This document shows, in pieces, positions 1 through 64,000 of a DNA stretch of 64,000 nt. Source of the DNA: Thermoproteota archaeon (lineage in GTDB: Archaea; Korarchaeota; Korarchaeia; Korarchaeales; Korarchaeaceae); the NCBI GenBank assembly GCA_027492205.1, contig JAOZFN010000014.1, forward strand, positions 32,001-96,000, written 5' to 3'. The position numbers were made by a program, and so were the translations under genes. The stretch's first letter is position 1; each line of letters begins with the position of its first letter. The notes under the pieces were generated by a model. That model was not told the DNA's origin and did not search any database. It saw nothing but the letters and a program-made list of their open reading frames with translations.

Positions 1-3000
1 GACGCCTGGTGCGCCGGGAACCTACGAGCTGAGGGTTGAGGTGAATGACGAGTCCGGCGAGCTCGTGAAGGTCGAGACGTACGTGATAGAGGTCGCGGTG
101 CCCCCCCTCCCCGACCTGACCCTTGTGGATCTGCGGGTGCAGCCCAGCGAGTTCGGACCAGGCGACGCGGTCACGGTGTACGTTACCGTGGCCAACGTGG
201 GAGACGCCGAGTCTCCGTCTGCCCCCATAGCCGTCACGGAAGAGCCGACTGGGAGGGTCGTCTACTTCGGGGAGGTTGAACCGCTGCCGCCGGGAGGGGA
301 GGAGGTTCTCTCATTCGACTATCAGGTTCCTGGGGAGGAGGGCGAGTACTCGCTGGTGGTGAACCTCGATCCGGAGAATGAGATCGAGGAGAGTGACGAA
401 GACAACTCGTTTGGGTTTGAGTTCCCCGTGTCTCCAGCCGAGACCGAGGCCCCCCTACCTCCCCCGACTGAGACCGAGGCCCCAACCCAGCCTCCAACCA
501 GCCCGACCGCGCCGACCGAGACGGGGCGCCCACCTGCCGAGGAGGAGGGTGAGGTCCCCACGGCAGTCCTGGTGGTTGGGGCAGCCATAGCCGGCGCGGT
601 GGCGTCCTACCTGGCTTGGAGGTCCTTCTACTTCCCGACAGGGCCAGGAGAGGCGCCTGCCGCGCGCTGCTGCCTGGACTGGAACGTGAGGCCCGGGGGG
701 ACTATCTTGAAGACCGTGAAGCCCGTCCTTAGGTATGTGGAGGCTACTGAGGGCGGGCGCGGGGGGGAGACGCTGTACGTAAAGGCGCTCTTCGCTCCGA
801 TAGGCGGGTACCTTCCCCTGGTGGCTAAGTGCGTCAACGTGGACTGGGTAGATGCCAGGGGAATTCTGAAGGGCTGTGAAGGCGGCTCCGGCGGGGAGGC
901 TGGGGCAGTCCACGTGCCCATTCCGGAGAACGTCTCTTTCAGGTGGGAGATCTTGAGCGGTCCCGGCTACCTGCTCTCCACCCCCCCGCTATCTCACTCA
1001 CACTCGTCCGTGGCGGAGGGCCCAGCCGCGATCTACGTGGCCCCGCCGTTCGTGATGGAGGATCCCGGCAGGCGCATACGGGAGAGGATAAGGGAGGGAA
1101 GGGAGGCTCTCATCCGCCTGACCGTGGACGACCCGGAGGGTCAGCTGAAGGGACTCGACTCCCCCATCGAGGAGAGGCACTTCAGGATAGTCCTGGTGGG
1201 GCAGGGCCTCGCGCTGCGAGACCCGACCCTCAACGAGCCCCTGGACGAGTCTGACCTAGGCAGGTGGGCCGACTACTCAGAGGTTGGGGACGCCATCTCG
1301 CTCGACGAGTTCGACTGGATCAGGCCGGGGCGCACACCAGAACCTAGCTCCGGGGAGGTGAAGCGCATCGAGGCTCGGCTGGAGGAGGTTCGGAGGCGCA
1401 GGAGGGCGGAGGAGGAGGCCCTGAGGCAGAGAGAGGGGCTGCTCCGGGAGAAGAGGAGGGCGCTGGAGAGGGCCGAGAGGGAGCTCAGGAGGATGAACTC
1501 GGAGCTAGGGCGGGTGGAGGGGCAGCTGGAGGATCCGTGGAGGGCCTGGCGGGGCGCCAGGGGGGAGGCCCGCAGGCGCGTGGAGGGGAGGTACAAGCCC
1601 GAGATAGAGGAGCTCAGGAGGAAGAGGAGGGAGCTCTGGAGGTCGCACCTCGAGGAGGTTCGCAGGGCGAGGGAGGAGGGGAGGAGCGACGAGTACGTCA
1701 CGGAGCTCAACAGGAGGTTCGGAGAGCAGTCGGCTGAGATTGACCGAGAGATTGGAGGGCTGCTGCGGAGGATGGTGAGCGAGATAGGGGAGGCGCAGAG
1801 GGAGATCGGCCTTCCCTCCCAGCCAGGTCCCGGACTCGAGCGGCATCTAGAGTCGCTGAGGCGGAGGAGGGAGGAGCTGGCGAGGGCCCTCGACGGGAAG
1901 AGGAGGGAGGTTGAGGCCCTCAGGAGGGAGGTCGAGGAGCTCGAGGGGGCCGTAGAGGACCTCAGGGGGAGGGTCGAGGATCTCAGGTCGGAGGAGGAGG
2001 GTTGGCGCTCCTCCCTGGAGTCCGCCAAGGCGAGGGCTGGGGCCGAGGAGGAGTGCGGGCCGGCATTCGGGTGGGAGGACGCCAAGTCCATCGAGGGGGA
2101 GCTGCTGACGCCCCTCAGGTTGTACGACCGAGATTCGCTCGACTCGGAGTCTCCAACTCCGGAGAGATGTCAGATCGAGGTGAGGCCGAGGGAGATATTG
2201 ATACTGAGGGCCAGGGCTGAGGACGTGGACCGGCTGAGGCTGTGGATAGAGGACGGTCAGTCAGTCGAGTTGGAGGTCAAGGACTGGCTCAGGTTTGAGT
2301 GGTCTTCGAGGTGGGTGGACGGCGGCAGGCACGGCGTGGGGCCAGGGAAGTTCTTGGTGACGAGGGAGGGCGAGACCGTGATATTCCTGGCCCCGGAGGA
2401 GGAGGGAGACGTCGAGATAACCTGCGAGATATACGACAGCGGTATTCAGCATAGAGACGGCAGGCTGGAGAGGAGCACGAAGCTCCGGGTGAGGGGCCCA
2501 GACCCCCTGTCGTCCATCGAGGAGGGGCTGAAAGAGCTGGAGAAGATCATTCACCGGCCCAGCGAGGGGGAGTGGGAGAGACCCGACTACGACCGCAGGC
2601 CCAGCGAGAGGCTGGGGGATTTGGAGAGGTGGATGGTAATCGACGCCCGCACAACCAGGCACTGTCTCGAGCAGGTGACCGAGGAGTGCTCGTACAACCT
2701 GAGGGTGCTCTGGTGGTCAGACCTCCTCTGGAACGTCGGGAACGCCTTGCTTGCCGTCGCGTCGATAGGGGCGGCCATAGCCACCACCGCAAGCGCGGTC
2801 GGAAGGGTCGCCGCGGCCCCGAAGCTTCGAGACGTCATATTCACCTGGCTGTCGACCTCGGCCGGCGCCGCCTCCACCGCAACCGCGCTCGTCCCCTACA
2901 GGTGGGACCTCTCCACGCTTCAGGGGAAGTTGACCAAGGGCGCCATCTCTGCCTATCGTGATTGGGTAAAGGGCCTTGGAGAGAAGGCGAGGTGGCTTGG

Positions 3001-3484
3001 CCCGGCCGTACCAGCTGAGGAGCTCGAGGCCCCTCCATGCGAGCCCAGAGTGAGATCGCTCGAGAGGGAAGTTCACGGGGCCCTCAGAGTCGCGAAGGGG
3101 ACCGCACAATCCATCTGGAACACTTACGTTGACACCACTCAGAAGATCACGAGGGGGATTAATGAGGCTTTAGACCGCGCCTCGAAGGTTGAGGCGTCGT
3201 GCGTCTTGGTCCGCCACTTCGTCCAGAACCTCGTCTTCCTGCTGAGCCTGATTCGACCCCCAAGCGAACTCCTCTCGCGCCTGAGGAGGCTGCTCGAGGG
3301 CGCCGAGTGGGACAGCCTGAGGGAGGCGCTGTCACCCCTCGCCCGGATAATCTCTCAGGAGAGGGAATCTCTCACGATCTCAGGCCTCATAGACGTCCTG
3401 ACGGAGGCCAAGGGTATCTTCGACGAAGAGCTGCGTCGTCAGGAGGACATATTTCTCGGCCTGGAGAGGCTCGGGGTCCGCTAA
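1..3484 (+). CDS. Large type-I membrane protein, 5'-truncated: CARDB/Ig domain, Pro/Thr linker, TM helix, Ig-like domain, long coiled coil, second Ig-like domain, helical C-terminus
   Basis: The frame is open from base 2 (TPGAPGTYELRVEV). CARDB signature PDLTLVDLRVQP...VTVANVG...DPENEIEESDEDN, PT-rich linker, TM VLVVGAAIAGAVASYLAW, and roughly 230 aa of E/R heptads. Confidence 0.8.
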   Translation, partial: TPGAPGTYELRVEVNDESGELVKVETYVIEVAVPPLPDLTLVDLRVQPSEFGPGDAVTVYVTVANVGDAESPSAPIAVTEEPTGRVVYFGEVEPLPPGGEEVLSFDYQVPGEEGEYSLVVNLDPENEIEESDEDNSFGFEFPVSPAETEAPLPPPTETEAPTQPPTSPTAPTETGRPPAEEEGEVPTAVLVVGAAIAGAVASYLAWRSFYFPTGPGEAPAARCCLDWNVRPGGTILKTVKPVLRYVEATEGGRGGETLYVKALFAPIGGYLPLVAKCVNVDWVDARGILKGCEGGSGGEAGAVHVPIPENVSFRWEILSGPGYLLSTPPLSHSHSSVAEGPAAIYVAPPFVMEDPGRRIRERIREGREALIRLTVDDPEGQLKGLDSPIEERHFRIVLVGQGLALRDPTLNEPLDESDLGRWADYSEVGDAISLDEFDWIRPGRTPEPSSGEVKRIEARLEEVRRRRRAEEEALRQREGLLREKRRALERAERELRRMNSELGRVEGQLEDPWRAWRGARGEARRRVEGRYKPEIEELRRKRRELWRSHLEEVRRAREEGRSDEYVTELNRRFGEQSAEIDREIGGLLRRMVSEIGEAQREIGLPSQPGPGLERHLESLRRRREELARALDGKRREVEALRREVEELEGAVEDLRGRVEDLRSEEEGWRSSLESAKARAGAEEECGPAFGWEDAKSIEGELLTPLRLYDRDSLDSESPTPERCQIEVRPREILILRARAEDVDRLRLWIEDGQSVELEVKDWLRFEWSSRWVDGGRHGVGPGKFLVTREGETVIFLAPEEEGDVEITCEIYDSGIQHRDGRLERSTKLRVRGPDPLSSIEEGLKELEKIIHRPSEGEWERPDYDRRPSERLGDLERWMVIDARTTRHCLEQVTEECSYNLRVLWWSDLLWNVGNALLAVASIGAAIATTASAVGRVAAAPKLRDVIFTWLSTSAGAASTATALVPYRWDLSTLQGKLTKGAISAYRDWVKGLGEKARWLGPAVPAEELEAPPCEPRVRSLEREVHGALRVAKGTAQSIWNTYVDTTQKITRGINEALDRASKVEASCVLVRHFVQNLVFLLSLIRPPSELLSRLRRLLEGAEWDSLREALSPLARIISQERESLTISGLIDVLTEAKGIFDEELRRQEDIFLGLERLGVR

Positions 3485-3594
3485 CTACAAGTTCTGAGAC
3501 GGCCTCGCGCGTCGCAGGCCGAGGGCCGGCCACCAAAATGCGCTAAATCCAAACGTCGATGGACTTCAGACCGCCTGCGCGATGGAGCCCGGGG

Positions 3595-3936
3595 TCACCT
3601 TACCCTCACCCTCCTCCTAACGAACCGGAGATACCACCTCTCTTCCTCAGGCGTGATAAGGTGAATTTCGAGCGGGGCGTGAAGGCCGACCTCGCTTTGA
3701 ATCTCTGACACGAGCTTGGACCTCTCGCTCAGCCTCCTCGGCGCTGAACCCGAGACTATCATCACATCGATGTCGCTGGAGGGAGTGTCTCTACCCTCGA
3801 CGATTGATCCGAAGACGTAGACCCTCACCTCCCCCAGGAGGCGCTCCGCCGCCTCCTTAACTGCCCTGGCCAACCTCATGTAGTCTCTCCTGCACCTCTC
3901 CTCCTCTCTAACGAGGTCTATGAGATGCTCAAACAT
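3595..3936 (-). CDS. Minimal nucleotidyltransferase (MNT antitoxin-like)
   Basis: VYVFGSIVEGRDTPSSDIDV matches GS-x10-DxD; overlaps the upstream HEPN gene. Confidence 0.9.
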   Translation of the reverse strand: MFEHLIDLVREEERCRRDYMRLARAVKEAAERLLGEVRVYVFGSIVEGRDTPSSDIDVMIVSGSAPRRLSERSKLVSEIQSEVGLHAPLEIHLITPEEERWYLRFVRRRVRVR

Positions 3937-4312
3937 CTTTCCACCAGCCCGAATATGGCCAACGTGACTTCTCGGAGTTCTCGACCTCCTCCTTTAGGAA
4001 CTCGGCCGGAAGGTATCTGGAGGTCATGTAGGCATTCTCGAGGTTGGAGATCCTGTCTATGTTCTCCCTCAGGAACCTTAAGATGTCCTGGTCGTCCGTG
4101 ACTCTGGAGAGGAGCCTGAGCAGCCTCTTTATGGAGTGGGTTCTAGGGTAGTCCCCAGCCTTCCTGAATAGCGCGTACTTCAGGATTAGTTCTGCGGCCT
4201 GGTGGAAGTTAAAGGCCGCAAGGTCAAGCAGGCCCTCGTCTAGAAGCTTCCCTCCGACCTCTAAGAACTTTGCTGCCCTCTCTCTGAGAAACTCGCCTTC
4301 TTCCTTCCTCAT
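3918..4312 (-). CDS. HEPN domain protein, probably with a 1-nt frameshift near 3978
   Basis: AAFNFHQAAELILK, YPRTHSI and LENAYMTSRY motifs. The expected C-terminal helix LREVTLAIFGLVERCLSIS* lies in the adjacent frame and ends at 3918; the ORF track ends at 3929. Confidence 0.85.
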
Positions 4313-4524
4313 CTCAAGGACAAGGGGTTCTGCCTAAGTTTTATCCCTTTACATCGCGTTCACGAGCCGGACTGTGGGGGGAGGGTCTGCCCAGATGGCG
4401 CCGGGAGAACCTCAACGGGAAAAATCGCCCTGGGTGCGTCCGATGTATCTAATCTAGTAGGAAGACTGTCCCCTCCCAGGGGCACTCGAGTCAGATCGCT
4501 CAAGTGATGACATTGGTCCACTCT

Positions 4525-4762
4525 GAGGCCCGTGGGTCCACTGAAAGCCGAGTCAACCGCCAACGACGGCGCGGCCACGCCGAAGTATATTGGCGGCTTC
4601 GGCGAATCTCCTCCAGAAGGAGCCTCCTTCACCACCGATACGAAGAATGTAAACGGGAGTACGACTGGCGGGGCATCGAGCAGCGCCAGGACGAGGGCAG
4701 GCTCGTATCTAGAGACTGAAAGAAGGGCGCCACGAGCCTCGTGTTACGCCGTGCTCAGCCGG
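4525..4762 (-). pseudogene. Degenerate, internally deleted remnant of the VIT1/CCC1 gene at 14706-15566
   Basis: Colinear DNA similarity to 14706-14920, followed by an exact 20-mer GCCACGAGCCTCGTGTTACG at 4729-4748 that equals 15067-15086. Confidence 0.75.
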
Positions 4763-5127
4763 CCAACGCGCCCTCCCCCCTCTCCGGCGGACCGTATCAG
4801 ACGTCGTGGGTGTCTGAACCCCCCGGACCCCCTGGGTGCCTGAGGGACGTGGGGGAGGTACACGAGGTGGGGGCTGACGCCAGATGCGATGTTCGAGGGA
4901 TTGGGGGGGCGGGGGTTGACTGAACCCCAGACTCCCTCCGGCAGAGCCGCTCTGGGCGACCGCGTTGCGCGGCCTCAACCGGCCCGAGCGGAATCGGTCC
5001 GCGCAGGGAGGCGGGGCCCGGTCGCCGAGATCCCAACGGCGTCTCCGCGCCCCACCGGGTCGCCCCCTACCGCCCCCAGGTCTCGAATTCCCGGGAGGAC
5101 GCTCACCCCGGCACCAGGGCAAAGCTT

Positions 5128-5940
5128 ATGAGTCAGGAGGGTGAGATAGGCTATCCGATGGGGCGCAGGCGCTCAGGGAGGGCTAGGAAGCGCGGTGGGA
5201 GGGGCCCAGGCGCGAAGAGGGCCGCGCTGATCCTGTCAATCGCGATCGCCCTCTCGGCCACGATCTACGTGGCCCGCAGGCCGGCCGCCGGGGGTCTCGC
5301 TCCCGGGAGGAGGGCGGCCCTGATCGACGGCCTGAGCGTCGACTATCCGAACCCGGAGTTTGAGAGGGAGGCCGTCTCAATCCTGAGGGGGATGGGGTTC
5401 GAGGTCGACGTGTACAACGGCTCGGAGGTGACCGTGGACCTCTACAGGAGGCTGCCGGCGATGGGCTACGACCTCGTCATCCTGAGGGTCCACGCCGCCC
5501 CCATGGACTCCGGCGGGGGCGTCGCCCTATTCACGGCCGAGCCATGCGACAGGACCTCCTACCTGACTGAGAGGCTGGTGGGGTGGGTGAGGAACGCCAG
5601 GACCCTGGACGAGCGGAAGTGCTACCTGGCCGTGACCCCGGACTTCATAGTCGAGGGCACGGAGGGGGCCTTCGACGGGGCCGCGGTGGTGGTGTCCAGC
5701 TGCTTCGGGTCCATCGACGAGGTGACGGCCAGGGCCTTCTTCCTCCGGGGCGCCTCCACCTTCGTTGGGTGGGACGGGTACGTCGGCCCCGGGCACACCG
5801 ACCGGGCCATCCTGAGCCTGCTGAGCGCCCTGGCCTCAGGCTCGGACATCGAGGGGGCCGTGGGCCGGGCGATGTCGGAGGTTGGGGGGGACCCGGCCTA
5901 CAACTCGACCCTGAGGCTGATAACCAGGGGAGGGGGGTGA
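5128..5940 (+). CDS. Membrane-anchored hypothetical protein with possible caspase/gingipain-like His-Cys fold (start may be 5158)
   Basis: Basic N-terminus, one TM helix, then LVILRVHA and VVVSSCFG motifs at the ends of predicted strands. Confidence 0.6.
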   Translation: MSQEGEIGYPMGRRRSGRARKRGGRGPGAKRAALILSIAIALSATIYVARRPAAGGLAPGRRAALIDGLSVDYPNPEFEREAVSILRGMGFEVDVYNGSEVTVDLYRRLPAMGYDLVILRVHAAPMDSGGGVALFTAEPCDRTSYLTERLVGWVRNARTLDERKCYLAVTPDFIVEGTEGAFDGAAVVVSSCFGSIDEVTARAFFLRGASTFVGWDGYVGPGHTDRAILSLLSALASGSDIEGAVGRAMSEVGGDPAYNSTLRLITRGGG

Positions 5941-5974
5941 GGGGCCGGCCGGCCAGCTGGCCAGCCGGGCGGGC

Positions 5975-8908
5975 TCAGCCCCTCGGTCGACGGGCCCAAG
6001 CGAGGGCGATCAGGAGGGAGGCCAGCGCCGCGGCCGAGGCCGCCCAACCTGGCGGGATCCCCTCCAGCCTGCCCCCGACGGCGGCAGCGGCCCAGTTGTT
6101 GTTCCTACCCAGGCTGTCCACGGCCTCGTACCCGGAGCACACGAAGTCGTCGGTGTCCACTGTTATCGGTCCGGGGGCCGTGTCCGAGGTCGTCAGCTCC
6201 CAGTCGAGGCCCGAGTCCGATACTTTTCCGTTTGGCGTCAGGGAGATGCTCTGCATTCTGGGGGCCCCGCCTGGGGCGTTGTTTCCGTCCCACATCCCCG
6301 GGGGAGGCGCGTCCTTGAGCCCCCCATCCGACCCGTAGGCCACGTAGTCCACGACCCTCCCCTCCGAGTCGAGGAGCCACAGGTCGTCGCCGTCGTTGTT
6401 GAGGAGGCACCTGCACCCCCTACCATCGTTTATCCTGTACTGCCCGTCGGCCCAGGGGGCGTCTCCGGTCTGGCCTATCCACACGATCACGTAGTCCCCC
6501 CGGTGGTATACGGAGCCGCTGGGGAAGGTGAACTCAAAGTGCCCGCTGCACTCCAGGCCCTCGCTACCATCGGTCAGCGTCCACCCGGAGATGTCCACGT
6601 CGCCGTTGAAGTAGAGCTCGATCGACTCGTTGTTGTCCCAGCAGGAGCACTGACTGTAGAGGATCTCGTTTATCACGACCTCACCGGCGTGGGGGGACTC
6701 CTCTACCTGCCTGAAGGTCACCCTGGCGTACTGGTACCTGTAGGCGCCGGACCTGGGCGGGGACTCCGTTGCGCCGCCGGACTCGGCTGGCGGGCTTGGA
6801 TAGTCTCCGTCCCAGGAGTAGAGTTCGTAGACCGGTAGGGAGCCGGGTATCCTGAACTCGTGCACGTTGTAGTTCTTGTACTCCCCAGAGGAGGTTATCT
6901 CCTCCTCCACTATCCAGAACCACGTTGTCACGTCGTCGTAGTCGAAGCCCGAAGGCCCGTACCTCCCCTGGGAATCGTAGGTTGAGGAGGTGTAGTCAGC
7001 CACCCAGTCATCATCGTCCCTGAGCACCTCCACAGTCACGCCCAGCACGGGATTCCCGCCTGGATCCTCGACCCTCACGTAGCCGAACCAGACCTTCCTA
7101 GCGTCCCCCTGGGAGTTGCCGGAGATCTGGTTGTCGGCCTTAGCCGGGTCTCGGAGGTCGTCCAAAGTAGCCCACGGGGTATCTATGATGTATATCCCGT
7201 ACTCGCCGTTATTCTCTATCCTGTTGCCGTAGATCCCGTAGCCGTCGGGGTCGGTGGGCTGAGAGAGGACGTCGTCATCGCATGTCGAGGGGCTCAGGGC
7301 TTGGTGGCCAGTACCCTCGTAGCCCCAGAAGGGCTCTATCCTGATCCCGCTCAAGTCGTTGTCGGTGATATTATTCTTATCGTGAACCTCGCCAGTGGAA
7401 CCTATCCAGTAGATCCCGTTTCCGGAGTTGTAGGTCACGTTATTCCTGTATACGTCGAAGTTGGTGGTCCATATGAGGATGATGCCGTTTCCACGGTTCC
7501 CCGTCACGTTGTTGTGGTGTATCTCGGCGCCGGAGGGTCCCTCGTGGTAATACGCAGGGTCCCTGGCGTATACTGGGAACGGGAAGGTCACGCGGGGGTG
7601 GGCCTCGCTCACCACGGCTATCCCGGCTCCGTTGCCGTCATTCCTGTTGCCCGTGTAGCCGCCGGAGGAGTCGAAGGCCCCCACCCTGTTGTATGAGATC
7701 TCGTTCCCGTCGGTGCCCCCTCCGTACACGGCTATGCCCTCATACTTGTGACCCGCCACGATGTTCCAGCCGGTGGGATCTCCGCCTATGACGTTGTTGG
7801 ATGCGCCCTCGCTGACCACAATGCCTATGTAGCATTGAGGATCTGTCAGAGTGGGATTGCAGTGCACGTAATTACCGATCAGAACGTTGGAGTCGGTTCT
7901 ATCACCCACCAGTGCGATGTTCTGGTAGTAGTGCCAGGCGACCTCGTTGTGCTTCACCTGGTTGCCGTGCGCCCCGGACGCCAAGACTATTCCCCCATCC
8001 CCCTTGGGCCCAGCGCCATCCCCGTTGGGGGCCATTCCCCCGCTTTGATCCACCCCCACCTTGTTGTAGTAGACATTGCAGTCGTGGACATTCCCGCTAA
8101 GCAGTATGCCCTCTGCTCCGTTGGAGTACACGTAGTTGCCTGAATTACTGTCCGAGGGATCTCCCACATTCACGTTGTAGAGTTCCACCCCTGAGGCCGT
8201 CCCGTCCAGCCATATACCCTGTTGTCCGTTGCTGTGGATGCTACCCTCGACGATCGTCACCGCGCTGCCTCCACTCGATCCAGAGACGCCAACGTAGACT
8301 CCCTGCTTGTTGTTATCGTGGACTTCCGCGGATTCCAGCCGAACCTCGCTGTTTGCGTATGATGTAGAGTATATAGAGATGCCTACGTCGGAGTACCTCA
8401 CCTCCACATCGTGCACGTATACCTGGCCCTGCGGCGTCACGGCGAAGGAGTAGGAGACGAACCTCTCGAAGACCAGATTCATGATCTCGATATCGGGATC
8501 TATGCCTGATCCATCCCAGGCTATCACGTTAAACGCGTGATCAACATCTGACGCCTCATCGCCGTCGTAGTCCCCAGAGATCACGATCCTGTCATCGCCG
8601 TCAATGATCATAGGACACGTCAGGTCGGGGAGCGGACCCAACGTCGGGTTCAGCCTCACCGTCCCCGAGAGCGATGGATCAAACTCTATGACGTCAACGG
8701 CATCCCAGCAGTTCGCTTGGGCTGCGTCTATAGCCTCCCTGAGGGTGCAGTCTCCGAAGGGTGCAGCGTCGCAGGAGCCGTCGTCGTGGTCGTCCAGGGT
8801 GTTCACAGTGTACGTGCCCGGCGAGGCTTGGGCCGGGGCGGGGTATGTCACCAGGGCCACAACCAACACGACCACTAATGGGAGAGCGAGGCGCCTGGCG
8901 AGGGCCAC
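5975..8908 (-). CDS. Cell-surface protein: CSLREA domain, right-handed beta-helix, lamin-tail domain, C-terminal anchor
   Basis: Signal peptide; YTVNTLDDHDDGSCD...CTLREAIDAA; many N/G-I-x-L parallel beta-helix repeats; LTD motif VVINEILY...IELY...DISGWTLTDG; TM followed by RRPRG. Confidence 0.9.
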   Translation of the reverse strand: MALARRLALPLVVVLVVALVTYPAPAQASPGTYTVNTLDDHDDGSCDAAPFGDCTLREAIDAAQANCWDAVDVIEFDPSLSGTVRLNPTLGPLPDLTCPMIIDGDDRIVISGDYDGDEASDVDHAFNVIAWDGSGIDPDIEIMNLVFERFVSYSFAVTPQGQVYVHDVEVRYSDVGISIYSTSYANSEVRLESAEVHDNNKQGVYVGVSGSSGGSAVTIVEGSIHSNGQQGIWLDGTASGVELYNVNVGDPSDSNSGNYVYSNGAEGILLSGNVHDCNVYYNKVGVDQSGGMAPNGDGAGPKGDGGIVLASGAHGNQVKHNEVAWHYYQNIALVGDRTDSNVLIGNYVHCNPTLTDPQCYIGIVVSEGASNNVIGGDPTGWNIVAGHKYEGIAVYGGGTDGNEISYNRVGAFDSSGGYTGNRNDGNGAGIAVVSEAHPRVTFPFPVYARDPAYYHEGPSGAEIHHNNVTGNRGNGIILIWTTNFDVYRNNVTYNSGNGIYWIGSTGEVHDKNNITDNDLSGIRIEPFWGYEGTGHQALSPSTCDDDVLSQPTDPDGYGIYGNRIENNGEYGIYIIDTPWATLDDLRDPAKADNQISGNSQGDARKVWFGYVRVEDPGGNPVLGVTVEVLRDDDDWVADYTSSTYDSQGRYGPSGFDYDDVTTWFWIVEEEITSSGEYKNYNVHEFRIPGSLPVYELYSWDGDYPSPPAESGGATESPPRSGAYRYQYARVTFRQVEESPHAGEVVINEILYSQCSCWDNNESIELYFNGDVDISGWTLTDGSEGLECSGHFEFTFPSGSVYHRGDYVIVWIGQTGDAPWADGQYRINDGRGCRCLLNNDGDDLWLLDSEGRVVDYVAYGSDGGLKDAPPPGMWDGNNAPGGAPRMQSISLTPNGKVSDSGLDWELTTSDTAPGPITVDTDDFVCSGYEAVDSLGRNNNWAAAAVGGRLEGIPPGWAASAAALASLLIALAWARRPRG

Positions 8909-8931
8909 GCTGACCCGGCCGCAGGGTCACC

Positions 8932-8938
8932 AAAAAAA
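8932..8938 (-). promoter_or_regulatory. T-rich TATA-like box for a leaderless transcript of the CSLREA gene
   Basis: TTTTTTT on the minus strand 24-30 nt upstream of the GTG at 8908. Similar spacing recurs at other genes in the window. Confidence 0.5.
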
Positions 8939-9034
8939 TTGTGGCGCCCGCCGCTAACGATCCCGGGTCCACCGGCTTCTGGAAAGGGTTTGAAGGAGCC
9001 GAGAACTCGGCAGGTTACCCCTGACAGAAAAACC

Positions 9035-9760
9035 TCAGAAGGCCGGCCTGATCTCCACTCCCAGCTCTTTGGCCGACTCGCGGGCGGACTCGTCTATCAG
9101 GCCCCCTACTATCACCAGCCTCGGCCTGACCCCCTCCGCGCGCTCGTAGAGGAGGCCAATCCTGTGGAGCTCGGCCACGTCCCCCCTGGAGACCCTCGAC
9201 TTCACCTCTATCAGGATGTGCTCCCCGTCCCTCACCAGGGCGTCCACCTCGACCTCCGCCGGGTGACCGTACACCAAACCGTCCGGGTCCCTCAGCCTGA
9301 GCCTTGTCACCTCGGCCACCCCGAAGACCTCCTGCAACACGAACCTGAGGCCCTCCCTGAAGGAGGCCTCCGAGATCACGCCGAACCTGTGGGCTATGAC
9401 CGCCATGAGCCTCCTCCCCCTCGCCAGCTCCTCCTCCAGCTTCAGCTGCCTCTCCTCCAGGTCCGCGAAGCGCTCCTCCAGCCTGGCCATCCTCTCCTCC
9501 AGCTTCAGCTGCCTCTCCTCCAGGTCCGCGAAGCGCTCCTCCAGCCTGGCCATCCTCTCCTCCAGCTTCAGCTGCCTCTCCTCCAGGTCCGCGAAGCGCT
9601 CCTCCAGCCTGGCCATCCTCTCGTCGACGGCCGAGAACCTACGGAGGATCTCCTCGTACCCGATCAGCCCGGCCACGGAGTACCTGAACGCCTCGTCCTC
9701 CCTGAGGGCCCTCAGCACCTTCCTCTTCTCCTCCTCGGTGAGGGACATCCCGTGACTCAC
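9035..9760 (-). CDS. Coiled-coil plus PD-(D/E)xK nuclease-like protein (DUF3782/DUF1626-type)
   Basis: EDEAFRYSVAGLIG N-terminus, heptad repeats, RFGVISEASFREGL, EVEVDALV...LIEVKS, and GDVAELHRIGLLYE. Confidence 0.85.
   Translation of the reverse strand: MSHGMSLTEEEKRKVLRALREDEAFRYSVAGLIGYEEILRRFSAVDERMARLEERFADLEERQLKLEERMARLEERFADLEERQLKLEERMARLEERFADLEERQLKLEEELARGRRLMAVIAHRFGVISEASFREGLRFVLQEVFGVAEVTRLRLRDPDGLVYGHPAEVEVDALVRDGEHILIEVKSRVSRGDVAELHRIGLLYERAEGVRPRLVIVGGLIDESARESAKELGVEIRPAF
9431..9622. repeat. Three perfect tandem copies of a 63-bp coding repeat (21 aa, ERMARLEERFADLEERQLKLE)
   Basis: Units begin at 9431, 9494 and 9557. Confidence 0.95.
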
Positions 9761-9989
9761 AGGCCCCCGTGTCTAAAAAACCTCGGGGGTGTCCTCGCCC
9801 CGGTCCCGGGCCCATATCCCGCCAGCCTCCACCCGCTCCGGTCGACGATCCGCCCCCGGGATGACGGGGCCCGCGCGACCGCGCGGCCCCTCAGAGGCCC
9901 GGTCAATTGACGCCGCGCCGCACGGACTGGCCGCCGCCGGCCAGTCCGGGATCGCTGGGCCGCGCGGGCCCGCCCCCCATCCGGGAAAT

Positions 9990-10110
9990 CTTTAAGACGA
10001 CGTCCGTTTTACTGTTTTTGAGATTTTACTGAATTAAAACATCCATATATAAAATTAATTTGCGTTAAGTGTCCAACGTATGCCTCGTAGGGACAAAATT
10101 TTTTTAGAAT
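9990..10110. promoter_or_regulatory. AT-rich intergenic promoter region upstream of the decayed surface-protein gene
   Basis: Abrupt AT-rich island with TATATAAAA in a GC-rich background. Confidence 0.55.
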
Positions 10111-10133
10111 TACCCGTAGGGCCGCCCCCCATT

Positions 10134-12504
10134 ATGGTCAAGCGAAATGTCGTACTGTTCACGATATCGCTTGTCATTATGGCAGGATTCCCGGCTGACG
10201 GGTCGGCGAGCCCGAGTGGACCCGACCTTCCCGTCCGGGTATCGGGCGCCGTGTCCGTCGAAGTTGAACCGTCAGGAGGGGGTATGTGCCTTCGCCTGCT
10301 CTTGGCAACGCCCTCCATTAAGGCGCCCCCATGGGGGCCTCGGGGGATCATCTCCTTGGACGGAGTGCCGAGCCCTTGGATCCGGTCTGGGCCGCCGATC
10401 GACCTGGATGGCCGGTCCTTCACGCCCGCCGACGAGCCGTCACCGGTCGAGGGTAGAGCCGGTGACGCCGGGCACGACGTTCGGGGGATGCGCCCATGAT
10501 CGGCTCGGTCAACTTCACCGACGTTGCGTACGGCGTGAAGCTTTACGGCGTGGCCAGGGGGAGCTCTCAGGTCCTGATAGCCGACTCCCTGTTCCACAGG
10601 TGCTACTACTACGGCGTGTACGCGTTCATAGCCTCGATCGAGGTGGTCGGGTCCAACTTCACGGACTCCCCAGTGTACTGGATGTCAGACTGGTGGACCT
10701 GGACCAGCGCGATTGGGCTCGTAAGGTCGACCAGCGCGCCGAACTGGTACGACGTGAGGAGGAGCGCTGTCCGACACAGCAGGTTCAATATGACCGGGGG
10801 AGGGGCCATCTGCGGGTACTTCTCCGATCCCCTCCTCGAGGGGAACCTGTTCGACCAGGTCATGGGGGTCCAGGCGGTGATGATCAAGGGGGGGACCGGC
10901 TACGACCCCTCCCAGGGGGCCTTCGCCCATGGACGATAAGGGGAAGCGAGCTCGTAGACCACCACTCGGGCAAGCCCACCAACTGTGCCGTCTTCGCGAC
11001 TGGCGGAGGATATGGACTCTCCGGCGTAGAGATCCACTCCAACAACGCCTCCGGGTTCTACTGCGGGGTCAGGCTGCCTGGACGTCGGCCCGCCAGACAT
11101 GAGGGTGGACTACGCGAACGTGAGCTGAAACCTCGTCCAGGACTTCACCCACTGCGGGATATGCCTCGAGGACGACACGAGGAACGTTACGATCTTCAGA
11201 AACAACTTGACTTCAACCGCTCCGGGGTCAACGGCTCTCTGGATCTCGGCAGAAGTCTCGGAGCTGCTCGCCTTCGACAACTACATCGCGGCGGATGAGT
11301 GCTCCTCGAACCCTGGCATGGTCGGGTCTTGGTCTCTGGACCCACCGGAACTCGGCCCGAACATCGTGGGTGGTCCTTACGTTGCGGGAAACTACTGGAG
11401 CGACTACTCTGGGGTCGACCTGGATTCCGACTGGCTCGGAGACACGGGCGTGCCCCACCACCTTGACCCTCACCCGCTCATCCGACCCCCGAGCCTATAC
11501 TCGCCCAACCTCTCGGCCCACCTGAGGGCCGACCTACCCTAGCCGGCGGTGGAGGGGGATGTTCTTAGGCTCACCGCCACGCTGAACAACACTGGGGAGC
11601 TTGCCGCGAAGGGGGCGACCCTGGTCGTACCCTTGCCCAACGGCACGGACGACCTCTCCCTTGCGGACATACCGCCAGGGGCCGTTGACGCCTCCAACTC
11701 GTCCCACCTGGTGGTGGAGAACCTCTCCGTTCCGGCCCACGGGTCCGTATCCGTCGGCTTCTCGGTGGTCAACAGGGCCCCCCGGGCAGCGTCCTGGTCA
11801 CCCAGGGTGAGGTCGTCTACAGGCCGCCCCACTGCTGCTGCGGCCCCAGGAGGGTGCCCACCGACGACCCCAGGACCCCCGAGCCCCGGGACCCGACGGC
11901 GGTCTACGTGGGCCGCCCCAACCTGGAGGACCCCCCCAACGTCGTCAAGGAGGTGGACCCCTCCGGCCTTCCGGTCCTCACCTGCGGAGTGCGCCTGGAA
12001 AACACGGGGACCGCGCCGGCGCTGGGACTGGTCCTCTACGATCCGATCCCCGAGGGAACCTCCTACGTCCCCAGGTCCACCGAGATCTCCCGGTCCTGGT
12101 CTGGGGGCTGGGAAGATGTGAGCGACGCGTGGCCGGACTCGGACGGCGGGTTCAACGGGACGCACGTGATCGTGGTCCTTGGGGACCTCCCGGCCGGAGA
12201 GAGCGTCAAGGTACACTTCTCAGTGAGGGTTTCAGGAGACCTGCCCCCCGGCTTCGTGGTGCGGAATCAGGGGACTGTGACCGGATTGAACGTTCCCGAC
12301 GACCCGACGGACTTCCCCTCCTCCCCGGAGGAGGACGATCCAACGCCGTTTTCGGCTTCCGACACCCGCCGTTGGGGGGAGCTGGAATCCGACCATGGGC
12401 TTGGGACAGATCTAGCGCAGCTGGCCCTAGCGCTCCTGGCCGCGATGGTGGTTCCCCTGATGGGCGGGATGACTTCGGGGCCGGTTGGGACGCGCGACGG
12501 GTAG
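10134..12504 (+). pseudogene. Fragmented surface protein: NosD/CASH beta-helix, DUF11-like repeats and C-terminal TM
   Basis: Signal peptide fragment, beta-helix fragments, GNYWSDYSGVDLDSD.LGD motif, two PTDDP/PTDFP DUF11-like motifs and NTGTAPA..LVLYDPIPEGTSYVP. Split over at least five ORFs, with an in-frame TAG at 11540. Confidence 0.75.
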
Positions 12505-12720
12505 CTGAGCCCGGAGGCCCAGGTCCCCTGGCGGCGCGTGGGTGAGCCCCCGGCTGGGTCCCCGGATTGGGGGCCTCCGTAGTCACCTGGCGGAGAGACG
12601 CTAGGGGTCGCTGTCGACGCGCCTTGGGTCCTCAGGGGGCGTCTAACTTGGCTGCAGACCCCCCTCCGGAGGGGCCCGAGTCGCCACACCTGGCCCGCCC
12701 TGGCCGCTGATGGCCCGCCC

Positions 12721-14508
12721 TCAGCCCCGTCTACGGGCCGCCCACGCCAGCGAGAGGAGGGACGCGGCCGCGAAGACCTCCCACGCCAGGCCGGGAGGGT
12801 CGGTCAGCGACCCACCCGCGGCCTCGGCGGACCTGGCCTCGAAGGTCGGGAGCTTCCTCAGGAAGGCCCTGCTGAGCGGGATCCCCTCCAACACCTGCAG
12901 GTCGCATCCCGAGACCGAGAGGCTCAGCGCGTACGAGTCCATAGTCGCCGGGCCTGCTGGGGGGGCTCCCGGGGTGCGGCCCAGGTCGACGCCACCGAAG
13001 GACAGACCGGGCGTGATCGACTCGTAGCTGAGCCCCTGGTAGAGCTGCGCGACCCAGCCGTCGGACCCACCGCTCCCCACGGACCCGGTGAAGCCACGAG
13101 GTTGAGGTATTCACCCAGGCCGACGACCTCCGTGAACTGGTCGTACCCTCCCCCCCGTAGGAAATCGCCCTGACCAGGCCAAGCTCAGGGTCTAGGGTGG
13201 CGATCAGGCCGTCCAGGTCCCCGTCAGACCCGTGATACCCCACGACGTGGAGGAGTCCGCCGTGGGCGTAGACGGCGCCGACGCTCTCATTCAGCGGTCC
13301 CCCCAGCACCGCCGAGTCAATCACGTTGAGGTCGCCGTCCGGCTCGTAGACCGCGATGTCCACCTCCCCGAAGCCCGTCGAGGTCGTGATGCCCGCCACG
13401 TAGAGGTCGCCACCCAGGGCTTCGGCGGAGTACAGGAACTCGTGCCCCCCGCCGCCCGCCACTAGGCCCGCCTCGAAGCTCAGGCTCGGGTCGACCCTCA
13501 GCACGAGGCCATCCCCGTGCATCCAGAAGGTGTGTCCGAGCTGGTCAACCCCGACGGAGGTGGAGTTGGCTATCCCCACGGCGTACAGTTTCCCGCCCAG
13601 CGTGGCGAGGTCCTGGAGCCCGTCGTTGTTCCCTCCCCCCGCAGCCCAGGCCTGAGGCCTCTGCCAGGTCCGGGCTCATCCTCACCACGAGGCCGTCGAA
13701 GGTAAGCGGCCGGGTCGAGTTGGCGTGGTAGTCAACGGCGTAGAGGTAGGGCCCCAGGCCGGAGACCGCGTAGAGGTAGTCCAGGCTCCCGCTGCCCAGG
13801 GCCTCGACGGCCTCCACCTCCAGGTCCGGGCTCAATCTCACCGCGAGGGCGGTCCCCTCTCTGCAGGAGTAGGAGTACCCGACGGCGTACAGGCTGGTCC
13901 CGTCGAAGTAGACGCCGAAGAGCTCCTCCCAGGACGACCCCCCCAGGACCACCTCAGCCTCCACGTTCATCAGACCGTCCAGCTTCACGACCACGGCGTC
14001 CCAGTCCCCGTACCGGGAGGTCACCCGGCCGACGGCGTACACGTGGATCCCGTCCGTGGTCACGTCGTACAGCCAGTCGTCTCCCACGCCACCGTAAGTG
14101 ACGATCCTGTCCATCGTGGCCACCAGGTCGCTCTCGCTTGCGGCCGAGGGGTTCCCGTAGTACATGTAGATCAGGTTGGGGCTGGGAGACACCTCAGGCA
14201 CCCTCACCCACACCCTCTCCTCCCCGGTTCCGCAGCCCCCTCGACCCAGTACCTCAGGGGCGCGCCGGAGGCGTCGGCGAACCGGAGGTCCCCGCAGTCC
14301 GGCCTCATCTCCCCCCTCGTTATCAGGGCCAGCGGGTCAAACCTGACCAGGACCTAGTGGTCGATCAGGGGGCCGTTTGAGTTGTCCACGACCAGCCTCC
14401 TGACGTGCGACCAGGAGTCGTATGGGCCGGGGACGCGCCCGCCGCGGAGATAATCAGGGAGGCCGCCAAGGTGAGTGAGACGATCAGCGCAGCGGCTCTG
14501 AACCCCAT
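12721..14508 (-). pseudogene. Fragmented surface protein: DUF2341 domain, beta-propeller repeats and C-terminal anchor
   Basis: ATG at 14508 after GGAGAGGTG with signal peptide MGFRAAALIVSL; DCGDLRFAD...YWVE...WVRVP...IYMYYGNPSA; YGG..D...YAVG repeats; in-frame TAG at 14354 plus several frameshifts. Confidence 0.75.
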
Positions 14509-14705
14509 GAACACCTCTCCCAGCCTCTCCTCGCGCCAATGCTTGGTGCTTTTAACGGTCTCGGATCCACCCGAGGGGACCCATCCTCCTGACGGTGGTC
14601 TCCATCGACGGAGGGGGCTCGTCTGGGGGTTCGAGGGGGCCGCACTCGTGGGTACATGGATGCGTGTCGAGCGACCTTCAATCCCCCTGAGGGGGCTTCA
14701 CCCCT

Positions 14706-15566
14706 TCAGGGGCCCACGAGCCCCCTGAAGGCTAGACCCATGGCGAACGACAGCGCCGCCACGCCGAAGCTCACCGCCGCGGCCTCCGCGAACCTCGTCC
14801 AGAAGGGCGCCTCCCTGACGACGGAAACGAAGAAGGTGAACACTAGGATTACCAGCAGGGCGTCAAGGAGGGCCAGGGCCAGCGCGGCCTCGTAGCTGGA
14901 GAGCAGGAAGAACGGCGCCACCAGGGCCAGCACCGTGAGGACGTAGGCGGCCCCCGTGTAGAGCGCCGCCTTTCCGGGGTTTGCGGCACCCTCCGACCTC
15001 TGGGACAGGTACTCCGAGGCGGCCATCGATAGGGACGCGGCCATCCCCGTGATCGCGCCGGCCACGGCCACGAGCCTCGTGTTACGGAGGGTCATGCTCA
15101 GCCCCGCCACGGCGCCAGTGAGCTCCACGAGGGCGTCGTTTAGGCCGAGGACCATCGACCCTATGTACTCGAGCCTCTCCTCCCTGATGAGCCTCACCAG
15201 CTCCCGCTCGTGCCTCTCCTCGTCCTCGAGGACGGGCCTCGCCTCCGGCATGACCTCGAGCACTCTGGAGTAGCTCTCCTGGGCGCCCTCCTCCCCCCTC
15301 TCCATGAGCTTGAGCGCGAAGGTGATCCCCAGCAGGCGCGCCATCAATAGGTAGAGGAGGACCTTCAGCCTGCTGGGCTTCACGTCGACCCCCGTGTACC
15401 TCCTCCAGAACTCGTAGTGCTCCAGCTCATCCCTCCCGATCTCCTCCAGCAGCTCCCTGTTCTCTCCCCGCTGGAGCCTGGCGAGCCTGAGGTAGACGTG
15501 GTGCTCGGTTATCTCGTTCCTCTGGAAGTCCAATATAAGCCCCACGAGGTCCCTAGAGAGGGGCAT
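14706..15566 (-). CDS. VIT1/CCC1 family iron transporter with N-terminal ferritin/rubrerythrin-like domain
   Basis: E..EH..Y, DE..H and EERHE motifs; VLGLNDALVELTG; ASLSMAASEYLS. Confidence 0.92.
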   Translation of the reverse strand: MPLSRDLVGLILDFQRNEITEHHVYLRLARLQRGENRELLEEIGRDELEHYEFWRRYTGVDVKPSRLKVLLYLLMARLLGITFALKLMERGEEGAQESYSRVLEVMPEARPVLEDEERHERELVRLIREERLEYIGSMVLGLNDALVELTGAVAGLSMTLRNTRLVAVAGAITGMAASLSMAASEYLSQRSEGAANPGKAALYTGAAYVLTVLALVAPFFLLSSYEAALALALLDALLVILVFTFFVSVVREAPFWTRFAEAAAVSFGVAALSFAMGLAFRGLVGP

Positions 15567-15658
15567 CCAAGGACGCCGACACGCGCCACGGTATAAGGTC
15601 GCCTGCTCTCTCCCACCAATACTTTAATTCCCACAGTGGATTTTTGCAGTGATGTGGG

Positions 15659-15904
15659 ATGGAGGTGCTGGCGACCGTCGACGATAGGGGGAGGGTGACC
15701 CTCCCAAAGGAGTTCAGAGAGGCCCTCGGCATAAAGAGGAGGGTCAGGATAAGGAGAGAGGGTGGAAAGATAGTGATAGAGCCAGCCGATCCCGTGTCCA
15801 AGAGGTTCTACGGCGCCTTCCGGGCGGAAGTCCCCGAGGATCTGAACGGGATCGTGGTAGAGGCGGTGGCGGCTTGGTGGAGGAGAGGTCGTACGTCGAC
15901 GTGA
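15659..15904 (+). CDS. vapB: AbrB/MazE-type antitoxin
   Basis: TVDDRGRVTLPKEFREALGI; overlaps the PIN toxin gene. Confidence 0.88.
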   Translation: MEVLATVDDRGRVTLPKEFREALGIKRRVRIRREGGKIVIEPADPVSKRFYGAFRAEVPEDLNGIVVEAVAAWWRRGRTST

Positions 15905-16284
15905 ACGTGTTCGTCTACTGGCTCACCGCCGATCCCAAGTTCGGTGAGAGGGCCCTGAGGTGGATTGAGAGGATTGAGGAGGATCCGAGGTCCTACGTTA
16001 CATCGGCGCTGACCCTCTGGGAGGTGCCCGTCATCCTAGCCGGCGTCCGGGGATCAACGCTGCGAGACCCGGACCTGGTGGGTAGGGCGGTGCGAGCCGT
16101 CGTAGAGACGGGCGTGACCGTGCTGGAGCTGAGGAGGGAGGACTACCTGACGGCGCTGGAGTTCGTTCGCCAGGGGGTCGACCTCGAGGACGCGCTGCAC
16201 CTCGCCTCGGCGCACCGGTCAGGCTGCGGAAGGGTCGTGTCCAACGACAGGGACTTCGAGAGGTTTCTAAAGAGGGTCTTCTAG
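15874..16284 (+). CDS. vapC: PIN-domain toxin
   Basis: YVDVNVFVY, TSALTLWE, DLEDALHLASA and SNDRDF motifs. Confidence 0.92.
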   Translation: MVEERSYVDVNVFVYWLTADPKFGERALRWIERIEEDPRSYVTSALTLWEVPVILAGVRGSTLRDPDLVGRAVRAVVETGVTVLELRREDYLTALEFVRQGVDLEDALHLASAHRSGCGRVVSNDRDFERFLKRVF

Positions 16285-16327
16285 ACGCGTAAATTGGGGC
16301 CCTCCCCCGCGGGGGTGGATCTCAGAG

Positions 16328-17254
16328 ATGGTCCAGGTCGAGGTGGCCTCTCTCCGGCACGTCTCGGAGATCGTGGAGGTTCACCACTCAGATCTGGGGC
16401 CCCTGAGGGCTTGGACACGAGGGGGCTGGAGAGAGGCCTCCCCGGAGGAGCTTGACCCGTGTCGGTGGGTCCTCAACGGCGGGCCCTGGATGAGTGTGGA
16501 GACTTGTGCGATACACATCAACAACCTCCTTTTGCGCGGTCAAACGCCGATGGTCGCCCTAGAGGGAGATCGAGTTGTCGGGGAGGCCGAGCTTATCGTA
16601 GGAGATGAGGGCTGCAGGAGGGGCCTAGTAGCACACGTGAGCGTGATCCAAGTCCACAGGGACTTCAGGGGCAGGGGCGTCGGAAGGGCGCTCGTGGAGT
16701 CCGCGGTAGAGGCCACGCGGGACCTGGGGGCCCGGACCCTCACGGTCGTGCCGGAGGATGAGGCGAAGGGCTTCTACGGGGCCACGGGGTTCAGACCGGC
16801 TGAGAGGTGGGTGGAGGTCGACGTCTCGCCTGGGGACCTGCCCGACCCCAAGATGGAGGCGGGGCTGGCCTCGCCCGACCTCGAGGACTTCGAGGGGATG
16901 GAGCTGGTGGTGGGCAGGTACCAGAGCGGAGTCGACGTGGCCCTCAGCCTCCTGGAGAGGTTCGCCGGGTGCGACGTGCTGGGGACCGGAAAGTTCTGGA
17001 CAGGCGCCGTCGAGGGCGTGGAATTCATTTCCCATGTGCGGGACGTCCCCTTTCTCGGCGCGAGGATCGTCTACGCCTGGGTCAGGCCGTCGTCCAGGAG
17101 GGAGAGGGAGCTCGAGGCCAGACTGGCGCTCTCCGCGAGCCTGGCGCTGGCCGGCTCTCCGGTGAGGACCCTCGTTCCCGAGGGGCTGGCGGACCAGCTC
17201 AGGGCGGCTCGACGCAGGGTGGTGGAGTTCTGGGCCCGGGAGGTGGCCCCTTGA
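16328..17254 (+). CDS. GNAT N-acetyltransferase
   Basis: VHRDFRGRGVGRALV acetyl-CoA motif; AKGFYGATGF. Confidence 0.85.
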   Translation: MVQVEVASLRHVSEIVEVHHSDLGPLRAWTRGGWREASPEELDPCRWVLNGGPWMSVETCAIHINNLLLRGQTPMVALEGDRVVGEAELIVGDEGCRRGLVAHVSVIQVHRDFRGRGVGRALVESAVEATRDLGARTLTVVPEDEAKGFYGATGFRPAERWVEVDVSPGDLPDPKMEAGLASPDLEDFEGMELVVGRYQSGVDVALSLLERFAGCDVLGTGKFWTGAVEGVEFISHVRDVPFLGARIVYAWVRPSSRRERELEARLALSASLALAGSPVRTLVPEGLADQLRAARRRVVEFWAREVAP

Positions 17255-17985
17255 GTGGGACCAAGGTGTATGTGGGGACGTCGGGGTGGTCCTACGACTG
17301 GAACCCCGACGGGCTCGAGTGGTACGCGAGCGCGTCTGGGCTGAACGCCGTAGAGCTCAACGCCAGCTTCTATCGCTTCCCGAGGGCGTCGACTGTGAGG
17401 AGGTGGGCCAGGGTTGGAGGTAGGTTGAGGTGGGCCGTGAAGGTCCACAGGGGCGTCACCCACACCAGAAGGCTCTCCAGATCCTCCTTGGACCTCTGGG
17501 AGAGGTTCAGAGAACTCTTCTCACCGATGGACCACCTCATCGACTTCTACCTGTTTCAGATGCCTCCAAGCTTCTCTAGAACTCCTGAGAACGAGGACAG
17601 GGTGGAGTCTTTCGCCGGGGAATCGGGGCTGGGGCCAAGGATGGCGGTGGAGTTCAGACACCCCAGCTGGTTCTCGGTAGAGGTTGAGGACTGGGCTGTG
17701 GACCTGGGCGTCACGCTCGTCTCCGTGGACGCGCCGGACCTCCCGAGGACTCTGTTCAACACCTCGGGCCGAGTCTACCTCAGGATGCACGGCAGGACTT
17801 GGTGGTATGTCCACCGATACACACGCAACCAGCTGAGAGAGGTGGCCGAGGCTCTGGCCTCTCTCTCAGCAGACGCGATCTACGTGTTCTTCAACAACGA
17901 CCACGACATGTTGGACAATGGGCGGACGATGCTTGCCCTCTTGGGCGGAGAAGCCAAGGGGCAGAGTACTCTCGATTTAGATTGA
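17251..17985 (+). CDS. DUF72 family protein
   Basis: YVGTSGWSY, VELNASFYRFP, FQMPPSF, VEFRHPSW, YLRMHGR and YVFFNN motifs. TTG start at 17251 overlaps the GNAT stop codon. Confidence 0.92.
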   Translation: MSGTKVYVGTSGWSYDWNPDGLEWYASASGLNAVELNASFYRFPRASTVRRWARVGGRLRWAVKVHRGVTHTRRLSRSSLDLWERFRELFSPMDHLIDFYLFQMPPSFSRTPENEDRVESFAGESGLGPRMAVEFRHPSWFSVEVEDWAVDLGVTLVSVDAPDLPRTLFNTSGRVYLRMHGRTWWYVHRYTRNQLREVAEALASLSADAIYVFFNNDHDMLDNGRTMLALLGGEAKGQSTLDLD

Positions 17986-18121
17986 TGCCAAAACTAGATT
18001 CTGCAGTGGTGCCGATCGCATCAGAGCCCACTCACGCGAGTAGATCCTGCGACGCCCGCCTGCCGGTCGCGGGCAGCCAATCGTTAAAAATTGAGCCGAA
18101 TGAGTCGCCAAGATCGGGCAC

Positions 18122-18736
18122 ATGGCCGACCTCTCGGCGCTACTGCTGCTGGGCGCGCTGAGCCTCCTGGGCGTGATCCTCTACTTGGCGATACACTACA
18201 GCGTCCGGCCAGGAGCGAAGCCCGGGGGGATAGATGATCCTCTCAGGCGAGCATTCCTCAGGTACTCCGTCTTGGCCTCGCTGGTCCTCGTCCTGGGGCA
18301 CGCCTGGGTGGGCGTGGAGGAGATGTTCAGGAGCCTCACAAGGCAGATCAAGCTAGAGCCCGTCTACGTGGCGAACCTGAGGGAGCTGGAGCCCGGGTCG
18401 GCGGTGTCCTTCATGATGCCGGTCGACCCGGACATGCTGCCTGCGGATCACCCCTGCATCCTCATCAGGCTCACGCCGGAGGAGGCCCAGAGGGCCGGGA
18501 GGGAGCTGGTCGCGTACAGCGCCAGGTGCACCCACCTCGGGTGCATAGTGGAGTACCTGGAGACGGACGGCAGAGAGATCTACTGCCCCTGCCACGCTGG
18601 GATATTCGACCCCCTGACGGGGAACCCAATCTCCGGACCCCCGAAGAGGCCGCTCCCGGAGGTACAGCTCAGGGTAGAGGAGGACGGTTCAATCTACGCC
18701 GTGGGGTGGGTGGGGCAAGGTGAGCAGGGCGAGTGA
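18122..18736 (+). CDS. Rieske 2Fe-2S subunit of a Rieske/cytochrome b complex
   Basis: CTHLGC and CPCHAG boxes, GPPKRPLP, and an internal RRAFL twin-arginine-like motif. Confidence 0.93.
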   Translation: MADLSALLLLGALSLLGVILYLAIHYSVRPGAKPGGIDDPLRRAFLRYSVLASLVLVLGHAWVGVEEMFRSLTRQIKLEPVYVANLRELEPGSAVSFMMPVDPDMLPADHPCILIRLTPEEAQRAGRELVAYSARCTHLGCIVEYLETDGREIYCPCHAGIFDPLTGNPISGPPKRPLPEVQLRVEEDGSIYAVGWVGQGEQGE

Positions 18737-20141
18737 GGGTCCCTCCCTCAGGGAGAGGTGGACGCTCAAGTGGTGGGCCAGGGTGCACGGGGGCTGCAAG
18801 ATCCCCCTGCACGCCCTAAGCCCGCTCAACGGCCTCGGCGGCCTGGCGTTCCTCATGCTCCTGATCGAGGCCGTGACCGGCATCATCCTGGGCATGTACT
18901 ACGAGCCCAGGTTCAACGAGGCCAACCTGGCCTACGAGAGCGTTGTCGCCATCACCGAGAACCTCAAGTACGGCTGGCTCCTCAGGGGAATTCACTACCA
19001 CGCCGCCAACCTGATGATCGTGCTCAGCCTGCTCCACTTCCTGAAGACCTACATCGCCGGCAACTACCGAGAGCCGAAGGGCCTCTGCCACGTGGTCGGC
19101 ATCCTGACCGGCCTCCTGGCCATACTGGCCTCCATCACGGGATACTCGATGAGGGCCGACCACATAGGGGCGGAGGCGATCCTCATCGGCCAGACGCTGG
19201 TGAAGTACATGCCCATGGGGGGCCTGCTCTTCAGGATGGTCTACGGGGTCGGCACCATGGACGACGCCCTCATCAGGTACAACGCCTACCACTACGCCCT
19301 CGGGGCCCTGCTGATAGGGCTTGTCCTCCTCCACGTGTGGTTCAGCCACAGGCACCACGCCGCCCCTCCCATGGACGACGGGCCCTCCATCCCCGCGATG
19401 CCCGTCTTCCCGAACTTCCTGCTGTCCGTCCTGTCGGGGGTGTTCATGGTCCTAGGCGGGTTGGTGCTGCTCAGCGTCGCGTTCCCTCCCCACCTAGGCG
19501 TGAAGTACGTGCCGGGAGAGCCCGTCCCGCCCGGCGTGCCGGAGTGGTACATGGTGGGAGACTACACCCTCATCAAGAGCGGCATAAACCCGGTGATCGC
19601 GGGCATGGTCGTACCGCTCCTGGCCGTGACCCCGATAGCCCTCATGCCCTGGATAGACAGCTCTGGGCCCAGGCACCCCAGGCACAGGAGGTTCGCGATG
19701 ACCTACCTGTCGGTGTTCATGGCCGAGTTCACCCTCATGACCGTGTGGGGTTACCTGACCCCGGGTCAGCAGGTCCTGCTCTCGCAGCAGCTTCCGGCGG
19801 CCCTGGCCGTGGCGGTGCTGGCCGCGATCCCGGCCCACTGCGCCACCAGGCCGAGGGTGGTCAAGTTCGGGGCCCCGGAGGCCAAGAGGGTGGAGAAGAA
19901 GCCGATCCTGCCGTGGAGGAATATAGCATCGTGGGTCATGGCGATGCCAGTCGGCGTGGTGACGGCCCTTCTGGGGTGCCAGGTGGCTCTGGCGCTGCTG
20001 GGGTGGTACTGGAACCACCTGGGACTCCAGCGGCTATACGCAATGTCACTGGGCGCCTCGCTGTTCGCGCTCGGGGTCGTGCTGCTGGTGGCCAAGTCGG
20101 CGCTATTCGATCTCGACATGCTAAGGAGGAGGCCTACGTGA
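18720..20141 (+). CDS. Cytochrome b (bc complex)
   Basis: Four heme His ligands (RGIHYHAAN...LHF; YHY...LLHVW), PEWY motif and multiple TM helices. Confidence 0.93.
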   Translation: MSRASEGPSLRERWTLKWWARVHGGCKIPLHALSPLNGLGGLAFLMLLIEAVTGIILGMYYEPRFNEANLAYESVVAITENLKYGWLLRGIHYHAANLMIVLSLLHFLKTYIAGNYREPKGLCHVVGILTGLLAILASITGYSMRADHIGAEAILIGQTLVKYMPMGGLLFRMVYGVGTMDDALIRYNAYHYALGALLIGLVLLHVWFSHRHHAAPPMDDGPSIPAMPVFPNFLLSVLSGVFMVLGGLVLLSVAFPPHLGVKYVPGEPVPPGVPEWYMVGDYTLIKSGINPVIAGMVVPLLAVTPIALMPWIDSSGPRHPRHRRFAMTYLSVFMAEFTLMTVWGYLTPGQQVLLSQQLPAALAVAVLAAIPAHCATRPRVVKFGAPEAKRVEKKPILPWRNIASWVMAMPVGVVTALLGCQVALALLGWYWNHLGLQRLYAMSLGASLFALGVVLLVAKSALFDLDMLRRRPT

Positions 20142-20164
20142 ACGTGGCGTGTCGGAAGGGGAAC

Positions 20165-22297
20165 TCAATTCGGTCCCCCGGGAGTAGCCGCCCTGAACCG
20201 CCAGGTGTCGGATCCGTCCGGAACCCTCTGCCAGGTGCGGCCGTCATCCCGAGTGTCCCTCATCAGTATGGTGAAGTCGACGAGCTTCCCCCTGCTGTCT
20301 ATAAGCTGGACGCACTCATTTCTGTTGTCCAGCCACCTGCCAGAGGGGAGGAAGACGTAGTACGGCTGCCACGGCCAGATTATCGCGAACGGAATCTCCC
20401 GCTCCGCCGGCTCTCCGTGGAGCGCCACGACCCTCCACCCCCGGATGATGACCGGGTACCAGTTTGGATTGTACAGCTCCACCCACTCACCGTCCGCGTC
20501 CCCCCCTTCTGGGTTGAGCTCCACCTCGTTCACGTACACCAGGTGACTCGGCCTCTGCACGACGGCGTACATCCTCCACGCCGCGGTCCCCGACTCTGTG
20601 TCTCCGTCGGTGAAGTGTATCAGGAGGGCCCCCTCGTGAGTCCCGGGGGACGCCGAACCGGCCTCTATCCTGAACGTCACGGCGGCATATCCTCCCGGGG
20701 CTATGGTGGCCTCTCCCACCTTTCCGGCATCCCTCCTCCAGACGAGGGTACCGCCCACCCTCACCTTGTAGATCAGGTCGACCATCTCGCCTGTCGGCTC
20801 GGCCCAGACGTACTGGGTCTCGTCGTCGTAATTCACAAGAACCACTATTCCGTTCCTCACGCTGACCTCGCCCTGTCCAACTATCCCGAGGTCGATTAGT
20901 ATCTGACCGTCGGTGACGTTGCTCCAGTACCGGTCGCCCGTGGCCACGTTGGCCCCCCCTGGGAGGACTATTGAGACCCGCCCTGAGAGTCCCCAGACGC
21001 CATACTCGCTCGCGCTCGCGTACCCTGAGGAGGCCAGCAGTGAGAGGGCGACCAGAGCGACCGCCGCTAGCTTCACTTCCCCCGCCAGCCTCAGCTCCGA
21101 CCTGACCCTGGGATGAGCCCGCCTCCCAGTCATCTCCTCGAGATCTCTCACTATCTCTGCGAGAGTTATCACCTCTTCGTCGCTGAGCCTTCCCCTCGCC
21201 GCCGCAAATCGCCTGGGCAGCTCCTCAAGCATCTGCTCCAGGACGTCTCCCTTTTCCCTGTAGAGGAGCAAGAAGACAACGGGAAGAGCGGAGATAAGTG
21301 CTACGACTAGCGAGTTACCAAAGATTATTCCCGCGAGGGGGTCTAGGTGGGAGAGTCTCTCGAGGGTCGAGTCCGGCAGGATCATGCCGAAGGTGACGCT
21401 CCATATGTGGATCTTCCCACCGAGTTTGACCACACCCTCACTCTGAGGGGCCAGAACGGGCACCCTGAGTTCCACCCTCCCCCCGGCCGGGACGCTGACC
21501 ACCCGCGCGGGCAGCTCTACCATATCCCAAAGCTCTCCCTCCGGGCTCAGTACGGCGGTCGTCGGAAGCATTCCGTCGTTTTCTACCGTTATAGTGAGGT
21601 TCGCCGACCCGCCCGGGGGAAGCGCCACGCTGGTGCCCATCCCCACGGACTCTCTGAGCCTCGGATCCACAATAACCGTGAACCCGACGACGTCGCTGTT
21701 CATCACCCCGAGGATCCCCATCATGACCATCGCCACGAGGACTGCCATCAGCACGCCCGCACGGCCTCCCCTCTCCTTCCTCTCGAGGATTGAGGGTCCG
21801 ATCAGCAGTCCCATGACCACAGCGGATGTCGCGAACAGGCCCGCCGGGTTCGTGAGCACAGACCTCAGCCCGGGACCCAGGTAGATGGCCAGGTAGCCCA
21901 CCCTAGGTACCTTGATCGGCCGACCGCCGAGCGAAAGGGCCCTCCCCCTGACCTGAGAGATGGGGGTGTACTCCACTCCGCATGCCTCCTGATCCGTCAG
22001 CTCGTTCGCATCGCCCTTCGTTACGATACCCTGGTGCGTCACTTCGACGACCCTGTGGAGGACCTCGTACCCGTTGCAGATCCTGACAAGCACTATGTCC
22101 CCCACCTCGACGCCCTTAATGGGCCAGACCACCACCAGGTCTCCCCTCTGAAGGGTGGGCCTCATGGACCCCGAGGTAACGACGCGGAGGGGGTACGGAA
22201 CGCCCAGGAAGGTGGAGGCGATGAAAAACAGAGAGAGGGCGAGCGCGCTCAGGAGGGCCGCATCAGCAGCCACCCTCAGAGCGCGCCGCCAGGTCAT
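20165..22297 (-). CDS. S26B/SipW-type signal peptidase I fused to an Ig domain, internal signal peptide, fibre-subunit paralog and lamin-tail domain
   Basis: VTSGSMRPTL.RGD, VLHRV, TKGDAN and VPRVGY motifs; internal VKLAAVALVALSLLASSGYASA; C-terminal LTD motif YVNEVELNP.G.D..GEWVELYNP. Confidence 0.88.
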   Translation of the reverse strand: MTWRRALRVAADAALLSALALSLFFIASTFLGVPYPLRVVTSGSMRPTLQRGDLVVVWPIKGVEVGDIVLVRICNGYEVLHRVVEVTHQGIVTKGDANELTDQEACGVEYTPISQVRGRALSLGGRPIKVPRVGYLAIYLGPGLRSVLTNPAGLFATSAVVMGLLIGPSILERKERGGRAGVLMAVLVAMVMMGILGVMNSDVVGFTVIVDPRLRESVGMGTSVALPPGGSANLTITVENDGMLPTTAVLSPEGELWDMVELPARVVSVPAGGRVELRVPVLAPQSEGVVKLGGKIHIWSVTFGMILPDSTLERLSHLDPLAGIIFGNSLVVALISALPVVFLLLYREKGDVLEQMLEELPRRFAAARGRLSDEEVITLAEIVRDLEEMTGRRAHPRVRSELRLAGEVKLAAVALVALSLLASSGYASASEYGVWGLSGRVSIVLPGGANVATGDRYWSNVTDGQILIDLGIVGQGEVSVRNGIVVLVNYDDETQYVWAEPTGEMVDLIYKVRVGGTLVWRRDAGKVGEATIAPGGYAAVTFRIEAGSASPGTHEGALLIHFTDGDTESGTAAWRMYAVVQRPSHLVYVNEVELNPEGGDADGEWVELYNPNWYPVIIRGWRVVALHGEPAEREIPFAIIWPWQPYYVFLPSGRWLDNRNECVQLIDSRGKLVDFTILMRDTRDDGRTWQRVPDGSDTWRFRAATPGGPN

Positions 22298-22331
22298 GAT
22301 GCCCCTCTAGCTAGACCAGCTGGCGACTAGA

Positions 22332-22898
22332 TTAACTCTCCGGACTGCCGGGGCTGGACGGGGTGCCGCTCGCGCCCTGCTCCATGCCCTGCATCTGTAC
22401 CGTGAACGCCTGGTCGGATCCCAGCGGGGCCGTCGGGCCTATGCTCAGCATCACCCCGACGGTACCAGTCTCATCGCTGTCAAGTGTGAGCGGGTCGCTC
22501 TGGGTTATCTGGGTCCACGAGCTCCCGGTCCACTTGTAGAACGTCAGGCTCACCCCGCTGGGGAGCCCACTCGTCTCGAACCAGAAGACCCACGTCTCGT
22601 CGTCGTAGTTGGTCACGTTGAAGGCAGCCATGGCCTTGAAGGTCATCCCCCTCGCCCAGGGACCGAAGTCGCACTCGATCATGCTGGAAGAGTTGACGTA
22701 GCAGACGTTGTGGGCCGAGGCGCCGGGGCCTTTCACCGTGTCCAGGCCGGGTATTATCGCAATGTTGGCGCTCTGCGGGGCTACTATGCTGACCCTGGCC
22801 CCGATGCCCGCCTGCATGTACTCGTAGGCCCTGACTCCCACCGAGAGCGTTAGCATCAGGAAGGTGAGGGCCAGCGCGGCCCTTCTCCAGTTGGCCAT
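22332..22898 (-). CDS. Secreted putative fibre/pilus subunit (TasA/DUF1102-like; likely substrate of the adjacent peptidase)
   Basis: Signal peptide MANWRRAALALTFLMLTLSVGVRA, beta-rich mature domain, clear paralogy to the domain inside 20165-22297. The ORF-track extension to 23090 is AT-rich promoter DNA. Confidence 0.7.
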   Translation of the reverse strand: MANWRRAALALTFLMLTLSVGVRAYEYMQAGIGARVSIVAPQSANIAIIPGLDTVKGPGASAHNVCYVNSSSMIECDFGPWARGMTFKAMAAFNVTNYDDETWVFWFETSGLPSGVSLTFYKWTGSSWTQITQSDPLTLDSDETGTVGVMLSIGPTAPLGSDQAFTVQMQGMEQGASGTPSSPGSPES

Positions 22899-22899
22899 G

Positions 22900-23408
22900 G
22901 CCAACACCGCTATACTGTTTAGCCCACCTCCTCTATTAATGTTGGCACCTCTGCTTCTATTGCAAGCAATTGACTTGAAATTCATGCGATATACCGGGCA
23001 TTCTCCCCCATGGAGATATGTTTGAACAATATCTTTAATTTCCTCCGATTGATTTTCATTTTCTCTCATATTAATCAAAACATCTTTCATAAATTGGGTA
23101 TTAAAGTTTACTGCGTGCGGATCTGCAGGAGGCGAAGCTCAGGAGTGAGAAGAGTTACGGAGGTTCGCTTCCCAACTCGGGGAGCCTTGGAAATCGCCTC
23201 AGCCTGTACGTCTTCTCTATCCTGGGCTCTGACCGATCCCCTCTCGCCAAGAATCTCAGATAGGGACTTCAACTCGGTGTAGGAGGAGAAGAGGGCGCGG
23301 GAAAACGTGGTGGAGAATCGTTCAAAGGACTAGACCTCTCATACCCTTCCTCTCGGGCGAGTACGGCAGAGGTAATTAAAATACCGAATGTGTGCTTAAG
23401 AGTTTAAG
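22900..23408. promoter_or_regulatory. Divergent promoter region with inverted repeats
   Basis: AT-rich 22930-23110; ATTGC-AA-GCAAT at 22959-22970; imperfect AGATATGTT-TG-AACAATATCT at 23014-23034; GGTA-N7-TACC near 23371-23385. Confidence 0.55.
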
Positions 23409-25274
23409 ATGAGGCCCACTGGGCGGGCGGCGGACAGGGTGGTGATCCGCCGCCCCATCGTCTTTCTCCTCCTCTCAGGGCTGATGCTCCCAAACGCTCT
23501 CGCGGCCGCCGGAGGTCCACACTCTGGCCGAGTTGTGGTCGGCTGGCGACCCAGAAAGCTCCTCTTCTATTACGGATACCCCAGTCTGTTCAACGGGGCC
23601 GGCGGGAATCTGGAGCGGGCTGCCGCCCAGTTCGACCGCTACGACATCGTGGTCCTAGGGGCCGGCCTCGAGGACCCGGCCCACCCCCAGCACCAGGCCG
23701 CTTCAGCGGTCATAGGACTGAGCGAGGCGCAGTTCTATGGGTACGTCCCGCTTACGCTGCCGATCGGAGAAGTCTGCGAGAGGATAGACGAGTGGGCCGA
23801 CATGGGGGTCGCGGGGGTGTTCCTCGACGAGGGCGGGTACGACTACCTTGCGCCGAGGCTGGGGGGCATCCTGCGGGCCAGGATGCACCAGGTCGAGGCC
23901 GTCCGGTGTGCCAGGGAAAGGGGGCTGGCGGAGGCCCTGAACGCCTGGAACCCCGCAGACGTGCTCGCGTCCTCCCACGGGGAGCCCCCCCTACCGCTCG
24001 GGGAGGGAGACGCGGTGCTGATCGAGAGCTTCGTCTACGGCGCGGGGGAGACTAGGGAGGAGTACCTCTGGCACGTCGACGAGTACGCCCGAATGAAGGT
24101 GAGTGGAGGCCCGGAGTACTGGTGCCTCGTCACCACGGGGGCGGCGAGCGAGCACGAGAACCGACTGGTGGGGTACGACGCCCTGACCTACGCTGGAGAG
24201 ATCTGCGACGCCGTGGCAGTTCAGGAGGACCTTGGGGAGGACTCTACAGTGTTCTACGCGTTCGCCGAGCGGGAGGGAGCGCCCGGATGGCGGAGGATCA
24301 GGGGAATGACGCTGGCCGCCTACTGGGTCGGCGACTTCGACAATCGGACCGAGCTAAGGATCGTGCTGGAGAGGGTCAGGGGCATGTGCCTGAACACGAT
24401 AGCGATTTCTCCCTACTGGGCCACTCCCAACCTGCGATCGACCGAGATAAGGCCGACGGAAGTCACCGTGAGCGACGACGACCTTCGGGCCCTCATCAGG
24501 ATGGCGAAGTCCCTCGGGTTCCGGGTCATGCTGAAGCCCTCCCTGATAGTCGAGACGGGCGAGTGGTTCGCCCTCCTTGATCCGGTGGACAGGGACGCTT
24601 GGTTCGAGTCCTACAGGAGGTTCCTGCTCCACTACGCCGAGATCGCCCAGGAAGAGGGCGTCGAGTATCTGGTGGTGGAGGTGGAGCTCAGCTCGATGGT
24701 CTCAGACGAGAGGTGGTTCGGGCTCATCGACGAGGTTCGGGCCGCGTACTCCGGCCTCATAGGGTACGCCCAGCCGCAGGGTGGGGAGTTCAACCCCCAG
24801 GAGGCCCTGCCCGTGTTCGCGGAGGGGGTCGACTTTATCGGGATAGACGCCTACTACCCCCTGCCCTCGGGGAACCTCTCCGAGATCGCGGGGGCCTGGA
24901 GGGAGATTCACCTGAGGAGGATAGAGCCGCTCGGGCTCCTGTTCGGGAAGCCCGTGGTGTTCACCGAGATAGGCTACAGGAGCGTGGTCGGGGCCGCAGA
25001 TGCCCCGTGGGACTGGCGGTCCGACCTGCCGATGAGCGAGGAGGAGCAGGCCCTCCTCTGGAGGGCCTTCCTGGTGGCCGAGGAGCCGCTCGTAGACGGG
25101 TTCGTCTACTGGGCCGAGACGAGCGGCGAGTGGGACCCGTCTACCGACAAGGGATACTCGATCCTCTACAAGGAGGCTGAGCTGGTTGTGAGGGGGGCGG
25201 CGTGCGGGGGACAGAGACCTCGAGGCAGACCGAGTGTGTACAAATCGAGGTCTTTCGGGTTGTTCCCGCTCTAG
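23409..25274 (+). CDS. Secreted two-domain glycoside hydrolase: spherulin-4/GH114-like TIM barrel plus GH113-like TIM barrel
   Basis: Signal peptide; FYGYV...W..MGV.GVFLDEGGYD; second barrel with GFRVMLKP, WFESY, VEL, FIGIDAYYPL and KPVVFTEIGYRS. Confidence 0.8.
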   Translation: MRPTGRAADRVVIRRPIVFLLLSGLMLPNALAAAGGPHSGRVVVGWRPRKLLFYYGYPSLFNGAGGNLERAAAQFDRYDIVVLGAGLEDPAHPQHQAASAVIGLSEAQFYGYVPLTLPIGEVCERIDEWADMGVAGVFLDEGGYDYLAPRLGGILRARMHQVEAVRCARERGLAEALNAWNPADVLASSHGEPPLPLGEGDAVLIESFVYGAGETREEYLWHVDEYARMKVSGGPEYWCLVTTGAASEHENRLVGYDALTYAGEICDAVAVQEDLGEDSTVFYAFAEREGAPGWRRIRGMTLAAYWVGDFDNRTELRIVLERVRGMCLNTIAISPYWATPNLRSTEIRPTEVTVSDDDLRALIRMAKSLGFRVMLKPSLIVETGEWFALLDPVDRDAWFESYRRFLLHYAEIAQEEGVEYLVVEVELSSMVSDERWFGLIDEVRAAYSGLIGYAQPQGGEFNPQEALPVFAEGVDFIGIDAYYPLPSGNLSEIAGAWREIHLRRIEPLGLLFGKPVVFTEIGYRSVVGAADAPWDWRSDLPMSEEEQALLWRAFLVAEEPLVDGFVYWAETSGEWDPSTDKGYSILYKEAELVVRGAACGGQRPRGRPSVYKSRSFGLFPL

Positions 25275-25332
25275 GCCCAATCTCAAGCCTGGTCCCGGTG
25301 GATCGGCCGCCGGAGAATCAGGGGGGCCTTCC

Positions 25333-26700
25333 TCACGGCCTCCATCCAACGACCTCCCTAGACAAGAATCTGAGGAGAGACTCCAGCTTGAGATATGAGA
25401 GCCACAGGGAGTAGGCAACGTGGTAGGGAACGGTCCAGGGAATGAGATCCGCCCTCCCCTTCGACGCCAGAACCGTCGACGTCACGATGATCCCCGGGAC
25501 GTGCTGGAGCGGTAGGAAGGCGAGGAAGGCCAGAGATATCACCTTGAGCGGCACGGATCCCAGGAGCAGACCGACTCCGGTGAGCCTCGAGATCAGGAGG
25601 GCGAGCGGCACGGCCACGTATCCCAACACGCCCAGCGAAGGGAGTAGATACTCGACCAGGATCAGGTACGCGAAGAGGGCGACTCCCACGGCCCCCCGCC
25701 TCAGGCTGAGTATCATCTCCGGGTACTTGGAGAGGACCTGCAGCCCCCCGACGAACCACCTCACCCTCTGGGACCTCAGCTCCCGAGCGCTCCTCACCGG
25801 CTTGGTCCAGGCGACGGCCTGGGGCGCGTAAACCACCCTGTAACCCCTCCTCCAGGTCGAAAGGGACACGTCAAAGTCCTCCGCAACGGTGTCAGGTGGA
25901 ATCAGACCCATCTCCCTCAGTAGGGACCCCTTGTAGATCCCCATGGCCCCCGGGGTTATGAGCACCCACCCCATGTAGTCCTGGACCGTCTTCCCGAGCC
26001 AGTAGGAGGCGGCGTACTCTATCTCCTGCATCCTCTGCAGGAAGGAGGGCCTGATCGACGGGGCCACCCTCACGTCCCCGGAGGCGGCGCCCACGTCCTC
26101 AGCTCGGAGGGCGTCAACGGCCGCCCGGGCCGCCCACCTGGACAGCACGGTGTCCGCGTCCGTGGTTATTATCACCTCCCCCCTGGCCGATGCTATGCCC
26201 AGGGTCAGGGCCTCCGCCTTTCCCCTGTTCTCGGGGTTGACCAGAACCCTGGCCCCAGCGGCGCGAGCGACTTCGGCCGTTGAGTCCGTGGATCCGTCGT
26301 CCACCACTATGACCTCCAGCCTGTCTTGGGGGTAGTCCTGCCTGAGCGCGCCCTTGACGGCCAAACCGACGGAGAGTTCCTCGTTGTAGGCGGGGATGAC
26401 CACCGACAGGCTCGGCGGGTCTCCCCCGTCTTGGATCACGTCGGTGGGGCGGGACCTCACGGCTGCAAGCCAGACCAAGAACAGGAATAGGTAGACGGAG
26501 ACCAGGAACGCCCCGAGGAGGAGGAACAGGGAGATCACCACAAGGCGTACCTGGTCTGGAGGGGCATCCGGGTAGACCAGGGAGACCAGCCACGGGATGG
26601 CCCTGGTCAGGAACACCCCGTGGGCGGCGGTCCCCCCCACGCTGCCCGCGAGGGCAACCGCGTAGACTGCCCTCCTCCTCCAGCGCCCACCAGAGCTCAA
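25333..26700 (-). CDS. Processive GT2 glycosyltransferase (PgaC/IcaA/cellulose-synthase-like)
   Basis: IPAYNEE, DDGSTD, GKA.AL, DADT, AEDFD and QRVRW motifs (D,D,D,QxxRW), with N- and C-terminal TM helices. Confidence 0.92.
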   Translation of the reverse strand: MSSGGRWRRRAVYAVALAGSVGGTAAHGVFLTRAIPWLVSLVYPDAPPDQVRLVVISLFLLLGAFLVSVYLFLFLVWLAAVRSRPTDVIQDGGDPPSLSVVIPAYNEELSVGLAVKGALRQDYPQDRLEVIVVDDGSTDSTAEVARAAGARVLVNPENRGKAEALTLGIASARGEVIITTDADTVLSRWAARAAVDALRAEDVGAASGDVRVAPSIRPSFLQRMQEIEYAASYWLGKTVQDYMGWVLITPGAMGIYKGSLLREMGLIPPDTVAEDFDVSLSTWRRGYRVVYAPQAVAWTKPVRSARELRSQRVRWFVGGLQVLSKYPEMILSLRRGAVGVALFAYLILVEYLLPSLGVLGYVAVPLALLISRLTGVGLLLGSVPLKVISLAFLAFLPLQHVPGIIVTSTVLASKGRADLIPWTVPYHVAYSLWLSYLKLESLLRFLSREVVGWRP

Positions 26701-28139
26701 AGGGCGGTCCCTCCGACGGCCCTCCTAAGGGCGTCGCTCGGGTACAGCTCGGTCAGGCCCCCGACATCCGCGGCGGCGACCGCCCCTATGTCTACCAGCC
26801 ACCTAACCAGCCTGACCACCCTCTCGAGCGGAGCCCCCATCTCCACGGCAATCTCCTCCGGCGTGAGCCCCGGCCTCTCAGAGATGAGGGTCAGCACCCT
26901 CCAGGTGAGCGGGTCGGCGGCCAGGCTCATGGCCAGGACCAGCTCCCTGTCCCTGGGGTGGAACCAGAGCCTCCCGACCCCCCTGACCACCGCCGAGTCG
27001 ATCAGCCCGCAGGCCTCCATGGCTGCCAGCCTGACCTTCGTGGGAATCCTGCACCCCTCACACTCCGCCTCCAGCTCGGGGAGAGACCTCCCAGGGGCGT
27101 CGAGGATCAGGGAATACAGCTTTCCACTGGACCTGTCGGCCCTGAGCACCTTCCTCAAGATGGGCCTCAGGGGCATCAGGGCTGCCACGCCCGCGGCGTA
27201 GGGCGCGTAGCCGACCAGCGTCGCGCCCAACAGGGCCGCGTAGGATAGGCTGGCGAACCACGCCACCCCCCTGGGAGTCGCGATGGACGCCGCCGCGGAC
27301 CTCACCAACGCCGCCGCCCTGTCCCACGCTGGCGGGGGTCTGGGCACCACGCCCTCCTCGGCCGCCGAGAGAGCGCGACCGACCAGCTCCAGGATCCCCC
27401 CGGATTTGACCTTCGACTCCACGACCGGGACCACCGGGTTGAAGGCCAGCGTGAGCACCGCGCCCCCGCCAGAGCGGCAGGCGACGATGGCGGGTGAGCC
27501 GTCCGCTTCTGACGTGGCGAGGACCGAGCAGTTGGAGGATGGTCTCAGGTTCGCCCACCACAGGGAGGGGTCGTAGCTCGCCGTCACCGACCCCCCTACC
27601 TCGTGGATAGTCACAGTCCCGGTGCCGGTGTTCAGCGAGGTGAGCTCAACTCCGGTCAGCTCCTCGAGAGGGGGAGACCAGCTCTGCGAGTAGGTGTTTA
27701 GGCCCACCAGCAGGACCCTCCCCTCGCCCACCACCCGGCCGAGGGCTCGAATCTCCTCCTCGGTGATTGCCCCGCCCTCGGTCCAGGGGACGTTCAGGTC
27801 TGGGATCCAGATTTCGGAGAAGCCTCTCAGGAACCAGGTGTCAGACAGCCTCTCCCTCTCTTCGTCCGCCCCCGAGTACTCAGAGCCGAGGTAGAGGACC
27901 TCAACCCTGATCTCGCGACCCTCTGCCTCAGACAGCGAGCCGGCCAGCTCCTTCCCGAACCTGACGTCCTCGACGTCTGAGGCTACCAGGAGGACGCTGG
28001 GGGGAGGGGTCTGCCCACCCCTGGTCTCACTTCCCCCCTGGACCGCAGAGCCGGGGAGAAGCGCGCCCGCGACCAGGAGCACGGAGGCGGAGAGGGCGAT
28101 AAGCAGAAGAGGCCGAGGGGCTGACTGGGATCTGGACAA
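26697..28139 (-). CDS. Membrane protein with extracellular GATase1-like domain and C-terminal winged-HTH domains
   Basis: Signal peptide, PAIVACRSGGGAVLTLAFNP, TM helix, then LTLISERPGLTPEEIA...VRWLVDIGAV. Confidence 0.75.
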   Translation of the reverse strand: MSRSQSAPRPLLLIALSASVLLVAGALLPGSAVQGGSETRGGQTPPPSVLLVASDVEDVRFGKELAGSLSEAEGREIRVEVLYLGSEYSGADEERERLSDTWFLRGFSEIWIPDLNVPWTEGGAITEEEIRALGRVVGEGRVLLVGLNTYSQSWSPPLEELTGVELTSLNTGTGTVTIHEVGGSVTASYDPSLWWANLRPSSNCSVLATSEADGSPAIVACRSGGGAVLTLAFNPVVPVVESKVKSGGILELVGRALSAAEEGVVPRPPPAWDRAAALVRSAAASIATPRGVAWFASLSYAALLGATLVGYAPYAAGVAALMPLRPILRKVLRADRSSGKLYSLILDAPGRSLPELEAECEGCRIPTKVRLAAMEACGLIDSAVVRGVGRLWFHPRDRELVLAMSLAADPLTWRVLTLISERPGLTPEEIAVEMGAPLERVVRLVRWLVDIGAVAAADVGGLTELYPSDALRRAVGGTAL

Positions 28140-28210
28140 CTGAAAGCACCTCCCACAGGCTTCAGCCCCTCCCTCGCCCTCTTGAGGCAGGATGGAGCGA
28201 AGGAGGCGGC

Positions 28211-28903
28211 TCAGCGCTGGTCAGCCGCCTCCAGCCTCCTCCAGCCCAGTGGGGCCAAAATCAGTCCCAGGACGGCAGCCACGAACAGGGGGACCTCCGG
28301 AACCTCCTGCCCGTCTATCTTCACGCTATTCGCCGTTCCGTCGGAAGCAATCACTCCGTTCCCCGGGTACAGCCTGTCCCACTTGATCGCGAACTGCTCA
28401 ACGTAGGTGACGGAGATCTCGTCGCCCTCCTTGAGGCTCCCGTCTTCGGTGCTCCAGGTATAACCGTCGACCGTCAGCGTGGTGGCACCCCCCACCACAA
28501 CCTTGACGTTGTAGCTGTGCTCGACCCCACTACCGGTGCAATCGACGTCGAGGTAGCCACTCACCTCCTTCCCGCCGTTGACGCTCACCGACCCGTAGGC
28601 GCCTCCCTCCACGTGCAGCGCGCCCTGACTACCCGAGATGTACCCGTCCTTCCCCACCCGCTCAACCGTCACTGTCACGGAGTCCCCGGGGTTCACCTCC
28701 ACGGGCTTCCCGCTCACCTTTATGGTGCAACTCCCCGCCTTCTCGATTGTGGTCTTTCCTGTCACGAAGTATTTGTTGGATGGCTTCATGGCTTCGAGCC
28801 GGGCGCTGTACGTCTGCGCCTCTGCCATGGCCAGGGAGCCCACCAGCGCCGCCAGCACCAGCAGGGCCAGGCTCCTCCGGACGGACTTACCCAACCTCAT
28901 CAC
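28211..28903 (-). CDS. Surface protein with PEF/VPXXXP-CTERM-like sorting signal (VPEVP)
   Basis: Signal peptide, beta-rich body, C-terminal EVPEVP + TM + WRR; directly downstream of the archaeosortase gene. Confidence 0.8.
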   Translation of the reverse strand: MMRLGKSVRRSLALLVLAALVGSLAMAEAQTYSARLEAMKPSNKYFVTGKTTIEKAGSCTIKVSGKPVEVNPGDSVTVTVERVGKDGYISGSQGALHVEGGAYGSVSVNGGKEVSGYLDVDCTGSGVEHSYNVKVVVGGATTLTVDGYTWSTEDGSLKEGDEISVTYVEQFAIKWDRLYPGNGVIASDGTANSVKIDGQEVPEVPLFVAAVLGLILAPLGWRRLEAADQR

Positions 28904-29487
28904 CCCTCATCACCTCCACCAGGCTCTCGGGGCCGTCCATTAAAAGGAGTCTGGCGCGCGGCGCTAACGGTCCCCCCGGTCGGCCCCCTCGCGGGGAGGA
29001 CGTCTCGGAGCCAGAGCCCCCACATGGTGATCGCGACGACGAGCAGGAGCGCCCCGCCGACGACCCTGTGGGCCAGCCCCACCGCCACCTCCCCGAACGC
29101 CTTGTAGGCCAGCAGGGTGGCGGCGAGCCTCGCCAGGTTGGCCAGGTACAGGGCGGCGAGGCCCTCCGCAACCCCCCAGGCCTTGGCCCTCCACCCGACC
29201 CCGGGGGCGGGCGCGATGAGCGAGGCGTAGAGGGTCATGGACATGGCGCCCGAGCACTCAGCCGTTATGACTATGGACGGCCCCCCTCGCAGGGTCACGA
29301 TCCCGGGACCCGTGACGGCGGACCCCACCCCGACCAGGGAGAGCAGCCAGGCCGTGTGTTTCGCCTCCACGAGCAGTATCGCGTCAGAGGACCTCCAGAA
29401 GGCCAGTGTCAAGCCGGCCATGGCGACGCAGAAGCCGGCGACGTATCTCAGGACGAGCCGTCCGCCCCCTGCCTGCCGAGCAGCCAG
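28900..29487 (-). CDS. Archaeosortase/exosortase family protein
   Basis: ITAECSG (Cys), ANLARL (Arg) and AH (His) with multi-TM topology. Probable CTG start at 29487 after GGAGGTGA restores the first TM helix; the ORF track starts at 29421. Confidence 0.88.
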   Translation of the reverse strand: MAARQAGGGRLVLRYVAGFCVAMAGLTLAFWRSSDAILLVEAKHTAWLLSLVGVGSAVTGPGIVTLRGGPSIVITAECSGAMSMTLYASLIAPAPGVGWRAKAWGVAEGLAALYLANLARLAATLLAYKAFGEVAVGLAHRVVGGALLLVVAITMWGLWLRDVLPARGPTGGTVSAARQTPFNGRPREPGGGDEG

Positions 29488-30728
29488 CGCTCGATCACCT
29501 CCCTTGCCCAGTCCGATAGGGACACGCTGACGGACCTACCGTTCCTGCTGACGGTCACTACGCCGTGAAAGGCCATGACGTCCACGTTCCTCTTCACGGT
29601 CGGGGCCGAGACGCCCAGCCTCCTGGCGAGCCCCCTCACGCTCTCCGGACCGTCGAGGAGTAGGGTCTCTGCCAACCTCCTCCTCACCTCGCTCGCGAGC
29701 AGGCTCCTCAGTCGGGCCTCGTTGGCCATCTCGGGCGGGTAGTATATCCTCCTCCCCAGAAACACGGTGGAGGACACCAGCCCCCTGCTCTCCAGGACGT
29801 AAAGGTGCCACCTGACCGTCGACTCCGGCTCCCCCAGCCTCGACGAGATCTCCCTCAGGTTCAAGCCGGGGTGCCTCCTCAGCAGGCTGAAGATGGCCGA
29901 CCTCTTGCCGTCCCTGAGGGCGTCTGCCCTACGTATCCTAACGACCAGGGACGCGATCAGGGCCTTCCCCCTCCTGGATCTCCTCACCAGCTCCCCCGTG
30001 CCCAGCCCTCCGGCGAGGGCGACGGCGCCGATCAGGGCGGGTGGGGCCGGGTGAGGCCTGGACGTCGCCCTGAGCAGGAGCTCCTCGGTCACCCTCACGA
30101 GGTCCCTGTCTCCAGAGTCCCAGTAGGGCCAGACCGGGTTGAAGGCCAGGGCGAGCACCGCCCCGCCGCCGCACCTCGCCAAGACAGCAGCGGGGCCTCC
30201 GTCTCTGAACCTCGCGAGCACCTCCCCGTCGGTGAACTTCAGCTCGGCTCGACCGTAACTGGCCGGATCGTATTCCACCCCTCCCAGGCCCCCGCTGGGA
30301 CTGAACTCAAGCTCGATCAAGTCGCCCCCGGTTTTGGGGAAGTCCCAGGGGAGTGTCAAGAGTCCCTCGAGCGCGCCCAGGTAGAGGAGGGTGTTTGCGT
30401 CCGCGACCAGCAGGCCGCCCCCCTCGACGTACGACCTGATCGCCCGGGCGACCTCGGGCGGCATGTCCCTCCCGTTCCAGTCGAGGATCACCAGGGCGTT
30501 TGGACGCAGGGAGGACCAGTCTTCGATGTCGCCCGCCCAGGCGACGCGGAGTGGGATGCCGAGAGATTTCAACTCGATTGCGAACCTAAAATCTGGCTCG
30601 TCCAGGGCCACAAAAAGCAGTTCACCGCCGACGGCTGAGGAGGCGCTGATCCCGGCCGACAGCAGGCCCAGCAGGATGCCCAGCGAGAGCGCCCTCGCCA
30701 GCCCCTTCCGGCCGATGGAAATCGGCAC
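29448..30728 (-). CDS. Membrane-anchored transcription regulator: extracellular GATase1-like domain plus tandem ArsR-like wHTH
   Basis: YVEGGGLLV, GPAAVLARCGGGAVLALAFNP, TM helix, IFSLLRRHPGLNLREIS...VRWHLYVLE, second HTH VRGLARRLGVSAPTV. GTG at 30728 lies about 25 nt below an ATAAAAA box. Confidence 0.82.
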   Translation of the reverse strand: MPISIGRKGLARALSLGILLGLLSAGISASSAVGGELLFVALDEPDFRFAIELKSLGIPLRVAWAGDIEDWSSLRPNALVILDWNGRDMPPEVARAIRSYVEGGGLLVADANTLLYLGALEGLLTLPWDFPKTGGDLIELEFSPSGGLGGVEYDPASYGRAELKFTDGEVLARFRDGGPAAVLARCGGGAVLALAFNPVWPYWDSGDRDLVRVTEELLLRATSRPHPAPPALIGAVALAGGLGTGELVRRSRRGKALIASLVVRIRRADALRDGKRSAIFSLLRRHPGLNLREISSRLGEPESTVRWHLYVLESRGLVSSTVFLGRRIYYPPEMANEARLRSLLASEVRRRLAETLLLDGPESVRGLARRLGVSAPTVKRNVDVMAFHGVVTVSRNGRSVSVSLSDWAREVIERWLLGRQGADGSS

Positions 30729-30867
30729 AAGATCTGTTGCGGCGGCGCTCTTTTTATTCGTTTTCGCCGCCAATCGTACTCAGCGAACGCCGAATCCCGG
30801 CGAGTGGGGAAATCGGATCGGGCCGGGGAGACCCCACCAATGGACAGATTGGCGGGGGAGTGAGTCG

Positions 30868-31617
30868 TCATATCTTCCCCGTCAGCCTGGCCCTGAGGGT
30901 CATCCTCTTGAGCTCGGCGATCAGGCTCCCCGGCCTGATGTGCTTGGGGCACACCTCGGCGCACGCGTAGACCTGGTGGCACCTCCAGACTCCGGAGGCC
31001 TCGCTGTCTGCCACCAGGAGCCTCAGGGGCTTCACGTCGTCCCTCTCCCTAGAGTCCACCGCGAACCTGTACAGCTGGGTCAGCGCCGCGGGCCCCAGGA
31101 AGAGCGGGTCCGTCGCGGCCACCGGACACGCGGAGACGCAGGCCCCGCACCATATGCAGTCGGAGGGGGACTTGTACCTCTCGAACTCCATTGGGGAGAC
31201 CCTTGGCTCTCGCACGCCCTCCCTCGGGTAGAGGTAGGGCATTACGGCCTCCATCTGCCTCAGGAACGGCTCTATGTCCACGACGAGGTCCTTGAGCACC
31301 CGGAAGTGGGCCAGGGGCTCCACCTTCACCCTCCTGCCCAGGTCCGCGATCTGGGTCTCGCAGGCCAGCCTCTGCACCCCGTTTATCATCATGGCGCAGG
31401 AGCCGCAGATCTTGGCCCTGCAGCTGTACCTGAACGACAGGGTGGGGTCGAGCTCCTGCAGGATGTAGAGCAGCCCGTCGAGGACCGTCATGCCCCTCCG
31501 GTAGGGGACCTCGTACTCCACGTAGTAGGGGGCCCTGTCCCTCCTAGGGTCGAATCGGAAGACTGTGAACCTGACGGTCTCGCCCTCCCGAACCCGCCCG
31601 GGCATTCGCCGACTCAC
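30868..31617 (-). CDS. sdhB: Succinate dehydrogenase/fumarate reductase Fe-S subunit
   Basis: SCRAKICGSC...LAC, CIWCGACVSACP and CHQVYACAEVCP motifs. Confidence 0.95.
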   Translation of the reverse strand: MSRRMPGRVREGETVRFTVFRFDPRRDRAPYYVEYEVPYRRGMTVLDGLLYILQELDPTLSFRYSCRAKICGSCAMMINGVQRLACETQIADLGRRVKVEPLAHFRVLKDLVVDIEPFLRQMEAVMPYLYPREGVREPRVSPMEFERYKSPSDCIWCGACVSACPVAATDPLFLGPAALTQLYRFAVDSRERDDVKPLRLLVADSEASGVWRCHQVYACAEVCPKHIRPGSLIAELKRMTLRARLTGKI

Positions 31618-31624
31618 CCCCTCC

Positions 31625-33325
31625 TCAGTACCTCCTCTCCGTGGGCTGCCACTTGGTGATCACCACCGGCTTGTAGTCGAACTCCGGCCCGTCCGGCGTG
31701 TAGAAGGCCAGCGTGTGCTTAAGCCATTTCTCATCGTCTCTCTTCGGGTAGTCCGTGCGGTAGTGCCCGCCCCTGCTCTCCGTACGCCTCAGCGCGCCCT
31801 CGGCCACCACCAGCGCCACGTCGAGCATCCCCTCAATGATGAGGGCGTCCAGCAGGCCCTGATTGAACGGCCCGGGCGGAGCCGGGACACCGGCACTCTC
31901 CCGATACTCCTTTCTCAGCCTCCTGATGGTCTCCACACCCTTCCTGAGACGCTCCTCATCCCTGAAGATCCCCACGTAGTCCCACATGGCCTGCTGCATG
32001 TCCCTCCTTATCCTGTAGGGGTTGGAGTGTCCCTCCTCCCTGCCCCTCTCCAGCAGGACCTTGATCCTTCCCTCGACCTCCTCCAGGGCTCTCTCAACGG
32101 CCTCCTTCCCGTCGAACTCCCTGCGCTCGACGTCCTCGGCGGCCGACGCCCCCGCCCTGGCCCCGAAGACCACGCACTCCAGGAGGGAATTGCCCCCCAG
32201 CCTGTTGGCCCCGTGGACGCTGACGCACGCACACTCGCCGGCCGCGTACAGGCCCTTGATCCTGGCCCTACCGTGCTTGTCTGTCTCTATCCCGCCCATG
32301 GTGTAGTGCTGGCCCGGCTGGACGGGGATCGGCTCCTCCCTCGCGTCGACGCCCGCGAACTTGAGGGCCAGCTCCCATATCTGCGGGAGCCTCTCCATTA
32401 TCAGGTCGGCCCCGAGGTGGGATATGACCAGGTGAACGTACTCGTTCTCGAACCCCCTCCCCTCCAGCACCTCGGTCCATATGGCCCTGGCCACTATGTC
32501 CCTGGGGGCCAGCTCCATCTTCTCCGGGGCGTACCTCTCCATGAACCTCTCGCCCTCGGCGTTGAGCAGGATCCCCCCCTCCCCCCTGGCCGCCTCGCTG
32601 ATGAGGATGTTCGTCCCGTAGAGCGTCGTCGGGTGGAACTGGATGAACTCCATGTCCTCGAGGGGCGCGCCAACCCAGTAGGCCAGGGCCATGCCGAAGC
32701 CGGTGCTGTGGTGGCTGTTGGTGGTCCTGGCGTAGATCCTGCCAGCCCCGCCGGTGGCCATGATCACGGCCTTGGCCTCGTAGGCCTCCAGCTCCCCGGT
32801 CTGGACGTTCATGGCCACGAGGCCCCTCACGCCCTCCTCGTCCCGGGCGAGGCGGAGCACCGCCCTCTCGTTGTAGAAGGTTACCCCCAGCCTGAGGGCC
32901 TGCTGGAACACGGTGTGCATGACCGCGTGGCCCGTCTTGTCGGCCGCGTAGCAGGTCCTCGGGAACCCCGCCCCGCCGAAGGGCCTCTGAGCTATCCGAC
33001 CGTCCTCGAACCTGCTGAAGGGGACGCCCCACCTGTCGAGCTCCAGCACCCTCTCTATCGCGTCCTGACAGTACTCCAGCACCGCGTCCTGGTCGGCCAG
33101 GTAGTCCGCGCCCTTGATCGTGTCGAAGGCGTGCCTCTCGACGCTGTCGCTGGGGTCGGCGTTGCCGAGGGCCGCGTTTATCCCCCCCTGGGCCGCCACC
33201 GAGTGGGACCTCATCGGGTAGAGCAGGCTCACGACGGCCACGTCCGCCCCGCGGAGCTTGGCCTCGACCGCGGCCCTGAGGCCCGCGAGCCCACCTCCGA
33301 CGACGATCACGTCGTGCCTCTCCAA
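31625..33325 (-). CDS. sdhA: Succinate dehydrogenase/fumarate reductase flavoprotein
   Basis: GGGLAG, RSHSVAAQGG, QFHPT, ELAPRD, HYTMGG, HGANRLGGNSL and ESRGGHYR motifs. Confidence 0.97.
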   Translation of the reverse strand: MERHDVIVVGGGLAGLRAAVEAKLRGADVAVVSLLYPMRSHSVAAQGGINAALGNADPSDSVERHAFDTIKGADYLADQDAVLEYCQDAIERVLELDRWGVPFSRFEDGRIAQRPFGGAGFPRTCYAADKTGHAVMHTVFQQALRLGVTFYNERAVLRLARDEEGVRGLVAMNVQTGELEAYEAKAVIMATGGAGRIYARTTNSHHSTGFGMALAYWVGAPLEDMEFIQFHPTTLYGTNILISEAARGEGGILLNAEGERFMERYAPEKMELAPRDIVARAIWTEVLEGRGFENEYVHLVISHLGADLIMERLPQIWELALKFAGVDAREEPIPVQPGQHYTMGGIETDKHGRARIKGLYAAGECACVSVHGANRLGGNSLLECVVFGARAGASAAEDVERREFDGKEAVERALEEVEGRIKVLLERGREEGHSNPYRIRRDMQQAMWDYVGIFRDEERLRKGVETIRRLRKEYRESAGVPAPPGPFNQGLLDALIIEGMLDVALVVAEGALRRTESRGGHYRTDYPKRDDEKWLKHTLAFYTPDGPEFDYKPVVITKWQPTERRY

Positions 33326-33346
33326 GGGCGATCCCCCTCAGCCGGC

Positions 33347-33736
33347 TCAGAGGCCCACTGCATAGGCCCAGTAAACCATGAAGATCACGGTGGCCACCAG
33401 CACGGCTATGAACAGCTTGTCCTCCCTCTCCGCGGCCCACCCGAAGGCCTCGATCAGGATCACCCTGATCCCGTTGAAGGCGTGGTAGGCTCCCGTGAAC
33501 AGGATCAGGTCGTCGGTAAGGAGCGTCCCGCCAGGGAACGCGTAGCCGAAGTGGTTGGCCAGCACGTGCACGACGGCGCCGAAGACCATGAGGGCTCCGG
33601 TCACCCTCTGGAGGAGCCAGGCCCACATGCCCAGGCCCCTCCTCCTAACGTGGGCGACCCAGTGGACCACGTTCCTGAAGTCCGCTCCGGGGTTCCTAAC
33701 CTCCCGCGGCGCCGGGGCTGACTCCTCGTCGGGCAT
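33347..33736 (-). CDS. sdhC: Succinate dehydrogenase cytochrome b556-type membrane anchor
   Basis: WLLQRVTG, YHAFNGIRVILIE, three TM helices; adjacent to sdhA. Confidence 0.85.
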   Translation of the reverse strand: MPDEESAPAPREVRNPGADFRNVVHWVAHVRRRGLGMWAWLLQRVTGALMVFGAVVHVLANHFGYAFPGGTLLTDDLILFTGAYHAFNGIRVILIEAFGWAAEREDKLFIAVLVATVIFMVYWAYAVGL

Positions 33737-33868
33737 GTTGGCTCGGGGGGCCGGGGCCCATTTCTGTTAAAAGATTGTCTTTACCCGAAAGGGGAAGCGC
33801 CTGAAGCCCGGGATCTCCCCCATCGCCCCCCCCGATCCGTCGTTCTGGGATGGTGGGTGCTGGCGGAC

Positions 33869-34426
33869 TCAGTGGATGAGCTTGAGCCTCTTCGCGGTCT
33901 CGACAACCAACCTGCCCACCTGATCCTCCCCCTCCAGGGGGAACACCGGGACCTCTCCCCCCGAGCTGGATCTGAGCGGGCCCCGGACCTCAGCGGCGCA
34001 GACGGCGGCGACCACCGGGTCCGCCAGCCCACGGAGGATCGCCTGCGCCTCCCTCGGACCGTGAGCCACCACCACCTTCAGCACGTCTTCCCTGCGCCCG
34101 GCCAGTCGGTCGAAGCCGCTCAGGACGACCGCGTCGGGCGGCACCCTCTGGCCGGCCTCGAGAAGACGGAGCAGGTCCTCGAGCGACTTTGGCGCCGTTA
34201 CCACCGTCACGCGACTCCTCCTCCTGCCCACGAGGGCAACGAGGCTGGCCCCGGAGTTCTCCAACAGGCCTGCCTCCGTATCAGGCCTCTCCCTCACAGC
34301 GGACTCTGAGGCGGCCCTGGAGGCGGCGCCGACTCTGTACCCCCTGGAGCTGAGCGCCCTCACCAGCGCGCCCGCGACGCTGGCGCGCTCGGGCCCCCTT
34401 GGACCTGACACGAGGACCACGAGCAA
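33869..34426 (-). CDS. Degenerate MobB-like protein
   Basis: VLVSG.....A..LV.AL..RGYRVG, DT..L...GA, DAVVLSGF and KVVV follow the MobB pattern, but the P-loop GKT is lost. Confidence 0.55.
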   Translation of the reverse strand: MLVVLVSGPRGPERASVAGALVRALSSRGYRVGAASRAASESAVRERPDTEAGLLENSGASLVALVGRRRSRVTVVTAPKSLEDLLRLLEAGQRVPPDAVVLSGFDRLAGRREDVLKVVVAHGPREAQAILRGLADPVVAAVCAAEVRGPLRSSSGGEVPVFPLEGEDQVGRLVVETAKRLKLIH

Positions 34427-34444
34427 GCAAAAATCCCCCCACGG

Positions 34445-34759
34445 TCAGGACTCGGCGAAGAGCCTCCGCTGAATGGCCATCTTGATTCTCAAGAACCAGT
34501 TCTGAGCCTCCTCCCTCGCCTGGGCGGAGGCGTCCCGAGAGGCCAGCATCGAGCTTAGGGCGCCGACCGTCTCCCTGAGGCCGAACCTCTCCAAGGGCTC
34601 CGAGAGTGTGTCTGCGGCCTCAATCGCCTCCTCGAACCTCCCCGAGGCGAGGAGATCCACGAGTCTGAGGAGCTGGGCCAGGTACCTCCGGTCGGCGTAG
34701 CTGCAGGCGACCGCCAGCCTCCTGAGATAGAACTGGAGGTTGTCTCCCCCGCCGCTCAA
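34445..34759 (-). CDS. Hypothetical helical protein
   Basis: Host-like codon usage; co-oriented and closely packed with its neighbours. Confidence 0.6.
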   Translation of the reverse strand: MSGGGDNLQFYLRRLAVACSYADRRYLAQLLRLVDLLASGRFEEAIEAADTLSEPLERFGLRETVGALSSMLASRDASAQAREEAQNWFLRIKMAIQRRLFAES

Positions 34760-34793
34760 CGTCGGGAACCACCCCGGTGGTTCAGATTAACCT

Positions 34794-35228
34794 TCACCGA
34801 TCCGCGTGGGGCTCGAACTCGCCCTCCTCGCATACCCTCCCGGTGAAGAACAGCTCCGCTATTTCCCCCGCCGACCTCGCGAAGACCTCCGGACCATCGT
34901 CGTCGGGGAGGCCGACCGACAGAACCGTGATCGAGCACCCGGTGGGCTCCTCCAGGTGTATGGAGAGGACCAGCTCCCCGTCAACCTCCTCCCACTCGTC
35001 TCCGTCCATAAGGGACTTCCTGTAGTACCTCGCCCTCCACCTCCCGAACTCGATCGTGACGGCGGAGGCACCCACGAACCTGGCCAGGCCCTCCACGGCG
35101 CCCAGCAGGTAGGCCCTCAGCTCCTCGACGTCCATCGAGAGGAGCGACCATGGATCGCTCCTCGCCCTGCTGACGAGGTCCTCCCACTTTCGCTCGATCG
35201 CCTCAACGTCCACCTCCGCGTCGGCCAA
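34794..35228 (-). CDS. Hypothetical acidic protein
   Basis: RBS-like GGGGGAGGG before TTG; host-like composition. Confidence 0.6.
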   Translation of the reverse strand: MADAEVDVEAIERKWEDLVSRARSDPWSLLSMDVEELRAYLLGAVEGLARFVGASAVTIEFGRWRARYYRKSLMDGDEWEEVDGELVLSIHLEEPTGCSITVLSVGLPDDDGPEVFARSAGEIAELFFTGRVCEEGEFEPHADR

Positions 35229-35259
35229 TTTCCCTCCCCCCTCAGGGATCGCGCGGGTA

Positions 35260-35745
35260 CTAAAAGTCTGCCGCCCGCTGCGAATCGAGAGCGTGCCTAA
35301 TGTCTCGGGCCGCCCTCCTCAAGGCCTCGACGACCTTCTCCCTGACGCCCCGATTTGACAGGTGGACCTCGGCCTCCGCTATCGCCGCCTTCACCTCTCT
35401 CATGGCCTCGACGACGTCCTCCGGGATCTCCGACTCGAGCAGGACGCTGGCGGCCTCCACAAACCTCTCGTAGTCCCTCCTGAGGCTGACCCTCGCCTCC
35501 TCCAGCCTCGAGGCGAGCTCCCTCCCGCTCGGGGTGAGGTAGTAAACCTTCCTCCGGCCCTCCTCCCTCCTGGCCACGATGCCCCGTGACTCGAGGTCTC
35601 GGAGGAGCGGGTAGACCGTCCCGGGAGACGGTCTCCAGTACCCGGTCTTCCTCTCAATCTCTTTGATGATGTCGTACCCGGTGAGTTCCCCCTTCTCCCT
35701 CAGCATCCTGAGTATCACGATGCGGAGGAGGCCCATCCCAGCCAT
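35260..35745 (-). CDS. PadR family transcription regulator
   Basis: GLLRIVIL.ML, TGYDIIKEI, PSPGTVYPLL and RKVYYLT..G motifs; ATG at 35745. Confidence 0.92.
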   Translation of the reverse strand: MAGMGLLRIVILRMLREKGELTGYDIIKEIERKTGYWRPSPGTVYPLLRDLESRGIVARREEGRRKVYYLTPSGRELASRLEEARVSLRRDYERFVEAASVLLESEIPEDVVEAMREVKAAIAEAEVHLSNRGVREKVVEALRRAARDIRHALDSQRAADF

Positions 35746-35895
35746 CGTCCGTCGGCGTCCCTCGTCCTCCAGCCCGCTCCCTTCGCAGCAGCCCCCCGAC
35801 ACCTGTCGTGTTTCGAAGGACTCAGTTTTAACGTCTCCGAGCGCCGTCCCGGTGGGCGGCAGGCACTTATAGCCCACGGGCTAGACGGACCCGCG

Positions 35896-36390
35896 ATGAA
35901 GCCCCGCTACGACCTCCTCATCCTAGACTTGGATCTGACCGTTTGGGATCACGAGGACGCATCTTCGCTCGTGCCTCCCTACCAGAGGGTGTCCGAGGGC
36001 GCCGCGGCGGACTCTCGCGGAACGACGATCCGCCTTCGGCCCGGGGTAAGGGAACTCCTCTCGCGTTGCGCCGAGTGGGGGATACGCGTAACGGTAGCCA
36101 GCTGGAACAGGCCCGATGTGGTCTTTCCCCTCCTGAGGACCCTGGATCTCGACCGGTTTCTCTGGAACCCGGTGATAGAGTTCCACCCGGACAAGGTGGC
36201 CATGGTGGCCAAGATCCTGCGGGCCCTCGGGCCCGAGTGGGATGGGCGGGGGCTGTTCGTGGACGATAGGGAGGAGAACGTTCGGGCGGTCGCCGAGGCC
36301 TTCGAGAGGGTGGACGCCGTCCGGTTCGGCGTGGACGTCAAGTCCTTCCGAGACCTGGCCGAACTCCTCGTGGGCGGCAGGGAGGTGTGA
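35896..36390 (+). CDS. Magnesium-dependent phosphatase-1 (HAD IIIC)
   Basis: DLDLTVW, ASWN, K and FVDDR motifs. Confidence 0.88.
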   Translation: MKPRYDLLILDLDLTVWDHEDASSLVPPYQRVSEGAAADSRGTTIRLRPGVRELLSRCAEWGIRVTVASWNRPDVVFPLLRTLDLDRFLWNPVIEFHPDKVAMVAKILRALGPEWDGRGLFVDDREENVRAVAEAFERVDAVRFGVDVKSFRDLAELLVGGREV

Positions 36391-36394
36391 GGGG

Positions 36395-37312
36395 GTGGAG
36401 TACGCGGAGCTGGGTCGGACGGGCATCAGGGTTTCAAGGATCGGGCTGGGGACCTGGCAGATAGGGGCCTCCTACTGGGGCTGGGGGAGGGAGTACACCC
36501 GGGAGGAGGCTCTGAGGGTGATAAGGACCGCCATCGAGCTCGGGGTCAACTTCATCGACACCGCCGAGATCTACGGCGGGGGCACGTCGGAGAGGATCGT
36601 GGGTGTGGCCATAAGGGACGTGAGGGACGAGGTGGTCGTGGCCACCAAGGTCTCCCCCCTGCACCTGACCTACCGCGGGGTCAGGAGGGCCCTGGAGGGC
36701 AGCCTCAGGAGGCTAGGCCTAAGGTACGTGGACCTCTACCAGGTGCACTGGCCCAACCCCCTGATCCCGCTGGGCCAGACCATGAGGGCTATGGAGGACC
36801 TGCTTGAGGAGGGGAAGATCAGGGCCATAGGCGTCAGCAACTTCTCGCTAAAGAGACTTGAGGCGGCCAGGGGGCACCTGAGCAGGCACGACGTGGCGTC
36901 TGACCAGGTGGAGTACAACCTGCTTAAGAGGGACGTGGAGAGAGACCTCCTTCCGTACTGCGAGGGGGAGAGGATTACTCTCATCGCCTACAGCCCCCTG
37001 GCCCAGGGGCTCCTCACGGGAAAGTACGGCCCGGGCAGGATGCCGAGGGGGCTTCAGCGGAGGGTCATGATGGCGCTGAAGTACGGAGGCGTCAGGAGGC
37101 TGACCAGGGTCCTGGAGGTCCTCGGAGAGATCGCGAAGAGGCGGGGGGTGACCGTACCCCAGGTCTCCCTCAACTGGGTGCTCAGGAGCCGCGCGGTGGT
37201 CGCCATACCGGGGGCCAAGAGGGGGGAGCACGTCAGGCAGAACGTCGGCGCGGTCGGCTGGTCGCTGACCCAGGAGGAGCTGGAGGCCATCGAGGCGGCC
37301 CTGTCCCCGTGA
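36395..37312 (+). CDS. Aldo/keto reductase
   Basis: GLGTWQ, IDTAEIYG, ATK, DLYQVHWP, IGVSNF, AYSPLAQG and IPGAK motifs; GTG start at 36395. Confidence 0.95.
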   Translation: MEYAELGRTGIRVSRIGLGTWQIGASYWGWGREYTREEALRVIRTAIELGVNFIDTAEIYGGGTSERIVGVAIRDVRDEVVVATKVSPLHLTYRGVRRALEGSLRRLGLRYVDLYQVHWPNPLIPLGQTMRAMEDLLEEGKIRAIGVSNFSLKRLEAARGHLSRHDVASDQVEYNLLKRDVERDLLPYCEGERITLIAYSPLAQGLLTGKYGPGRMPRGLQRRVMMALKYGGVRRLTRVLEVLGEIAKRRGVTVPQVSLNWVLRSRAVVAIPGAKRGEHVRQNVGAVGWSLTQEELEAIEAALSP

Positions 37313-37321
37313 ACCCGGGCC

Positions 37322-39133
37322 TCAGGGCTTTCGGAGGACCACCAGGCTCTCGGTGGGGATCGCCCCCCTCTCGCTGGACTTGGCGAGGTGCACGTCGAAC
37401 CTGACCTCCGGCTCGAGTCCCGCCTGACTCGCCAGCTCGATCATCCAGTCGGCCACCGGAAGCCTCCTCCCCTCCCCCCTCACCCTCATGACCTGCTCGG
37501 CACCGATCACCCACGTGACCCTGCCGCCCGGCCTCAGGACCTCGCCAATCTCCTTGAACACCCTCAGGACCCCCAAGAAGTACCTGAGGAGCGCCGCCGA
37601 CATCTTGGGCCTGCCCGGCCTGAGCCAGAGGAGGAAGTCCCTCACGTCCTCTGGCAGGGAGTCCAGTGCCGACTCGCTCCACTCCCTCGACCTGGATCCC
37701 CTCACCGAGCCCAGCGTCTCCCTGTCGACTGCGAGGTGGTCCGAGGTCAGGCCTAGGACGTAGAGCGAGTAGAGCTGGTTCCCCACGTAGTCTATGGCGG
37801 CCAGGTAGGGGGGGCTGGTCACCACGCCGTCGAACGGCCCCCTCAGCTCGCCGGGCACCCGCCTGAGCACCTCCCTGAGCCTCGTGGAGTCCCCACGGAT
37901 CACCTCGGCCTTCGCGGGCTCTATGGGCCTCACGTTCTCCCTGTAAAGCTGGAGGAACCTCAGGGCAAACCACATCCTCTTCAGGTGATCCAGGTAGGTG
38001 GAGATCACCTTCTCCGGCGCCTGCTTCGTGAGCATGCTCCTCATCCAGTAGGCCAGGGGCACCTTGAGGAAGTCGGACAGGTCGGGATCTCCCACACTCT
38101 GAGAGATCTCCAAGACCCTGACGACGACCGCGAGGGAACCCCTCCTCACCCTGGAGGCCAGCCTCTCCGGCAGCCTGGAGAGCATCTCCTCCAGAGATCG
38201 TCCGTCGGCCGCCGGGCGGGAGCGCAGCTCCTCCTCGACCCGCGATATCAGCTTGGAGACCTCCGACGGATCGGCACCCAGCGCCCTAACCTTCACCCGG
38301 CTCACCATAGCCAGCAGGGGGTTCACCTCGACGCCCACGGACCTGATCCCCATCAGAGAGGCCTCGACGTTCAGCGTCCCGCAGCCCGTGAATGGGTCCA
38401 GGACCAGGTCCCCCTCGCGGAGGCCCATGAGGTTCATGGCGGCCCTGATCATCCTCGGGAAGAACTTGCCGCGGATCCCGAAGAACCAGTGGGTCAGGTA
38501 GAGCTGGGGGGCCCTGCGGTCGTCCATGAAGTCCTCTATAGTCTTGAAGAGCCTGGCGGACTCCGCCGAGTAGGCCCTCTTCACCCCCACCCGGAGGTGC
38601 CTCAGGCCGGCGCGGAACATCCTCTCGACGTCTGAATCATCCCTGGCCAGCCTGCAGACGAAGTCCGAGAACTCGTAGGCCGCCTGGTCCGGGACCACCC
38701 TGAGGCACCTCCCGCCCTCCAGCCTGTAGAGCGTGGTCAGCGGGTCGAGGCTCACCTCGCTCTCCCCTGCCCCTGGGCGGAGCCCCATGTCCTCGGCGGG
38801 GGAGTCGTCGTCCCGCCCCCAGGCCAGGTAGACCTCCCTGAAGTAAGAGAGCCTCCTAATCGCTCCAAGTAGCTCCGGGCTCGGCTCCAGCCCTCGTGTC
38901 AGGAAACCCTCGAGCCCCCCGGGGTAGGGGTGCCAGCAGATCCTGTCGTGGATTCGGAGCCTCCGATCCATCAGGAACCTGAGTTCGTCAACCAGCACGT
39001 CGGCGGCGTTCCTCACCTCCTCCACGCCGGCGCCTATCGAGGACTCGACCTCCTCCCTCGCCAGAGGAAGCTCAGAGTCGTTCTGGATGTCGTGCTTGAG
39101 CTTGAAATATCCGACGAGCCCGCCCTCGCCCAC
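37322..39133 (-). CDS. Amino-group nucleic-acid methyltransferase (N4-mC/N6-type, SPPY) with long N-terminal extension
   Basis: GKFFP, VLDPFTGCGT, GVEVNP and VVTSPPY motifs. Confidence 0.85.
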   Translation of the reverse strand: MGEGGLVGYFKLKHDIQNDSELPLAREEVESSIGAGVEEVRNAADVLVDELRFLMDRRLRIHDRICWHPYPGGLEGFLTRGLEPSPELLGAIRRLSYFREVYLAWGRDDDSPAEDMGLRPGAGESEVSLDPLTTLYRLEGGRCLRVVPDQAAYEFSDFVCRLARDDSDVERMFRAGLRHLRVGVKRAYSAESARLFKTIEDFMDDRRAPQLYLTHWFFGIRGKFFPRMIRAAMNLMGLREGDLVLDPFTGCGTLNVEASLMGIRSVGVEVNPLLAMVSRVKVRALGADPSEVSKLISRVEEELRSRPAADGRSLEEMLSRLPERLASRVRRGSLAVVVRVLEISQSVGDPDLSDFLKVPLAYWMRSMLTKQAPEKVISTYLDHLKRMWFALRFLQLYRENVRPIEPAKAEVIRGDSTRLREVLRRVPGELRGPFDGVVTSPPYLAAIDYVGNQLYSLYVLGLTSDHLAVDRETLGSVRGSRSREWSESALDSLPEDVRDFLLWLRPGRPKMSAALLRYFLGVLRVFKEIGEVLRPGGRVTWVIGAEQVMRVRGEGRRLPVADWMIELASQAGLEPEVRFDVHLAKSSERGAIPTESLVVLRKP

Positions 39134-39232
39134 GCGGATCGACCGCCCACCGCCGGACGTGGCGCCGAAGCCCCTGGACCGGTGGAGACCTTCTGCGCGA
39201 GGGTATAATAAATTCGACGAACCACCCGCCCG

Positions 39233-39949
39233 GTGGGGTTGCGGGTGGAGCTCAGGAGTCCCCGCGCGCTCACCGCGCTCACTCTCGCAGTAGCGGGCGC
39301 TTTCTCAGCAGCAGTCTCCCTCGCGTGGCCTCCAAAGCCCTACGAGGTGGCTCTGGGAGGGATTTTCGTCGGCTGGATACTCCTGATGGTCTTCAAGGCG
39401 GCCAAGGTGGTCTCCGCGAGGCTCAACAAGTACATCGCCAGGAAGTTCATCCACTTCACCACCGGCGGCCTCGTGGCCGCGCTGTCGCCATTCGTCTTCG
39501 AGACGCCCACAGTCCCGATAATTGGGGCCGTCGGAATGGCCCTCATGACCCTCATCCCCAGGATATGGGGCAGGGAGCTGGACTGGTACCAGGTAAAGAA
39601 CAACTTCGGCGACACCTGGTTCTGCGTGAGCTTCGCGGCCCTTTACACCTCTCTCTGGTACGAGGACAAGTGGCTCGCCGTGGTGCCAGCTCTGTTCATG
39701 GCCTACGGAGACGGGGTGACGGGCGTGGTGAGGAGCGTAGTCTACAGGGACTGGGTGAAGGGCGGCTGGGGGAGCCTCGCCATGCTCCTGGTCTCGCTCC
39801 CCATCGGGGCCGCCGTGAAGGGGGTGGCCGGCGTGGCGTCCGCCCTGGCGGCCACCGTGGTTGAGAAGCTCCCCTACATAGACGACAACATAACCGTGCC
39901 CGCCGTATCGGCCGCGGTGCTCTACGCCCTCCACGCGCTGGGGGCTTGA
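39233..39949 (+). CDS. Dolichol/phytol kinase-like CTP-dependent membrane kinase
   Basis: ARKFIHF, MAYGDGVTG, KG.WGS and DDNITVP motifs. Confidence 0.85.
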   Translation: MGLRVELRSPRALTALTLAVAGAFSAAVSLAWPPKPYEVALGGIFVGWILLMVFKAAKVVSARLNKYIARKFIHFTTGGLVAALSPFVFETPTVPIIGAVGMALMTLIPRIWGRELDWYQVKNNFGDTWFCVSFAALYTSLWYEDKWLAVVPALFMAYGDGVTGVVRSVVYRDWVKGGWGSLAMLLVSLPIGAAVKGVAGVASALAATVVEKLPYIDDNITVPAVSAAVLYALHALGA

Positions 39950-40530
39950 ACCTTTGGAGGCCGCTCCAAACCTCGCCGTCGCGGATCGACCGAGCCCTTG
40001 CCGTAGCTGATGAGGGCCACCGCCGCCATTATTGTCATCACGATGAGGATGGCCTCCGTGGCCGTTCTGGATATCCCGGGCCTGCCGGCCGGAGTCCACA
40101 CGGCCATCACCTCTGATAGTGTAGGAGTATACGGCGAACGTGCCCTGGGGCCCGTAGAGCTTCAGCATGTGGTGCTCCTTCGCTGTGGCGTAGGTTGATG
40201 TGTAGCGTCCCGCATACTTGGTGCACTGGTTGTCCGACCACCTGAGGGTGGCCACCTCGCCTACCCCCAGGACGTCGTCCCCAACGACGTCGACGTAGTC
40301 CGCCTCCCCGCAGTAGTGATCGTCCACGATTGGTATCCAGACCCCACGCAGACCGGCGTTCCGCAGCTCCATGGGCCCATTGTTCTTCACGCCCACCTCC
40401 ATGCACGTCCCGGAGGTGCGGCTGGACTGGGCAAAGTAGGCCCCGTAGATCTCCAGAGTAGACGGGCCGAGATGGAGGTCGTCCTAAAGAGGACGCTCGA
40501 GGCGTACGAGCCTATTGGGCCGAAGACCCC
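39950..40530 (-). pseudogene. Remnants of two archaeal type IV pilin-like genes
   Basis: Class III-like signal RPG|ISRTATEAILIVMTIMAAVALISY starting at 40110 and quickly degenerating; an upstream pilin-like body (LEIYGAY...VGVKNNG) with a frameshifted or missing N-terminus. Confidence 0.45.
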
Positions 40531-40560
40531 GCTTTTACCCAAGTCCGACACGAATGCCCC

Positions 40561-40620
40561 CGGGCGATGATGACGCGATGGGGCGCGGAGGCGTGAAGAT
40601 GCAGTGCCGACCTGAGCCCG
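40561..40620 (+). ncRNA. C/D-box 2'-O-methylation guide sRNA
   Basis: Terminal stem CGGGC/GCCCG; box C ATGATGA 40567-73; 12-nt guide; D' CGGA 40586-89; C' TGAAGA 40594-99; 12-nt guide; box D CTGA 40612-15; TTTTA TATA-like box at 40533-37. Confidence 0.88.
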
Positions 40621-40644
40621 CTCCCCCCTCATCTCCAAAGGGGC

Positions 40645-41367
40645 TCAGGAGAAATCCAGGTGTGAGCCTAGCCACAGCAGCGCCGCTCCGACGGCGGGGG
40701 CAAGCAGGGCGGGGGTCACCGCAGCGCCCTGGGCCACGGACATCAGGGGCACGAACGACGCCATGTAGGCGACCCTCCACATCGGGCTTGTCCGCGGCGG
40801 GAGGGCGCCACCGAAGATCTTGGTGAAGAGGCAGAGGGCCACGGCCGAGACGGTGAACCAGCCCAAGAAGTTGGAAAGGGGGATCCCGAACCACGAACCC
40901 CCCTCCTCCCAGGACCAGGCGCCCAGGGCCACCATGACGGGGTCGACGGCCAGGTCCAGCGCAACCATCATCGCCGAGGCAAGAGCTACCCTCGCCCAGG
41001 CCCGACGCGTCAGGGAGGAGGCGGCCGAGTAGCAGACGAAGAGGTAGACACCCCAGGCGATCACCACCGGAACCGGGACCCCGAGGATCTCCGGGCCGAA
41101 CTCGGAGTAAGAATACCTCCCGAACGGAATCCCGTAGCGCACTCCGACGACCTCGAACGCGAGCCCAACCGCCGAGCCGACTGGTGGCAGGGCCAGCCCC
41201 GGCCTCCAGTACCGCGCCCCAGTGAGAATCAGCGCCAATGCGAAGCAGGCCGTGAGGATCAGGTCCGACTCCGCCCTCCTGCCCGTCAGCGCTATCGCGG
41301 CGTTGAGGATGAATCCAAGCGAGACCACGACGGCCGGGGCCCAGTCAGATTCCTCCGAGACCCTCAC
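40645..41367 (-). CDS. CruF/DUF422-like carotenoid biosynthesis (hydratase) membrane protein
   Basis: E.VGV..GIPFG.YSY, GVP..V..AW, DLAVDP, W.W and GIPLSNFLGW motifs. GTG at 41367 lies below a T7 box at 41390-41396. Confidence 0.85.
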   Translation of the reverse strand: MRVSEESDWAPAVVVSLGFILNAAIALTGRRAESDLILTACFALALILTGARYWRPGLALPPVGSAVGLAFEVVGVRYGIPFGRYSYSEFGPEILGVPVPVVIAWGVYLFVCYSAASSLTRRAWARVALASAMMVALDLAVDPVMVALGAWSWEEGGSWFGIPLSNFLGWFTVSAVALCLFTKIFGGALPPRTSPMWRVAYMASFVPLMSVAQGAAVTPALLAPAVGAALLWLGSHLDFS

Positions 41368-41598
41368 AGGCTGAGGCGCCTCCGGACGCAAAAAAAGGTG
41401 CGCCGGCGCCTTCGGCCAGCTCTCCCAAAGGTCCTGCACGGACGGCCCCCGACCGGAGCCACTCGGCCCGATAACCTCGGCCTCAGCCGGTCACCGGGGG
41501 CAGACGCGGAGCCGCTTCTAGGTTCTGACATCTGTAAAATTGTTAATGTTACGGAAATCCTTATTTGGTAACAATGGTTTGGGTGGGACCGACCTGGG

Positions 41599-42134
41599 AT
41601 GGGTCATCGGTGGCTGGCGCTTATGGCCCTGCTGGTCGCGTCCCTGGGCGCCCTAGGCGCCCTGGCCGCCTACCAGTTTAGGGAGGCGCGAACTGGAGGA
41701 GGCCAGGGAGAGAGATTGGTCCTGGCCTGGGGAGACTGGGGTCAACCAAACCGACCCTCGTGTACCTGGCTCCTGTGGTCGTGGCCGCCGTAGCCGCCAC
41801 GGCCCTGGGTCTCAGGAGGGCGGAGAGGCTCACCGGCGATGCCTGGTATGACCTCGACTCGGGTACCCTGTTCGTGAGGTTGAAGAACAGCCTGAAGAGC
41901 GCGGTGAGAGTCAGGAAGATAGCGGCCCTCACTCTCGACGGCAGGGAGATCCTGGCGAGTTCTGAGCCCCGATCTAGGGAGTACAAGTCCCCCAGAGTTC
42001 CAGCCCGCGGGTCGGCCACCTTCGAGCTGAGGGACAAGGGTGGAGGGGTAATAGACGCGATGGCCGAGGGAGGCGTGAAGATCTCGATTCAGACTGACCG
42101 TGGAGAGATCAGGCTCTCCCTAAGAGCCGGCTGA
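41599..42134 (+). CDS. Membrane protein with C-terminal beta-rich domain; probably one frameshifted gene or two coupled ORFs
   Basis: TM fragment 41599-41793 overlaps a TM plus Ig-like ORF at 41760-42134. Confidence 0.45.
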
Positions 42135-42354
42135 GCAGCTAGTCCAACGCTCCAGACCGCGGGTAGGCGCGCGCCATACGTGCTCTATCAACAAGCGGAC
42201 CGCCCTTGAGAGAGGCTGGGTCTCTCTTCGCGATCCCGCCGAGGGAGAGGGGGAGAGTTTGCAGGGAGATAGGCTGATACGATCTTAGATTGTCCCGAGG
42301 AGTCAGACCAAGACAAACGTTTATCTTACTCCAACCCACCCCCTGCCTTCCGAG

Positions 42355-42933
42355 ATGGACTTCTCTCGCGAGGCTGAGAGGGCCAGGAGCTACCTGGACT
42401 TGGGCCCCCAGGACATCAGGGTGATAAGGCAGATAAGGCCACTGATAGTGTCTCACGAGGACGAGATCATTCAGGGAGTCTTGAATTCCCTGCTATCAGA
42501 TCAGGAGGCCGTCTCGGTGGTCAAGGAGTCTGGGCTGTCTGCAGAAAGGGCCATAGCGCTCTTCAAGTCTGTGATTCGCCTGACGCTCTCCGGGGATTTC
42601 GGGGGCGAGCACGCAAAGCGCGTGTTCGTGGTCGGCGCGGCGCACCTCAGAGTCGGAGTGGGCCACAGGCTGATGACGCTGAACGCGGGCGCTTTCGCGC
42701 GGGAGGTCGCGAGGGTACTTGGCGAGGCCGGGATGTGCGAGGCCATAGTCCCGGCTCTGAAGGCCATCTTTTGGACCCTGTCAATTATAACCGAAAGCTA
42801 CCTAGAGGCCGAGCGCAGGAGCCTTAGGGAGGCCTCAGGTCTCAGGCCAGAGCTGGTGGAGAGGCTTAAGCGGGCTAAGGCCCGCGAGATTTACGATGAG
42901 TTCAGGGCTGTAGGCAGGACGGAGCTGGTTTGA
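42355..42933 (+). CDS. Protoglobin / single-domain sensor globin
   Basis: YLDL...D...I, LSGDF...H..RV..VGAAHLRVGV (proximal His), AL.AI...L..I.ESY. Confidence 0.8.
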   Translation: MDFSREAERARSYLDLGPQDIRVIRQIRPLIVSHEDEIIQGVLNSLLSDQEAVSVVKESGLSAERAIALFKSVIRLTLSGDFGGEHAKRVFVVGAAHLRVGVGHRLMTLNAGAFAREVARVLGEAGMCEAIVPALKAIFWTLSIITESYLEAERRSLREASGLRPELVERLKRAKAREIYDEFRAVGRTELV

Positions 42934-42980
42934 AGTGCCCGTGGGGTTATAATGGGCGCCCGGGTGATTCACCGAGCCGT

Positions 42981-43922
42981 ATGGAGTACGTTAGGGACCT
43001 CGTCTGGAGGCCGGGAATGACCGTGAGGGAGCTGGTGGAGGGGTTCGCCGCCACGGGCTTTCAGAGCACGGAGCTCTACAAGGCCGCCCAGATAGTCGTG
43101 AGGATGAAGAGGGAGGGGGCGAAGGTCATCCTCACCTTCACGTCCAACATGGGGACCTCGGGGCTGAGGGGCCTCTTCGCCCAGCTGATCGGGGTGGGCC
43201 TGGTTGATGTGGTGATAACAACCGTCGGCGCGATAGAGGAGGACGTGATGAAGGCCCTGGGCGAGAGGTTCTACATTCACCGGTTCCAGGCCGACGACGT
43301 GGAGCTCCACGAGAGGGGCATGAACAGGGTCGGCAACCTGCTGATCAGCAACGACAGCTACGCCAGGTTTGAGGCGTTCGCCACCCGGCTCCTCGAGGAG
43401 ATCTACCGGGAGAAGAGGAGGCTCACCGTGTCGGAGCTCCTCCGGGAGATAGGCCTGAGGCTGGAGGACGAGAACTCCTTCCTCTACCAGGCGGCCAGGA
43501 GGGACGTACCGGTGTTCTGCCCCGCCATAACCGACGGCTCCTTCGGGTTTCACCTCTTCATGGCGAGGGAGAGGCACCCGGACTTCGACGTGGACGTGGT
43601 GGGGGACTTCGGTAGGATGATCCTGTACCTGAGCCAGGAGGACAGGAAGGGCGTCATAGCCCTGGGCGGGGGAGTGTCGAAGCACCACGCGATCCTCATG
43701 ACCCTCCTGAGCGGCGGCGCCGACTACGCGGTCTACATCACCACCTCAACCCAGTTCTCGGGGAGCATGAGCGGCGCCACGACGTCGGAGGCCAAGAGCT
43801 GGGGAAAGATCAAGGACGACTCCGACTCCGTCACCGTGATAGGCGACGCGACCATCCTCTTCCCGCTGGTCGCCGCCTACTCCCTCGAGGTCCTGAGGGA
43901 GGAGGGGCTGATAGAGGCGTAG
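42981..43922 (+). CDS. dys: Deoxyhypusine synthase family protein (possibly acting as homospermidine synthase)
   Basis: TSNMGTSGLR, IEED, NRVGN, CPAITDGS, GGGVSKHH and SGA..SEAKSWGK motifs; TTATAA at 42947-52. Confidence 0.92.
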   Translation: MEYVRDLVWRPGMTVRELVEGFAATGFQSTELYKAAQIVVRMKREGAKVILTFTSNMGTSGLRGLFAQLIGVGLVDVVITTVGAIEEDVMKALGERFYIHRFQADDVELHERGMNRVGNLLISNDSYARFEAFATRLLEEIYREKRRLTVSELLREIGLRLEDENSFLYQAARRDVPVFCPAITDGSFGFHLFMARERHPDFDVDVVGDFGRMILYLSQEDRKGVIALGGGVSKHHAILMTLLSGGADYAVYITTSTQFSGSMSGATTSEAKSWGKIKDDSDSVTVIGDATILFPLVAAYSLEVLREEGLIEA

Positions 43923-43951
43923 TCCGGTGAGGGAGGGAGAGGGTCGGGAGA

Positions 43952-45007
43952 ATGGCCAGGTTCATCCTGAGCAGGAGGGTGGCGCTGAGGCAGTACGAGA
44001 CCGTGAAGAGGTACGTGGACGTCGTGGCCTACAGCTACAAGACCAACCCGGCGGTCTGGGAGGTCCTCAGGGAGACCGACGCGATGGTGGGCCTGAGTTC
44101 GATGGGCTCGGCGAGGAGGGTTCGGGAGCTGAGCAGGGCGATCTACTACCTGCAGGGGGAGTCCGAGGAGGAGGTCAGGTGGCTCCTCGACTCGGGCGTG
44201 GGGTGGCTCCTGGTGGACAACGAGCCCGAGCTCCGGGCGCTCCTCGGCGAACTGAGCAGGCTCGACCGCTCGGTCAACCTGCTCGTCAGGATGAAGATGA
44301 GGGAGCACACAGTCTACACGGGGAAGCACTTCGTCTACGGTATCGACTGGAGGAGGGTGAGCGATCTGATACCAGAGCTGCGCGAGAACCCGCACGTCGA
44401 GTCTCTTGGGGTCCACTTCCACAGGAAGACCCAGAACGTGGGGGAGTGGAGCCTCGTCGAGGACCTCTCCGACGCGCTTGACGACCGCGCCATGGGAGAG
44501 CTGGACGCTGTGAACATAGGCGGCGGGATACCGGTGAGGTACGCCAACTCCAGGCCGAACGTGGAGCTAGTCCTCGCCAAGGTGGGGGAGCTCAGGGACT
44601 TCCTCAGCGCCAGGGGGGTGAGGCTGATGGCCGAGCCGGGGAGGTTCATAGCTGCCCCCGCGGTGGCGCTGGAGGCCACGGTCCTGAACGTCTACTCCGG
44701 CACGGCCGTGCTGGACTGCTCCATCTTCAACGCCTACATGGACACCTACCTCCTCAACACCAGGCTGCCCGTGCTGGGCGAGAGGGGGGACCGCTCGGGC
44801 CACAGGTACCTCCTCAAGGGGAGGTCGCCGGACTCCCTCGACATCTTCCGCTACTCCGTCTACCTCGACAGGGAGCTGAGGCCGGGTGACAAGGTGGTCT
44901 TCCTGAACGCCGGGGCGTACAACTTCCACACCGACTTCAACGACATGCCGAGGCTCGAGACCGATGTCGTGGAGGACTTCCCCTTCCCCGTTCCGGGGTG
45001 GCTGTGA
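43952..45007 (+). CDS. Group IV PLP-dependent basic amino-acid decarboxylase (ornithine/DAP-decarboxylase-like)
   Basis: AYSYKTN (PLP Lys), HFH, NIGGG, EPGRF and NAGAY motifs. Confidence 0.88.
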   Translation: MARFILSRRVALRQYETVKRYVDVVAYSYKTNPAVWEVLRETDAMVGLSSMGSARRVRELSRAIYYLQGESEEEVRWLLDSGVGWLLVDNEPELRALLGELSRLDRSVNLLVRMKMREHTVYTGKHFVYGIDWRRVSDLIPELRENPHVESLGVHFHRKTQNVGEWSLVEDLSDALDDRAMGELDAVNIGGGIPVRYANSRPNVELVLAKVGELRDFLSARGVRLMAEPGRFIAAPAVALEATVLNVYSGTAVLDCSIFNAYMDTYLLNTRLPVLGERGDRSGHRYLLKGRSPDSLDIFRYSVYLDRELRPGDKVVFLNAGAYNFHTDFNDMPRLETDVVEDFPFPVPGWL

Positions 45008-45014
45008 GGCCTCT

Positions 45015-45698
45015 TCAGGACAGGCCCCCGAGGTCCACCGGCCCCAACCCCTCCACGTCGAGCACGGGCCTGCCCCCAGGTAGGACGACCAGCAGGGCCG
45101 TCGAGTATCCGTCTGGGGTCACGTCGAGTTCCATCGCTGGGTAGAGCCCCAGCCTGACGACGGGAGAGATTCCCACGGGAGGGGCGAGCCTAACGAGCCA
45201 GGCGCCCGGGTCGCAGTCGGTTATCCTCTTCGCCCTCACCCTCCACCGCCCGACCTCGCCTTCTCGCCAGCCCATCTCACCCTCCAGCGCGTCAAGGAGG
45301 TCCACGCCTATCGGGGGCTCCCCGACCGGCCCGAGAGTATCCCTGGGACCTACCTGGAGGACCTCTCCCTCCAGCTCCAGCTCGACGGCGAGTCCAGGCG
45401 CCCCACACGCGATCACGGCCGGCGGGCCGACCCAGCCCTCGCCGTGGTCGAGCAACTCGGCCGAGGTCGAGGTCCACGACTCCAGTGTCGCGCCGCCCGG
45501 CTCAGACACCCTCAGCCCGAGGTATCCCCCGGCGACGCCCCCCCTCACCGAGGCCCTGATCAGGAGGACGTCGACCTCTCCCAGCAGCACGGGAAGGATC
45601 AGGAGCCTCGATCTCTCACCGCCGGCCTCGATCCAGCACGCCGCGCGGGCGAGGTCGTTCAGTGCCGCGTCCGTGAGGTTGTACAGCTGAAGGGTCAT
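45015..45698 (-). CDS. Hypothetical protein
   Basis: ATG at 45698 with protein-like composition; the upstream part of the ORF-track call is antisense to the next gene. Confidence 0.55.
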   Translation of the reverse strand: MTLQLYNLTDAALNDLARAACWIEAGGERSRLLILPVLLGEVDVLLIRASVRGGVAGGYLGLRVSEPGGATLESWTSTSAELLDHGEGWVGPPAVIACGAPGLAVELELEGEVLQVGPRDTLGPVGEPPIGVDLLDALEGEMGWREGEVGRWRVRAKRITDCDPGAWLVRLAPPVGISPVVRLGLYPAMELDVTPDGYSTALLVVLPGGRPVLDVEGLGPVDLGGLS

Positions 45699-45749
45699 CG
45701 GGGGCCCGGCCTCGGTGAATGAAATAACGGTCCCCGCCCCCGGGTCGAG

Positions 45750-46637
45750 GTGCCCGTCGTCGCCAGGTTCGCCGGGGTCGAGCTGTGGGTGCCCTTGGGA
45801 GTCAGTTTCAGCGTATTCAACAGTCCCTACCCTGCCCACGCCGGGTGCGGCGCCCTGGACGTCTACTTCGACGGAGAGGCCCTGATGCCGGTCGAGGAGG
45901 GTATCGTGAGGGAGGTGAGAAGATTCCGCGGCCCCAAGCCCCGCTCCCACGGTCCCGGGTGCCGGAGGGAGGAGCCGGTGATCCTGATCGACCTGCCGGG
46001 TGGGCTGATTCTCAAGGTCATGCACGTCGAGCCCTCCGTGTCACCCGGCGAGAGGCTGACCAGGCTCGATCACATAGGGAGGGTGGTGCGGTCCTGCTAC
46101 CTATGTCCCTGGTCCGACCCCCATGCCCACTTCGAGCTCAAGCTGGGCAGGCCATACAGGGCGTCGGGCTGGGCGCCCCTCGACCTTTCCCCCGCCCTGA
46201 CCTGGCTAGAGGACCCACCCGAGCCCTCGGAGGAGTTCACCGTAGACGAGGTCAGGGACGAGTACGTATGGCTCCTCCCGAAGAGGCCCGGATCGGCCGG
46301 GCTCGTCGCGCTGGTCGGCGGGGCCCCTGCCCACGTCGACGGCGGCCTCCCACACTACGGGCACGGGGCGGCCTTGGTCAAACACTCTTCCCCGGGCCTG
46401 ACTGGCGAGGGCGTGGCCTGGACGGACGGGACGCTTATGGGAGAGCCCACAGCCAGCCTGGGGTTCGGGGTGACCTTTCGGCCCACGGCCAGACCCGTGG
46501 CAGACGGCCTGGCGTGCATCGGCGTTGGGTCTTACCTGGTCGAGCCCAGGCTCAAGTTGATCGTGAGGAGGGAGAAACACCCGTGGTCGGAGGGCGACGT
46601 TCTAAGGCTCGGGTTTACGCCGCTCGACTCACGGTGA
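45750..46637 (+). CDS. Archaeal protein with M23 peptidase-like zinc motifs
   Basis: NSPYPAH...ALDVY (H...D), MHV.P.V.PG and DPHAHFE (HxH) motifs. Confidence 0.65.
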   Translation: MPVVARFAGVELWVPLGVSFSVFNSPYPAHAGCGALDVYFDGEALMPVEEGIVREVRRFRGPKPRSHGPGCRREEPVILIDLPGGLILKVMHVEPSVSPGERLTRLDHIGRVVRSCYLCPWSDPHAHFELKLGRPYRASGWAPLDLSPALTWLEDPPEPSEEFTVDEVRDEYVWLLPKRPGSAGLVALVGGAPAHVDGGLPHYGHGAALVKHSSPGLTGEGVAWTDGTLMGEPTASLGFGVTFRPTARPVADGLACIGVGSYLVEPRLKLIVRREKHPWSEGDVLRLGFTPLDSR

Positions 46638-46705
46638 GATCGCCGCGATTCGCCGGGAGATCGTCTGCCGGAGAACCGTTAAATGATCTCGCGGGCCGTA
46701 ATGAC

Positions 46706-47557
46706 GTGCCTCACCTGGGAGATCACCTGAGCCGACTCTACAGCATCTGGCCCTGGCCTGCGGATCCCTGGAGTGAGGAGGGAAGGAGGAGGTACGAGGA
46801 GTCCATCAAGAAGTTCCATTCTCTCTTGGAGCACGATTGGCTCTCCCGCCAGGTCAGCGACAAGAAGACCGTGAGGATCTTAGACATCTGCGGGGGGACC
46901 GGGATAGGCGGGGTGGCCCTGGGCAAGGTCCTCTCGTCCAGAGGGCTCGGAGTGGAGCTCACGGTCGTGGACCTCCGGAGGGAGGCTCTAGAGGTCGCGG
47001 AGAGATTCGGGACCGAGGAGCTGGGTTCGGTCAGGGTAGAAATCGCCGACGCGACCAAGCTCTGGGAGCTCGGAGTGCAGGCCGATCTGGCGTTGATCTA
47101 CGGGTTCTCCACACCGCACTTCAACCCCTGGGACATGGTGAGGCTCCTGAGCTCCATCGCCGACTCCCTCTCCGACGACGGAGTTCTGATCATCGAGGAG
47201 GCGGACAGGACCTACACGATCTTCTACCTCAGAGGCTACAAGGAGTGGCTGGCCGAGGACGTCGGTGAGGACAGACTCTTCGTCACGGTCCACGCTGGCT
47301 ACGACTTCAGGAAGGGGGTCTTCAGGAGGGCCGCGGTGGAACTCCTGAAGGGCGTGGGACCCATATCCCACGAGGTGAGGCTCTGGGACCTCGCCGGCGT
47401 GATGGCCCTCGCCTGGGCCTTCTTCCAGGACGTGGACTTCGTGCCGGAGGAGAGGCCATGGAGCGGGTTCGTTCTCGCCAGGGCCCCGAGGAGGAAACTG
47501 GGCGCCGCCGACTTCGTCCAAACGCCAAAGGCCCTTTCGGAGGAGAAGGAGGGTTAG
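46706..47557 (+). CDS. Class I SAM-dependent methyltransferase
   Basis: ILDICGGTGIGG, VVDLR, ADA and L..DGVLII motifs; GTG start at 46706. Confidence 0.88.
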   Translation: MPHLGDHLSRLYSIWPWPADPWSEEGRRRYEESIKKFHSLLEHDWLSRQVSDKKTVRILDICGGTGIGGVALGKVLSSRGLGVELTVVDLRREALEVAERFGTEELGSVRVEIADATKLWELGVQADLALIYGFSTPHFNPWDMVRLLSSIADSLSDDGVLIIEEADRTYTIFYLRGYKEWLAEDVGEDRLFVTVHAGYDFRKGVFRRAAVELLKGVGPISHEVRLWDLAGVMALAWAFFQDVDFVPEERPWSGFVLARAPRRKLGAADFVQTPKALSEEKEG

Positions 47558-47561
47558 GCGG

Positions 47562-48203
47562 TTGGGAGAGGATTCCCTGAGCGAGTACGGGGCGCTGGTG
47601 GGCAGGATCTGCTGCGGGCCGCTCAGAAGCGTGTGCTACCTGGTTGTAGACCTCCGTGAGGGGGAGGCGGCGCTCGTGGACGCCGGCTGCCCGGCTGGGG
47701 AGGTGCTCGGGGCCTTAGGGGAGCTGGGAGTTGAGCTGAGGCTCGTGCTCCTCACCCACACACACTTCGACCACGTGGCGAGCGTCGGGGAGATCTGCGG
47801 ATCGACGGGGGCCAGGGCCGTCGCCCACCCCGCAGATGTGGAGATGCTCCCGAGGTACTGGGACTGGGGCGGAAAAGGGAACGCCCTCGACGTGGAGCCG
47901 GCTGTCGAGGATGGATCCGAGTTTTCCGTGGGGAGGCTGAGGGTCAGGGCCCTGCACACCCCAGGTCACACGCCGGGCAGCGTCTGCTACTTCTTAGAGG
48001 CGGAGGGCCTGCTGTTCACCGGCGACACGGTCTTCGCCGGGGCCGTGGGGAGGACGGACTTTGCGGGGGGCGACAAAACCAGGATGAAGGAGAGCCTGAG
48101 AAGGCTGCTGACCCTCCCCGACGAGACTGTGATCTTACCGGGGCACGGGCCCGAGACCACCCTCGGAGGAGAGCGGCGGTATCTGGAGTCCCTCCTGAGG
48201 TGA
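47562..48203 (+). CDS. MBL-fold metallohydrolase (glyoxalase II-like)
   Basis: THTHFDHV, HTPGHTPG, FTGD and PGHG motifs. Confidence 0.93.
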   Translation: MGEDSLSEYGALVGRICCGPLRSVCYLVVDLREGEAALVDAGCPAGEVLGALGELGVELRLVLLTHTHFDHVASVGEICGSTGARAVAHPADVEMLPRYWDWGGKGNALDVEPAVEDGSEFSVGRLRVRALHTPGHTPGSVCYFLEAEGLLFTGDTVFAGAVGRTDFAGGDKTRMKESLRRLLTLPDETVILPGHGPETTLGGERRYLESLLR

Positions 48204-48228
48204 ACGGGCTGGAGAGCGACCGCTTTTT

Positions 48229-49512
48229 ATGGGCCATCGGTCCGGCCACTCCGCCGGTCGGGGGTTCACCTTGCTCGAGGGTGTGAAGGACTCGATAAGG
48301 GGAAACGTTAGGGTGCTGATCGTCGTCTCCGCGCTCTCTGGAGCCTACGTAGCGATGATTGACGTCGTGACGCAGCCGATGCTCCTGGAGCTCGGGGCAT
48401 CCGTCTACACGATAGGGCTCCTGTTCACCCTCGGGGGATACAGCGGCCTGATCCCCACGCTAGTCCAGCCGATAGGAGGCGTGCTCTCAGACTCACTCGG
48501 CAGGAGGCCCTTCGTCCTTCTGATGCGTCTCGCTACGGCGGCCGCGATGGCCTGCTACCTGGCCGCAGCCCTAACCGGATCTCTTGGTCTCGCGCTGCTG
48601 GCGGTCTCTCTTCGGGCTCTCCGCGATCGGCTGGCCCGCCTGGGACGCCGCGGTCGCCGAGTCCTCCCCCGCCCACGGGAGGGGGGTAGCGTACAGCGCC
48701 GTCCTGCTAGCCGGAGTCGCGCCGAGCCTCCTGACGAGGCCCATCGGCGGTGTGCTGGCTGACAGAATTGGGTATTGGTCAGTCTACCTCGTCGGCCTCG
48801 CGGGAGAGGCTGCGTGCCTCGCAGTCCTCCTTTCGGCGTTCAGGGAGAGTGCCTCGACGGGAGATAGACAGGTGAGCTTGAGGGGGCTCCTCAGAAGGGT
48901 GTTCACGCCTTCCAAGGATCTCTGGAGGTTCTACATACTCACCGGGCTGGACTCGCTCCTATGGGGCGTGAGCATGGGCGTCCTGCCGGCCATCGTCGTC
49001 TCGCAGTTCGGGGTTAGCAACATCGAGCTCGGCGTCCTGACGACGGTCCTGAGCGCGACGATGATCGCCTCTCAGATCCCCGCGGGAGTCCTGATCGATC
49101 GGATCGGCCCCGTGAAGGTTCTCGCGCTGTCTCAGGCCCTGGGGTACCGCTGGCCGTGATCCTGCTCAGGGCAGAAGGGTTCGCCCACCTGATCCCGGCC
49201 TACGCGACTCTTGGCCTCGCCGCCTCCACTTGGGTCCCCACCACGAGGGCCTACCTCTCACTAGTTGTCGAATCGGACAACGTGGCTGGCTCGATGGGCA
49301 GGCTGAGTGCGTTTGGCGGCCTATTCGGCTTCGCCGCCCCAGCTCTGGGAGGAGCGCTCTACGAGCTCTACGGCCTGAAGGGTCCGGTGACAGTGACTCT
49401 GGCCGGCAGCCTAGCCCTGGCCGCGGGATTCGCCCTCCTCTTGGAAGAGGCGAAACGTCCAGCTGGGCAGGTTAATATCCCAGGATCAGAAGGCGAGCAG
49501 CGCTGGAGATGA
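48229..49512 (+). pseudogene. MFS transporter split by two frameshifts (near 48610 and 49145)
   Basis: GVLSDSLGRRP and GVLIDRIGP motif A in both halves; three overlapping ORFs together give about 12 TM helices. Confidence 0.8.
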
Positions 49513-49979
49513 AGAGACCCAAGAATTTCTCGTGGGTGACGGAGCACCTCGCCGGCTCAGCCCTGCCGGTTAGCAGGGAGGAGATAGAGTACATGAAGAA
49601 GGTAGGTGTCAGGGCCATAATCTCCCTCGACACGGACCTGCCTAGGGGAGTGGTCGAGGCCATCAGGGAGTTCGGCATCAAGCACTACTTGGAGGAGGTG
49701 GAGGACCTAAGGGCCCCCACGCTCGAGCAGATGGAGCGAATCGTCAAGATAATTGACGAACACGTGTCTAGGGGAGAAAAGGTGGTCGTCCACTGTTACG
49801 CCGGCTGTGGGCGGACTGGGACGATCTTGGCGGCCTACTTGGTGTACACGGGGGCCGACCCGCGGGAGGCTATTGACTACGTCAGGTCTCTCAGGCCTTG
49901 CTCCATCGAGACTTACCCACAGGAGATGGCGATAGAGTACTTCGCCCGTTACTTGAGGTCTCAGAGGAGGGAAGAGTGA
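49509..49979 (+). CDS. Dual-specificity protein phosphatase
   Basis: VHCYAGCGRTG (HCx5R) active site; VEDLRAP; RPCSIET. Confidence 0.93.
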   Translation: MKRPKNFSWVTEHLAGSALPVSREEIEYMKKVGVRAIISLDTDLPRGVVEAIREFGIKHYLEEVEDLRAPTLEQMERIVKIIDEHVSRGEKVVVHCYAGCGRTGTILAAYLVYTGADPREAIDYVRSLRPCSIETYPQEMAIEYFARYLRSQRREE

Positions 49980-50060
49980 GCGGGCTCCCCAGAGGAGTGT
50001 CCAAAGTACGCATACCCATCTTCGGGATCTGTCCCTCATTCCAGCAGATCCGCACGCTAG

Positions 50061-50537
50061 ATGTCGACTAGTGCAGATATTTCCGACTGGGAAGTTGCCC
50101 CGCCCTCCGTTACTATGTCGAGCCGCGGCAGATCCCCGGAAGGGCCTCTGAGAGTCTACATCAAGAAGGTCGGTCCGGGGGGTGTCACCAGCCGGATCCT
50201 GATCTCCACCTCCCGGTGCCCAAGCTGCCGAGCCCCCCTAGTTGTAGACTGGGCGTCGAGATCCGCGATTTGCGAGTCCTGCGGATGGTCGGCGGAACTG
50301 GCGGATTCCCACGTATTTGAGAGGGCGGCCGAACTCACGAGGAAGTCCGGTGATCTCCTCAGGGAGGCCGCAACGCTCCTCATCCGCCTTCCAGCCCTAT
50401 TTGGGAGGCTGGACGCGGCGTCCGCGCTGGCGCGTAGCTTATTCTCCCAGCTGCGGAGCCTCGCCGAACTTGCGGAAGAGGACGAGGTAGAGAGACTTGA
50501 GCGGGCAGAGCCGGGATGCGGAGAGGCAGAACGCTAA
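50061..50537 (+). CDS. Hypothetical zinc-ribbon protein
   Basis: CPSC...CESC followed by a helical C-terminus. Confidence 0.55.
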   Translation: MSTSADISDWEVAPPSVTMSSRGRSPEGPLRVYIKKVGPGGVTSRILISTSRCPSCRAPLVVDWASRSAICESCGWSAELADSHVFERAAELTRKSGDLLREAATLLIRLPALFGRLDAASALARSLFSQLRSLAELAEEDEVERLERAEPGCGEAER

Positions 50538-50565
50538 AGACATCATATGTGGCGGTTGGAAAGAC

Positions 50566-50949
50566 ATGGGCAGTCTCCAGGTAGAGGCCCTGAGGGCGGC
50601 GATTGAGGAGCTGGCCCACCTATACCGGATCAGGCTGGCCGTGCTGTTCGGCTCCCTGGCCAGGGGAGAGGCCAACAATCTGAGCGATGTGGATCTCGCC
50701 GTCCTCTGTGACTGCGACGTCTTGGAGCTGGCCGAGGAGCTGGAGAGAAGGGGGGTGAAAGTGGACATCGTGGACTTGGAAACAGCGCCCCCCGTCTTGG
50801 CCTACCTGGTGGCCAGGGATGGCGTGCTCCTCTACGGCGACGAGTGGGACTTCCACGAGTTCATGTCGAGGGCTGTCAGGATGTACTTGGACTTCAAGAG
50901 AATCTTGGAGCCTCACACGGCCAGGGCCAGGCTATACGTGGGGGTCTGA
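50566..50949 (+). CDS. mntA: MntA-type nucleotidyltransferase antitoxin
   Basis: LFGSLARGEANNLSDVDLAV and VDIVDL motifs. Confidence 0.9.
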   Translation: MGSLQVEALRAAIEELAHLYRIRLAVLFGSLARGEANNLSDVDLAVLCDCDVLELAEELERRGVKVDIVDLETAPPVLAYLVARDGVLLYGDEWDFHEFMSRAVRMYLDFKRILEPHTARARLYVGV

Positions 50950-50950
50950 A

Positions 50951-51373
50951 TTGGGGGAGAGGGTAAACGCGCGAATAAGGGTGCTAGAGTCAGCCCTCAG
51001 GAGACTCGAGGAGGTCTCGACAATGAGCCTCGAGGACTTCCTGAGGGACAGGTTCGCGCCGGCAGCCACCGAGAGGAGCTTCCAAGTGGCCATCGAGGTG
51101 GTGATAGACTTGGCCAACATGCTTGCATCCAAGGTCGGGAGGAGGTCGCCCGATACCTACGCGGATGTGTTCAGGGTCCTCGGCGAGGCGGGAAGCTTAA
51201 GTCCCAGGTTGGTGGAAGAGGGGATAGGAATGGCCAGGTTCAGAAATCTGCTAGTGCACGCGTATGCCGCGATGGATCCCGCCAGAGTTCACGCGATGGC
51301 GCGGGAGAAGGTGAGCGTCCTCCGCGAGCTGTCCTCAACCCTGGCCAGACAGCTCGAGGAGCTTGGGGCGTAG
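50951..51373 (+). CDS. hepT: DUF86/HepT RNase toxin
   Basis: ER.FQVAIE..ID, P.TYAD.F and FRNLLVHAY (Rx4HxY) motifs; TTG at 50951. Confidence 0.9.
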   Translation: MGERVNARIRVLESALRRLEEVSTMSLEDFLRDRFAPAATERSFQVAIEVVIDLANMLASKVGRRSPDTYADVFRVLGEAGSLSPRLVEEGIGMARFRNLLVHAYAAMDPARVHAMAREKVSVLRELSSTLARQLEELGA

Positions 51374-51448
51374 CCGAAAGCGGGTGAGCCCTCAATAGGG
51401 GACGGCTCCCACCCACCGACCTCTCGGGTGGCTCTGGTCACGACGCCC

Positions 51449-52290
51449 TCACCGAAGCGCGCCCACGAAGTTCTCGATGAGGGAATTCAGCAGGTCCGGC
51501 TTCTCGTAGAGTATCAGATGTCCCGCCCCATCCACCACGACCAGCTCGGAGTTCGGGATCAGCTCGGCTATCCTCCTGCTCTGATCCACAGGGGTAACCC
51601 TGTCGTCCCTCGCCACAACCACCAGCGTCGGGCACTTCACCTCGCCCAGCCAAGGTTCCGCGTTGTAGCCCCTCAGCATCTCCGAGTACCTGTGCACGTG
51701 GGCCGGGAGGCCCGAGATGTAGTCGGCGTTGTCCTCCATGAACTCCTCAAACGCCTTGGGCGGGCTCTTGGGGCTGAAGAATAGCCTCCTGTAGAAGCCG
51801 ATCGTGAACCTGTTGGGCCTGAAGAGCAGGGGCTGCCAGAGGATAGCCGGCAGGCGCCTAACTATCCACTCCACGGCGCCGCCCGAGTGCCTCACCGCGC
51901 TCCCAACCAGGATCAGCCCCTTCAGGTCCCTCCCCCGGGCGAACGCCTGGGCGACCATGCCGCCGAAGCTGTGGCCCACGAGGACGGCATCCTCGGGCCC
52001 GATCCCCAACCGGCCCATGACCTCCCCGAGGTCCAGCAGGTAGTCCTCGAAGGTGACCCTCTCGGGCTTGTCCGACTCTCCGTACCCCCTCATGTCGTAC
52101 GCGACGATCCTCCAGCGCCTCTCCAGCCGCTCGATCTGGTACCTCCAGTTCGTGAGCTGCCCTGGCACGCCGCGCAGCAGGATCAGCGTGATTGGGTCGT
52201 CGTAAGAGAGCCTCTCCGCCGAGTCGTACAGCCCAGCCTGATCCCCCTGACGCTCAGGAACCTCTCATGGGTCGGCCTCCAGGGCACGCG
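51449..52290 (-). CDS. Alpha/beta hydrolase with a probable N-terminal frameshift near 52235
   Basis: DMRGYGES, GHSFGG, DRVTP and GAGHL motifs; ERFLSVRGIRL lies upstream in another frame. Confidence 0.85.
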
Positions 52291-52360
52291 CCTGCAGGAT
52301 AGGAAACGTGATAAGGGCAACGGTGGCTCCTTTTTAAAGCCGGCGGGGGCGCTTGCTTCG

Positions 52361-53011
52361 ATGCACTCAATGGTCGTCGACCTTCGCTCCCCGAGGGAGT
52401 GGAGGAGGAAGATTCAGCTGTTCACGTCGAGCCTGGAGTCCGCCCTCGGCGGCAGGCTCATCATGGTCGTCGCCCTGCCCTCCCCCGCGGACACCCTGTA
52501 CGACTCAAACGTCCTGGTCGTCCTCGACGAGCTGAGGCCCGGCGACCTGGAGGCCGTGGCGTCCCTGACCCCGGAGGGGGTCAGCCCTCTCGTCGTTCCG
52601 GAGGACGACAGGCAGGCGGTGGAGGCGTTCAGCTCATACGAGGCCCCGCCCGACGACTGGGGAGAGGAGCTGGACAGCTTCCTCTCCCGCCTGGTCGAGA
52701 GGTTCGGCGGCAGGCTCATCATGGTCGTCGCCCTGCCCTCCCCCGCGGACACCCTGTACGACTCAAACGTCCTGGTCGTCCTCGACGAGCTGAGGCCCGG
52801 CGACCTGGAGGCCGTGGCGTCCCTGACCCCGGAGGGGGTCAGCCCTCTCGTCGTTCCGGAGGACGACAGGCAGGCGGTGGAGGCGTTCAGCTTGGCCGGG
52901 GGACGGAGGCTGTGGGGGCGCTCAGATGGCGGCCGGGCGGCGGAGACTGATCGGAGGCCGCTCCTCGGAGGGGGTACCCCTGGGTCTCAGGGAGAAGTCC
53001 AAGAGGCTTGA
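52361..53011 (+). CDS. Tandem degenerate nucleotidyltransferase-fold protein (antitoxin-like)
   Basis: Two copies of LIMVVALPSPADTLYDSNVLVVL; TTTTTAAA box at 52331-38; lies upstream of a HEPN gene. Confidence 0.65.
   Translation: MHSMVVDLRSPREWRRKIQLFTSSLESALGGRLIMVVALPSPADTLYDSNVLVVLDELRPGDLEAVASLTPEGVSPLVVPEDDRQAVEAFSSYEAPPDDWGEELDSFLSRLVERFGGRLIMVVALPSPADTLYDSNVLVVLDELRPGDLEAVASLTPEGVSPLVVPEDDRQAVEAFSLAGGRRLWGRSDGGRAAETDRRPLLGGGTPGSQGEVQEA
52446..52892. repeat. 189-bp perfect direct repeat (52446-52634 and 52704-52892)
   Basis: Identical sequence with a 258-bp period. Confidence 0.95.
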
Positions 53012-53330
53012 GGAAGAGGCGCTCGAGGACCTCAGGGTCGGGTGTTACAACAAGGCGGTCTCGGCCGCCTACTTCGCGGTCAGGTTGGCCGCTGAGTCTA
53101 AGCTCAGGGGGCTCAGGACGAGGAGGGACGACAAGGTAGCGAACGCGCTGGCGAGGGTCCTCTCCAGGACGCTCGGAGAAGAGGGTGCCGAGCTGGTGAG
53201 GAGGGAGTACCTGTCTCTCTTTGAGGCTAGGAAGCTCGCGGACCACAGGCCGTATCTGTTCTCCAGGGAAGAGGCCGAGGACGTGGTCTCCAGGGCGAGA
53301 AAGCTCCTTCGGGTAATCGAGGAGATCTAG
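52926..53330 (+). CDS. HEPN domain protein
   Basis: A..DL..G.YNKAVSAAYFA, LFEARKLADH and A...V..A motifs. Confidence 0.85.
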   Translation: MAAGRRRLIGGRSSEGVPLGLREKSKRLEEEALEDLRVGCYNKAVSAAYFAVRLAAESKLRGLRTRRDDKVANALARVLSRTLGEEGAELVRREYLSLFEARKLADHRPYLFSREEAEDVVSRARKLLRVIEEI

Positions 53331-53334
53331 AGGC

Positions 53335-53960
53335 CACCCCTAGCCGCCTCCTCGGCCATCCCGGAGAGCCGGAGGAGGTTCTCCCTGAACTCCGATATCT
53401 GCTCGGGCGTTATGAGGCTCCTCGCGTCAGGGTCGCCGAGCATCGCGGCGAGCCACCCAGCCCCGTTGGCCGCCTCCAAAACCCCTCCTCCCCGAGGCCG
53501 AGGTCCCTCAGGGCGAGGTAGGCGGATGTGAGGGGGAGCCTCAGCCTCCCCAGCTAGTCCGCGGCGGCCGTGAGGTTCCGGTCGAGGAACTCGGCCGCCC
53601 TCCGGGCCGACTCGGAGACCCTCGCGAGGAGGTCCGAGAGGTTTACTCTAGAGGGCTCTCCGGGCAGCAGCTCAACGACGGCGTCGGTCCCCCCTGGCTA
53701 GGACTCGGAGGTTTCCAAGGTCCACGCTCTCCCCCTCCGGAAGCCTAACGACCAGGAACCTGACGTTCTCCCCGATCGCGGCCCCAGTTTCCGGGGGCTA
53801 CACCTCGTCCCACATGCCCGCGTCGATCCTTGTCGGGGCGAACACCGCGACCGCGCAGCCCATCTCCCGCTGTCGAAGTGGACCACCTCCCCCTCCCTCA
53901 CGCCCGCTGCAACGAGAGAGGCCGCGATCTCGCCGGCGTCCGTCCACGTGAAACCGCTCC
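53335..53960 (-). pseudogene. Decayed gene of unknown family
   Basis: Protein-like segments (DAGEIAASLVAAGV; NLSDLLARVSESARRAAEFLDRNL; ITPEQISEFRENLLRL) interrupted by several stop codons and frameshifts. Confidence 0.5.
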
Positions 53961-53963
53961 CGG

Positions 53964-55937
53964 TCACGTCCTCGGGGTTCGCGTTCGCGAGGAGACGTAC
54001 CGGAGCCTCTCGGCCTCCCACCTCAGGTAGAGCTGGGTGACCTCGTCGAAGGTCATCCAGACGACCCTGCCGTCGGCCACGAGCGGGTCGACGACCTCCA
54101 TCAGCCAACGGTCGTACGCCTGGAGAACCCTTCCGACCTCGTCCTCGCTCGCGCCAGTCTGGTAGAGATGTGAGCTGGCCCACCAGACGTTGACGAACCT
54201 CTCGTCCACCGAGGACAGTGCCCTCATCAGCGACTCCGTCGCGTCTTGGAAGCAGTCGCCGCCGGACCTGCAGTCCACCTCGAAGTCCCCGGAGTTCCAA
54301 AACCAACCGGGGATGTAGACCAGCCCGCCCGAGTCGTCGTGGACCATCCACCTGGGGTCGGAGAGGTCGATCATCTGCGTCGGGGGCAGGATCCAGGGAT
54401 GGAGCCACGTCGGCGCCCTGCCCGTCTGCTGGTGGTAGGGCTTCTCCACGGCCGTCATGGACGAGAACCACAGCCCTCCCCTCACCGCGCCGAGGAGGCA
54501 GACGTTGTCCATCTCGAACCCTCCCCCGAGGTTCGTCGGCTCCGAGCCGAGGGCCAGGGCCACCGCCTCCTTGACCTCCCGGGTGTAGGCGAGCTTCTGT
54601 GCGTCGGTCGTCAGCCCCAGCTCCCTCATGTGGTGCCCCATGTGGCTCTGAACGCCGACCCCGTGTCCCCTCGAGACCAGGTCCCTGAGCACGAGCCTGT
54701 TGAACAGCACGTCGGCGCGCGCGAAGTTCTTCTCGGTCTGCACGGAGAGCTTCGCTCCGTGTGCCTCGAACGTCGAGGCAAGCCTGTCGAGCACCTCCGC
54801 GTACCACTCGAAGGTCGACCTGTCCTGATCGTAGTAGGTGCCCCTGCCGGGGCCCTCCTCGATGTGGAGTTGGAAGGCGACCACGAGGACGGGCCGGGGG
54901 CAGTCGAACGGGCTGTTCTCCCACGTTTCGCCCGTGCCGCACACCCCGTCCCCGCCGTTCGCCGGGATGTCAACCCCCAAGATATTCATCAGCGTCTTCT
55001 TGAACTCCTGAGGGGCTTCTGAGGCGAAGAACTCTCTCGCCTCTTCGAAGTACTCCTCCAGGGGCATGGAGTGACCCCTGTCGTGCCAGAAGATCTTCCT
55101 CTCGGCCGCCCGTATTGCCGCGTTGTAGGCCTTGACGCATGCCTCTGGCGTCAGGAGGTTGTCCCTCAGACCGCAGTGGAAGTGTACCCTGCCCTCGTAG
55201 TTGGGGAGGAGGTAGAGCGGATCTATCTCCCTGAGCACCGAGTCGTCGTCCAGCCAAGAGTGCCACTGGCCCACCCGGCCGTAGGTGAACACGTACCTCA
55301 GGTCGGCCGACGCGAGGAGGAGTTCGGCCTTGTCTATCCTCGCGCCGCCGCCCAGGGCCACGGCCGAGACTATGCTCCCGAGGCTCCTGGAGACGAGGTA
55401 GACCTCCGAGGCCCCCTGAGCCCTCAGGTACTCGGCAGCGATGACAATCTCGCTGGCTCCCTGCCTTATGAGGTCTGGCAGGACCTCCCCTCCTAGGAAG
55501 GGACCCCTCTCCCCGTGATACGGGAGGTCGAATGCGAAGACTGCGTATCCCAGGCCCTCAAAGGCCTCCATGTCCCGTTCCCAGGTTTCCTTGCTTCCAC
55601 CCAGCCCGTGCACGAAGATGATGGCCTTTCCGTTCCACCGAGGGGGTACCCTGTATACGTGCGGTATGGCCGAGACCGCAGACTCCAGGTCTCCCGCTAC
55701 CCCAGGTCCCTCCGTGGGACTGGGCGAGGTCTTCGGGTGCTTCCCCCCACCGGGCCCCCTGGTCGGGGCCTGGGCCTCCGGCTGTCCGGTCGTCTGGACT
55801 GGGGAGGGAGCAGGAGAGGGCTCTGGCGTTCGCTCTCCCCCGCGACCCAACCTGACCGGGACCAGGTGGACCGCGAGGGCCGCGCCGAGCGCGGCGAGGA
55901 GCAGGGCGGCCGACAGCAGGAGAGCGCCTCGACTCAT
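53964..55937 (-). CDS. Membrane-anchored alpha/beta esterase fused to a polysaccharide-deacetylase-like barrel
   Basis: N-terminal TM, PT linker, VHGLGG, SRSLG, D and GH triad; GDGVC..GE.....P.DC linker; HIE and GHGVGVQSH motifs. Confidence 0.7.
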   Translation of the reverse strand: MSRGALLLSAALLLAALGAALAVHLVPVRLGRGGERTPEPSPAPSPVQTTGQPEAQAPTRGPGGGKHPKTSPSPTEGPGVAGDLESAVSAIPHVYRVPPRWNGKAIIFVHGLGGSKETWERDMEAFEGLGYAVFAFDLPYHGERGPFLGGEVLPDLIRQGASEIVIAAEYLRAQGASEVYLVSRSLGSIVSAVALGGGARIDKAELLLASADLRYVFTYGRVGQWHSWLDDDSVLREIDPLYLLPNYEGRVHFHCGLRDNLLTPEACVKAYNAAIRAAERKIFWHDRGHSMPLEEYFEEAREFFASEAPQEFKKTLMNILGVDIPANGGDGVCGTGETWENSPFDCPRPVLVVAFQLHIEEGPGRGTYYDQDRSTFEWYAEVLDRLASTFEAHGAKLSVQTEKNFARADVLFNRLVLRDLVSRGHGVGVQSHMGHHMRELGLTTDAQKLAYTREVKEAVALALGSEPTNLGGGFEMDNVCLLGAVRGGLWFSSMTAVEKPYHQQTGRAPTWLHPWILPPTQMIDLSDPRWMVHDDSGGLVYIPGWFWNSGDFEVDCRSGGDCFQDATESLMRALSSVDERFVNVWWASSHLYQTGASEDEVGRVLQAYDRWLMEVVDPLVADGRVVWMTFDEVTQLYLRWEAERLRYVSSRTRTPRT

Positions 55938-56028
55938 CGCGAACCCCGGATCCGAACATTTACCAACTTTCAGGACCATGGGTATAGACCCGTTGAGCCC
56001 AAGTCCGGGGAAGGCGGGGGGAGGGAGT

Positions 56029-56829
56029 TCACCAGAACCCTATCGCCCTCACCCCGTTCCTCCTTATCCACCGGATGGCCCACTTGGTGGCCCAGGCCGC
56101 GACGACCGCCATGGCCAGCGCCTCAACTCCAGCGACCGCCAGCGCCGCGTACTCCAGCCCCTCCCCCGCTCCAGCGGCCAGCTTCACCAGGTGCGCCGGG
56201 GCGACGTAGGGTATGCAGAGGAAGACGGGTCTCAGGGCCTCAGGTAGAGCCTGCACCGGGACCATCAGGAGTCCTACGACGACGAAGTTCAGTATCTCTA
56301 GGAGGTTGTTGGGCACGCTGGTTCTCACGGCAATTGAGGCCACGGTGAACCCGTAGGAGAGACTCTGAACGGCCAGCAGCCCCATGCCCGCCAGGAGGAG
56401 CCAGAGGCTCTCCGTGTGCAGGAGGTTAACGTGGAAGGCCCCTCCGACCAGCGCCGCCATGAAGAGGAGCGACGCCACGACCACCGAGAGGCCAGTCACC
56501 ACCCTGCCGAGGAGCGTCCTGAAGGGGGAGAACCCCCTGACCAGGTGCTCCTCCACCATCCCTATCGAGATGAAGAAGTTCATCCAACCCCCCACCAGCG
56601 ACGAGAAGTTTGACACGAAGCTCCAGGCCACTATCGTCCAGAAGGCGCCCTTGACCGCGACCCCCAGCCTCTCGCTGGGGACGAAGAGCAGGGCGCCGAG
56701 GACGAACATGAAGATCCACGCCGCCTCCGAGAGGATCATGTTCAGAAAGGAGTACCTGTACCTCCACAGCCTCAGGGTGTGGAGCCAGAGCACGGCCTTC
56801 ACCTTGACTAGGTCCTCTCGAACCGGCAA
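56029..56829 (-). CDS. ABC-2 type exporter permease
   Basis: Six TM helices, LPEALRP..L.IP; in an operon with the ATPase. Confidence 0.85.
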   Translation of the reverse strand: MPVREDLVKVKAVLWLHTLRLWRYRYSFLNMILSEAAWIFMFVLGALLFVPSERLGVAVKGAFWTIVAWSFVSNFSSLVGGWMNFFISIGMVEEHLVRGFSPFRTLLGRVVTGLSVVVASLLFMAALVGGAFHVNLLHTESLWLLLAGMGLLAVQSLSYGFTVASIAVRTSVPNNLLEILNFVVVGLLMVPVQALPEALRPVFLCIPYVAPAHLVKLAAGAGEGLEYAALAVAGVEALAMAVVAAWATKWAIRWIRRNGVRAIGFW

Positions 56830-56830
56830 C

Positions 56831-57643
56831 TCAGATCGCCCCCTCCCTCATGGCCCTCCTCTCGCCCGCCTCGATCACCAGGCCGGAGGCGGAGTTGTAC
56901 AGCGCGGTCATGGCCACCAGGGCCCCGATGAGCAGGGTGACCCGCCTCAGCTCCGGCGACCCGATGAGCGCGGCCACCCGCGCCAGCTCGATCGTGTAGG
57001 TTGAGGGCAGGATCGCGGAGATCAGCTGGGCCCACCTGGGCAGCAGGTACGCCGGGTAGAATGCGCCTGAGAACAGCAGGATCAGGGGATTCAGGAAGCT
57101 GAGTACGTTGCTCTCCTCCTTTATCGAGAGGAGGAACGAGGCGAAGAGCGCCGCAAATCCCAACAGGGGGAGCATCCCCACGGTCGCCGCCAGCGCCATG
57201 ACCCCCAGCTTCAGCGTCCCGACGGAGAGGCCCTCGACCGCCAGCACGAGGGGGGCGAACTCGGCCAGCTGTATCGCCGCGGTCATCAGGTATCTGGGCA
57301 CGTACGTGAACACGAGAGTGACTGACGTCCTGTTCGGAGACAGGAGGACGTAGGGGAGCGTGCCAATCCACCTGTGGTGGAGCACGCTCCCCCCGACACC
57401 CCACATGACGTCTAGGGAGACCATCATCGCCAGCGTGGAGGCGACGAAGTAGGTTAGGGGGTTCACGGGCAGGCCCACGTTCTGCCTGAAGGCCTGCGCG
57501 CTGCCGAACATGGCCCCCATGCCCAGGATGAGCCCCAGGGTCAGGTATGGCCAGATCAGCATGGAGACGAAGGCGGACCTGTTGTTCTTGAAGAAGTACA
57601 GGTCGAGCACGATCCCGGACTTCAGGAGCGTCTTGACCCCCAC
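56831..57643 (-). CDS. ABC-2 type exporter permease
   Basis: GTLPYVLLSP and FSGAFYP...LP.W...IS..LP.TY motifs. Confidence 0.9.
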   Translation of the reverse strand: MGVKTLLKSGIVLDLYFFKNNRSAFVSMLIWPYLTLGLILGMGAMFGSAQAFRQNVGLPVNPLTYFVASTLAMMVSLDVMWGVGGSVLHHRWIGTLPYVLLSPNRTSVTLVFTYVPRYLMTAAIQLAEFAPLVLAVEGLSVGTLKLGVMALAATVGMLPLLGFAALFASFLLSIKEESNVLSFLNPLILLFSGAFYPAYLLPRWAQLISAILPSTYTIELARVAALIGSPELRRVTLLIGALVAMTALYNSASGLVIEAGERRAMREGAI

Positions 57644-57660
57644 GGTACCCCCCCCAAGAC

Positions 57661-58677
57661 TCAGAAGCCCGTCCGACCGGTCAGCTGGACGAAGACATCC
57701 TCGAGCGTCGGCTCGCTCACCTCGACCCTCCTTATCCCGCACCTCATCGAGTGGAGAAGGCTCAGCACCCTGGAGGTGGTCTCTTCCACCCGCTCCGGGG
57801 GCTGGACGATCTTCAGCCTCACAGTCCCATTCTCCGGGAACGCGTCAGCGGGCGAGTCCACCTCCCCCCTCACCCTGGCCAGGAGCCCGTCGACCCTAAC
57901 GTGCGCCGGCGGGGTGACCACGATCTCCAGTGAGACGCGGTCGGACACCCTCCTCTTGAGCGCCTCCACGGCGTCAAGGGCGATGATCCTGCCCTGGTTG
58001 ATTATCGCTACGCGATCGCACACTATCTCGGCCTCGAACATGTTGTGGGTCGTCACCAGCACGGTCTTCCCCTCGTCGTGGGCTATCCTGACGAGGAGCT
58101 CCCTGAGGGTCCTCGCCGAGGGAGGATCAAGTCCGAGGGTCGGCTCGTCCAGTATGAGGACGTCCGGGTCGGTCAGCAGGGCCCTGGCTATGCTCAGCCT
58201 GGCCTTCATGCCCAGCGAGTACTCCTCGTAGAGCTTGTCCTCCACGCCAAGGTCGGTCAGCCCGACCAGCCCCAGCACCTCCTCCACCCTCTCCCTGAGC
58301 CTGCGCCCGTCCATGCCGTAGAGCATGCCGAAGTAGGTGAGGTTCTCCCTGCCCGTGAGCTTCCAGAAGAAGCCCTTCTCGACGGTGAGGGAGACGCCGA
58401 TCCTCCTCCTCACATCTGGCGCCTGCTCCACCACGTCGTACCCGAGGACGCTCGCCCTCCCGCCGTCGGGCAGGAGGAGGGTGCAGAGGATCTTCACGGT
58501 GGTGGTCTTCCCGGCGCCGTTGGGGCCCAGGAGGCCGAACACCTCCCCACGGCGCACTTCGAAGGAGACCCCCTTGAGCGCCTCGACGACCCTCCTCTCT
58601 CGCCTGAACATCCCCCTCCGCAGGTAGGTCGTGTACCTCTTCTCCAGGTCGCGCACGCTTATCGCGGCCTCAGACAT
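57661..58677 (-). CDS. ABC exporter ATP-binding protein
   Basis: GPNGAGKTT, YSLGM, LILDEPT, TTH and PTLEDVF motifs. Confidence 0.95.
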   Translation of the reverse strand: MSEAAISVRDLEKRYTTYLRRGMFRRERRVVEALKGVSFEVRRGEVFGLLGPNGAGKTTTVKILCTLLLPDGGRASVLGYDVVEQAPDVRRRIGVSLTVEKGFFWKLTGRENLTYFGMLYGMDGRRLRERVEEVLGLVGLTDLGVEDKLYEEYSLGMKARLSIARALLTDPDVLILDEPTLGLDPPSARTLRELLVRIAHDEGKTVLVTTHNMFEAEIVCDRVAIINQGRIIALDAVEALKRRVSDRVSLEIVVTPPAHVRVDGLLARVRGEVDSPADAFPENGTVRLKIVQPPERVEETTSRVLSLLHSMRCGIRRVEVSEPTLEDVFVQLTGRTGF

Positions 58678-58892
58678 CCAATTCACCCCTCTGGGGCTCC
58701 CGGGCCCTGAACCCCCGGCGCGCAGATATATCGGTTCTGAGCACATGTGAGCGCGGCTCCACTCGAGACGCCGCGTTAACCCCGCGATCTCTCCACGCCG
58801 GTCACTTGCCCCCTACCAACCCAGAACCTCTCATCCCCAGCTCAGTCCTCACTTATGGGAGTCCGTACCTCTCTCCGGGTCCGCAGCCTCAA

Positions 58893-59810
58893 CTATTCGA
58901 ACTCCACCACAAACCCAAGCCTCTTGAGCGCCCTGATCGCCCTACGGAGGTCTCCCTCTTTAACGAGGATGTGGTCGGTGGAGTAGGAGGAGAAGGCCAG
59001 CAGGCTCACGCCCTCGTGCGCCAGGGCGTTTGACACGGCGGCCATGAACCCGACCAGGGTGAAGGGCAGCTCCATGGAGAAGGTCAGCAGCCTGAAGCCG
59101 CACTCGACATCTCCTTCAGGTCGATCCGGGAGCAGATCCCTCCTCGCCACCACGGTCAGCTCCCTGCCGTCGCGCAGGACTGCGAAGGCCCCCTCCACCG
59201 GTTCCTCAAGCCTGGCCACGCAGTACTCCCCCGACCTGACGAGGACCCGCCCCCGCTCGATCAGCTCCCTGAGTCGACCGGTGGCCCTCCTCAGCCTGGC
59301 CCCCAGCAGCCTCCCGAGGACCGCCACGTCGGAGTTGGCACCGCCCTCCCACCTCGTCAGCTCAATCGTGTTGAGGAAGTCGTAGCCGGCCGATACGAAG
59401 AAGTCGAGGGCCTCGTCGTTGGCCGGAATGACGCTGAGGAAGATGGAGTCTGCGCCCCACCTGTTTCGGGCCTCTCTCTCGGCCTCCCTCAGGAGGAGCC
59501 TCCCGAGGCCACTCCCCCTGCGGTCGGGCCTCACGTAGATCTCCCTCAGGAAGACGGCTCCCTCGTGCTCCTGAAGCCTGGCGAATCCCTCGGCCCTCCC
59601 GGACTCCTCGAGGATCAGGACCACAGAGGTCTCGTCTGAGAGGGCCCTCCTCGCCGTGCTCCTTCCCCACTCCAGGCTCTTGGGCGGAGAGCCCAGGAGC
59701 CGAGCGTGGTGGGTGTAGAAGTCGGCCAGCATCTCAGCCAGCGCCGTCTCGTCCCCCGCCCCGGCCCGCCTCACGGAGATTCCTGGTGGATTGCCCTCCC
59801 CGCGCGACAA
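58893..59810 (-). CDS. GNAT acetyltransferase fused to a CASTOR-type ACT domain
   Basis: IYVRPDRRGSGLG; C-terminal ELTVV and LVGFMAAVS.ALA..GVS..AFSSYSTDHILVK. Confidence 0.85.
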   Translation of the reverse strand: MSRGEGNPPGISVRRAGAGDETALAEMLADFYTHHARLLGSPPKSLEWGRSTARRALSDETSVVLILEESGRAEGFARLQEHEGAVFLREIYVRPDRRGSGLGRLLLREAEREARNRWGADSIFLSVIPANDEALDFFVSAGYDFLNTIELTRWEGGANSDVAVLGRLLGARLRRATGRLRELIERGRVLVRSGEYCVARLEEPVEGAFAVLRDGRELTVVARRDLLPDRPEGDVECGFRLLTFSMELPFTLVGFMAAVSNALAHEGVSLLAFSSYSTDHILVKEGDLRRAIRALKRLGFVVEFE

Positions 59811-60007
59811 GCCCCCTCACCCCAAGAGACATCGTCGCCCTCCTCCCCCCCAGCCGACCGTGAGGATATAAGAGCCCCCACTCTACAGCGCCTCCCGCCG
59901 AGAGGGGGATCTTCGGTGCGGGGACGCCTCGGGAGACGCCTCACCGACAGAGGACAACCTCGCCGCGGGCGGGCTCCCGCGCGGCTCTCCAAAAAGCTCG
60001 GCGCGGC

Positions 60008-60328
60008 CTAGGCGACTCTGACGCCCTTCCTCCTGGCCTCTTCTATCAGAGCCCTGTAAGTCTCGTTGTCGGCCACTATCAGGTCAAGCGGAACCCCCAG
60101 GTCTAAGAGGGCATCCACCTCGTCTCTGAGTAGCTCAAACAGGTCAACCTTCCCGAACTCCTTTGGAACCACTATCAGGTCCAGGTCGCTCTCGCCCCTG
60201 ACCGCCGACCCATCGACGACCGATCCGAAGATGTACGCCTCCCTAACCCTGCCCCTGAGCTTCCTCCTCAGCGAGTCGATCACTCCCTCAAGGTCCCGGA
60301 GGGAGACCAGCCTCACATCCTCTGGCAC
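60008..60328 (-). CDS. Minimal nucleotidyltransferase
   Basis: AYIFGSVVDG.A..GESDLDLIVV. Confidence 0.88.
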   Translation of the reverse strand: MPEDVRLVSLRDLEGVIDSLRRKLRGRVREAYIFGSVVDGSAVRGESDLDLIVVPKEFGKVDLFELLRDEVDALLDLGVPLDLIVADNETYRALIEEARRKGVRVA

Positions 60329-60329
60329 G

Positions 60330-60692
60330 CTACTCCCCCACCTTGGCCAGGAGTTCCCTGTAGACCTCATCGATTCTATCTAGGTCCTCCTCCGAGATCG
60401 AGGGGACCACCCCGTAGTCTCCCCTCTCCCTCAGGGATTGTATCCTCGCGATGGCCCTCACCAACCTCTCCTGCAGGCCCAGCCGCTCTCGCGACGCCCA
60501 CATCCTAGAGATCAGGCTAGCGTGCGTCTTCGGGATCGGCTCGCCGTGCTTTAAGAGCAGGGCTCTTGACAGGTGCAGGATCGCATAATACCCTCGGGAG
60601 GCGGCGTCCTCCAAGAGCCCCTCGCGCCCGAGTATTGAAAAGGCCCTGTGAGCCTTCCGGGCCCTCTCAACGTGAAGTTCGTAGTCCTCCAA
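60330..60692 (-). CDS. HEPN domain protein
   Basis: AASRGYYA, PKTHASL and LRERGDY motifs. Confidence 0.9.
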   Translation of the reverse strand: MEDYELHVERARKAHRAFSILGREGLLEDAASRGYYAILHLSRALLLKHGEPIPKTHASLISRMWASRERLGLQERLVRAIARIQSLRERGDYGVVPSISEEDLDRIDEVYRELLAKVGE

Positions 60693-60765
60693 ACCACTCC
60701 AACCTCCTCTTGCTGAGGTAAATAAACGCTCAGCTTGACCAGCTCGACTCTCCGCGCGGCGAGCC

Positions 60766-63594
60766 TCAGCTCCGACCGGAACCTCGTCTCACCGTCTGCA
60801 GTCGCTCCGTCTCGATCACCCGCGTTTGAGTTTCCGGTGAGGCTTGGAGGCGCGCCTGCAGGCTGGTCCCGCGATCGGCACCCCCACGGGCCCCCACCGG
60901 GTGGACCCTCCCGACCCCCACGCCGGCTCTCCCTCCCGGCTCGTAGACCGGGCCCCACGGGTGCGTCCTCCAGGGGTCCCAGAGCCAGGCCAGCAGGAGG
61001 GACGCCATGAAGCCGCTCGTCGAGAGGATGGCGTGCTGCTTGCCTGTGGCGAACTGACCGACGGGGTTCCCCTCGTACCAGAAGTACCTGGACCCGTAGA
61101 GGAACTGCTGCAGGGCGACCTGCAGGTAGGTCTGGTTGCCCGAGTACTCCCAGGCGTAGACGAAGGCGTCGCTTATCACAAGCATCCAGGCGTTGGCCCC
61201 GCCTCCGGGCGACCAGTCGCTGACCCTGCCGTCGCCCCACCACCTGTAGACGAAGTGGGGCCCGGAGAAGGCGTCGTCTCCCACGCGGTGGTAGGCGTAC
61301 CTGAGCATCCACCTCGCGTACCCCAGCAGGGAGCTCTTGGCGGCCTGGTCCGTCCTCCCTCTGGTCCACCTGATCAGGTCCAGGTACTCCCCCAGCGCCA
61401 CCATGAGCATGGCCTGCTGCCAGGGGGCCACGGACCTGCCGGCCATCCCCTCCGAGGGCCCGGAGGCGTACCACCTGCGGTCGAAGTGGGACTCCTCGAC
61501 CACCCTCCCCGCCGCCTGGAGGAACCTCTCATCCCACGTGGCCTGGTAAGCCGCCAAAAGGATCATTAGGGCGTTGGCCGGGGCCCTGGCCTCGTCGCCC
61601 GTGGTCCCGCTGTATCCCGGCTCACCGGGGCCGTTCGTCACCCTCCAGTAGGCGTTCTCCGACAGCTCCATCGCGGCCTCCCAGGCGGGGCGGTAGCCTG
61701 TCAGGTAGTAGTACAGGAAGAGGCCCCTCGCGAACTGAAACTCGAGGCTTGGAGAGGACCCCCTGTGGGGGTTCTCCAGCCCGGGCTCCCCGTGGGGGGT
61801 GTGCCAGAACATGCCTCCCCAGCTCCACCTGATCCAGTAGGAGGAGGGCTGGGATGGGTCGCCCCAGTGGACGTGGAGCACGTCCATGTCTGCGGTGTGC
61901 CTGGCCGCCTGCTCTCCCAGCAGCCACCACCTCCGCGAGTTCACGTCGTCCCCTCCCAGCAGCCTGAGGCTCTGGACCAGCATCCCGTACTCGAAGTCGT
62001 ACTGCAGGTTGCTCTGGCCGGTCCCGCCGTCCTCGTCCACCACCCTCACGTCCCCGAAGTGCATCCACCCGTAGAAGTCCACCCTCTCCCTGGCGTCGAA
62101 GAGGTTGTCCGCGTACGGGCCGGCAGTCCCGTTCACGGCCGCCAGGTTGTTCAGCTCGTAGCACGTCAGCCAGGGGTTCAGGGGCTGGTAGGGGGGCCAC
62201 CTCTCGTACAGCCCGTACTCCAGGTAGAGCTCCGCCGGGGCCCTGGCCTGCATGGGGTCCATCAGGCCCACGACCTCCCGGGCGCGCCCCTCGGTGAACC
62301 GGCCGGGGTGGAAGTTCAGGACGAGCTCGTGGGTCTTCCTCTCCCCGGCCCTGTGCTCGAAGGGCGCAGAGAACTGAGTCGGCATGAGGCCCACCCGGAC
62401 CTGCCCGGAGGGGAGGAGCTCGATCGAACTCGGGTAGCTCTCCCAGAAGTACCTCTTGCCGACCGTCAGGCCGAAGCCCTCGTATGACAGGTCGGCCCAG
62501 CCCTCCGACCTGTTCCCGCGGTGCAGATCCCTCTCCCCCACCCTCACCACGTACCCCCTGAAGCTGACCCCGGGCCACCTGTCCCAGTCCGGCCCGCCGC
62601 TCGAGTCCTGGTAGAGCAGCGCGGCGCCGGTCAGGTCGCCCCGCAGGATCCGTCCATCCGCGGGGACGGCGTAGGATGGGTCAGGCCCGCGGGTGAGGTT
62701 CAGCCTCAGCTCCACACCCTCGAACCTAACGGAGTTCGGGGACCCCAGCCTGAGGCAGTTAGGCTGCCCCGAGCCGTCGTTAAGACAGGGGAGCACGTTC
62801 TCCTCCGCGTAGTAGACTCTGAGGTAGCTCTTCCAGGCGAAGGCGTGGATCCTGAGCGTGTAGTTCAGGAGGGTGCCGCCCGCCGGGCTGACGTGCGATC
62901 CCCTGACCAGGATCGAGACCCTCAGCGGCCCGGCCTCCTCCACCTCAACCACCCTTCCCCCGAGGCCGGCCAGGTACTCCCCTCCGTCCTCCCCGACCAC
63001 GACCACGTCTCCCCCTTCGGCCACTTCAGCCTCGGGGAAGCCGTCCCCGTCGAGGTCGAGGCGGAAGGGTCCGAGCAGGGGGGAGCCGCTCCTCCCCACC
63101 TCGAAGCTCAGCGGGCCGGTGCGGACGATCAGGGCGTCGCCCAGGTCCTCGACCTCCAGGGGGGTGTCCACCCCCCGTGGTTGGGCGCCGGCCTCGAGAT
63201 AGTAGGTGGACTCTCCTCCAGCCTCGACGTCGGCCTGGAGATCCACGAGGACCCACCTCAGGCTCCCGTCGGCCCACCTGGCCAGCACGCTGAACTGGGC
63301 CGGAACCTCGAGCGCCGATCCTTCCAGCAGCCGCAACTCATCCACGTCCCAGGCCACCCCGGGCGGGAGGGGGACGCCCGACGACACGGGCTCCCCGCGC
63401 CTGTCCCATGGGAGCCAGTTCCTCACGGTCAGGGGGATCGCGTGGACGGGGCCCAAAACCTGCTTGGACGTCGGGCCGACGCACGCGGCCCCGGCGCGTA
63501 GGGGCGGCGATCCCCCCGGTGAGGCCTGGGGGACCAGGAGAAGGATCAGGGCGCCGGCGGAGAGGAGGCGGGACCTCACCTCACCATCCCACAC
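60766..63594 (-). CDS. Secreted PcRGLX/YetA-like (PL26-like) polysaccharide lyase
   Basis: RIFT-barrel motif EPVSSGVPLP.G...VPAQF..LARW.DGS.RWVL; EAGPLR; YGWMHFGD, N.QYD and H..D.D motifs; alpha-toroid C-terminus. Confidence 0.75.
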   Translation of the reverse strand: MWDGEVRSRLLSAGALILLLVPQASPGGSPPLRAGAACVGPTSKQVLGPVHAIPLTVRNWLPWDRRGEPVSSGVPLPPGVAWDVDELRLLEGSALEVPAQFSVLARWADGSLRWVLVDLQADVEAGGESTYYLEAGAQPRGVDTPLEVEDLGDALIVRTGPLSFEVGRSGSPLLGPFRLDLDGDGFPEAEVAEGGDVVVVGEDGGEYLAGLGGRVVEVEEAGPLRVSILVRGSHVSPAGGTLLNYTLRIHAFAWKSYLRVYYAEENVLPCLNDGSGQPNCLRLGSPNSVRFEGVELRLNLTRGPDPSYAVPADGRILRGDLTGAALLYQDSSGGPDWDRWPGVSFRGYVVRVGERDLHRGNRSEGWADLSYEGFGLTVGKRYFWESYPSSIELLPSGQVRVGLMPTQFSAPFEHRAGERKTHELVLNFHPGRFTEGRAREVVGLMDPMQARAPAELYLEYGLYERWPPYQPLNPWLTCYELNNLAAVNGTAGPYADNLFDARERVDFYGWMHFGDVRVVDEDGGTGQSNLQYDFEYGMLVQSLRLLGGDDVNSRRWWLLGEQAARHTADMDVLHVHWGDPSQPSSYWIRWSWGGMFWHTPHGEPGLENPHRGSSPSLEFQFARGLFLYYYLTGYRPAWEAAMELSENAYWRVTNGPGEPGYSGTTGDEARAPANALMILLAAYQATWDERFLQAAGRVVEESHFDRRWYASGPSEGMAGRSVAPWQQAMLMVALGEYLDLIRWTRGRTDQAAKSSLLGYARWMLRYAYHRVGDDAFSGPHFVYRWWGDGRVSDWSPGGGANAWMLVISDAFVYAWEYSGNQTYLQVALQQFLYGSRYFWYEGNPVGQFATGKQHAILSTSGFMASLLLAWLWDPWRTHPWGPVYEPGGRAGVGVGRVHPVGARGGADRGTSLQARLQASPETQTRVIETERLQTVRRGSGRS

Positions 63595-63707
63595 GCGCCG
63601 GGGGTCAGGACCTTGATAGCGTTTAGGACCGGGGGTATAGACCAGAAGTCGGGGGGCGCCGACGGGGCCTCGAATCGGGTTTTAAGTGTCCGCGCGGCGC
63701 GGCCCCC

Positions 63708-64000
63708 GTGGGCGGAAGGAGAGTCCTAGCCCTGCTGGCCGCGGCGCTGGCAGTCACCTCAGCCGCGGCGCTGGCGTGGCTCAGGGTCGCGGGCCCTCGA
63801 CGGGAGAGGGACGGCTTCTTCGGGATCACCGGGGTCGTCCGAGATCTCTCGCATCTCCGGGAGCTCGGGGTCGACGTGCACAGCTTCGGCTTCTTCGTGG
63901 GAGCGGACCCGGGATACGTCGGCTCCCCTCAGGAGAGGAGGAACACCAGGGTGATGAGGTGGGTGGTGGGGAACGGCTCCGAGCCGCTCGCGGCCTTCTG
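63708..64000 (+). CDS. Membrane-anchored or secreted protein, possibly a GH TIM barrel; 3'-truncated
   Basis: GTG start below TTTTAAG; MGGRRVLALLAAALAV...FFGITG...LRELGV; frame open to the window end. Confidence 0.55.
   Translation, partial: MGGRRVLALLAAALAVTSAAALAWLRVAGPRRERDGFFGITGVVRDLSHLRELGVDVHSFGFFVGADPGYVGSPQERRNTRVMRWVVGNGSEPLAAF

Follow-up and report, generated by a model that had tools for sequence, protein, structure and literature searches.

Archaea are already known to carry fibre loci with dedicated signal peptidases, among them the published taf-like clusters and the AbpX, AbpA and thread loci (PMC11821415, PMC12337348, 10.64898/2026.01.04.697558, PMC9245690). In the taf-like clusters and the haloarchaeal Tafi/TafE bundling pili, as described in two of these reports, a dedicated two-domain, four-helix TafD-type peptidase accompanies small acidic subunits (150-200 aa) exported by Sec and a second, two-domain pilin-like protein (PMC11821415, PMC12337348). 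Such clusters are further marked by DUF1102/TafA-like pilins that leave the cell through Sec or Tat, a DUF5305 (TafG) accessory protein and donor-strand exchange as the mode of assembly. The tapA-sipW-tasA locus of Bacillus and the archaeal AbpA, AbpX and thread loci are reported to pair major and minor subunits with a dedicated signal peptidase I (PMC9245690, 10.64898/2026.01.04.697558, PMC9715654), and filaments held together by donor-strand exchange are described as typically having a major and minor paralogue pair (PMC9715654, PMC11821415). Among sorting systems, XrtG is reported to consist of a target, an exosortase and glycosyltransferases (PMC12854382).

The window, a 64,000-nucleotide stretch of DNA from a korarchaeal genome (G000), contains a 10.7-kb island between the genes for cytochrome b and SdhB. 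An earlier note on this DNA had described eight contiguous genes here, and all eight open reading frames are present. They form three cell-surface cassettes: a fimbria-like fibre kit (cassette A), a secreted mannanase-type hydrolase (cassette B), and a sugar-polymer synthase with a sortase and a single target (cassette C). The features are as follows.

18720-20141, left flank: cytochrome b, identity confirmed by Pfam
20142-30867, no strand: the island, strain-specific, between cytochrome b and sdhB
20165-22898, minus: cassette A, p2 and p1
20165-22297, minus: p1 as a whole, 710 aa, a fusion of a peptidase, a p2 paralogue and a putative lamin-tail domain
21263-22297, minus: p1 residues 1-345, TafD-type signal peptidase I made up of peptidase and extracytoplasmic beta-rich domains plus four hydrophobic helices
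20165-21262, minus: p1 residues 346-710, same frame, with a cytoplasmic linker, a signal-peptide-like helix ending in ASA, a p2-like domain and a putative lamin-tail domain
22332-22898, minus: p2, secreted acidic protein of 188 aa, putative major fibre subunit
22899-23408, no strand: lower-GC intergenic region between the divergent p2 and p3, read from the sequence
23409-25274, plus: cassette B, p3, 621 aa, with a signal peptide, a conserved N-terminal domain and a C-terminal GH113 domain
25333-30773, minus: cassette C, p4 to p8
25333-26700, minus: p4, membrane GT2, cellulose-synthase/PgaC-like
26697-28139, minus: p5, membrane protein with an ectodomain and a weak C-terminal wHTH, paralogue of p8
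28211-28903, minus: p6, secreted, 230 aa, with a VPEVP-TM-RR C-terminal sorting signal
28900-29421, minus: p7, short (173 aa) archaeosortase/exosortase-family protein
29448-30773, minus: p8, membrane-bound, ectodomain plus two wHTH domains
30868-31617, right flank: sdhB, identity confirmed by Pfam

We searched positions 17000-34000 of the window as DNA against 31 genomes of the family, G000 included. The island is missing between cytochrome b and sdhB in three of the four other genomes of the genus, where the two genes lie 40 bp (G003), 165 bp (G002) and 155 bp (G004) apart. In the closest relative (G001) the flanks are 97% identical, and the p3 hydrolase is the sole gene kept between them. 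Cytochrome b and sdhB are also near each other in G007, G015 and many g3 genomes, and their adjacency or near-adjacency extends over the genera g1, g2, g3 and g4 of the family; because it is found across four genera, this arrangement represents the simpler ancestral state. The GC3 and tetranucleotide composition of the island are host-like, and no tRNA gene, flanking repeats or integrase was found at it. Within the island, p2/p1 and p3 are transcribed divergently, whereas p3 and p4 converge.

The N-terminal part of p1 belongs to the archaeal signal peptidases I (TIGR02228, 59.7 bits, cut-off 51.85). A transmembrane scan places helices at residues 15-33, 153-171, 181-199 and 324-342; the sequence between the helices includes a beta-rich stretch. 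In all five genomes searched, residues 10-338 match peptidases of 356-387 aa over their full length (E 1e-18 to 1e-23). Two of these five loci were examined, and both lie within clusters of three DUF1102 genes, a DUF5305 gene and a wHTH gene, an arrangement that together with the peptidase corresponds to the published taf-like cluster (PMC11821415). On this basis p1 carries a TafD-type signal peptidase with a predicted Ig-like ectodomain. It is an extra copy of signal peptidase I, because a better-scoring housekeeping enzyme (90 bits) is encoded elsewhere in G000. The earlier note had called p1 a SipW-type peptidase; the SipW model NF046067 scores it at 34.3 bits (cut-off 190). The AbpX-associated peptidases differ as well, being reported with ten helices (10.64898/2026.01.04.697558), whereas p1 has five. 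Beyond the peptidase, the C-terminal part of p1 is a paralogue of p2 (E 2e-7), and residues 586-674 resemble the Pfam lamin-tail domain LTD at 26.5-28.5 bits (E 2e-6 to 9e-6), below the cut-off of 34.3.

The open reading frame of p2 spans 22332-23090, and its likely start at 22898 gives 188 aa. Its hydrophobic N-terminal signal agrees with the proposal of a secreted subunit, and the predicted mature form has 164 aa and a pI of 4.1. In mature length (~164 aa), pI (~4) and conserved N-terminal acidic and aromatic residues, p2 is similar to the AbpX-like proteins as reported (10.64898/2026.01.04.697558). The first 23 mature residues are conserved across paralogues and orthologues, and the conserved N-terminal strand is amphipathic; the four closest p2-type domains all have E2, Y3, I14, V15 and an NYDDE motif. 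HMM searches yielded no family match for p2, neither to Pfam DUF1102 at E up to 10 nor to Peptidase_M73 (PF12389); the DUF1102 HMM matched nothing in the whole genome, and p2 matched no PDB sequence. Though the DUF1102 HMM misses p2, profile-profile comparison points to a resemblance: hhalign of the p2 family with six DUF1102 proteins, run on shallow alignments and collinear across 123-128 columns, gave probabilities of 65% and 58% (P 6e-5 and 1e-4), against 0.1%, 0.2% and 19% for controls. Nine archaeal PF12389 (TasA-like) proteins gave 5% (A4) and 19% (A7); neither sequence nor profile comparison connects cassette A with Peptidase_M73/TasA. Membership in TasA/SipW/TapA was rejected from the missing PF12389 match and the low SipW score.

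Among 43 genomes of the phylum, p2 was found in two. The second (G025), from another family of the order, encodes a p2 homologue of 49% identity adjacent to a p1 homologue and lacks the other island genes; the neighbours of the pair are unrelated (KaiC-like, enolase, TatD). Beyond the peptidase domain, p1 is matched only by this genome (query 7-583, E 9e-65, 955-aa open frame), and the in-frame peptidase/p2-like fusion is conserved in its 915-aa homologue. Distant p2 homologues sit in signal peptidase operons of another phylum, where two genomes (G326 and G278) carry an unfused version of cassette A: a p2-like gene (182-184 aa) is followed by genes for a secreted protein of 478-479 aa, a signal peptidase I of 382-398 aa with two TM helices plus a beta domain, and a TM protein.

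Judged by these comparisons, cassette A appears closest, among known systems, to the DUF1102 fimbria clusters called taf-like in non-halophilic archaea, with which it shares the peptidase type, the small acidic secreted subunit and the second pilin-like protein outlined above. It differs from them in that the peptidase and the second pilin-like subunit form one in-frame fusion, that there is a single free subunit gene, that p1 ends in a putative lamin-tail domain, and that the host genome lacks a DUF5305 (TafG) gene; the PF17231 model found none at E up to 10, and as a control it picked up locus L098 (50 bits). Cassette A would be a Sec-dependent, taf-like fimbria kit with p2 as the major subunit. 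The p1 peptidase would be dedicated to cutting the signal peptides off the subunits of the cassette, and the pilin-like and putative lamin-tail part of p1, behind the fifth helix, may serve as a tip/initiator or as a membrane-proximal anchor subunit. Polymerisation may proceed by donor-strand exchange, with the conserved N-terminal strand of one subunit inserting into the next. The fibre part has precedents in archaea, in the published taf-like, AbpX, AbpA and thread loci.

Cassette B encodes a secreted protein whose residues 320-584 form a GH113 domain (PF22612, 154.8 bits, cut-off 27). This domain matches the endo-beta-1,4-mannanases 3civ, 4cd6 and 7dvz in the PDB over ~250 residues (E about 1e-22), from which p3 differs by an extra conserved N-terminal domain of ~250 aa. 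The N-terminal half gave 10.7-11.4 bits with Spherulin4 (E 0.13-0.36, two of five homologues), and no PDB sequence matched it; GH135/Spherulin4 was rejected for this domain, as the score stays below the cut-off of 30.2. Seven of the eight family calls made earlier hold up. Of the secreted double glycoside hydrolase, a signal peptide and one GH113 domain were found and the second hydrolase domain was not. Cassette B is best described as a candidate secreted GH113-type beta-glycanase with an additional N-terminal domain. The homologues in G007, G019, G051 and G013 are extended by another C-terminal domain, which G000 and G001 lack. Elsewhere in the family p3 occurs without the other island genes; in G007 and G019 it lies elsewhere in the genome with no adjoining p4-like GT2. 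A hydrolase adjoining a synthase is seen in several bacterial EPS systems. We know of no GH113 enzyme as partner of a PgaC-like synthase, and the suggested pairing of the GH114/GH135/GH153 type does not apply to this mannanase-type hydrolase.

The five genes of cassette C form the tightly packed minus-strand operon described before: p7 and p6 overlap (the p7 stop with the p6 start), as do p5 and p4, and the other gaps are 26 and 71 bp. In the GT2 protein p4, DD134, DAD181 and QRVRW311 represent the D, DxD and QxxRW motifs that processive GT2 enzymes have in general. The PgaC/IcaA PNAG synthase equivalog was rejected for it (TIGR03937, 149 bits, cut-off 422); p4 also matches glycosyltransferase models associated with XrtG (80 bits) and XrtP (48 bits), and within the phylum its best match reaches 37-40% identity. 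The archaeosortase assignment of p7 is borne out by the exosortase/archaeosortase signature TIGR04178 (43.1 bits, cut-off 23), and an alignment of 17 sequences shows Cys56, Asn95, Arg98 and His118 without variation. All named subfamilies tried (ArtA-F, XrtX, XrtG, XrtH and others) were rejected for p7, the best being XrtX (56.3 bits, cut-off 170) and ArtF (50.8, cut-off 150). Only seven p7-like proteins, p7 included, were found at E up to 1e-10 among 1.84 billion representatives. No orthologue of p4, p7 or p8 was found in 43 genomes of the phylum; the nearest relatives of p7 and p8 are 52% (P0003) and 36% (P0153) identical.

The genome encodes one archaeosortase and one VPEVP-tailed protein. 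A regular expression applied to all its open reading frames of at least 80 aa returned three matches, and the motif itself occurs only in p6, in line with the proposed VPEVP target. The p6 protein has an N-terminal signal peptide and a tail of VPEVP, LFVAAVLGLILAPLGW and a C-terminal RR, which reads as the tripartite archaeosortase-target signal of motif, predicted TM helix and basic tail; curated CTERM models gave no match to this tail at E up to 10. Of the two proposed sensor-wHTH proteins, p8 does contain two wHTH domains, whereas p5 has a weak MarR_2 match (E 0.0025), yet shows paralogy to p8 (E 1e-9); a sensor role for either is presumed. In G001, G003 and G007, p8-like regulators adjoin genes of giant surface proteins. 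Within the operon, p4 may synthesise a beta-linked glycan, p7 would process its single substrate p6, and the membrane-tethered p5 and p8 would probably regulate the operon locally.

By analogy, cassette C resembles the bacterial XrtG systems: like XrtG of Firmicutes as described (PMC12854382; TIGR03110, TIGR03111), it unites in an operon one short sortase, one apparent cognate target and a GT2 of the PgaC-like type. On the XrtG models themselves, p4 (TIGR03111, 80 bits) and p7 (TIGR03110, 29 bits) remain far under the family cut-offs. Cassette C differs in its archaeal host, in a VPEVP instead of a Firmicu-CTERM sorting signal, and in the two membrane wHTH genes interleaved in the operon.

Taken together, we think it likely that the locus is a flexible, strain-specific surface island whose three cassettes, including a taf-like fibre kit and an XrtG-like cassette, were inherited independently and are probably independent in function, cassette C being without a comparator locus. 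The distributions of the cassettes speak for a mosaic, G001 having only p3 and G025 only p2 and p1. The earlier note had instead read the eight genes as one self-regulated matrix system, with fibre, exopolysaccharide, hydrolase and anchored adhesin under two wHTH proteins. Contiguity and the envelope theme throughout, a hydrolase next to a synthase as in bacterial EPS systems, and reports of bacterial AbpX-like loci with sortases and regulators (10.64898/2026.01.04.697558) would fit this reading. It is nevertheless quite improbable, as G001 and G025 each hold only one part, p3 stands without a GT2 in G007 and G019, three of the four other genus genomes have none of the cassettes at the site, neither p2/p1 and p3 nor p3 and p4 are codirectional, and GH113 is not known to us as a partner of such synthases. 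The gene-neighbourhood comparison found homologues scattered and cassettes separate in related genomes, the outcome by which the earlier note had said that its reading would be refuted. The observation of eight genes is thus partly confirmed and its interpretation partly supported: a matrix theme is plausible gene by gene, but a single conserved system is not.

Two further readings concern the fibre and the history of the island. That p2 and the C-terminal domain of p1 form no fibre, being ordinary secreted or envelope proteins (e.g. S-layer accessory, adhesin) with a dedicated peptidase, is unlikely: p2 has no family HMM or PDB match, its DUF1102 link of 58-65% comes from shallow alignments and DUF5305 is missing, but 23 conserved N-terminal mature residues are unusual in a plain secreted protein, p2-family genes go with TafD-type peptidases in three lineages, and the major-minor paralogue pair is reported as typical of donor-strand filaments (PMC9715654, PMC11821415). 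Least probable to us is an island ancestral to the genus that relatives deleted fully or in part, instead of piecemeal gain here. The host-like composition, the lack of integrase, tRNA gene and flanking repeats at the site, and p8-type regulators native to the lineage speak for such losses, against which stand the cytochrome b-sdhB adjacency or near-adjacency across g1-g4 and the lack of p2, p4 and p7 orthologues in the other 42 phylum genomes, save p2 in G025.

The independent inheritance of the cassettes may still be compatible with their cooperation in this strain, and selection for co-location could have brought three surface cassettes to the one site.

The eight open reading frames claimed in the earlier note are all present within positions 20165-30773 of the window, flanked by Rieske/cytochrome b genes on one side and SdhB/SdhA/SdhC genes on the other. 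They form three cassettes, named A (genes p2 and p1), B (p3), and C (p4-p8). For comparison with relatives, window positions 17000-34000 were searched as DNA against 31 family genomes (the source genome G000 among them), complemented by direct BLAST. In three genomes of the same genus (G003, G002, and G004), the cytochrome b and sdhB genes are spaced by 40-165 bp and the entire 10.7 kb is absent. Cytochrome b and sdhB also lie close together in G007 and G015 of the same family and in many genomes of genus g3, which makes their adjacency the simpler ancestral state. The congeneric G001 has flanks 97% identical to ours, with the p3 gene alone (92% protein identity) sitting between cytochrome b and sdhB. 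Two G001 contigs, C40 and C23 (loci L007/L008), both break off within the 5' part of p3, and their overlapping stretch is 95.5% (C40) and 88% (C23) identical to the window, a hint of strain heterogeneity in the G001 assembly at this hotspot.

The genes of the three cassettes are distributed separately among relatives. A match to p3 occurs in 10 of 43 genomes of the phylum and p2 is present in two of the 43. The p7 protein is matched in two of 41 relatives, the second match having 32% identity, an internal stop, and an unrelated context. Apart from itself, p4 has matches of at most 37-40% identity, and p8 finds paralogues only (32-38% identity). The p3 homologues of G007 and G019, both of the same family, are located elsewhere in their genomes, with no p4-like GT2 gene beside them. 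The earlier note had joined all eight genes into one matrix-building system and had itself named scattered homologues without conserved synteny as the outcome that would speak against it. The gene-neighbourhood check of relatives returned this outcome, and comparative genomics gives no support to a single unified system. The earlier observation was largely right on the eight genes and most of their families, but not on the unifying interpretation. Judged from these comparisons, the island is probably a mosaic of surface cassettes accreted at one hotspot, which may still cooperate functionally in this one strain.

Three accounts of how the island arose were dropped. A mobile element marked by repeats or a tRNA gene was considered, and neither a tRNA gene nor a flanking repeat was found at the island borders. 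Foreign composition was likewise abandoned, the composition being host-like. Replacement of the 3' end of p3 by the insertion is at odds with the G000 and G001 proteins, which both end in FGLFPL.

Cassette A encodes a peptidase and a small secreted protein. The p1 protein (710 aa) begins with a signal peptidase I of the archaeal type (TIGR02228, 59.7 bits against a cut-off of 51.85). The earlier label of a SipW-type peptidase holds for the peptidase but not for the type, the SipW model reaching 34 bits against a cut-off of 190. G000 encodes a separate housekeeping signal peptidase that scores better than p1, and p1 is therefore a dedicated copy. By hydropathy scan, the N-terminal part of p1 comprises helix 1, the peptidase domain, helices 2 and 3, a beta-rich ectodomain, and helix 4. 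These are followed by a basic linker of ~60 aa, helix 5 ending in ASA, a p2-like domain, and a lamin-tail domain (LTD). The C-terminal third is paralogous to p2 (E 2e-7), and the LTD match at the C-terminal end is sub-threshold.

At its longest, the p2 open reading frame spans 252 aa, against 217 aa in the public gene call (P0002). The likely start of p2 is placed as follows.

22898, minus strand: Met codon at which p2 probably starts and the signal peptide begins

The upstream extension (window 22899-23090), which falls within the lower-GC intergenic region 22899-23408, is probably untranslated. Mature p2 (window 22335-22826, minus strand) has a pI of 4.1. It has no match among domain-family models, and a protein-homologue search with p2 returned the query itself only. 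PDB sequence and profile searches with p2 and its family, and a PDB search with the g39 homologue, were blank or at chance level. E2, Y3, I14, V15, A20, and N21, as well as an NYDDE motif, are invariant across the four p2-like domains. A p2-domain profile matched seven of 401 genomes of other phyla; in three of these the match was a real small homologue, and all three are among the 17 genomes of a single genus in another phylum. Profiles from two alignments of p2-family domains (A4 and A7), searched against further sets from other phyla, gave only partial matches inside giant open reading frames in 9 of 133 genomes, and none in sets of 2 and 329 genomes.

The same gene pair is found in G025, which belongs to another family of the order. 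A 187-aa p2 homologue (49% identity) is followed there by a 915-aa open reading frame with the p1 layout, including the in-frame p2-like domain. The neighbours of this pair are KaiC-like, enolase, TatD, and radical-SAM genes, and none of the cassette B or C genes is found at the locus. At ~30% identity the fusion frame is still open, evidence against an artefact of assembly. By sequence comparison, the in-frame peptidase-pilin fusion is real and conserved in two archaeal families, and cassette A is a conserved unit. In two genomes of another phylum (G326 and G278), an operon encodes a p2-like protein (182-184 aa), a secreted protein (478-479 aa), a signal peptidase I (382-398 aa), and a membrane protein. 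This peptidase carries two further helices and a beta-rich ectodomain and is not fused to the p2-like protein. Three lineages thus show the p2 family linked to a long dedicated peptidase. At the G326 locus (L096, contig C9, 9747-14544), transglutaminase-like, peptidase-C25-like, and double-wHTH regulator genes adjoin the operon.

The peptidase part relates cassette A to a described class of fimbriae. Residues 1-345 of p1 (query 10-338) align full-length to 356-387-aa peptidases in all five genomes searched in a further phylum (E 1e-18 to 1e-23). In the two loci inspected, the peptidase gene lies among three DUF1102 genes, one gene each for DUF5305 and wHTH proteins, and a gene whose secreted product has 305-462 aa. 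Such loci are the "taf-like cluster of non-halophilic archaea" of PMC11821415. That paper describes TafD as a two-domain, four-helix peptidase needed to process the fimbrial subunit TafA, and models taf-like DUF1102 proteins as donor-strand pilins. The p2 protein goes undetected by the Pfam DUF1102 HMM. When its family was aligned with six DUF1102 proteins by hhalign, the probability was 65% and 58% (P 6e-5 and 1e-4) across 123-128 collinear columns, compared with 0.1% for a reversed template, 0.2% for an unrelated ectodomain alignment, and 19% for TasA-like proteins. Whereas taf-like clusters contain a DUF5305 gene, none was found in the whole G000 genome, and in cassette A the peptidase is fused to the pilin-like domain. 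Cassette A can be read as a divergent, minimal taf-like fimbria kit. If cleaved at ASA|SEY, the fused pilin-like and LTD part would be a two-domain tip or initiator analogue (TafC-like); if uncleaved, it would be a membrane-held terminator (TafF-like). In the phylum with taf-like clusters, a second signal peptidase of 310 aa lies within ~2 kb of Peptidase_M73 (TasA-like) genes (G037:C1:1781216-1783846 and G116:C1:15926-18486), and these genomes therefore have two kinds of fibre/peptidase pair each.

Cassette B consists of p3 alone, whose product carries a signal peptide and, with 154.8 bits, a GH113 domain. Endo-beta-1,4-mannanases of solved structure are homologous to it (E ~1e-22). The two-domain form is conserved in G001 (92%), G007 (56%), G019 (47%), and G051 (44%). 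Its N-terminal domain (p3 residues 45-296) is well conserved but has no family assignment: it matches nothing in the PDB, and Spherulin4 comes up only at E 0.13-0.36, in two of five homologues. The proposed double glycoside hydrolase is hence borne out for one domain and unproven for the other, and the suggested analogy with GH114/GH135/GH153 hydrolases is inapplicable to the domain identified. The p3 homologues of G007, G019, G051, and G013 (L014, L015, L016, and L018) have an extra C-terminal domain of ~130-200 aa, which is absent in G000 (window 23409-25274) and G001.

The genes of cassette C are tightly packed, and their predicted families agree with the earlier description. The QxxRW synthase p4 is a membrane GT2 with DD, DAD, and QRVRW motifs, closest to PgaC-type models, far under their cut-offs (149 vs 422), and also matching XrtG- and XrtP-associated GT models. 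The archaeosortase p7 bears the exosortase/archaeosortase signature (43 bits vs cut-off 23), with Cys56, Asn95, Arg98, and His118 invariant across 17 relatives. It cannot be placed in any named subfamily: its highest scores are 56 for XrtX (cut-off 170) and 51 for ArtF (cut-off 150). Its relatives are rare: 220 proteins at E <=1e-3 and seven at E <=1e-10 among 1.84 billion representatives, the best with 52% identity. A protein-homologue search with p7 returned the query itself only, and a locus search of genome contigs with the p7 alignment and with P0153, the nearest relative of p8, gave no match. A metagenome locus search yielded one ~2-kb contig (L026, 2009 bp), in which a short archaeosortase (P0004, 38% identity) is divergent from an adjoining 437-aa secreted open reading frame that looks, by eye, polysaccharide-deacetylase-like.

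The VPEVP target p6 consists of a signal peptide and a VPEVP-helix-RR tail, which matches no curated CTERM model. G000 has one archaeosortase and one VPEVP protein, and their genes overlap, which suggests a one-to-one p7-p6 sortase-target pair. According to PMC12854382, a "complete XrtG system" comprises XrtG, two GTs, and a CTERM protein. Because of this composition and the GT models matched by p4, cassette C would, by analogy, work like such a system, but it is no member of it.

The paired wHTH proteins also stand, with two wHTH domains in p8 and p5 as its paralogue. A protein-homologue search with p8 gave a single relative (P0153, 36%), and the p5/p8 ectodomain has chance matches only in the PDB (E >=0.36). 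The lineage has membrane wHTH proteins of the p8 type of its own. In G001, G003, and G007, their genes adjoin a giant surface-protein gene and a small TM-wHTH gene, as would be expected if they regulate surface genes locally. This three-gene set (L056, G003:C5; L057, G007:C4; L058, G001:C61) is conserved in the genus and G007. Its products are a giant surface protein (2581-2845 aa), a TM + wHTH protein (150-153 aa), and a p8-like double-wHTH membrane protein (402-411 aa). A ~620-aa gene comes next in two of the three loci.

A bolder reading, which we consider unlikely, takes p1 as a signal peptidase covalently fused to its own substrate, serving as the platform of a new, DUF5305-independent class of archaeal donor-strand fimbria, with fimbria, glycan, and anchored protein cooperating in a matrix. 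Acting in cis or in trans, the TafD-type peptidase of p1 would cut the signal-like helix inside the protein (ASA|SEY), releasing or positioning the pilin-like/lamin-tail subunit exactly at the site of p2 processing. The enzyme would thereby double as a fibre nucleation and anchoring platform. Brought into one island in this strain, the fimbria, the GT2-made glycan, and the archaeosortase-anchored protein with its new VPEVP signal would then cooperate in matrix building. New here are the conserved peptidase-pilin fusion without DUF5305, although published taf-like/AbpX family lists may already hold fusions or p2 relatives; the archaeal XrtG-like cassette with its unmatched sorting signal; and the accretion of both at one hotspot.

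The biology of archaeal biofilms and surface filaments is young, the taf-like, AbpX, AbpA, and thread systems having been described only in 2022-2026. The fusion locus would add a divergent branch, in which a dedicated peptidase is in frame with a pilin-like subunit. This two-gene system is simple enough to ask how fibres are primed and anchored without chaperone, usher, or DUF5305. Cassette C would be an archaeal counterpart of minimal exosortase-plus-glycosyltransferase systems, in which one sortase is paired with one target and the VPEVP signal is uncatalogued. The island also carries the lesson that contiguous, thematically alike surface genes may constitute a mosaic flexible island rather than a single machine, a distinction that matters for "biofilm loci" predicted from metagenome-assembled genomes.

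Follow-up and report, generated by a model that had tools for sequence, protein, structure and literature searches.

A two-gene cassette encoding a small pilin-like protein and a signal peptidase fusion

The DNA analysed here (the window) is a 64,000-nucleotide stretch from a Thermoproteota archaeon. On its minus strand lies an archaeal cassette of two genes within 3.3 kb, one for a small pilin-like protein and the other for a signal peptidase fused to a larger copy of that protein. Gene 1 (P0002; positions 22332..22898, on the minus strand like all features below) encodes a 188-aa pilin-like subunit precursor, as judged from its translation from the ATG at 22898, an AF2 model, Foldseek comparisons and an ortholog. 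Its signal peptide spans residues 1-24 with a predicted cleavage site of VRA↓YEY, leaving a mature protein of 164 aa with a S/T/P-rich tail. The mechanical ORF extends further, to 23090; the stretch 22900-23100 looks non-coding because its G+C content is only 34%, versus about 65% in the surroundings. Positions 22899..23130 are annotated as an AT-rich intergenic stretch upstream of gene 1 (G+C 0.34 at 22950-23100) that may serve as an archaeal promoter or leader. A promoter and terminator scan, which is of the bacterial type and uninformative for archaeal promoters, returned nothing useful.

Gene 2, located 34 nt downstream of gene 1, is a 710-aa ORF (P0001; 20165..22297) that is uninterrupted and stop-free. 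From the N terminus its modules are an archaeal/ER-type signal peptidase, a transmembrane (TM) hairpin, an extracytoplasmic domain of ~110 aa, a fourth TM helix, a charged linker of ~60 aa, a Sec-type signal peptide, a domain resembling gene 1 and a lamin-tail domain (LTD). The initial annotation had proposed that a signal peptidase is joined to another signal peptide, which is followed by a paralog of the upstream protein, and this reading holds: the frame is open throughout, and the same junction recurs in eight distinct sequences. The order of the parts that follow the peptidase (TM regions, signal peptide, paralogous domain, LTD) is also as first described, with the Ig fold of the second outside domain assigned by analogy with TafD. 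It thus seems that the enzyme is made together with a substrate of its own.

Residues 1-150 (21848..22297) hold TM1 (about residues 15-33) and the catalytic domain. Residues 16-121 match the archaeal signal peptidase model TIGR02228 (sigpep_I_arch) with 59.7 bits against a cut-off of 51.85, and with 62.4 bits in a genome search, and the peptidase aligns with human SEC11A (7p2p; E 9.4e-13) across the SGSM, HRV and GDxN boxes. Residues S44, H81, D96 and D102 are invariant in all three aligned fusions, and we take their catalytic roles from the family literature, which would make this an enzyme of the Ser-His rather than the bacterial Ser-Lys type. Given that the Ser, His and Asp boxes do not vary and have their counterparts in SEC11A, the fused peptidase is probably active. 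A second signal peptidase gene, present on contig C6 of the same genome as a 212-aa frame, outscores the fused one (90.1 bits). Since a separate housekeeping enzyme exists, the fused peptidase is probably a dedicated one.

The remainder of the peptidase module consists of two hydrophobic helices, TM2 and TM3, that form a hairpin around a short loop of basic character (residues 153-199; 21701..21841), a second extracytoplasmic domain (residues 200-320; 21338..21700) and TM4, the last helix of the module (residues 324-345; 21263..21328). By hydropathy, the module has four hydrophobic segments with a stretch of ~110 aa between the third and fourth, and the hairpin layout is common to the four fusions scanned and the unfused relative P0016. 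The Ig-like label for residues 200-320 derives from the description of TafD in PMC11821415. The module is shared with unfused peptidases: residues 10-338 are homologous to a 360-aa peptidase in the DUF1102 cluster of genome G037 (27% identity, E 6.3e-19), and fusion profile positions 6-355 are homologous to P0016 (233.5 bits). These two relatives terminate 10-25 residues past TM4. Peptidase relatives of 500-640 aa were also considered as further substrate fusions and were dropped, as their extra C-terminal part is polytopic membrane sequence with at most 38 residues after the last hydrophobic segment (six sequences read, all 149 scanned by hydropathy). Pfam searches with 10 of them found the peptidase and no other domain.

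Conservation of the junction and its internal signal peptide

A profile search was conducted among 1.84 billion representatives, and the best 150 matches were considered. Three of these cover the whole fusion profile (P0003, 713 aa; P0014, 915 aa; P0015, 890 aa). Together with P0163-P0165, P0013 from genome G025 and the window itself, there are eight distinct uninterrupted fusions in four lineage clusters. Identity between clusters falls to about 30%, and P0003 is 50% identical to the window's protein. Homologs are therefore also fused, a point the initial annotation had marked for checking, and the junction is open in every one. Among the 27 loci recovered from the genome_contigs scan, only L017 runs past the peptidase domain (residues 4-583), and it is probably of the same lineage as G025. 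A metagenome scan with the gene-1 alignment yielded a single locus (L044) from 186 pattern matches; it is closely related to the G025 locus, and its contig ends inside the peptidase. Judged from these sequences, the fusion is real, conserved and selected, and it is rare. We found no mention of a fused signal peptidase-substrate form in the literature searched: 'fused' and 'fusion' occur 0 times in the main text of PMC11821415, and 'fused' 0 times in that of PMC9245690, while the supplementary tables of both papers, outside this search, might list such forms.

The same sequences bear on whether a lost stop or an indel simply joined two genes during sequencing or assembly. The window's genome is a 17-contig draft, which leaves room for such an error, but the uninterrupted junction is found in eight distinct sequences from separate assemblies and sources (the window, the GTDB genome G025, and NCBI, ENA and Logan entries). 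Thus, an artefact is so improbable that we regard this reading as effectively refuted.

Immediately after TM4, residues 346-405 (21083..21262) form a charged, probably helical linker, predicted to be cytoplasmic from the positive-inside rule. This stretch of ~60 residues is confined to fused forms and is lacking in unfused peptidases. In an alignment of three fusions it is partly conserved, with E358, L360, L379, L386, E387 and R393 invariant.

The linker leads into an internal Sec-type signal peptide (residues 406-429; 21011..21082), identified by hydropathy, codon reading and comparison of eight sequences. The second signal peptide quoted in the initial annotation corresponds to residues 408-429. 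It has a basic n-region, an h-region of about 13 residues, a polar c-region and a small-x-small site, ASA↓S. All four fusion sequences scanned by hydropathy contain five hydrophobic segments, and from its sequence the fifth looks like a cleaved signal peptide rather than a membrane anchor. At the predicted cleavage site, position -1 is A in every one of the eight fusions, and position -3 is either A or V. Positions +1 to +3 read xEY in seven of them and FGY in the remaining one, and three standalone subunits have A↓YEY. The site within the ORF is thus a copy of that of the standalone protein (A↓xEY in 7/8 fusions), which bears out the original assignment.

If the fifth segment were instead to remain uncleaved as a membrane anchor, the fused subunit domain, kept attached to the peptidase, could form a cell-proximal base or an assembly platform comparable to the anchor TafF, with the peptidase processing incoming major subunits beside it. 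Two points from the literature would suit such a tether. For BsaA of C. perfringens, strand exchange before SipW cleavage has been proposed, with oligomers staying anchored in the membrane (PMC11580942), and TafD is reported to have a second domain that resembles TafA in structure (PMC11821415). However, the short h-region and polar c-region, together with the site shared with standalone subunits, are not features of a plain anchor; conservation of this kind is expected of a cleaved site and therefore counts against tethering. In addition, the gene order of unfused relatives (see below) equates the fused module with a tip-type two-domain protein and not with TafF. We consider permanent tethering improbable.

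The frame could also encode two proteins. An in-frame GTG had been flagged at 21076 as a possible internal start, and it is indeed present (21076-21074), forming codon 408, the first of the signal peptide as quoted there. The C-terminal 303 residues might then be translated separately as an ordinary precursor beginning with M-K and a signal peptide, such that the long ORF would reflect a lost stop between coupled genes and its full-length product would be minor or irrelevant. In the two fusions read at the DNA level, GTG-AAG (GTG followed by a Lys codon) lies just before the hydrophobic core (codon 408 in the window, codon 427 in G025), and P0003 likewise has V-K at that place. A G-rich stretch is located just upstream of the GTG in the window, and the 4-nt overlap of the unfused G037 genes represents a coupled arrangement from which such a state might have originated. 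However, P0015 and P0165 lack V-K at this position. Just 2-3 nt separate the G-run from the GTG, whereas a typical Shine-Dalgarno sequence is spaced further than this from its start codon. Moreover, all eight sequences, despite cluster identities down to about 30%, remain open with no stop or shift across a partly conserved linker that is specific to the fusion. Exclusive use of the internal start therefore seems unlikely to us. Full-length and separately started C-terminal products could nevertheless coexist.

The paralogous pair and the putative lamin-tail domain

The gene-1 ortholog in G025 is 50% identical and likewise lies directly upstream of the fusion gene. An AF2 model of gene 1 (pLDDT 81.4, pTM 0.77, from an MSA of seven sequences) was compared with the PDB by using Foldseek. 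Ranks 1-9 are all donor-strand filament subunits (E 1.4e-4 to 3.1e-3, probability 0.98-1.00, but with TM-scores of only 0.38-0.49), consisting of seven FimA entries, AbpA (7ueg; rank 2, E 1.7e-4, TMq 0.48) and the Sulfolobus thread subunit Saci_0406 (7pnb; rank 9, E 3.1e-3). The FimA entries 5NKT, 2M5G, 6R74 and 6R7E, which are named as nearest to TafE in PMC11821415, are among those that match gene 1. The protein thus models as a donor-strand-pilin-like beta-sandwich. The likeness to AbpA suggested earlier is seen at this level of fold prediction; that to TasA stands as an analogy only: there was no TasA match in Pfam, and the 50 Foldseek matches listed include no entry for TasA.

Sequence comparisons link the subunit family to neither DUF1102, TasA nor any solved structure. 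Pfam gave no match for P0002, and PF06510 (DUF1102), the family put forward for comparison in the initial annotation, is not matched at E <= 1 by P0002 or P0012. Comparison of the subunit profile with four DUF1102-cluster proteins from L007 by using hhalign gave a probability of 1.2%. The ESM Atlas links gene 1 to a DUF1102 cluster (0.95, 206/256 shared features), which is a language-model lead only. A PDB sequence search with the subunit profile returned 0 matches at E <= 10, and of the 174 candidates from a word-based search for relatives of gene 1, the only relative was the 217-aa call in the window itself. Over 401 genomes, strong matches to the subunit profile occur only in G000 and G025; in seven other genomes the matches (E 1e-5 to 1e-3) are partial and fall within frames that are large or unrelated.

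Residues 430-583 of the fusion (20549..21010) form a subunit-like beta-sandwich domain, assigned by BLASTP, hhalign, alignment and AF2. BLASTP aligns residues 411-503 with residues 7-111 of gene 1 (34/106 identities, E 5e-7), and profile-profile comparison gives a probability of 95.4% (E 1.8e-8). A seven-sequence alignment spans the whole domain of ~160 aa and has 11 invariant columns, including E2, Y3, A20, N21, A23, N73/D75/D76/E77 (an N-[YF]-D-D-E motif) and W104. Conservation between the two paralogs is highest in the first ~25 residues of the mature proteins. On this sequence evidence the fused domain is a paralog of gene 1 beyond chance, in agreement with the original claim.

The AF2 model of residues 430-710 is confident over model residues 54-155 and over the LTD (pLDDT about 75-87). 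Its first 53 residues fall below pLDDT 50, and these presumably correspond to the donor strand and first strands. This low confidence and the conservation of the mature N terminus bear indirectly on the idea that one subunit's N-terminal strand completes the next subunit. Foldseek matched this model only to PapD-like two-Ig chaperones, a transglutaminase and similar structures, which were set aside as generic tandem-Ig matches (TM 0.23-0.30, rmsd 12-15 Å). A complex prediction that paired residues 430-583 with the mature gene-1 protein gave scores of 0.89, 0.00 and 0.00, with the median under the mark, in a single job without controls, and is given no weight for or against pairing.

The C-terminal module (residues 584-710; 20168..20548) is a putative distal or adhesive LTD, assigned from Pfam PF00932, an ortholog and AF2. 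Its assignment in the initial annotation holds in the ortholog P0003 (56% identity across this module), which scores 45.5 bits against a cut-off of 34.3; residues 586-674 of the window's own protein fall below the cut-off, at 26.5 bits. Many other proteins, with lengths from 137 to 2277 aa, match the last ~125 positions of the three-fusion profile at E <= 1e-18. Seventeen of these align well over the LTD stretch, with W176, N181 and D245 conserved.

Some of these results would suit proteins that form no filament. Gene 1 and the C-terminal module could be secreted or S-layer-associated beta-sandwich proteins, such as adhesins or matrix binders, with a dedicated peptidase required for their unusual cleavage site. 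The subunits have no sequence link to any proven filament family (Pfam, PDB sequence search, hhalign), their Foldseek TM-scores lie below 0.5, and the LTD occurs in many secreted proteins unrelated to filaments; the matches over the LTD positions of the profile vary widely in length. Furthermore, aromatic residues near the TasA cleavage site are reported to demand SipW over the general peptidase (PMC10269814). Nevertheless, the nine best structural matches of gene 1 are without exception strand-complemented filament subunits, the peptidase module is of the TafD type found in taf-like pilus clusters, and a small subunit of the abundant type accompanied by a larger paralog with an extra distal domain is the standard pattern of major and minor pilins. 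We judge an arrangement without a filament to be very improbable.

A proposed minimal tafi-like system and its relatives

In genome G037, the unfused relatives occur in the order of three DUF1102 genes, the 360-aa peptidase gene, a gene for a 462-aa signal-peptide protein that overlaps the peptidase gene by 4 nt, and DUF5305. This order agrees with the taf-like layout described for Archaeoglobus and Thermococcus (PMC11821415). In those clusters, according to the same paper, the gene adjoining the peptidase encodes a two-domain tip protein, modelled as an assembly initiator that acts via its N-terminal donor strand. Synteny thus supports the view that the fused C-terminal module is the counterpart of the two-domain minor (tip or initiator) subunit. 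DUF5305 (PF17231, TafG) is present beside the G037 cluster, but a search for it in G000, which is 96% complete, and in G025, which is 95% complete, gave no match. The lack of a match to TafG, said to assist TafD, counts against the interpretation that follows.

By a modest balance of probability, we favour the interpretation that the locus is a minimal two-gene donor-strand filament system, tafi-like in composition and TasA-like in logic, in which a TafD-like peptidase gene has merged with the gene for a TafC-like minor subunit of the tip or initiator kind. Gene 1 would be the major subunit, a Sec-secreted beta-sandwich of ~164 aa, and removal of its signal peptide at A↓YEY would free the N-terminal strand. 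Gene 2 would be the merger of two genes that adjoin and are translationally coupled in unfused relatives. Its first part would be a dedicated peptidase of the TafD/SipW type (TM1, catalytic domain, TM2-TM3, second outside domain, TM4), and its second part the two-domain minor subunit (signal peptide, pilin-like domain, distal LTD). After membrane insertion, the fifth hydrophobic segment would act as an internal signal peptide. A cut behind A429 would release a 281-aa subunit bearing the LTD, and the simplest agent for it would be the protein's own peptidase domain or that of an adjacent copy. This subunit, of which one would be made per peptidase, could then nucleate or cap the gene-1 filament by N-terminal strand donation. 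Inferred here are the cleavage, the cleaving enzyme, the assembly into a polymer, and where the LTD subunit sits and what it does. For TafD, deletion and complementation are reported to demonstrate that it processes the TafA precursor in vivo (PMC11821415). A housekeeping peptidase could also perform the cleavage of the internal signal peptide.

A bolder proposal, which we rate as rather doubtful, is that pilus assembly is carried out by the signal peptidase itself. Synthesised with its first substrate already attached, it would prime one filament per enzyme at its own active site and then couple each cleavage of a major subunit to strand insertion. If so, the cassette would represent a two-gene pilus free of chaperone and usher, in which a peptidase with a second outside domain takes the usher's part. 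The fusion would also constitute Rosetta-stone evidence that peptidases of the TafD/SipW type are complexed with the nucleating subunit in all tafi- and TasA-like systems. How the chaperone-free donor-strand filaments found in archaea and Gram-positive bacteria (tafi, ABP, threads, TasA, BsaA) are nucleated at the membrane, and why they need a private signal peptidase, are still open questions. A conserved natural fusion of peptidase and minor subunit argues genetically for joint, one-to-one action at the start of assembly, and so compact a cassette offers a very small system for testing nucleation directly. An enzyme that bears its own signal-peptide substrate in one polypeptide is also unusual among type I signal peptidases.

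The nearest described system, unnamed in the initial annotation, is tafi. Clusters of the tafi and taf-like type comprise TafA/E pilins, the TafC tip, the TafD signal peptidase, TafG (DUF5305) and the TafF anchor, and are described for Haloarcula hispanica and Natrinema and predicted for Archaeoglobus and Thermococcus (PMC11821415, PMC12337348). Shared features are a dedicated ER/archaeal-type peptidase, for which hydropathy and homology predict four TM helices and a second outside domain here too, small beta-sandwich subunits that come closest to FimA-type pilins among solved structures (here as predicted folds), and, next to the peptidase, a larger minor subunit that begins with a pilin-like domain and ends with a distal one. 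Sec-type signal peptides are shared with the non-halophilic clusters. In contrast, peptidase and minor subunit are one polypeptide here, and there are only two genes, with no TafG/DUF5305 and no adapter, anchor or regulator gene in the cassette. The subunits are unrecognised by the DUF1102 model, and the distal domain is an LTD, whereas that of tafi is laminin-G-like.

The tapA-sipW-tasA operon of B. subtilis, whose TasA fibres are nucleated by TapA with both proteins processed by SipW, similarly groups the gene for a dedicated archaeal-like peptidase with those for the major fibre subunit and for a minor protein that nucleates or anchors the fibre. Further parallels are an unusual residue pattern right after the cleavage site and the donation of an N-terminal strand (here proposed). 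However, the subunits described here have no homology to TasA/Peptidase_M73 in Pfam, the PDB sequence search or the listed Foldseek matches. SipW lacks a second domain and is not fused to TapA, and its model scores only 34.3 bits on the window's fusion against a cut-off of 190.

The AbpA/AbpB bundling pili of Pyrobaculum calidifontis (7UEG) and the Sulfolobus threads (7PNB) resemble gene 1 in predicted fold but not in sequence, as judged by the PDB search. A larger signal-peptide protein beside the bundling pilin has been proposed as initiator or adhesin, whereas, as PMC9245690 states, no dedicated peptidase gene was identified near that operon. Chaperone-usher type 1 pili (FimA rod, FimH tip) provide the best structural matches through FimA and the same pattern of a major and a two-domain tip subunit. 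This is an analogy only, because no chaperone, usher or outer membrane is involved here, and the domain order is the reverse of that in FimH, with the pilin-like domain first and the distal domain last. A final parallel is offered by polyproteins that are cut by signal peptidase at internal signal sequences, as in the structural regions of flaviviruses. There too, the precursor spans the membrane several times and is cleaved on its outer or luminal side, as directed by a hydrophobic segment within the chain that has a small-x-small site. The enzyme in those cases is a separate one supplied by the host, whereas here the peptidase would reside within the same precursor.

The two genes and their products

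The cassette lies on the minus strand, where the peptidase-subunit fusion P0001 (710 aa) is encoded by one single ORF (20165–22297). A 34-nt spacer carrying a GAGGGG box separates it from the preceding gene, whose most plausible product is P0002, a standalone pilin-like subunit precursor of 188 aa beginning with the ATG at 22898. The mechanical ORF of P0002 extends to 23090 (252 aa), with its ATGs located inside a 230-bp stretch (22899–23130), and a 217-aa form (P0011) was the gene caller's choice. Positions 22900–23100 have a G+C content of 34%, compared with ~65% for the genome, and this region looks like promoter or leader sequence. Because the upstream ATGs reside in this stretch, the 217-aa gene call probably begins too early. 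A GGAGGTG box is present ~30 nt 5ʹ of the 188-aa start, a long distance for a Shine-Dalgarno site.

Residues 16–121 of P0001 match both the archaeal signal peptidase I model TIGR02228 (59.7 bits, cut-off 51.85) and human SEC11A (E 9.4e-13), with which the SGSM, HRV and GDxN boxes align. A hydropathy scan reveals five hydrophobic segments (residues about 15–33, 153–171, 181–199, 324–342 and 404–428). Basic residues lie on the sides predicted to be cytoplasmic, and the simplest arrangement places the N-terminus inside and the catalytic domain outside, followed by a TM2–TM3 hairpin, a second outside domain of ~110 aa, TM4, a charged cytoplasmic linker of ~60 aa and the fifth segment. This final segment looks like a signal peptide rather than a TM helix, with a basic n-region, an h-region of ~13 residues, a polar c-region and the residues A-S-A ahead of a predicted cut after A429. 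Beyond the cut lie a domain of ~155 aa and then a lamin-tail domain (LTD). The presence of a peptidase, a second signal peptide, a paralogous domain and a lamin tail in one 710-aa ORF, as described in the initial annotation, is thus confirmed, with the qualification that the LTD of P0001 scores below the Pfam threshold (26.5 versus 34.3 bits), whereas that of its 50%-identical ortholog P0003 reaches 45.5 bits.

The paralogy proposed between the fused domain and the 188-aa protein is also real. P0001 and P0002 match each other by BLASTP (E 5e-7), profile–profile comparison of standalone and fused forms yields a probability of 95.4% (E 1.8e-8), and an alignment of three standalone and four fused sequences spans the whole subunit domain. 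Invariant columns in this alignment are E2, Y3, A20, N21, A23, N73, D75, D76, E77, W104 and P159. Conservation is highest over the first ~25 residues past the predicted cleavage site, the part that would serve as a donor strand. Residues 176–188 of P0002 and the C-terminus of the standalone subunit P0012 form a conserved S/T/P/G-rich tail without a hydrophobic anchor, and the last block of P0002 is modelled with low confidence (pLDDT 44). These tails could be glycosylated or act as spacers.

Conservation and distribution of the fusion

Searching 1.84 billion representatives with a profile built from three fusions yielded 15,179 matches at E <= 0.001. Only three of the best 150, namely P0003 (713 aa), P0014 (915 aa) and P0015 (890 aa), span this profile from end to end. 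Including the protein encoded in the window, P0013 from comparison genome G025 and the cluster members P0163, P0164 and P0165, there are eight distinct, uninterrupted fusions in four clusters, drawn from several sources. The fusion is therefore real and fused homologs exist, and an assembly or sequencing artefact that joined two genes is effectively excluded. The five hydrophobic segments are retained in all four fusions scanned for hydropathy, and in every one of the eight, position –1 of the internal cleavage site is A and position –3 is either A or V. The site is followed by xEY in seven, with P0164 (FGY) as the exception. A rather unlikely alternative is that the C-terminal part is translated separately from an in-frame GTG (21076 in the window); the sequence GTG-AAG does occur at that place in both fusion DNAs read (the window and G025).

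Two subtypes of the fusion are observed: an LTD type (the window protein and P0003) and a longer type of 890–931 aa, whose C-terminal part of ~300 aa is unrelated to the LTD and has no Pfam match. The distal module is therefore swappable, whereas everything named ahead of it (peptidase, signal peptide, subunit domain) is retained. In P0013 (559–3306 of its locus in G025), P0014 and P0015, the region of ~300–400 aa that stands in place of the LTD carries numerous N-x-S/T sites and a conserved stretch rich in proline and aspartate, and has no Pfam match.

Genome searches recovered a full-length fusion in two of 43 genomes of the phylum (the window's genome and G025), and strong matches to the subunit profile in two of 401 sampled genomes. 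Judged by these comparisons, the fusion is genuine and conserved, yet rare. The arrangement of the window recurs in G025 and on a metagenome contig (L044), where the gene immediately preceding the fusion encodes a 187–191-aa ortholog of P0002 (50% identity). At both of these long-type loci, the standalone subunit gene is itself immediately preceded by one for a KaiC-family ATPase of 221–223 aa (98.9 bits; 4046–4711 in the G025 locus and 3534–4205 in L044); the window has no counterpart at the matching position.

The whole two-gene cassette is absent from the closest sister genome, G001, whose flank is 92% identical in nucleotide sequence. There, the cytochrome b gene ends ~110 bp from the start of the GH113 gene, compared with 3.3 kb in the window (20123–23398). 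The two genes thus behave as an accessory cassette, and no obvious repeats or mobile-element genes were seen in the junction stretches inspected. Within 23409–28139, three genes run divergently from the cassette. One product (621 aa) combines a signal-like N-terminus with a GH113 domain (154.8 bits), another is a multi-spanning family-2 glycosyltransferase of 455 aa with weak chitin-synthase-like matches, and the third (480 aa) looks secreted and shows a weak MarR-type match at its C-terminus. Together these genes may form an exopolysaccharide or matrix locus beside the filament genes. Immediately downstream of the cassette on the other strand, overlapping genes for a Rieske protein (204 aa) and cytochrome b (473 aa; together 18122–20141) point to a respiratory lifestyle.

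Fold of the subunit and unfused relatives of the peptidase

An AlphaFold2 model of mature P0002, built from the seven-sequence alignment, is all-beta (pLDDT 81.4, pTM 0.77). Strand-complemented filament subunits fill the first nine places among its PDB matches: seven FimA entries, the archaeal bundling pilin AbpA (7ueg; E 1.7e-4, TMq 0.48) and the Sulfolobus thread subunit (7pnb; E 3.1e-3). Because the TM-scores are below 0.5, this likeness amounts to a resemblance of class and falls short of proof. As a further lead only, the ESM Atlas relates P0002 at 0.95 to a DUF1102 cluster as well as to unnamed Thermoproteota clusters. At the sequence level, the subunit gave no match to DUF1102, TasA or the PDB. 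Of the comparisons with TasA, AbpA and DUF1102 suggested initially, AbpA is matched by the model, and TasA and DUF1102 are not recovered from sequence. In the model of residues 430–710, the core and LTD are confident, the first 53 residues have pLDDT < 50, and the PDB matches are generic tandem-Ig proteins. It is improbable that gene 1 and the C-terminal module are simply secreted proteins that do not polymerise, given the filament subunits matched by P0002.

The nearest unfused relative among the best 150 of the 15,179 matches is P0016 (367 aa, 233.5 bits), which ends ~10 residues past TM4. In comparison genome G037, three DUF1102 genes (the two scanned score 107.6 and 140 bits) are followed by genes for a 360-aa peptidase (27% identity to P0001 residues 10–338, E 6.3e-19), a 462-aa protein and a DUF5305 protein. 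The 462-aa protein has a signal peptide, an N-terminus resembling DUF1102 subunits and a DUF11 domain, and the start of its gene and the peptidase stop share a 4-nt overlap. This layout matches the taf-like filament clusters described for Archaeoglobus and Thermococcus (PMC11821415). According to the same study, the TafD peptidase homolog of these clusters comprises four TM helices along with a second, Ig-like domain, and the adjacent gene encodes a two-domain TafC analog that AlphaFold modelling puts at the filament tip, where its N-terminal donor strand starts assembly in the model. Gene 2 is therefore best read as a TafD-like peptidase merged with a TafC-like subunit through loss of the intervening stop codon. 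DUF5305 (TafG) was not found in the window's genome or in G025. The fusion-profile search also returned a large set of relatives of the two-domain peptidase (P0019–P0111; 500–640 aa) with an extra C-terminal block of two to six hydrophobic segments after TM4 in place of the subunit; in ten of these compared with Pfam, the peptidase alone is recognised and nothing in the added membrane block.

Proposed processing and comparison with known filament systems

A second, better-scoring signal peptidase is encoded separately in the same genome, and the fused peptidase is therefore probably a private enzyme. Past both cleavage sites, that of the standalone subunit and that of the internal signal peptide, the sequence continues in the same unusual way, with an aromatic residue or Ser followed by E-Y, which suggests that one enzyme recognises both. 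The precursor would insert in the membrane with five spans, and a peptidase domain, its own or that of a sister copy, would cut it after A429. This would free one LTD-bearing subunit of 281 aa per enzyme, which could then nucleate or cap a filament of gene-1 subunits. Alternatively, the fifth segment might stay uncleaved as an anchor or platform, for which the description of the anchor TafF and a BsaA model with cleavage after strand exchange (PMC11580942) offer comparisons; we regard such a tether as unlikely.

As a private enzyme, the fused peptidase would resemble SipW and TafD. An aromatic residue just past the TasA site is given in PMC10269814 as the reason why TasA depends on SipW and is not handled by the general peptidase. 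TafA processing requires TafD, as deletion and complementation showed (PMC11821415). The overall interpretation first put forward, a self-processing peptidase fused to a pilus tip subunit, is partly supported: the conserved fusion, paralogy, cleavage-site likeness, private peptidase and pilin-class model stand, and the TasA link at the sequence level does not. On balance, we lean modestly towards viewing the locus as a minimal form of the tafi/TasA-like systems. Strand-donation filaments with a dedicated signal peptidase are already known from those systems, whereas the peptidase-substrate fusion and the minimal two-gene form appear to be new here.
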